A stretch of 33,559 nt of DNA. Source: Nemertoderma westbladi. Lineage: Eukaryota; Animalia; Xenacoelomorpha. Position numbers and translations under genes: made by a program. Where the stretch lies: NCBI GenBank assembly GCA_032718475.1, contig JAUCBJ010008454.1:1-33559 (forward strand), given 5' to 3'. The notes under the pieces are model-generated. The model worked only from the letters and a program-made list of their open reading frames with translations, did no database searches and was not told the origin of the DNA. Below, one piece after another: positions 1-33,559 of the stretch. Numbering within the stretch: position 1 is the stretch's first letter; each line of letters opens with the position of its first letter.

Positions 1-189
1 TCTTGATGTAACTACGTTGTCAGATAGAGCATGCTGATTTCTTTTGATTAGCATTGTACCGCAGTACGGTACCACACTATTAATGTAACAGCACCCGCAG
101 TAACAAACTAAGTCATTGTATACAATATCATGAGCCGGATATAATCAGATGTGTACACAGTCATGGGATGCGGTCAACCACGCAGTCAG

Positions 190-367
190 AGCAGCATCGC
201 TGCCAGCCTCGCATCCAGCCAGCCTCGCAGCCAGCCTCGCGGCACGTAGCAACCTCGCAGCCAGCCAGCCTCGCAGCCAGCCTCGCGGCGCGCAGCAGCC
301 TCGCGGTCGGTCATGTAGTCAGCCTCGCGGCACGCAGCCAGCTACGTAGCTAGGCACGTAGTCAGCC
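190..367. repeat. GC-rich imperfect tandem repeat built from CAGCCTCG / GCAGCCAGCCTCGC / GGCACGTAG units
   Basis: About 9 copies of a CAGCCTCG-type core, visible directly; a GC island in AT-rich flanks just downstream of the TBP-like gene. Confidence 0.8.
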
Positions 368-455
368 CGTGAGAGTCATGCTTATTCAAACGAGGTTAGT
401 TTTCCCTAACTACCGATTGATTGATTGAAAAATAATAATGTTTAATTTTCACCTT

Positions 456-1001
456 CTAATCACCAACACCTAAAGTCACAACACCAAACATTAATAAATA
501 ATTAACAAGTTTACTAAATATAGGGTAATAAATGTGAAATTTGCTAGGTGAACACATTAAAGTACATTTACCAGTATGAAAGCAACAAATGACTACGGTA
601 TTATTTATTCTTATTTTGCAATTATTAAAAATTTCAGGTTCATATATAACTTGAAGTTGCACATTATCAAAGACAACATAAAACCCGGTATTGTTTATCA
701 ATAACCTATAGACTACAGACTTGATACTAAAAATATAAGTACATAAATTAACAGATTTTAAAATCAAATTAATACTAGTTTTATCAAATATATGTTTTTT
801 TACTTTTTGGAAATTATACTTACTGCCTAATAATGTAATACGACCATTTTTAAATATTAATAATGTGGCACCAAATATCTTATATATAAACTGATTTGGT
901 TTGAGTATGTGTTTACCAGATAATTGATTTTTTAATTCTTTCAAATTAATCGCTGACACTTGCTGACAACTTACATTCTTATTGACTATCTGATAGTTCA
1001 T
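456..1001 (-). CDS. Divergent TATA-binding protein (TBP)-like protein, core domain only, probably element-encoded
   Basis: 181 aa, the size of the TBP core, with two-repeat architecture. YQIVNKNVS resembles LQNIVST; ATLLIFKNGRITLLGSK resembles TALIFSSGKMVCTGAK; YEPEIFN resembles YEPELFP; ICCFHTGKCTL resembles LIFVSGKVVL. Intronless, ATG at 1001-999, overlaps the PolB 3' end by 23 nt, ATTAAA polyA-like signal at 446-441. Confidence 0.8.
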   Translation of the reverse strand: MNYQIVNKNVSCQQVSAINLKELKNQLSGKHILKPNQFIYKIFGATLLIFKNGRITLLGSKYNFQKVKKHIFDKTSINLILKSVNLCTYIFSIKSVVYRLLINNTGFYVVFDNVQLQVIYEPEIFNNCKIRINNTVVICCFHTGKCTLMCSPSKFHIYYPIFSKLVNYLLMFGVVTLGVGD

Positions 1002-4000
1002 TGTTTGGTTCCCGATAAATAGGTATATTGTTTTTCTTTATCGGTTTTTCGACCTTTGTTTGATAGTGACCCCAGGGAAGCGAATGATTTTTATTAATCC
1101 AATAAAGTTTATCGTCAAATGCGCTGAGAGCAAACTTATCACGTGCTATAGTATACACTTTGTGTAATTTGCTCTGAAATTGAATCGTTTCTTTTGAAAT
1201 TTCTAAGTTATCGTAATATGCTCTTACGTAATCTTCGTGGCAAATATTTTTATCCACGACCGATCTTGTAATACCTTTTGCTCTACGAATATTTTTATTA
1301 TTCCATTCCAAAATTGAATATAACTTTGGTCTTAAAAATACCGCTTGTTTAATTTCACGTGAGGCTAGTTCGTCTTTGCAGTAATAGAGCCTGGATTTAT
1401 TTTTATCGCTGTAGAGAGGATGATCCTTGGGGTAATTGGATGTATCTAGAATATTATTTTTAATTAAGGCTTTTAAGAAATTACTCTGCGATGTGTTATA
1501 GTAACAGCCTATCAATGAGTCAGTGTCTGATGCTACAATTTCAATTCGGCAGTTTAATTCTTTCTCAATAGGTAGCAATTTATCGTAATACAACTCATAC
1601 ATATCCAATTTAGCCAAGTCCAAGACAGTACTACCTACATAGACCGGTTTATCGAGAGTTACAGAGTCTTTCACTAATAAATGTCCCGATAAGGAATCGT
1701 TATAAATCATGAAATTTTCGTGATTTATACGTTTGACCAACAAATCGCACTTCTCTTTACTATTCGCGATACGAAAGTTGCATCGGTCTCGTATCCTCTC
1801 TATCGTTTTTCCAAATAACGAATTATTCAAAAGCTTTGCGACAGCTGTTTCAATATACGTTTTTGCTAAACGTCTTTGATTAATATTAAAATCTATATAG
1901 TGTTTAAATACAAAGTCTTGATGGAAAGAATATAATTTATGGAGCTTAGTAACAATTAAACCTTGTTTTATATAAAATTTTAACAGTTTCAAATTTACAT
2001 GATAGAATTCTTTATCGAATTGTGTCAACATAAGTTTTGGAGCACACATCTTATACTTGCTATTAGTACCTCTTTGTTTACAAACATTGTTATATTGTTC
2101 CCTCATATATGGTGAAAGCATTGTCTCATTTATACTTAAATGTTCTGGAGCTAAGGGTAGTTCTAATGTACGATCGTGAATATCTTTGGGATATTTCAAA
2201 TCGCAAATTAAGAAAAACCCAATATCCCCTTCAGTATCAAGATTTGACAAATATTTTATTAGTTCTTCTGGAGCAGCATTCTCTAAATATGTAACGTTGA
2301 CTTGTTCAAAACCTGAAACAGGTAGCTTTTTACTTAAATTTCCCGAATACAAGGAATTAAAATCTATATTGAAAATATGACACTCTTCCTTGCTTGGATC
2401 ATAATTATCAGTATCTGGTATATTTGATTCTATGTAATGCTTTCGACAGAATGAAACCCCTCCTCTAATAGATGCTTCAAAATCTCTATATGTTTGGTAA
2501 TCTTTTATTAATGCTAACTTACATTTATTGTATTTCAGAGCGCAATCATAAGTGAAAGCTGCGATACTGCAATAATAAACTACTTCTAATTCGTAGTTTT
2601 GTCTACATACTCTCCTAAAGTTCTCAAATATATCAGCGAGGAGACAAACATTGAGTTTTAAGTATGCTAAAAGATAATCCTTGAGATTCGAACAGTCAAA
2701 CTGACTCCATGATGCGTTGGCGAAACTATATTCCTCGGGTGTACAGGTATTTTGTGTTAATTTACTATAAAATTTGTCTATTGATGGTAATTTCGAATCA
2801 TTGAATTTATTTAAATCTGTCAGGTACTCGTAGGGAAATATACCTTTTCGTTTAATTGTTGCATTATTTAAATTTGGATAAAAATATTTCATTTGCTGTT
2901 CAGTAATTGGTAGAACTGATGTTATATCCTCGCTGTCTATATCCTTTGTTGAACAATCAACTAAAGTACTTAGGGAAAAGGATAAAAATTGATATGTGTC
3001 TAAGACACGTAGCTCAAGCTTTGTTTTTGAGTCTTTCACCGGTATATGCATGCTTAGTGAAATATACCTTTCAGAATTTTTAGGGATCACCTTTATATCC
3101 CAATCGGAATATTTATTGTTGGTAAAACCAACTTGCAAAAGAAAATGCAAATCGTAGTGATTGCTGTTGTGTGCAGCGAGTATATACATGTGTCATTTCA
3201 ACGATAAAGAGCGGTTACACGCGTTACAAGCGGCTGCTATATAGTTACCAGTAATATGTGAGTGATGTTTGTTTTTCTCAGACTTATCCTTAAATAAAAC
3301 ATTGCAATAAAAGCAAGTTTTAGCTTTCCAAAAACTTAACTTATCTGCATCATTAAGTATCATTCTCTCTCTTGTGTGGTCTTCCGACCACTTATATAAT
3401 TGGGTGATGTCATTATATACAGAGTCTAAAAAGTCTTGAATACAGTTGTTGTCGATTGTTTTTGTAAAGGTCTTCAAATAAAATTTTGGTGGATTGATTA
3501 ATTCGGCACTAGGAACAATTAAATAACTTACAGCGCAAGGAATATGATTCTGAATAAATTTACTGTTGGTGGCTGGCTCCAAAATAGATACTATGTCAAA
3601 ATATATTACAAACAATGCTGGTAATGTTCTGTCTAAATTTCTAAAGCTAATGTGAGTTCTTTTTTCAGATGGTAGCTTCTCAACTTGACTTTTTCCTCGA
3701 TAACAAACAAGACGGTGACGTTCTAGAACATCATTGGTGTAGAAAGGTGCCAAACACCGTTCACAATATTTCCTACATCCAATATGCTTACCTCTTGTAT
3801 TCATCAAACGATTCAAGTTAGTTATGCAAACATAATGTGATTGTTTACTCGTATTCTTATTTTTTACAAGTAATATATTCAATAACTCTTTATCTGGTGT
3901 GATTTTACTAAATGGTGCCTGTCTTAATATAGATACTCGATTGTTGTTGTAGAGTAATAAATTAATTATATATGCTGAATTCTGTTTTTCAAAAAGTTTA

Positions 4001-5004
4001 ATTGCAAGCTGCCATTCTGTTGGATAATCTTTGTTCCCGTTGTCAAAAATGAAATGACTCATATAATTTTTGTATGACGAAGTACGATATTTGTGATCTT
4101 TCACTTTGCTACTAAATTTTGTAGCTATAATTGCCCATTTGAAACAGTCATTATCACCCGTTTGTATATTTATTGTACAATTTTTACCTGATAGAGCCTT
4201 AGGTAACTCCATATAACCATGTCCTTTATATAGTAACGACCTACACTTGGATTCAGCTACTTTAATTTCAACCCTTAATAAAGATTTAACACGCCACCCT
4301 GAGCCACGAGTGTTAAACATGGCTATTTTTTGCATTAATTTTTCTAATACATACTCAAACCATGTGTCAAAACTTTCATGTGAATCTACGGTATTAACTG
4401 CACCACCTGAAGAACTAAAATAGAAAGCTTCTTCTTGATCACCCTCTGAAAAATGTGATCGATACATGAGTATATTCACACCTAGCCAGGGTCTAAGTAC
4501 ATTCATTTCGCTAAGTTTTCCTAATAATAAAGTTTGGATGTGAGGTAGAATTTTAATTAATGATGAATGAATATCAGGAAAATCTTCATCATCTGGAAGA
4601 TTGTAAACATAGATTTCTAAATGGTTATCGTGTGCGGCTCGTTCGATGTTAAAAATTGATGAACCTTGACCAGATTTCAGTCTTTTTCTAGATACCATAG
4701 TATTGTTTTGGTTCCGTTGTGGTGGTGGTGGTCTAACATGATAATAACGTTGGTGACAGTCGTGACGTAAGTAATTCTCATATAAATACTCTTTATTACA
4801 AGTAGGGCAAGTTTTTTCATACACGCAAAACTTCATTTCTTTACATCCCGTAGTCGATTCATGTCGTTTACATATTTCTTCACGTGAACATTTCACACGA
4901 CAATTAAAACAATTGTATTCTTCAAAATGAGATTTCACATGTGTTAAATAATTTCGTTTAGAAATTTGAAGAGGACAAAATGGACATTTCAATTGTTTAT
5001 CCAT
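979..5004 (-). pseudogene. Protein-primed family B DNA polymerase (Polinton/Maverick/adintovirus type), about 1340 codons, interrupted by one in-frame TGA at 3195-3193
   Basis: ORFs 3193-5004 and 979-3189 are in the same frame (AAA TGA CAC ATG). Motifs: N-terminal zinc fingers, GSGW, DNDCFKWAI, HYVCITNLNRL, CERCL, ExoI-like FVIYFDIVS, EndoVII-like CFYC..HHSH..CNACN, ExoII HNSNHYD, RKGIFPYEY, IRGG, motif A DFNSLY, motif B KLLNNSLFGK, motif C SDTDS, PKLYS, AKGI. Confidence 0.93.
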
Positions 5005-5339
5005 CTCTTTATTATCCTAAAAACAATTTAAAATTAATATGAATATTGTTATATATATATAATCAAAAAAAATTCATAAGCTACTCAACACAAATAAAAT
5101 ATAATATCTAAACTTTAATTAATTTAATATTTTCAGAATGAGATCGATTGAATCAGTTGAGTTCTTTATATATATATATATTTCAAGTTTCTACTTATAC
5201 CAACCAATCATAAATAACAGTTACATTGGAAACTAATATCATAAATAAAGTTGCTTTTACAACTGAATTCTTTATAATAAAATCAAGTCTAAACCAAGAT
5301 GTGTCTAATGCGTTTTTAATTTTCATTGATAAAGTAGGT

Positions 5340-5470
5340 TTTACATGCAAATGTTTTATTATGGTGGTGTAAACTCACGCATTTACATGCGAATGTTTTA
5401 TACCTAATCCCGTGCTCACATTAAACTATCACCAATATTTACTCAATAAAGTCACCTTTACATGCAAATA
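5340..5470. promoter_or_regulatory. Three direct repeats TTTACATGC(A/G)AAT containing octamer (POU-factor) motifs upstream of PolB
   Basis: ATGCAAAT at 5345-5352 and 5462-5469, ATGCGAAT at 5387-5394, each preceded by TTTAC. Regulatory function is inferred. Confidence 0.45.
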
Positions 5471-5557
5471 CTTTATAATAATCACGCTTTGTGATAAAAA
5501 GTTACCTTTACAAGTCAGTGTGAAACTGAAAAAGAAAAGTCTCTAGTTAATAATAAA

Positions 5558-6604
5558 TCAATCTGATACTGTTTTTATATGTTCCTTATTGTAATCTGCT
5601 ACCTCTTCACTTGCTTTTGTAACTTTTATTTTCTTTGTAGGTATAGAATCATTGTTGGGAATGGAAGATGATTGAGATGTAGATCTGCGCTTTCTATCAC
5701 TCGAGGTCTCTTCGATGTATGTCTTTGGATTAAATGTGGATGAAACTACTTCTGGAAATGACTTATTATCCTTAAACTTCCAAGTTGGTGGATATAGAAT
5801 CACGAAACCGTCTGCTATATCAGTTGATGAAACCTTTAACATCATATCATAGAGAAACTCTATATGAGGTATGTCTTTATCGTAATGTAACTGTAAATAT
5901 TTGCTTTCCTTGTCTGTAATAATTACTTTTTTTTCTTGTACATTTATTTTTACTTTAAGTCGGTCAGATAAAGCTACTTTATCGTCCGTATCTAGCTCTG
6001 AAAAGACACCTTCGTTACTAATTTCATAATTCCATTCATACCACAATGAATTTACTTCCGATGCTGTTAAGTTAAACCCATTATAATACCTAAGACCAAT
6101 AGCATCAGAATATCTAGCTGAAATCTCCCATAGTCCCATATAAGTCGCTCCTTTATATTTGCTTACAAAACCAACAAAAGATGGGTTGGTTAAATTAACA
6201 ACATAACACTGATTTATTATTTCGAGTGGTGGTGATAACAATTCTAATATTTCTGTCTTACTCTGAAGTAATAAATTAATGAGTGATTTGTTTAGAATTT
6301 GACATTTGCCTTGCTTCTGAATATATACGTTTTCAGTAATAACACAGGTGGAAATATTTAACTTTCCTCTTGTAAATTCTATATTAGGATAAATATTACC
6401 TCTTGAAACTGGTGATTCCTTTTGTCGGTTGAATAATATTTCTAAGACGTCTAGAAGGTAGAGTGTATCCTGGTAAGAGAAGCACGTTGTTACATTGCTA
6501 TCGCTTGAGAGTAATATAAAGTACTTGCCATAAACAATACTACAGGTATATTTATTAAATGTAAATTTCCAAGTATTGCTTGAAGTTTTTTTAAATAAAT
6601 CCAT
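5558..6604 (-). CDS. PC4/Sub1-like ssDNA-binding protein, possibly several degenerate PC4-fold repeats, with basic NLS-like tail
   Basis: 348-aa intronless ORF. FVSKYKGATYMGLWE...GFNLTASEVNSL resembles the PC4 consensus VSVRDFKGKVLIDIRE...GISLNPEQWSQL. RKRR and PTKKIK lie in a Ser-rich C-terminus. Confidence 0.6.
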   Translation of the reverse strand: MDLFKKTSSNTWKFTFNKYTCSIVYGKYFILLSSDSNVTTCFSYQDTLYLLDVLEILFNRQKESPVSRGNIYPNIEFTRGKLNISTCVITENVYIQKQGKCQILNKSLINLLLQSKTEILELLSPPLEIINQCYVVNLTNPSFVGFVSKYKGATYMGLWEISARYSDAIGLRYYNGFNLTASEVNSLWYEWNYEISNEGVFSELDTDDKVALSDRLKVKINVQEKKVIITDKESKYLQLHYDKDIPHIEFLYDMMLKVSSTDIADGFVILYPPTWKFKDNKSFPEVVSSTFNPKTYIEETSSDRKRRSTSQSSSIPNNDSIPTKKIKVTKASEEVADYNKEHIKTVSD

Positions 6605-6727
6605 AATTAGAATGAAAACTATTTTGAAAAATAAAAACTAAATAAATGATTATTAGATTGTAAAACTTCGGTTTATATGGTTGCTTTAATAAAACAGAGT
6701 GACTTACAGTGAGGAATATAGTAGATT

Positions 6728-6817
6728 CGTGTAACAGATGCAACGTGTACAGCTAAATTTATTACATTAGCGTGAGTTAGAGAGTGAAATAGCAGTAACG
6801 TGTAACAGATGCAACGT
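6728..6817. repeat. Perfect 19-bp direct repeat CGTGTAACAGATGCAACGT (6728-6746 and 6799-6817) upstream of the PC4-like gene
   Basis: Identical copies seen directly; each contains the E-box CAGATG. Confidence 0.75.
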
Positions 6818-7155
6818 AATCAATGCTAGCCCTGTCATTCTAACTTATATTCAACTTAGTTGATCGACCAGTTACAACGATAAAAGAAATTGATTATTAT
6901 TAATAGTCGAATTAATGTATTCTACGCTATAGTAATTATGTTAAGGAACTAGAAGCTATTTATAAACATCTGCTACCGGTGATGAAGATGAAGAATTCAA
7001 TGACTATGGTATAACTCAGATATTTATCGCCTTTTTCTCTCGAGGTTGGATGGAAGAGTGATTGGTGAGTTGTGAGGAGTTATATCGGTCCCGGGTTCGA
7101 ATCCGGTTGAATATTTTGTTATCTGAAAAATTGCAAAATTAAATTTAGTTACTGG

Positions 7156-7510
7156 TGAAAAATAGTAGAAGTTACCTGTAGACACCTCTAGCATCTGTAA
7201 GATAAAGGTTGGTGAATATGAAAAATACTGGTTGCTGAAAAATTGCGATTTGAAAAATAGTAGAAGTTACCTGTAGACACCTCTAGCGTCTGTAAAATAA
7301 AGGTTGGTAAATATGAAAAATACTGGTTGCTGAAAAATTGCGATTTGAAAAATAGTAGAAGTTACCTGTAGACACCTCTAGCGTCTGTAAAATAACGGTT
7401 GGTGAATATGAAAAATACTGGTTGGTGAAAAATTGCGATTTGAAAAATAGTAGACGTTACCCGATGCTAAGTGTAGACACTCGAACACCTGTAAAATAAA
7501 GGTTGGTGAT
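7156..7510 (-). repeat. 95-bp tandem repeat (units start at 7156, 7251, 7346, 7441), each carrying minus-strand acceptor/micro-exon/donor signals
   Basis: Three near-identical units plus a diverged fourth. The minus strand reads cctttattttacag|ACGCTAGAGGTGTCTACAG|gtaact. Confidence 0.85.
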
Positions 7511-7740
7511 TGGATGCAGTACTAGCGTCGGGGGACTAATAACGCCTCTAGCGGAATAAGCGGGAACTTGAGAATTTACCATGGTTACGGATGAAATGCT
7601 GTCATCTGATTGGTTGAAATAATAACGACCACCGCTAAAGGATGAAATGGTGGCTTCTGATTGGTTGCAGTACCAGAAATGGATGGTAATGATGGGCTAC
7701 GGGTGACCTTGGCCGGGGGTCATAGTATATTATACTACTT
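7505..7740. promoter_or_regulatory. Putative divergent promoter with repeated CCAAT boxes and a palindromic TATA-like element
   Basis: ATTGG at 7509, 7609 and 7660; duplicated GGATGAAATG..TCTGATTGGTTG block at 7589 and 7640; TAGTATA-T-TATACTA palindrome at 7723-7737. Lies between oppositely oriented genes. Confidence 0.5.
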
Positions 7741-7763
7741 ATACTCTACCTTTACAAGCACTT

Positions 7764-9147
7764 GTGGATAGCTTGATACGCGGTGAAGCCGATCCAACCA
7801 TTACGGAGGACGATGGTCGTTATATCGAACCGCCGATGTCCCAAGAGCAACTTACGCGTGAATTGGACTATCGAAAATTCACCGCTCGCGATACGCATCG
7901 TAATGGTACGTATATGGACTTCCTAACTACCGGCCATCCTATCGATTTACATGATACGGACGATGTAGACACCGAAAGGGAAATGGTTCTATTTAAATAT
8001 CATACCCAGCGGAGTCGTAACGATAAACCTAAAATAGATCACGAAAATTATATTCGTAACAGACTGGGAAGACGAACCAATATGCCTAGAATCTGAGGAG
8101 ATTCAGCCTATCGCGCCCGGAACAGCGACAACGATTACATCCTAGAATGGTATCAAGGTCCACAGTGTCTCACTGCGTACGATTATCGCCATGCCAACTA
8201 TGTTTCTCGGCAACGTTGTCGGTTATGCGCATCGAGAGACCATGTTACGCCCATGGACACAAACGTCCGCTGTTCCTATTTCCACGAACAACCGGCGAGG
8301 GAAATTTATTGCGCGTATTGCAGACTCAATAACTTGCACATTTTTGCGGTTTGCCCTCAATTTATGACTCAATGGCACCATTGTCAACTAAAGGGACGCG
8401 CCAGTTTCGATTGCCCTTTTTAATCACGATTTGGAAAGCTTAGATGAAATGATCACACTACGTTACATCAGAGCTTGGGAAGCGAACGCTGATTTACATT
8501 GTGATTCGCGCCATCGTTATTATCCTGGACGCGCTTACGAAGGAGTTTATGCGTTCCATCCTTATCTATTCGCTTCTGTCGAACAGAAATCACACATATC
8601 GAGTTACGAACTACTGAAGCGCGTCGGAGAATGTATTTCAACCAAGTTCGTACGTAAATTTCTCAGGAGTGTTAATCCTAGCGACCTTCATTCCTATAAC
8701 TTAATCAATTACATCCGTCAGGATCCGGACTATGGAGACTTATTTGTTAACTCACACCCCGAGTTACAGGAAGTATATCGACGGCCTTACGAATACCGAG
8801 CCCGCGAACGCGAGTTGGAAAGAACCATTAAACCCCGGAGGTTTCTAACTGCCTATGGTCCACCCACGGCTCTCGTTCAGACCACTCGTAAAGGACCCGT
8901 AAGAGCGGCTGTCTTAAAACGAGCTCTCAAAGCCGTTAGACCCCTCTCCCCCAATGTTGATGTCAATCAACCAGGTACTTCGACTGGCGGATACACCGAC
9001 CATAATCCTACACCCTCTGATGCAATCATATTGCACCCTTCACCCAGGAGTTATAGCCCTCCTTGTAAAGTGGCTCGCCCCAAAGAGAAAAAGACTCTGG
9101 CTAGCTTTAAAAAACTGCGTAAACGCCGTCCGCGCAAGAAAGACTAA
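7764..9147 (+). pseudogene. Disrupted ~460-aa CCHC zinc-knuckle protein with a Pro/Ser-rich, basic C-terminus
   Basis: Reading through TGA 8094-8096 gives an open frame to 8423 encoding CRLCASRDH..C, CAYCRLNNLHIFAVCP and degenerate WHHCQLKGRASFDCP. Removing one T from the T5 run at 8417-8421 joins it to ORF 8431-9147, which ends KKLRKRRPRKKD. The start codon is uncertain (GTG). Confidence 0.65.
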
Positions 9148-10559
9148 CTGTTTAGAGTATTTACGTATATTAGAAACTGTGATTTTGTATATTTTATAGA
9201 CTCAAATCCCATTTTCTGGGAGCGGTGTAAAAGCTTCTGTGGGATATAACTGGCCCCTTTGCTTCGCAATCCAGTTTCCCCCCAGGCGCTGGAATACTCT
9301 AAAAGGTTCTCTAACTGTATATATATTCCCCTCGCCCGCAAGGTACTGTTACAGGTGTTTTAACGGACATAAAAGTCATTCGTCTATATACCTGCTTTGG
9401 CGGACATGGTAAGGCAAAAAACCCGCAATGCACCAAATACCTTTACACGGCTTGGCCTTGATGATTCAGATTGCGACATCTAGCAGCTGGTTGCTGGCAT
9501 GGAAACAGCCATTGGACGCACGGTTCTTTGTTTGGTTTGAGCCAATCAGAGCGATTTTTTCTGTCGACGTGTAGATATTCGGCCGATGATACTAGGAGTG
9601 TTCAGTCTTACTGTTTTTTGTGATACTGTTGTGTTGTTGCTCTCTAGGCCAGGAACACCGGCTCTAGAGTCAATTCGTTTCAGACTTTAGAAGAAACATT
9701 AGTAGGCTTAAGATTATAGAGCGTATAACTGTTATCTTGTCACATCTTGTCATATCATATCTTAACATACCGTCTTAATGCTGTTTACTGTTGTGTTTTG
9801 GTTGAATATTATTTGGAGAACATATAAAAAGAACCCAAATTTCCCAATTTTCTTGATACACTACAGGTTAGAGAGACGGGTTATATATAGCGATTGCGAC
9901 TTATATTATTGTGGTTTGTAGTGAATTTAATGCTATTTGATAAGCCCTACATGAGTCAGTTGCTGTTCGCTTTATATATGATAAAATTCATTGACGGTCG
10001 GCAAATTAGTGAGCAGTATTGTGTGTTACCGGTAGTGTGCATGATTGTGACTGATAACTAAGCATTTCCTAAAGAATGCGCCTCATACGTGAATCATAAG
10101 CCTTACCGACTTACCGTTGTGATTAGTATAAGTCATATCTCTGTTTACCTAGATAGAGCGCCACGTCCTAAAGGAACTGTTAATATTTCCCGAAAGTGAA
10201 TAATATTAGTCAGAAATTATTTATTAACGATCAATCGAATAATACAATACAGTAAGCTTACACTGCAATAATAATCTAAGCCCTCAGAATCCAGTCTCCC
10301 GGGTATATCCAGCGGGTGAATGGACGCGCACTAGGCTGGCTTCTGCTAATGTTGTGTTTATTGGTATTAAATATTTGTCATCTTCTAAAGTCTATTTATA
10401 AACCAAAAGACATATAAATTTTGGCAGGTTAAACTGCTAAAGGTCTTCAAAAGCGCCTACAGCTAAGTATACTTAGCTGTGCCTACGTCTTTCCAGTCAG
10501 CAGCCCCTTTAGCTTCGTCACCCTTTTAGCCAGTCTAGCTTCCTTGCGGTTTACTGCTT

Positions 10560-11215
10560 TTCCACTTAATGACGAAGGGTTTGTTCTTAATAAAGTTACT
10601 GTGTAAAAGTATTGTGACACCCTCGCATTACGTTACCACCTCCCACCCAATATCTCGTTTCCCATCACACTATGTCTGTTGTACATCAGACTTTAAACCG
10701 GATCATGCTATGACTTGTAAGAAGGGTGGCTTTATCGCTTTAAGACATAACGAAGTGCGCCATTTACTTGCTGGCCAGGTGTGTCATGATGATGTTGGAG
10801 TTTAGCCGAGATTACAGCCTCTTTCTAGTACAGTAGTATCCGTGAGGCCTACCTTTACATTGTATAGCGTGCTCATTCAAAGACATTGTACAATGTACAT
10901 GTCGACCTCGACATGGTCGTCCTTCCTAATGTGTATATCGTACAAAGAAACTTCCAATACCAGCACTTTATATGTCCTATGAGAACGATAAACGTACTAT
11001 AACGATAACAAAATGACAATGTACTCAATGTTGAAACAGCTACCTTCACTCCCCTTGTCTACACTTTGAGTGTTACTGCGAGTTCAAAATGCCGTGGCTT
11101 TGTAAAGCAGTTGTCTGATCCTCTTGTAAGGATACAGTAGCTCAACATATCCCGATGTGGCCCAATGTGAGCCAATGGCTCAGCTATCACTCAGTCTGGT
11201 GAGGTTAGCAATAAT
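10560..11215 (+). mobile_element. Decayed 3' part (zinc finger plus restriction-like endonuclease) of a CRE-like non-LTR retrotransposon
   Basis: DHAMTCKKGGFIALRHNEVRHLLA..VCHD..PRLQPL and downstream YENDKR..VLNVETATFTPLV match the HxxxCKKGG..RHNE..TFTPLVF pattern of these elements. Multiple stops and frameshifts. Confidence 0.75.
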
Positions 11216-11281
11216 GCGCCTCTAGTGTCATATATTTCTGGCAACCTCTAGTCTCGACAGACGACCACTGCGTGCCTCCTA

Positions 11282-11425
11282 GGGGTCTTGGGACGTTAGT
11301 GCTCTCGAGACAGTAGTGCCCGCGGCCACTAATGTCTGAGTATCTTTAGTGCCCGCGGTCACTTAGCCGCATTGTCGCGGGCACTATTGTCCCATAGGAC
11401 GTAAGTGCCCGCGAGACGTTAGCGA
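11282..11425. repeat. Cluster of (C)GTTAGTGCCC / GGGCACTA motifs, largely inverted relative to the 51-bp array at 12285-12670
   Basis: GGGACGTTAGTGCTCTCGAGACAGTAGTGCCCGCGG is close to the reverse complement of CCTCGGGCACTAATGACTCGAGGGCACTAACGTCCC. Confidence 0.65.
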
Positions 11426-11567
11426 GACGCATCGCCATCTAGCGATTTACCGGTAGTATAATGTAATACAACAGAGCCAGGAAGACAATTCCCGCTTCTT
11501 TAGTTCCTGCTGATTCAAACGACTCGTTACTACTATCTTCAAACTTCAAAGGTACAAATTTACATTT

Positions 11568-11640
11568 CCCGTACCCCGTTTTTAGTTCCCGCACCCCGTT
11601 TTTAGTTCCCGCACCCCGTTTTTAGTTCCCACACCGCGTT
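11568..11640. repeat. 20-bp minisatellite (CCCGCACCCCGTTTTTAGTT), about 3.5 copies
   Basis: Seen directly. Confidence 0.85.
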
Positions 11641-12284
11641 AAATTTAACCCTTTTTTCTTTCAACTTGAATCATTTCTAAATAAAAAAATGTATTACCCT
11701 CAGCTAGACATGGTAGCCTTTATATTATTTTGTTTTGCGGTAAAGTCGTCAAGGAATGAGGATTAAGCAAAGGCGTTTGATTGTTTATGCATAACCGACT
11801 TTTGACTGAGTTTGTTTACTTTGCTGCGGTGTCAACGTGTAATATATAAACAAGGTGCAGTACTACAACTAATAATATATGTATAGTAATATATGTAACT
11901 AATTAAATATAATGAATGAATGATTTCAAGAATAATACTCAGTCGTTTGTCTGACATTTTGTCGACGAATTAAAAGTAAAGTAATGGGGTATAAAGTAAG
12001 AAGAAAAACTGATTGCCTTTATACCGCTGTGCTATCGCTGGAGAACATTATTATATTTAAGTTTACGAGGAAAATTTAAAACTTTTTTGGGAGCGAACGA
12101 ATGCGTTGTATTGGATGTATAATGGATGTGATTGTGATTGCAAACCCCGCTATATGATAGGGTCATGGAGAGGTGACAATCCTGGTCTGGTCATCCAACA
12201 AACGAGCTCGTCTGGCTTTACACATTTTACCAATACATGCTACAGTGAACTACAACAGTATGTACTGTAAATTCAAAATACAAT

Positions 12285-12672
12285 GCGGGCACTAATGTCT
12301 CACTACTTGCAGACGAGATCATCAGGCACTAATGACTCGAGGGCACTAACGTCTCACTTGTAGACAAGGTCATCAGGCACTAATGACTCGAGGGCACTAA
12401 CGTCTCACTTGCGACAAGGTCCTCGGGCACTAATGACTCACGGGCACTAACGTCCCACTTGCAGACAAGATCCTCGGGCACTAATGACTCGAGGGCACCA
12501 ACGTCTCACTTGCAGACAAGATCCTCGGGCACTAATGACTCGTGGGCACTAACGTCTCACTTGCAGACAAGATCCTCGGGCACTAATGACTCGTGGGCAC
12601 TAACGTCTCACTTGCAGACAAGATCCTCGGGCACTAATGACTCGTGGGCACTAACGTCTCACTTGTAGGCAA
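12285..12672. repeat. 51-bp tandem repeat, about 7 copies, with 17-bp subunit structure
   Basis: Unit GGGCACTAATGACTCGT-GGGCACTAACGTCTCAC-TTGCAGACAAGATCCTC; the last copies are essentially identical. Confidence 0.92.
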
Positions 12673-13731
12673 GGTTATTAATTTTACTATTTATTTCATT
12701 ACATAAATATTACCAGTATGCTACATTGGTAAAACAAATAGACCATCTGATCTATTGTTAGTATGTCGAATTGTTATGGTTTTATTCATTGAATTTTTTA
12801 CTTACCTTTTAATGATTATTGTTTTTTATTACTTAATGTTACCACCTTTTTTACTTACAATTTTAATATTCCGTATTATTTAATTATTGTGTATAAATGT
12901 TTTACTGCTACTGTACTCGGCGTAATCATAATAACATACTTAATGAATGCGCTTAATTAATGTTAAATAAGTAGATAATAATTAATAATTTGAGACAGTA
13001 GCAAAGGAGTGAATAATTGTTTTTGTATTGGTGTGTTGGTGTTCACTATGTTAGTGTACCGGTACTACAGCTGTACAGTAGAGGCAGGATGTCTGTCTGT
13101 ATTGCAACGCCCCTCTATATACAGTATTATAATAAGACGATTATAATACTATGTAATATGTATGTATGTGTATAATCATTGTTTGAATATACATGGAGGT
13201 GTTTTATGACAACTTCCCGTATTTAACACATCATCAATTATGAATTGTAAATGTAGTCTAAACAGTTACTGTCACCTTTTGAAGATAACATTCTCCTTCA
13301 GAGAAAGAAAAGTATATAAGTTGATGAATTGGTATTACTGTATTTATATAACGTCATGTGTTTATAATAGTCACTAAATCACCTTGGATTTCTCATTTGT
13401 AATTTTGCTGTGATTAATTATTGTAATATAATATATTTCTAACAGTGAGTTGATTATTTCCGTTATAGTTATAGGTTTACGTAAAAGTATTAGAAATAAT
13501 ACAAAATATTTTTTTAATTTAATTTATAAAAGGGGCCGCCACCCAATAAACAAACTATTGTTAAAAATAATCGTAGCGTAATGTTCTCAAACAGTAAAGT
13601 ATTTCCTGCCAAAATATGATTTTTTTTAAATAATACAAAAATAAAAAAAGCATCAACAATGCAAGTAACTGGTCATTGACCTTAGAATAATTTTTAGATC
13701 CGGGTAGCGAGACCTGTAATAACCACTCCGT

Positions 13732-13848
<117 letters not shown>

Positions 13849-14738
13849 CTGATTTCCAATTTACTTTTGTTAACTTTGGTACAGCTCTGGTATTTAACTC
13901 ACTTTGTATGGTATGGCGCTTTTGCTCACTTTGTAGAGCATTCGATTTCGAATTCGAGAAACCGAGTTCAACCCCTGACTTATGTTTATGTTTTTAGATT
14001 AAATTATTTTAGATACCGTACCTAGATGCGGACCTTTGCGCGATTTCGCGTTTGTTATCCCTAAAACTGATTCACTTTGTTGCTTTTGTGACCATATCTC
14101 CGTAAATAATATTTTCCAATATCTTTTCGTTTGTCCAAAATATCTACAGTAGTTGACAGATTATTTCTGTTTTAATGCAAGTTTTAAATATGCAGTGGCC
14201 ACTTTGCACTAGAAAAATTTACTATATCTGGAAAAATGTACGACTTGAAATAAATATTTTCAGTTGAACATTACAAAACTTATCTCGCTCTAATAATTAA
14301 TTTACTCTGACAAGTTCAATAAGCGAATTCTGTTAACTATATTATGTGCTGTAGGCAATAAATTGTTTTGTTGTGTGTATTTTTGCCTTCAAGGTGTCCC
14401 ATAACACACCACCAGTTCTATATTTTGTTTGGGAGTACGTAAGTTGAGTACTTAAATTTTAGTATTAAATATATTAAATTAATAATAGCAGTGTTTATAG
14501 AATTAATTTTATATTTTTATTAGATAATATTATTACAATTAATATTATTATTAATTACTTACAATTACCTATTACTGATGATATTGTAATATACCTGTAA
14601 CAACAATAATGTCATAATGTCATAATGATAATATATAATAATAATAATGGTACTTTTTAAATAAGATTTTATTAAGAAATGTTGTACAATAGTCCACTAA
14701 TACTACTGTATTGTATTTCTATATAAAAAGATAGTAAA

Positions 14739-16643
14739 ATGTTCACCAAAAATTCAATCCATATAGTTGCGATACTAACAATGTTCTTATCTCATTACGC
14801 TGATTGCGCATCTGTTATGCTTCCAGAATTAGAATCCATGGTTACCATTGATGATGACGTTGTACAACTTCCGCCATTGGCGTCACTTAACGTCAGTGGA
14901 GATTTATTATTGCCAATAGATTCTTATGTATTAATACGTTGCCAGGTGATGGGAAACCCTCAACCAATAATAAGTTGGCCTGGTGTTCCAGATAATCTAT
15001 TATTGGTTGAATCAATTGGCATTGGTAAAGAGGTTCTGAATGTTAGCCAATCAGGAAGTTACCGTTGTTCCGCTGGGAATACTGAGGGTTTAGCCTTTAG
15101 CCAATGGGTGACAGTCACAGTAATAGACTGGTCTTCGTATAGCAACAATTCCGAGACAATACCTATAGAAGCGGACTTAAATGAAGCAATCTCGTTACCA
15201 TGCCAACAACACTTTCATACTTTTTCAGATATAATTCATGAAAAATTTACATTTTATTGGACAAAAGATGAGTTGAAAGTCGAGGAAAGCAATAGTGTTG
15301 TGATTGAAAGAAGTGGGGTTCTACATTTATTGAATGTTTTGGCAAGCGACGAAACTATATGGACTTGTAGAGTTTCATACCTACGTAATATCTCGTGGTG
15401 GCAGCTATCTTCTTTCAACCTAACCGTTAATAGGCCTACACAAGTTTTTCAAATAAATTTTATGATTTTTAATTTTATTACATCGCCAAGAATCTACGTG
15501 TTCTTACATGTTGGGGAAAACACCGAACTATACTGCATAACAAATGGTTTCTATGGTGACAATGAACCAAAAGTACAATGGAAATTTACGAAATATCCCT
15601 ATGGAATGTACCAGCTGATTGAACCTCAGCCCTCAAATCAATACAAATTTATTATTAGAAACGCAACTGCGTCAGACTTCGGAATGTACGAATGCACCGC
15701 TACAAACGGTGGCTCCGTATTATCAAGGATATTTACGGTGCAAAGTTTTTGTAGAGAACAGAGTTACTATTTGACTAGCAACCGCTACGACAACAAACTT
15801 ACAAAATCATATGGTAACACGATAATAGCTCCCGGAGAAAAATTTAAGTTTACTTGTGGTAAAACATGTGGTAAAGCTATATCTAGAATACATTTTAATG
15901 GTAATCGCACATTCCCTGAAGTAGTTGAAAATTTAGTCAATAGTTCAACAGAAGTTGAAGGTTTGATATCAACAAACAACAGTACAGGCGTCTACAGGTG
16001 TCTAGTGGAGCACTACGGAAAACAAATACATTATACCGAAACATACCTCAAGGTGGCGCTTATTTCCCCAAAAATAATAGTCCCTCCAACCGATCCTGAG
16101 AACATTACTATGGCAACTAATGGATCTAAATTCAATTTTACTTGTTACATACTGGCATCCCCCAAAGCCAATTTGTACTGGGTAGTCAAGACAACTGCGT
16201 ACAACATTGGTGTTGTTATTAGACCATTTCAAGAGTTCGGAAAGACGGTGTTTGCTACTGAAAGCGCTGGCGGGTATATCACAACATTATTCATTAATAA
16301 TATGCAACCTTCACTTGAAGGCACATATACTTGTGTTGGTAAATATGGTGGTGTGTCAACAAATAGGACATTTAACGTTGTTATAAACCCGCCATTAACC
16401 TCAGATAATCATATTTTTATTTATTACAAGTTAATCTTTATAATTCCATTGTGTCTCTTAGTGACGCTAGGGTGCGTACTATGTCGAAGGAAGCGCGGAT
16501 TCGTTGAACCGCCGGTAGATGTCGTTGTAAAGGAATCTGTTTCGATGTGGGACCTCGATTCAATCTACGGGGAGGGTTTCAACGAAGACGGAAGTTTTAT
16601 CGGGATCTACGCTGATTTTAAACCGGAAACATCGGAATTATAG
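14739..16643 (+). CDS. Intronless type I membrane Ig-superfamily protein: signal peptide, 5 Ig domains, TM helix, L1CAM/neuroglian-type ankyrin-binding tail
   Basis: 634-aa ORF with hydrophobic N-terminus. Five Ig Cys pairs (RCQV/YRCSA, LPCQ/WTCRV, LYCI/YECTA, FTCG/YRCLV, FTCY/YTCVG), TM LIFIIPLCLLVTLGCVLC followed by RRKR, tail GFNEDGSFIGIY (L1 consensus FNEDGSFIGQY), C-terminal SEL. Confidence 0.9.
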   Translation: MFTKNSIHIVAILTMFLSHYADCASVMLPELESMVTIDDDVVQLPPLASLNVSGDLLLPIDSYVLIRCQVMGNPQPIISWPGVPDNLLLVESIGIGKEVLNVSQSGSYRCSAGNTEGLAFSQWVTVTVIDWSSYSNNSETIPIEADLNEAISLPCQQHFHTFSDIIHEKFTFYWTKDELKVEESNSVVIERSGVLHLLNVLASDETIWTCRVSYLRNISWWQLSSFNLTVNRPTQVFQINFMIFNFITSPRIYVFLHVGENTELYCITNGFYGDNEPKVQWKFTKYPYGMYQLIEPQPSNQYKFIIRNATASDFGMYECTATNGGSVLSRIFTVQSFCREQSYYLTSNRYDNKLTKSYGNTIIAPGEKFKFTCGKTCGKAISRIHFNGNRTFPEVVENLVNSSTEVEGLISTNNSTGVYRCLVEHYGKQIHYTETYLKVALISPKIIVPPTDPENITMATNGSKFNFTCYILASPKANLYWVVKTTAYNIGVVIRPFQEFGKTVFATESAGGYITTLFINNMQPSLEGTYTCVGKYGGVSTNRTFNVVINPPLTSDNHIFIYYKLIFIIPLCLLVTLGCVLCRRKRGFVEPPVDVVVKESVSMWDLDSIYGEGFNEDGSFIGIYADFKPETSEL

Positions 16644-18669
16644 AGGAATATTAAATTGAATTTATTAAACATATATATATGTTGCCTAATTTATTTAATT
16701 GTATATTATTTATATGACTTTTCACACCTTTTAATTATATATTTTCACATCTAAACGCTTTCTGCTATTTATATTTCTGCTATCTACTATTTATATAGTA
16801 CAATTCATGTCTCCTTTAATGGGGTTTTAGTGGGGTTTTCTCGGCATTGAAACCTTATATGTAGACAAACCGTTTAGTTCTGTATAATAGTTCTGGCTGA
16901 AACACACTAGAAATAAGTCGTCAGTCAGACTTCTTTCTACATAATCCATGTACTCTAACACAGCCGAACAAAACTATTACGGTTAACATTACAGCGCTGT
17001 CAAAATGGGATAAAAATGCGACACAAAACCACTGGGGTTTAGACTGCAGACGCAGACTTGTTGACTTCTACTGACTACACCACCACCACCGTATTGTAAT
17101 ACTCTAGAACACTGTATGTACCTTACTTTGGTATTGCGTACTTGATTATATAAGATTATTTTCACAATACAGAATCATTCAGACGAAGAATGGATCTCTC
17201 GAAAAAAAAACATGACCGAAATGAGATCGCCACTCTCCCCGATGTATCAATTTGTCGAGACGAACCAATATGGTCGGTCTTCAATTATGTCACTCAAATT
17301 GTTTTATTCATTAAGTAATAAATATATTTGTTTATAAAGCTTTCGAGTACTGTATAAGGCCGTGTTCAATTTATTAATGTTTTTGTAAGACTCCTCCTCT
17401 AAACCATCTGCTACACATTCCAGTACCGTGTACCGCACCAAGCAGTACTGCGGCCTATATAATAAGTAAGCATCACGGTTCTAAGCCACATTTTTAATCG
17501 AAGTTGGGTGGGAGCTTAGTTCCTACCATTTCCGTTAGCCAATCAGAATGCTGATAGATGTTTCTCAACCTATCATAGTTTCATATAAAAATACATACCA
17601 TGGAAGTTGGATGAGATTGTGTAACTTTTTGTATTGATTGTGTTTTGTAAAGACCCATTAGTTGGTAGTTGTTTTAATTATTATTAACACACTTTTTCAA
17701 ATAATTAATATTTTATTTCTTTATTTACTCCATAGATTCATTTCAAATGTAAATTGTCAAATATTTTAATTAGCTTTTCTCAGGAATTCTTATTTCACAC
17801 TAATATTGGACATATTGTTTTATTGTTTGAATGTTTTATTGCTAAAAAAGCGATATGAACAAAATTCACGACACCCTTTTGGATATGTTTCGTAACTTGA
17901 TCAGGTTGTGGAGATTCAAATATAATTGTGGAGTTGTGCATTGCTGCATTGTGGTGTTTGAATGCCATTCTATAATTATTAATGCAATAATTACCTTTAA
18001 AAATCTCAGAAAAATATAATCTTTGTTTATAATATGACGCCAATTAACTATCTGTAATGTTTTTCCATAGTTATGACTTTGTTAGTAGGTCGATGTGTTG
18101 TGGTGAGACGTGGGAATATGGCTAAATTATTATATTTAGTAACTAATCTATTCAAATACTGTTTGCCAAGATCTGTGTATTATTATTTTGTACTTTATTT
18201 TATTACTATTATTATTATTATATAATAACATGTTAAAACAATAACATACTATTACATGTTCCAAAACAAATTACAATGTGCCAGGCTTCCCACCATACAG
18301 TATACGGTACACGAAATTTTATTTTGTGGTACATCAATGCTTGTATAAGTGTTTCGTTATTGTACTACTTTGTGAGCTTCAGTTACAGATTGGTCGCGGG
18401 TTTGTAGTGTTATTATAAATAAGAAGTGTTTGAGTTTTTAGTATTCGTTTTGTGTTTACAACAATGCAATGACAATGCAATGCCCCGTCTTCTTCCCCCT
18501 ATGTTTATTTACTTAAATAATTTTATGCTTGCGTACACTGGTCAGTATAAGTGCAGTGATATTTTACCGCGTAGCTATTTTCGGTTGTATTTCCGATCAG
18601 TAGCTACTGTCTATGCTAATTTTTTGCTTATTTCATTTTAAAAATTTAAAAAGTAAATATAAAGTAGCT

Positions 18670-20775
18670 TTTAAACAAAAAGTGGAGAAACAGCATGATC
18701 AACTGCGAGGCATACAGCTCGTTCAACCTAATTGGTTCGGACCACAGAATTGTGACTGCAGAGATCAGACTCAGTTTGAGAGCCAGCAATCCCAACACAA
18801 GCAAGCAAATCAACTATGACTGGGAGAAACTCAGTAACAATGCTGTAAAGGATGCTTACACAGTACAAGTTCAAAACCGCTTTGAAGCACTTCAGTCAAT
18901 GGATGAAGACCAGTCCACCGATTCAATATACCAGAATATAATAACAGCCCACAAGGAATCAGCTTAGAGGCATATCCCCCAGAAACCCAAACGAAAACAG
19001 TATGTGCCATGGCAAAACTCTGAGGTTACATGTAAGAGTGAGAAGATCTTAAGATAGCCTACAAAGTAAAAACCGAATAACCAACAACCGAAAACATTAA
19101 CAAGGTTGAGAAAGCTAAGGATGATCTTAAATTGGCCTACAACATCAGCTAGGAAAAGTACATACAAGATAAAATTGAAGCAATTTCAACTGCTCACATA
19201 CAGCAACAGTCAAGACTTACCTGGCAAACTGTGAATGAGGTATCTGGTCGGAAAAGTTGTGCAAAGGGGCGCCTCAAAGCCGATGGTCCCGAAGAACGTG
19301 TGAGGAAGTGGAAACATCACTTCAGCAACTTGCTTGGGCAGCCACCAAACATCGAGGTCAGCCCTACAAGCCATATGACAAGACACTACCTATAGAGACA
19401 GGGGACTTCACATTCACACCTGCCGAACTCCAAAAAAGCATTAAAAGCATGTCCAATAATAAAGCGAGTGGATTAGATGAAATTCCAGCAGAGGTATTGG
19501 AAAACATGAGTGCTAAACAGACCATTATTGAATGTTTGCAACCTGATGTTAAAAGGAGAAAAGCCTCCACCAATTTGGACTAAAGGTCAACTAAAGCGTC
19601 TCCCCAAGAAAGGAGACCTCGGTATACCAACAAACTATCGTGGGATCTGTCTGCTTGTGGTAGCTGCCAAAATATACAATAAAATGATTCTATATAGGAT
19701 TAGGCCTCACATAGAGAAACTACTGCGTAAGAGCCAAAACGGATTTCGACCAAGTAGATCAACAATAGCTCAGATACTTGGCTACGGAGACTGATTGAAG
19801 GAATTAAGTCAAAGAATCTCCACGCAGTCATGACTTTTGTGGACTTCAAGAAGGCATTCGACTCCATCCATAGAGGTAAAATACTTGAAATCCTAAGAGC
19901 TTATGGAATACCAGAAGTAATCGTTTCTGGCATTGGATTGTTATATTGTGACACAGAAGACAGATACAGATGGTGAAACTGAGTTTTTCTGAATCCTGGC
20001 TGGCGTACTGCAAGGTGACACATTAGCACCATTACTATTATTACGCAATGAGGACGGCCACAAAGGGTGAAGATCTGGGATTCACACTTCAAGAACGCAG
20101 AAGTAGTAGATATCCGGCAACTACAGTCACAGACACCTTTGCAGACTTTGCGGATGACATCGCCCTGCTCTCTAATACTCTAGCAGATGCACAGCTTCTA
20201 CTACATAAAGTGGAGAGGGCTGCTAAGGAGGTTGGATTGCATATAAATGCTACCAATGCCGAATTCATGACCTTTAATGTTGATGGAAACTTGACAACCA
20301 TTGATAATAATCAACTAAGGAAGGTTGAAGACTAAGTTCTTTCGAGCCACAGTGGAAAGTGTATTTTTATACGGGGGTGAGACCTGGACACCGACTAAAT
20401 CACTTGAACAACGAATTGATGGTTGCTACACAAGACTACTAAGGGCAGCCCTAAACATCAGCTGGAGACAACACATGACAAACGCCGAGCTTTATGGTAC
20501 AATACCACCTGTATCAACCACCGTCCGTGAACGCAGATTAAGATTCAGTGGGCACTACTGGCGAAATAAAGACGAGGTCATACCAGATCTACTTTTCTGG
20601 CAACCAACTCATGGAAAGCGTAGTCGTGGACGACCGGCCATACCATATATAGATCAACTTGAAAGGGATGCTGAACTTGGGAGAAACGAAATTGCGACAA
20701 CTATGGAGAATCGGAAAGCCTGGAAGGATCTCATTTCCACTGTCCGAGTTCGCTCGACTTAGTAGTAGTAGTAGT
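18670..20775 (+). mobile_element. 5'-truncated decayed RTE-clade LINE (end of APE domain, RT, C-terminus) with (TAG)n tail
   Basis: SDHRIV, KASGLDEIPAE, PKKGDL..NYRGI, QNGFRPSRS, FVDFKKAFDS, QGDTLAP, FADDIALL, LYGGETW, RRLRFSGH. TAG repeats at 20760-20774. Many frameshifts. Confidence 0.93.
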
Positions 20776-21240
20776 TCGTGTCCAAAATCATAGATATCTT
20801 ATTCCAGCTTACAGTACGACCACCCAGTCCAGTAGCCTTTCACCTACAAACCACCCCCCCCCCCCTCCCCCCCCATCTATCTAATTAAAATTGTATAGTG
20901 AAATAATTTTGGCCTATACCTTAATAAATACTATTTAGTTAACTAAGAGCATCACAGTGGGGTTTAACAAATATTGCCAAGAATGTATTTCCAACTAACA
21001 GTTAATTATTGTCAATCACAGTATGGAGTTCATTGGCTCATAGAAGAGTAAATTGCTTCGGTTAATCAATTATCTCAATGGGGTATGGAGTGGAATCCAT
21101 TTTTGTTTCACGATATGGCGATTTATAAAGTAATTAGTTTCCAACTGATATTCTACTCAATTTTAGTGTTGTGAACTTCTTTGATAGCAAAATCAGCATA
21201 AAATCGTATGAGAGTAAATGTGTTTCTGAGTTTCCTGTTA

Positions 21241-21293
21241 TCGGAATTGTTAGAGCGTCAGACTTCCAATCTGGAGGTCACCAGTTCGATCCC
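21241..21293 (+). other. Degenerate tRNA-like segment (tRNA-derived SINE head or tRNA pseudogene)
   Basis: GTTAGAGCG D-arm end, stem-loop TCAGA-CTTCCAA-TCTGG, then GGTC and GTTCGATCC B-box. No intact acceptor stem. Confidence 0.45.
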
Positions 21294-21356
21294 ACATAAA
21301 AGTTAAACGCGAGATAGAGACAACTTTATATTTTAATCTGAAACTGGCCTAGTTTC

Positions 21357-21705
21357 TCCGGGTACATTGTGTCAAGTACAATGAACACATCTCCCCATCA
21401 GACCTTAAACATCATTGCAGGTGTCTCAATAGTCCACCCAAGCTTGACACTTGAACAGAGCCGCATCCTCTTTTCAGGACATTGCTTTCGCCGTGAGGAC
21501 CAGCCAGTGCATAATCTTGTACTTTGGCAGCCTCATAGAGAGATAAGCATGGCGGACGGACAGCCCATGACTTTCTTGAGACGCATCTTAAAGGAAACTG
21601 TCTTTAAAATGCGGATAATCTCGCCAAAGTTAGGGGGATAGGGAGTTGTGAATTTTGTCGATATGCCGGCATATCATTCTTAATGTAGCTCCCGGCCATC
21701 GTGTC
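21357..21705 (+). mobile_element. 3' fragment of RTE LINE family B
   Basis: SLTLEQSR..FSGHCFRREDQPVHNLVLWQP, closely similar to the copy at 31020-31415. Confidence 0.85.
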
Positions 21706-24419
21706 TATAGATAAATAGGGAGCTTATTTAAAAAATGGAACCCTGCAAATAACAGAGGGTGTGCGCGTGTGGATACCCTAATGGGACATCATTCTGAAGA
21801 AATAAATTTGTAACACGTGTGCTAAAATCAAACTAGAATAAAAAATCAATCGTTGCAAAAATCAAACTATAATCTGTGGTATTGTCTTTCGTTTATTGTT
21901 TTGGTTATAATACAATAGTACCGTAAGCTGTTCCTTTGCTTTAAATATGAGGATCACGATTTCCCAAAGAATAATTTGTACCTTGAAAGTATATATCTCA
22001 AAAGCAATAAATACATTTTGGATTTTGTTTCACCCAGGAATTATACAACAGAATATTTCAAAATATAGCTGATAATCAATTTCAATATATTTATGTATAT
22101 AAATCGCGTGTTATGATTGATTGTTACCTGTCAGGAAAGCTAATTTAACGCTGAGAGAATTTCCGCTAATAATTGATGGTTTTCCTGGAGATTTTATCAA
22201 ATTAATTAGTGTTTATAATTAGCGATGGACCGGATTTAGGTTACAGGAGTTGAGTACTACTGTTCGCACTGCTGTCCAATTGCTTTTCTTCAGAAACATT
22301 GTTACTAATTGGGGGTACATACTTGTATTAGCGGAACCACCTCACCACGCCACTATATCAATAATATGTTTACTTCCAACTCAATCTGCTAAAGGATGTT
22401 TTTTTACAATTAAATTGTAAATATTTCTTAAATTCCCAGAAAGGATAAGGCATAATACACCCGACAGATTTAGTGTTGAGCACAGTTGGTCATCCATCAG
22501 ACATACACAAATAATCTGGTATAGTTTAAAAATATGCTAATTGTGTGTTGTACGTTACACCGTGTGTGTTGCGATATATAACTACATAAACAATGTTTTT
22601 ATCCGCATAAATACTAAAAAATCCATCAAGAAAAGGACTATTATTCGATAAAAAAAAAGTATGCGGAAAACACCACATTTTCTCACTCATTTTCAGGTTA
22701 GCGAAAGTCATTATTCTGTCCGTGTTGTTGAGTTTTACACGAGTTACCAAGAATTTTAGCACGAGCGAATGTCAACGAGTGAAAATTTTCGCTATAGGGG
22801 AGAATTTCGCTAAAGAAAATGAGTGGGAAAGAGTGTTTCCTTTAAGTTTTTATTTGAAAAAAAAACATCACCAGCGTTATCAACATTGTTTCCGTGGTTT
22901 TCACAGGCAGAAGTTCCCGGCCCTCGAATTACCACAAAAATCCGAAAAAGTCAAAAGATACCAAAAGACTCTAAAATAGTCAAAAACTTTTTTTATATTC
23001 CGTTCCCTTACCAGCTTACAGTTAATAAGGTATTTTTAAAGTTTTTTGGGGCATTATGGTGTTGGTGTATTTTGGGTAGGCTATTTCGTAGTTCCCAAAT
23101 CTCCCGAAAACACGCTGCGTCATTCTCCTCATTAAAATTGTGAAGCATGTTCAGATCGTCACGAAGGATGTTACTATTACTGTATTAGGACTGTTTTAGA
23201 CAATGTCCGGTGTCGCTGCCATTCTGCTGGATGGGCCAGGCATATTCAAGTACCGGTATTATGAATATACAATACTGCTGAAGTACTTGTAACATGTAAC
23301 TGCTTTTTACACATTGTAGCCTACACTATGTCAGTCTGTCTGTACCTGTATGGCAGGGTCGAAATTCCGTACCGGTCCCGGTAAAAACAATTTAGTTTCA
23401 TTTTCTTAATGTGTGAGCTGTATGTTGAAAAATTACATGTCAAATGTAGAAAGTCTTTCTTCCACTACTTTTTTACTTTTTAAACGAATTTCTGTAATAT
23501 TAGTGAGACAATGTTAGATTAATTCACTAATTTTTAAAAGAAAAAGGGATTTTTCAAATAAAATCCTCTTAATCTTATAACATTTCATTCGACGAAATAT
23601 AACCAAATTGCAGTGCAGGTAAACTAGTTGCGTAACCATGGTAATCGTGATGAGTGACGTGACCGCAACCGCAACTACAACTTACCTTTACACCCACACC
23701 AAAGCAACATGACAATGACTATATTATTTATTAGTATATATTCCCATACGTATAATGTCAATGGGATGTTGATACTTTAATAAGCCCAAAACAAATATAT
23801 GACACAAATTACCCATGCAGAAGTAACAAATGTACTGTAAAGTCTGTTCCTAGTTTTAGATTATTGTTTTGGTTTGAATAGCCCGCCACTCTGACATATT
23901 ACTTTCTCATAATAGGTACCTTAAATTAACGATAACTCAAATCGATATTCGCACCCAATTGGGAAACCGCACCCAATTGGAAATAAGCATAGGGCGAATA
24001 GAAGGGTAATCAATTGGAATATGTCAATCATTACTCCAACCAACACCTGTTTTACTTCTAAAAATCAATGAAAATTGGTAAAGTTGAACAATTCCAAACA
24101 AGTAGGATAATTTCTATCCAAATCAACAGTTTGTCGCCACTTGAAGCGAATTGCGCAAACATTGGTCACCTGAGTATAATGACCACGTCATAAAATGGAG
24201 TAATTGGAGATATGTTTTGCGAAGCAGCAATTATGGGAGAGGATTATTGGTTCATCCAGTTTATTTTACAAACGGATTTGAATTCCCATTAGAATCCGAG
24301 GTGTTATGTTACATTGTTAATGGAAGAATGCAAAAAACATAATTTGATTTATTTCATCTTGATGTCATACTATGTTGATAGTTTATTCTTGATGGAATAG
24401 TCGAATTGTGTTTATTCTT

Positions 24420-24531
24420 GATGTGTAATTTTGTATTAACGATTTGTGATTTTGTATTAACGATGTGTGATTTTGTATTAACGATGTGTGATTTTGTATT
24501 AACGATGTGTGATTTTGTATTAACGATGTGT
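24420..24531. repeat. 21-bp satellite, left block (about 5 units)
   Basis: AACGATGTGTGATTTTGTATT units. Confidence 0.95.
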
Positions 24532-25516
24532 GGGGCGAGCCACGAAGTTGGCGGAGCCTTAGCGAATTGACACTGTTAGGGGGTGGGTCAATTTATGCAA
24601 ATAGTTGTCGTCGTCGTCGTTGTCGTCGTCGTCGTCGTTGTCGTCGTCGTCGTCGTCGTCGTTACGATTTTGACATGCTAATAACTTTGTCGGATTTAAA
24701 GCTGCCAAGTTGAAAATTTGTAGGTATCAATATGAGCAAAAGTTGAGATTTTTGAGAGACTTTCAGACACCATCAGTGCAATGGTCTCCCGCTAGAGGGC
24801 CACATGTCTAAACATTAAATGCCCTCCCATTTCTTTGCTTTTAATCCGTTTAAGCTGAAACTTGGCAGATATGTATTAGACCATTAGCTGTGACTTTCAA
24901 AGGAGGCGAATCCATCTGCAGTTCTCCAGTCTGCCGCTAGAGGGCCAAATGTCTGAAAGTGAAATCGTTGTCGTCGTTATGATATTGACATGCTTATAAC
25001 TTTGTCGAATTTAAAGCTGCGAAGTTGAAAATTTGTTTTGTTGAAAATCAGTTCAACAGTCACCCGCTATAGGACTACTTTATGCCTGAAAGTGAATAGA
25101 TTCTCCCGTCTCATTGATTTTAATCAGTTTAAGCTGAATCTTGCCATATATTCTGGACCACATGCTGCGTCTTTGTGGGGGGGGGGGGGGGGGGGGGGAG
25201 ATTTAATCGGTCTGCCGCTATACGACGAAATTTCTGAAAGTGAGATCCGTCGCTCATTTCGTTATCCGTTATTCAAGATGAAACTTGGCCGATGTACGTA
25301 TGTACTATTCATCCATAGGCTGTGTCTTTGTGGGGCTGGAGACCCTAATCCATCTTCAGTTCTCACTATACCGCTAGAGTCAGAAATGTCTGAATAGAAA
25401 TGAAAGAGGTAAAAAGTGATTAGGCGAAATCTGCTTAAAATTTGCTAATACAGTAATACTTTCGAATTAGTACTTAAATTAAATTTAAGTCACGTGCTGC
25501 GCGAAGGCCCCACTTC
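24532..25516 (+). mobile_element. Non-autonomous Helentron/HINE (DINE-1/pearl-like) element inserted into the satellite
   Basis: Short inverted motifs near both ends (TGGGGC/GCCCCA, ACGAAGT/ACTTCGT), (GTC)n microsatellite near the 5' end, internal diverged repeats (CCGCTAGAGGGCC, AAGCTGAAACTTGG), 3' hairpin CGAAG-GCCCCA-CTTCG. No credible coding sequence. Confidence 0.6.
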
Positions 25517-27365
25517 GTGTAATTTTGTATTAACGATTTGTGATTTTGTATTAACGATGTGTGATTTTGTATTAACGATGTGTAATTTTGTATTAACGAT
25601 TTGTGATTTTGTATTAACGATGTGTGATTTTGTATTAACGATGTGTGATTTTGTATTAACGATGTGTCATTTTGTATTAACGATGTGTAATTTTGTATTA
25701 ACGATTTGTGATTTTGTATTAACGATGTGTGATTTTGTATTAACGATGTGTAATTTTGTATTAACGATGTATGATTTTGTATTAACGATGTGTGATTTTG
25801 TATTAACGATGTATGATTTTGTATTAACGATGTGTAATTTTGTATTAACGATGTATGATTTTGTATTAACGATGTGTAATTTTGTATTAACGATGTATGA
25901 TTTTGTATTAACGATGTGTGATTTTGTATTAACGATGTATGATTTTGTATTAACGATGTGTAATTTTGTATTAACGATGTATGATTTTGTATTAACGATG
26001 TGTGATTTTGTATTAACGATGTGTGATTTTGTATTAACGATGTGTAATTTTTTATTAACGATGTGTAATTTTGTATTAATGATGTATGATTTTGTATTAA
26101 CGATGTATGATTTTGTATTAACGATGTGTAATTTTGTATTAACGATGTATGATTTTGTATTAACGATGTATGATTTTGTATTAACGATGTGTGATTTTGT
26201 ATTAACGATGTGTAATTTTGAATTAACGATGTGTAATTTTGTATTAACGATGTATGATTTTGTATTAACGATGTGTGATTTTGTATTAACGATGTGTAAT
26301 TTTGTATTAACGATGTGTAATTTTGTATTAACGATGTATGATTTTGTATTAACGATGTGTGATTTTGTATTAACGATGTGTAATTTTGTATTAACGATGT
26401 GCAATTTTGTATTAACGATGTATGATTTTGTATTAACGATGTATGATTTTGTATTAACGATGTGTGATTTTGTATTAACGATGTGTAATTTTGTATTAAC
26501 GATGTATGATTTTGTATTAACGATGTGTGATTTTGTATTAACGATGTGTAATTTTGTATTAACGATGTATGATTTTGTATTAGCGATGTGTGATTTTGTA
26601 TTAACGATGTGTAATTTGGTATTAACGATGTATGATTTTGTATGAACGATGTGTGATTTTGTATTAACGATGTGTAATTTTGTATTAACGATGTATGATT
26701 TTGCATTAGCGATGTGTGATTTTGTATTAACGATGTGTGATTTTGTATTAACGATGTGTGATTTTGTATTAACGATGTGTGATTTTGTATTAACGATGTG
26801 TGATTTTGTATTAACGATGTGTGATTTTGTATTAACGATGTGTGATTTTGTATTAACGATGTGTGATTTTGTATTAACGATGTGTGATTTTGTATTAACG
26901 ATGTGTGATTTTGTATTAACGATGTGTGATTTTGTATTAACGATGTGTGATTTTGTATTAACGATGTGTGATTTTGTATTAACGATGTGTGATTTTGTAT
27001 TAACGATGTGTGATTTTGTATTAACGATGTATGATTTTGTATTAGCGATGTGTGATTTTGTATTAACGATGTGTGATTTTGTATTAACGATGTTTGATTT
27101 TGTATTAACGATGTGTGATTTTGTATTAAAGATGTGTGATTTTGTATTAACGATGTGTGATTTTGTATTAACGATGTGTGATTTTGTATTAACGATGTGT
27201 GATTTTGTATTAACGATGTGTGATTTTGTATTAACGATGTGTGATTTTGTATTAACGATCTGTGATTTTGTATTAACGATGTGTAATTTTGTATTAAAGA
27301 TCTGTGATTTTGTATTAGTATTAACGATCTGTGATTTTGTATTAGTATTAACGATGTGTGATTTG
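25517..27365. repeat. 21-bp satellite array, about 88 units
   Basis: Consensus AACGATGTGTGATTTTGTATT with TGTAAT and TATGAT variants. Confidence 0.98.
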
Positions 27366-27945
27366 ATAATTATCAATTAAAAATTATGGATAAGGAGCAG
27401 TTTACAGGGCAATATATTCTAATCCAACCAAAACAATAAAGGATATAACATTTTTGAGGTTACAGCATTTAAGGGTAATCTTAGCTCGCAATTTGCCATG
27501 TTTGAAGATATTTTCCCCTGGAATGGATTTAATTCCACGAAGCGCCCCATCACCCACCCTCGCCCTCCCACTATCCAAACTGAAGTTGAAAGGCCTGTGA
27601 TTGCTGCTGTATTTAACTAAAGTAGTCCGCCTCTGTATTTCCTAAACCTTTCTTGGTAAATTGTATGATGGAAGTTAAGCCTCGCGAAATAGCATTCATT
27701 GTAGATTTTAGATAATTTCCAAAAATTAATTAATGGAAGTGCCATACTCTAGTTGAGGATCTCGGAATAACAGCGTCATTGAGCGTCAAGTTGATAGCAG
27801 CAGCTAGGCCCTTATGGTATACATAAGGCTTCATTGACAAGTGTTTTGTTATCTCTTTGGTTCTTAGGTAGGCGTACATAATAAACCAACTACACACAGC
27901 AACCACTGTAGAATTCTAGCTTAATTAGATTGTTAGGCTCGAACT

Positions 27946-29248
27946 TTGCAGAAGTGAAGGCTGCTGCAAAGAGCATTAAGACCAATCGTGCCAGTGGAGT
28001 AGATGGTGTTCCGCCTGAGGTCTTTATCATACCTGAGTGTTTAAAGCTCATCCATCCCATCATAGTAGACATGTACCGAACAACAAGAGTCCCACAAGAA
28101 ATGAAAACAAATAAGTTGGTGCCAGTTCCCAAGAAGGTCAACCTAACACTCTATGGTTCTTTTCGGGGAATCTCATTGATCTCGATTGCTGCAAAGCTAT
28201 ACAATAGGATTCTATTAAATCGCATCAGGGATTCCATTGAGAGACTGCTCCGTGGAAATCAGAATGGGTTCCGTAAAGGTCGTTGGACCATGGAGCCCAT
28301 TTTGGCACTTAGAAGGATAATTGAAGAGTATCAGGCATCTGGCTGTTATCTTTGTTGACTTATTCAAGGCCTTTGATTCAGTCTCTCGCTCACGTATGTT
28401 CAGCATACTTTCATTATGGGATTCCTGATGAAATTATTGCAGCAATCAGATCAGTATACGATGGTACGACAACATTTGTGTCTACTGTTGATGGTGATAC
28501 AGAACCATCTTAAGTATCATGGGGAGTCCCCCAAGGCGACACACTTGCGCCATCCTTGTTCATAATTGTGGTTGACTATGTTCTACGCATGTCCTTAGAT
28601 CATCATAACGATGATGGGGTGATGGTAACTCCAACTACTGTTTCCAGAAGTCGAGGAAATCCTGCCAAGTACCTAACTGATCTAGACTTTGCTGATGACT
28701 TAGGAGTACTCTCAAAATCACGAGAGGGTGCCCATGCCCAAGGGCTCCTCAGCTCATAAGAACAGGCTGCTTCTAGTTTTGGTCTTTTATTAACTCCAAA
28801 AAGACCAAAATGTTGACAATTAACTTTGAAAGCACTCAGCAAGTCTCTGACCGGATGAGCATAAATAAGCTCAAAGGATGGTATGCTTGAGCATGTGGAC
28901 AACTTCTATTACCTGGGATCATGGATCCGGAAGTCAGGTGAGGACCTTCGAATACGTAAGGGAAAGGCATGGGCAGCCTTGAATAGGCTTTTCAGTCACC
29001 AGTTCAAGTCACCGAGAATTAATCGGAAACTTAAGGTCCGATTATTTAGAGCAGCAGTAGTTCCAGTACTCCTCTATGGGAGTCCATGCTGGGCTCTAAC
29101 TGCTGAGGACACCAAATCTTTGGATGGCACATTCACAAGAATGCTACGCCGGGTAGAGTCAAGTACAATGCACAAATCTCCAACCAGATACTATATAACA
29201 TTGGAGGTGTCTCATCTGCATGCTGCAGCATGCCGATCCTAGTAGCAG
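27946..29248 (+). mobile_element. 5'-truncated decayed RTE LINE family B flanked by a ~67-bp target-site duplication
   Basis: ASGVDGVPPE, PKK..FRGISL, QNGFRKGR, PQGDTLA, DFADDL, FYYLGS, LLYGSPCW; TAG tail; direct repeats at 27879-27945 and 29249-29325. Confidence 0.92.
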
Positions 29249-29439
29249 TAATAAACCAACTACACGCAGCAACCACTGTATAATTCTAGCTTAATTAACG
29301 AAAATTAGATTGTTAGGCTCGAACTCACGAACTTCACGCTGTGTACATGTACAACCTGGACAACCTGAAAATGAAATATAAAAAAAACAAACGTTGCATA
29401 ATCTGCAGATAAAAAATAATGCAGCATAGAGGCTGTTTG

Positions 29440-29815
29440 GTCATTGAGTAGGAAAATCTTTTATACTCATTAAATGATCTTCCACAGTAAACCCTTCCAC
29501 TCTGTTTCCTAAATGAATGCCTGTTCACCACCATGGGTGATCCTGATCTTCTCTCGTAAACCATTCCACACAGTTTCAAACAGAGCCCAGCAAGATTCAG
29601 GTGGCGTCTCTGTAGGGTGATTCTGGGTTTCCATAGTTCTATAACCCCTCACGACCTCACATTGTTTATGCGAGCATCATAGGCAACCTTGTGCAGTCGA
29701 GATATTATATGCAATATATGTACCATCCAGAAACCTGGTGTCTTCAGCAGTTAGAACCCAGCATGGGTTGCCATAGAGCAGCACAAGCTCAACACTGCTG
29801 CAAGGAATAGGCGCA
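29440..29815 (-). mobile_element. Highly decayed RTE 3' fragment
   Basis: The reverse strand reads LLYGNPCWVLTAEDTRFLDGTY, homologous to LLYGSPCWALTAEDTKSLDGTF of the adjacent copy. The left boundary is approximate. Confidence 0.65.
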
Positions 29816-31019
29816 CGTTTAAAGAGCATGAGATATCAGAGCTCTCACAGATTTTAGATACTAAAATAAATGCATAATGTACATTCATAGCATACCGGTG
29901 CATAAAATGTCCATAAGTATAGGGATAGGATGCACGTTTGGTTAAAATAGATTAAAAGATTCGATAAAAAAGATATGCAGTTAATGGAGATTTCATTTAG
30001 AGCTATGAAAGGGCGGACTGCAACATAAAACCAACAGAATATCAAAACACAAAACACCAAACAAAGAGATACGATAAAGTGATAAACAGTTAATTTAGTT
30101 TTTTGTTAGTGTGTGTCTGGGTTGGATATTTCACTTTCAATGACGTTTCGTAAGTAATGACGTCCATTCTTAAGTTCCTCTTTCAACTATTAAGTTTTGT
30201 CAATTTGGTATTGATATTTATGAAGAAATTTATATATTTTATTAATAGCTAACCTATGCGCAACAAGATCATTCTTTATTATAATAATATTGTATTTTCC
30301 TATTTCTGCAGTTGAACATGTTGTATATTAGTTGCGATTGGTTAAAGCGTATGATTTGTACCACACCAGGTCATAAGAGGTCAATAAGTTATACTCTGTT
30401 GTCAAGATAGAGTATTTTGCTCTTCGCCTTTCCGCATTTCCAACCAATTTCAGCCTAGTTGAGGTGTCAGTGGTATACACCCATGTATGTTGTTGAACTT
30501 CTCTCTGATTTGAAAGCATGTTTAAATTCAAAATTCATATATGGATTGATGAAGCCTATATTTGTGGCGTGTTTTTTTTGGTGTGGAACAAGTAATCTGT
30601 CAATAATTGTAAATTTGAAAGTCTAAGGCATATTACTATTGCATGTTAGGGCATGTTATTGTTTTATCATTTGTGTCTTTAGTGATCTTGTTTTTGTGGT
30701 GTCGTAGCACCTCTTACTTTACCAGGAATCATTAGCACTTCAACCAAGAAGGCCTGCACACAAGTGACCTGCATACAAGTTACCTGTATAGATAATTTTT
30801 AGTAATTTCCAACTTGAGATATGCTTCTGTGTGTGTTTGTATATATGCCAGGCCAGGATTACGAGGTATGTTGATAGACCTGATTATTGATTAAGTCTTC
30901 GAACTTAATTAATTAAATAAAATAAGCATCGGTAAATAATAATTGATACACAAAAATCTAAATTACTTTTATAAAAAAAATTGTTTTTATAGTTATTTCT
31001 GTGTAAATCAGTAATAACT

Positions 31020-31415
31020 CTACTACTACTACTACTACTAGGATCGGCATGCTGCATTGCAGCTGCATTTCTAGGAATGCTGTGCCGGCTTGTCAACAAA
31101 ATTGCACCGCCACAACTCCCTATCACCCATGACATTTGCTAGATCATCCGCATCTTTAAGGCCTGTGTCCTTTAAGATGCGTCTCAAGAAAGTCATGGGC
31201 TGTCCACCATGCTTATTCACTCCATGAGGCTGCCAAAGTACAAGATTATGCACTGGCTGGTCCTCACGGCGAAAGCAATGTCCTGCAAAGCGGAGGCGAT
31301 TTTGTTCTAGTGTCAAGCTTGGGGGAACCAATGAGACACCTCCAATGTTATATAGTGCCTGGTTGGAGATGTGTGCATTGTACATGACACAATGAACCCG
31401 GCGTAGCATTCTCAA
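31020..31415 (-). mobile_element. 3' end of RTE LINE family B with (TAG)n tail
   Basis: RMLRRV..NRLRFAGHCFRREDQPV..LWQP; (CTA)n at 31020-31040; 3' UTR GCAGCATGCCGATCC shared with the 27946-29248 copy. Confidence 0.9.
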
Positions 31416-31930
31416 ACCTGTAAAACATGTAAATCTCAAAACTCTATTACATTTTTTGATTTAATATTAGATTGTTGTTAAATTAATGTGAAATACTATA
31501 TTATTAACGTACGTATTGTTGTAGATTATGTACAGTAACAATTTAAAACCGTGGAAACAGGTATCCATCCCCTTGGGCCAGATGAAACCACACCACCATC
31601 AGCCTTGCTGATAAAAGGATCAGTCAAAATTGATTAGTCTAAATGTTAAATGATGGCATTTAATCATTTTTTTCTAAAATAAATGTCATAAAAAATATAA
31701 TAAAATTTATATTTAAAAATTCAACATACACAACTAAAAGGTTAATATTAAATAATGAAAAGTATGACTAATGAATTTGGACACATTTGTGGTTCCTTTT
31801 AATATATATAGAGCAACCCATGTTACAGCTTGAGTTTTACAGTCAGTTAATTTAGTTTAAACAAAGCTACTTCTACAGTATTAGTTGTATATCTTTATGT
31901 TACAAAATGTGGAGAATCTTGTGAAATAAA

Positions 31931-32361
31931 ATGAAAATGATTGATTACAATTTATCAAACTCAAATGTTTCTCCATTACCATGGCAACCAATGGGTATTG
32001 TATTCAACTCAACTATCGGCCCTGATGACGACCATAACATTGATGACACAATAACAATAACACAAATACTAATCGCTGTCATCTACGCAGTTATTTGTTC
32101 ACTTGGATTCGCTTTCAATATAATAACGGTATATTTCCTAATGTTCAAGAACAGTAAATCAACTCCGCTGGATGTGTTTATATTGTGTTTGAGTATCTCC
32201 GATGTTCTTCTACTAACCAACATGCCTCTGTACGCCGTGCATCGGAACCAACCCTACATGAATTGGCCTTTCGGAGAGATTGGTTGTCAGTTCTATTACT
32301 TTAATGACGTCATTAGCATCCTCATATGCGGATTCACCTTGACAATGATGGCCATACAAAG
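31931..32361 (+). CDS. First coding exon (TM1-TM3) of a rhodopsin-class peptide GPCR, somatostatin/opioid/allatostatin-receptor-like
   Basis: N-glycosylation sites in the N-terminus; TM1 IYAVICSLGFAFN; TM2 FILCLSISD..P; ECL1 WPFGEIGC; TM3 FTLTMMAIQR ends at the splice donor AG|GTAAGT at 32361/32362. Downstream exons were not identified in the window. Confidence 0.88.
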
Positions 32362-33189
32362 GTAAGTTTATTTTATAGCTACAATATTATTATTAGACAT
32401 ATAATAAAGCTAGTCCCAACATTCTTTCATACATAATTAACATGTACCACGAATTTGTCCAAGCAGTAATATAATACCCCAATCAGATACAACAGCTGCC
32501 GTCTTGAAGAAGTCCACGGGGAGCCAATAGTTCTATCCACTCCAGGCACTTTCGATTCCTTAAGTTAACTACTTTAGAACAACTGTCTATAGTTGAATTC
32601 CCTTTCCCTGGCAGTATATTGGCTACCTGGAGGGTCAAATATGTCGGAGTAAGTCAGATGTATATGTCAGAGGACCCTCACCACACCACACACAGCACTG
32701 CGGGAAGGAGAACCAATAGATCTTGTGGTTGGGGTGCGCCTTTCTACAGTCGGCACACTACGGCTGTTATGTCTAAAATATCAAATTTATGTATAACAAT
32801 TCAAAAAGCCATATATAGCCATGGTCAACTAACCACCCGCCCCCTCGCTACGCCTCCTTGGGTGTCCCTGTACTAATAAATATTGCATTAATTATAATAG
32901 CTCGATGGGAAAAATTTCCGAACCCAACTAACATTGTTAATTAATGCTGCATAAATTTACTTTCATATTCAAATGAATTTTCTTAATTTCTTTATGATTA
33001 TACAAAATTGAACCTGGTAACATAGATGGAGGTGGTTAATGATAGCAGATACGGAGGCAGCGGGCTGACATATTGTGTGTGATAAATCCTCCATAACATA
33101 TTAATATGACGCAACTAACACATTCTTTGCAATACTCAACCATGCACTTTAGTTCAGTTGAATTTAGATGCCTGTAGTTTTTAGACCCC

Positions 33190-33400
33190 ACCCACGTAAA
33201 CTAGGCTTTAGATACTTAGGATATTTAGTACCCTGAAGACTTTCCTTAATAGGCTGTCCACCTTGCTTATACTCCCGTTGGGGACACCAAAGTACATGAG
33301 CGAGCAAGGGCTGATCCTCACGACGAAAGTAATGTCCTGCGCAGCGGAGGCGGTTCCGATTAAGTGCCAAGCTTGGGGGTCTACTGAGAAACCTCCACGC
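33190..33400 (-). mobile_element. RTE LINE 3' fragment
   Basis: NRLRCAGHYFRREDQP..VLWCP..GGQP. Confidence 0.8.
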
Positions 33401-33559
33401 TTTAGGGACTGAGAGTAGCGAAAAAGGGGTCTTTAGATATCAGGTGAATTTAGATATCAGGACTATTTATTAGACTTTTACAATATTAGATATAATAATG
33501 TAATAAGTCAACTAACTTTTTATGAACATTTATTGACAATACTAAAGTCAATAGAACAA

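Follow-up and report, generated by a model that had tools for sequence, protein, structure and literature searches.

A decayed copy of a probable Polinton in Nemertoderma westbladi, from a lineage whose compact TBP may well switch on late genes through a non-standard TATA box and host TFIIB

The described systems closest to the locus reported here are the Polintons (Mavericks/adintoviruses; PMC8502044, PMC8097293), which it resembles in having a divergent protein-primed DNA polymerase B (PolB), compact intronless genes and a multi-copy state. In the available text of both sources, TBP is neither among the eight core genes nor discussed; here, by contrast, TBP marks a PolB clade and is accompanied by a candidate box in one relative (locus L030). 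A TBP label in such elements is already in print in a figure legend of Starrett et al. 2021 (PMC8502044, available parts), and we found no analysis of that label in the literature. Beta- and gammaherpesviruses also have a TBP-like protein (BcRF1, ORF24, UL87) and no RNA polymerase of their own, and their TATT late promoters represent a non-canonical TATA variant, a likeness found in L030 only (PMC4893493, available parts). According to the same parts, the herpesvirus protein has ~10% identity to TBP and acts in a viral multi-subunit complex, whereas the Polinton protein is a bare saddle of 165–200 aa with the host TFIIB contacts kept and no partner genes found—viral multi-subunit pre-initiation complex families were absent from the L030 ORFs scanned against Pfam (19 of the 23 kb of the contig). 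Nucleocytoviruses have a two-lobed TBP that, as here, keeps the DNA-contact phenylalanines; in the available parts of PMC7221094, these large-virus TBPs keep the first stirrup glutamate position at only ~40% and mostly occur with their own TFIIB. In the present family, by contrast, the stirrup is kept, and no TFIIB match was obtained among the same L030 ORFs (19 of 23 kb).

We analysed contig JAUCBJ010008454.1 of N. westbladi over its full 33,559 nucleotides (the window). It carries one copy, decayed and cut off on the left, of a virus-like element that is present in many copies in the animal genome and is very probably a Polinton (Maverick/adintovirus). The features of this copy are as follows.

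1..10461, no strand: multi-copy element region; right end at ~10461 (± 5), left end beyond the window
202..342, no strand: imperfect, GC-rich tandem repeats that follow the TBP gene, within the multi-copy region
456..1001, minus strand: compact TBP homologue, 181 aa, open frame (Pfam PF00352)
979..5004, minus strand: Polinton-type protein-primed DNA polymerase B gene with one in-frame stop (3193–3195)
5558..6604, minus strand: ORF of 348 aa made up of recurring beta-strand/helix units, with a tail of low complexity
7156..7461, no strand: tandem repeat (unit 95 bp, 3.2 copies) separating the divergent gene blocks
7609..7734, plus strand: promoter-like stretch with two ATTGG (reverse CCAAT) boxes, one at 7609 and one at 7660, plus a TATA-like, AT-rich word (7726–7734)
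7836..8423, plus strand: Cys/His-rich gene with two CCHC-like knuckles plus a third, degenerate one (by eye), and a stop at 8094–8096
8449..9147, plus strand: 232-aa orphan ORF with a basic C-terminus and no zinc knuckle
10401..10461, no strand: terminal 60 nt, common to other repeats with different upstream sequence

The interspersed multi-copy state of the element was confirmed by summed contig depth, which was 1e4–1e6 until ~10460 and ~50–100 thereafter (runs X1 and X3). Depth was already high in the first bin (1–457), so the element continues leftwards beyond the window, one of the options named in an earlier sequence-only reading of this DNA, and its left junction lies outside. A single-copy contig from sample S1 (runs X1 and X2) tracks the flank to 10458 and diverges from the window beyond that point, as expected for an allele that lacks the element. 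The right end overlaps this flank allele by 4–5 nt. Loose ends were found before 10401–10407 and behind 10451–10461 (four runs), and the terminal 60 nt contain a predicted stem-loop at ~10420–10441. The AG/AGT end motifs of vertebrate Mavericks are not seen at the right end (~10461), and no long inverted repeat joins the two sides of the element within the window, the left end being outside it. Profile searches of positions 1–13,700 gave no match for integrase, ATPase, capsid, protease or PLA2, which agrees with the earlier remark that no capsid, integrase or terminal inverted repeat was visible; given that the element is cut at the left edge, the absence of capsid and integrase genes is uninformative. 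Rfam gave 0 matches in 1–14,000.

The minus strand holds the three compact, intronless and co-oriented genes originally read from the sequence (5558–6604, 979–5004 and 456–1001), including the 23-nt overlap of the PolB and TBP genes (979–1001). PolB comprises N-terminal zinc fingers, an endonuclease-VII-like insert (Endonuclease_7, E = 0.001, under the cut-off), an exonuclease and a polymerase; the polymerase motifs are present, and two exonuclease motifs differ from those of relatives. The gene is indeed of the Polinton protein-primed type, but it is not one open frame: 603 aa and 736 aa in the same frame are split by the stop at 3193–3195. At place 3195, every covering contig differs from the window (16, 4 and 1 contigs in three runs), and the stop is private to this copy. 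An alternative code with read-through of TGA (both breaks are TGA) was rejected given that all contigs over 3195 differ from the window. Among the listed PolB differences between copies, 18 of 25 fall on third codon positions (p = 9e-5), and the two listed indels within PolB and the 348-aa ORF are 3 nt; the element family is under purifying selection on its core genes. PolB has 56 homologues at E up to 1e-30 (28–37% identity). In a tree of 148 sequences, the window and 13 others form one clade (FastTree 0.985), which was recovered in a 32-sequence subset (98.5/99; IQ-TREE), and the tree neighbours of the window carry integrase, ATPase or capsid genes.

The 181-aa protein is almost certainly a TBP homologue, as it had first been read: Pfam TBP (PF00352) matches it at E = 3.5e-10 (40 bits; cut-off 22.9) in two stretches that correspond to both lobes. 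Single-sequence searches were nearly empty (0 relatives in one search and 1 in another, P0002 at E = 8e-4; phmmer against the PDB gave no TBP at E up to 1), so profiles were needed to find its relatives. A profile from 121 relatives, with the window protein left out, matches residues 2–169 at E = 4.5e-21; the family profile recovers solved TBPs with E = 2e-32, and family member P0060 was placed with TBP clusters at 0.96 (Atlas). The single-sequence structure model is poor (pLDDT 42), and a structure search with it listed no TBP and matched residues 17–78 to the RNase H3 N-domain (Z 4.0–4.1). The 120 homologues listed for the family are known as proteins without genomic context. Scanning viral contigs for TBP yielded no locus, Pfam TBP and PC4 each matched 0 of 7 virus records (7 of 49 loci covered), and phage records contained no relatives of the TBP family or of the PC4 queries.

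Residue positions were mapped via P0002 onto solved TBPs. The DNA-intercalating phenylalanines and their paired asparagines, which are DNA contacts of TBPs, are partly kept: Phe 2, 3 and 4 are present in 120, 121 and 119 of 121 relatives and correspond to F50, F125 and F141 in the window, and the first Phe position is proline in 116 of 121 relatives (P35 in the window). The first-lobe Asn is kept in the window protein, the second Asn position is Ser, and the Pro after the third Phe, kept in 117 of 121 relatives, is missing. The stirrup glutamates E121 and E123, which are TFIIB contacts (PMC7221094, available parts), are present, each kept in 120 of 121 relatives, a conservation that is inflated by the use of shared five-residue words from that motif in the family search. 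The N-terminal DNA-reading loop is altered and the TFIIB-contact glutamates are retained. Within its set, the window protein has diverged furthest (branch 2.17) and has no supported sister.

The linkage is found elsewhere too—four further loci tie such a TBP to Polinton genes. L030 carries PolB, PLA2, TBP, ATPase and a chromo-integrase; L053 carries PolB, two small beta-rich ORFs and then TBP; and a TBP-first scan yielded L107 and L108, both with an adjoining Polinton ATPase or integrase. The PolB phylogeny, proposed with the first reading as a check, groups the window in one clade with L030 and L053, the two TBP loci with PolB (98.5/99). TBP is present in 2 of 9 clade loci (a lower bound since most clade loci are short) versus 0 of 97 other loci, the loci not being independent, and in 0 of 30 Polintons outside the clade that have at least two of integrase, ATPase and capsid. 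Another member of this supported clade, L033, contains a major-capsid-like gene (Capsid_N, E = 0.033) and no TBP within the 8.9 kb examined, and a scan with clade PolB added only L109, which is without TBP. A TBP-profile match in L086 (E = 0.045, 59 aa) was too weak and was left out of the counts.

The plus-strand unit is compositionally distinct and more abundant: GC is 42–49% in the Cys/His-rich gene versus 25–33% in the minus-strand genes, and the unit is deeper than the PolB part by several-fold (X1) to ~100-fold (X4). The CCAAT-like and TATA-like words at 7609–7734 suggest a promoter. A divergent zinc-knuckle gene had been claimed here; Cys/His clusters do occur in the frame at 7836–8423, which is broken and has no Pfam match at E up to 5, but no knuckle is present in the 232-aa ORF that ends at 9147, for which no relatives were found. 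A small Cys-rich gene upstream of PolB recalls the 'Oncoid' genes of adintoviruses. The knuckle gene may or may not be part of the PolB element, and the right end at ~10461 may belong to the plus-strand unit rather than to the PolB part. The differences in GC and depth, the non-canonical right end with its overlap and the lack of late genes in the window would suit a lineage devoid of capsid and integrase, or a chimera of a Polinton replication block with a Gag-like knuckle unit, the latter contributing the right end and an alternative way of inserting; the Fig. 5 legend of Starrett et al. (PMC8502044, available parts) mentions Gag-like genes in some element with an adintovirus-like PolB. We consider this improbable, given that repeat depth persists up to the left edge, that the late genes of L030 lie downstream of TBP and are co-oriented with it, a direction that in this copy leads out of the window, and that no reverse transcriptase similarity was found in 1–13,700 (with the LINE ORFs of the window as queries). 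In addition, relatives of the window carry the rve integrase, A32-like ATPase, PLA2 (integrase, ATPase and PLA2 in L030, the nearest TBP-bearing relative that has long flanks) and capsid-like gene (L033) of Polintons, and the idea of an unusual lineage without capsid and integrase is not supported for a copy cut at its left.

The 348-aa ORF had been called PC4-like, and this call found no sequence backing: Pfam (whole ORF and three parts), PHROGs and PDB sequences gave no PC4, nor did a profile built from six PC4-like sequences of Polinton loci match it, and viral contigs contained no relatives of this ORF, the 232-aa ORF or the PC4 of L076. Its likeness to the PC4/Sub1/Pur-alpha fold is a predicted strand-strand-strand-strand-helix unit (residues 1–66) in a low-confidence model (pLDDT 33), in which residues 1–69 match MoSub1 (best Z 5.3, rmsd 4.0, 63 residues) and Sub1, PC4 or Pur-alpha titles appear in 9 of 50 structure-match rows, the top two rows being unrelated (KhtT); it differs in having no sequence signature and four to five times the length of a PC4 domain. 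A PC4/Pur-fold single-stranded-DNA-binding protein is therefore a weak possibility suggested by modelling. This hint, the position of the TBP and 348-aa genes on either side of PolB and the two small beta-rich ORFs that separate PolB from TBP in L053 (one ORF of that locus, of 113 aa, has Atlas scores of 0.75 and no family) could point to a two-part module for basal transcription or origin binding, which we regard as very improbable. PC4 is undetected by sequence in the window and in L053, L030 has TBP and no PC4 match, and verified PC4 genes occur in Polinton loci without TBP (L076, L018 and L051), so the originally proposed pairing of TBP with PC4 is not supported. Moreover, the maps in Fig. 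S2 of Starrett et al. (PMC8502044, available parts) label SSDBP genes and carry no TBP label, and PC4 appears only as a cluster label in PMC11662393.

A candidate non-standard TATA box was found in L030, where CATAAAC occurs 12 times against an expectation of 3.45 (0 of 200 shuffles), always on the coding strand, and ranks first among upstream words, preceding 7 of 14 genes (0 of 100 shuffles); the evidence comes from this one long relative plus 3 sites in L033. Several sites in L030 coincide in part with the stop codon of the preceding gene, and one is just 11 nt upstream of the predicted start. A top upstream word at ≤5 of 100 shuffles is also seen in eight TBP-less loci, in seven of which it is A/T-only; in the TBP-less L056, the top word is a CAG repeat tied with ATATAAA (2 of 100 shuffles). 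An element-specific box would be CATAAACR in L030 and probably another word in the element of the window, whose TBP is changed at additional DNA-contact positions. The window shows no enrichment of ATAAACR (22 sites versus 23.1 expected, the late genes being outside), and no special box is visible there. This, together with a TBP surface on which the TFIIB contacts are best kept while the DNA-contact positions of both lobes drift, would be compatible with an accessory host-modulating or non-selective protein that uses ordinary TATA boxes, confers inhibitor resistance or acts as a TFIIB decoy, with no private code; many interchangeable accessory genes are described in Polintons (section 3.2 of PMC8502044, available parts). 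Such a role seems rather unlikely, as three intercalating phenylalanines and the first-lobe Asn are kept and the strand-specific, non-canonical word of L030 precedes integrase, ATPase, PLA2 and other genes, and not PolB or TBP.

We favour as probable the reading that this decayed Polinton copy comes from a lineage whose compact TBP reads a non-standard TATA box, recruits host TFIIB and RNA polymerase II and switches on late genes; for the late-switch function itself, our judgement leans narrowly in favour. PolB, the 348-aa gene and TBP would be early genes under ordinary promoters, and the integrase, ATPase and capsid genes would lie left of base 1. The TBP made early would read the element's own box, dock host TFIIB and bring RNA polymerase II to the late (particle and integration) genes. 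Redirection of host polymerase II, already put forward in the sequence-only reading, is likely. The 348-aa protein would act as a single-stranded-DNA-binding helper of strand-displacement replication and not as a partner of TBP. More tentatively, and with slightly more doubt than belief, a clade of animal Polintons may run a one-protein private promoter code consisting of a minimal TBP with a rebuilt DNA face, host TFIIB and its own box.

The copy in the window is dead and truncated, and its value lies in being a further, deep-branching member of the TBP-bearing clade. The findings bear on whether the Polintons of animals are genuine viruses whose genes follow a timed programme: a conserved element TBP with a matching late box, if true, would be direct evidence of such a programme, testable through one small protein and one short word. 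It would represent an early-to-late switch for transposon-sized viruses that have no polymerase, TFIIB or multi-subunit complex of their own, and natural TBPs that have changed their specificity while still relying on host TFIIB would reveal the extent to which the TATA-reading surface tolerates change.

The 181-aa protein encoded by the element is, judging from its sequence, a real TBP. The sequence-only reading had described it as TBP-like, and the homology is borne out by a Pfam TBP match in two stretches (E = 3.5e-10) and by two profiles: one of 121 relatives, with the window protein excluded, gave 4.5e-21 across residues 2–169, and a 47-sequence family profile matched 35 solved TBP sequences (best, 2e-32). 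Single-sequence searches with the window TBP reached almost no relatives; a four-sequence alignment used as query recovered 367 proteins among 1198 candidates, and PF00352 was present in every one of the 120 matches listed (median length, 173 aa). Residue positions were transferred onto solved TBPs through P0002, a relative in the same protein family. The window TBP retains N7, F50, E121, E123, F125 and F141; its first Phe position is Pro, likewise in 116 of the 121 relatives, and the Pro that follows the third Phe in 117 of 121 is missing. According to PMC7221094, the two stirrup glutamates contact TFIIB, large-virus TBPs keep the first glutamate only ~40% of the time, and large viruses with a TBP mostly encode their own TFIIB. 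Here the glutamate is kept in 120 of 121 relatives, a figure inflated because the family search was word-based; the window TBP, which was not selected by that search, still has both.

TBP genes of this family are linked to Polinton genes in other loci. A PolB alignment search yielded 80 metagenome loci, the best of 567, along with 26 viral ones; the TBP profile matched two of these 106, L030 and L053. L030 encodes, in one direction, PolB, KilA-N, PLA2, TBP, an ATPase, a zinc finger and a chromo-integrase, and L053 holds PolB, two small ORFs and TBP. Given the integrase and ATPase of L030, the suggestion of a lineage devoid of capsid and integrase is not supported on present evidence. Scanning for the TBP motif only revealed two contigs filed in prokaryotic bins, in which TBP adjoins an A32-like ATPase (L107) or a broken chromo-integrase (L108); these Polinton fragments are probably contamination of the bins. 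The L107 TBP retains the first Phe and is nearer to cellular TBP. The PolB tree comprised 148 core sequences, drawn from 92 loci, 55 proteins and the window, with 14 short loci omitted. In it the window clustered with 13 other sequences, L030 and L053 among them (support, 0.985); in a 32-sequence PolB subset this clade had support of 98.5/99, and the window branched off deepest. Outside the clade, 30 loci have two or more of the genes for integrase, ATPase and capsid, and TBP was found in none of them. Named reference Polintons, which would separate the Alpha from the Beta class, are absent from the tree. The missing Pfam match to PF03175 fits Starrett's definition of Beta, but several PolB relatives do carry PF03175 matches. 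The L032 element, which has a related PolB and no TBP, encodes a VLTF3-like late transcription factor (5447–6085; Pfam E = 1e-16), possibly another late-transcription solution.

The window itself holds a likely Polinton, in a copy that is truncated and dead, with these ORFs called under the standard genetic code:

5558–6604, minus strand, 348-aa ORF
3193–5004, minus strand, 603-aa ORF, part of PolB
979–3189, minus strand, 736-aa ORF, part of PolB
456–1001, minus strand, 181-aa ORF, TBP
7836–8096, plus strand, ORF
8449–9147, plus strand, 232-aa ORF

The 603-aa and 736-aa ORFs constitute a single reading frame split by one stop (3193–3195), which leaves this copy with a broken PolB. The late genes of L030 are located behind TBP, and the same direction in the window exits at base 1. 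Coordinates confirm the 23-nt overlap between PolB and the 181-aa gene that the sequence-only reading had noted; the Cys/His clusters that it probably meant by a zinc-knuckle gene are at 8097–8420, behind a stop at 8094–8096 and outside the 232-aa ORF.

Six sequencing runs from four studies contained all or part of the stretch, three of them with at least half of its words. Every contig covering the stop (position 3195; 16, 4 and 1 contigs in three runs) or position 2652 in the Exo III motif (13, 3 and 1) differs from the window, and both lesions are thus private to this copy. PolB differences between copies, taken from the 40 best-supported of 847 rows, fell at third codon positions in 18 of 25 cases (p = 9e-5, break excluded). 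In runs X1 and X3, summed contig depth, which is no copy number here, was 1e4–1e6 between the first bin and ~10,460 and fell to ~50–100 just beyond. Long pieces within PolB and the 348-aa gene had depths of 5300–6500 in X3, versus 46–50 for flank pieces, and this region had a depth of 11–270 in run X4. The high depth of the element contigs therefore indicates many near-identical copies. PolB-region depth (1–7700) differs ~100-fold between X3 and X4, which share one organism label; this may reflect copy-number variation or free replicating copies. A single-copy contig from S1, the sample of X1 and X2, meets the flank at 10458, beyond which it diverges from the window, as would an allele lacking the element. 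This allele overlaps the right end of the element by 4–5 nt, and a perfect 22-bp palindrome (10459–10480) lies on the flank side of the junction.

A two-gene plus-strand unit (~7770–10,461) had, in all three samples, a depth several-fold to ~100-fold above that of the PolB part. Its GC content is higher than that of the PolB part, it begins behind CCAAT-like and TATA-like words, and its end, where there is a stem-loop, has 60 nt in common with other repeats. This may be the terminal unit of the element, amplified in shorter derivatives, a non-autonomous derivative, or a mobile unit of its own. Right of the element lies host-type sequence (LINE fragments, a satellite, the beginning of a GPCR gene and a gene with Ig domains), which would make the host an animal. 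Features of this right-hand part:

12287–12673, 51-bp tandem repeat, 7.5 copies
13732–13848, TTG run
14739–16643, plus strand, intronless 634-aa gene with a signal peptide, at least four Ig domains and a membrane segment; product L1CAM/neuroglian-like without fibronectin domains, with a C-terminal FNEDGSFIGIY word (weak Bravo_FIGEY match, E = 0.011)
18695–21641 and 28071–31409, decayed LINE fragments with reverse-transcriptase-like pieces resembling each other, several terminating in TAG repeats
25517–27317, 21-bp satellite, 86 copies
31931–32365, plus strand, start of a rhodopsin-family GPCR gene (Pfam 7tm_1, E = 2e-12)

The proposal that the 348-aa protein is PC4-like is unproven: PC4 was matched neither by Pfam (whole protein and three parts) nor by PHROGs, a PDB sequence search or a profile of six PC4-like sequences from Polinton loci. 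Its single-sequence structure model was poor (pLDDT 33); with residues 1–69 of this model, Sub1/PC4/Pur-alpha-titled entries occupied 9 of 50 rows (best, Z 5.3, rmsd 4.0, 63 residues), and two unrelated rows ranked above them, giving only a hint of a PC4/Pur-type fold. The L076 locus has a verified PC4 gene (Pfam E = 6e-5; human PC4 E = 1e-4) with relatives in L018 and L051, and the TBP profile found no TBP in these three.

PC4-family genes of TBP-less Polinton loci
L076, 2298–2666 and 13550–13870 (two genes)
L018, 11376–11885
L051, 6229–6903

The text of Starrett Fig. S2, as far as covered, labels SSDBP genes with no TBP label. PC4-type genes thus occur independently of TBP, and the 348-aa protein would more simply be read as a replication helper.

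A candidate promoter word was found in L030: all 12 copies of CATAAAC are on the coding strand, whereas 3.45 would be expected for the two strands together (0 of 200 shuffles), and A or G follows at 10 of the 12 sites. For 8 of 13 genes listed by hand, among them integrase, ATPase and PLA2, the word is present in the 150 nt before the gene; it is absent from that interval upstream of PolB and TBP. A uniform upstream-word test covered 32 loci that have eight or more ORFs. The top word of L030 was present in 7 of its 14 upstream windows (0 of 100 shuffles). A further eight loci reached 5 of 100 shuffles or fewer; the words of seven of them consist of A and T only, and that of L056 is a CAG repeat. 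L033 has three box sites on the coding strand. As counter-evidence, some CATAAAC sites overlap stop codons. The window, which contains no late genes, shows no enrichment of ATAAACR (22 found, 23.1 expected). Reading of the TATA box's downstream half falls to the first-lobe Phe pair of TBP, a role that would fit an altered seventh base in the box.

A Polinton TBP is already in print as a label: in the parts covered, Starrett 2021 (PMC8502044) and the preprint carry it in a figure legend only. The main-text passages covered of PMC8097293 and of a 2026 Polinton-like virus preprint contain no TBP, and in the literature covered no prior analysis beyond the label was found. The beta/gamma-herpesvirus TBP mimic acts on TATT boxes (PMC4893493), and the proposed action of the element's TBP would resemble it, although the element is not a member of that system. 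In the most likely scheme, host factors would begin by transcribing the genes for PolB, TBP and the 348-aa protein. Once protein-primed replication has taken place, the TBP of the element would bind the variant box, and its kept stirrup would recruit host TFIIB and hence host Pol II, which would turn on the particle and integration genes.
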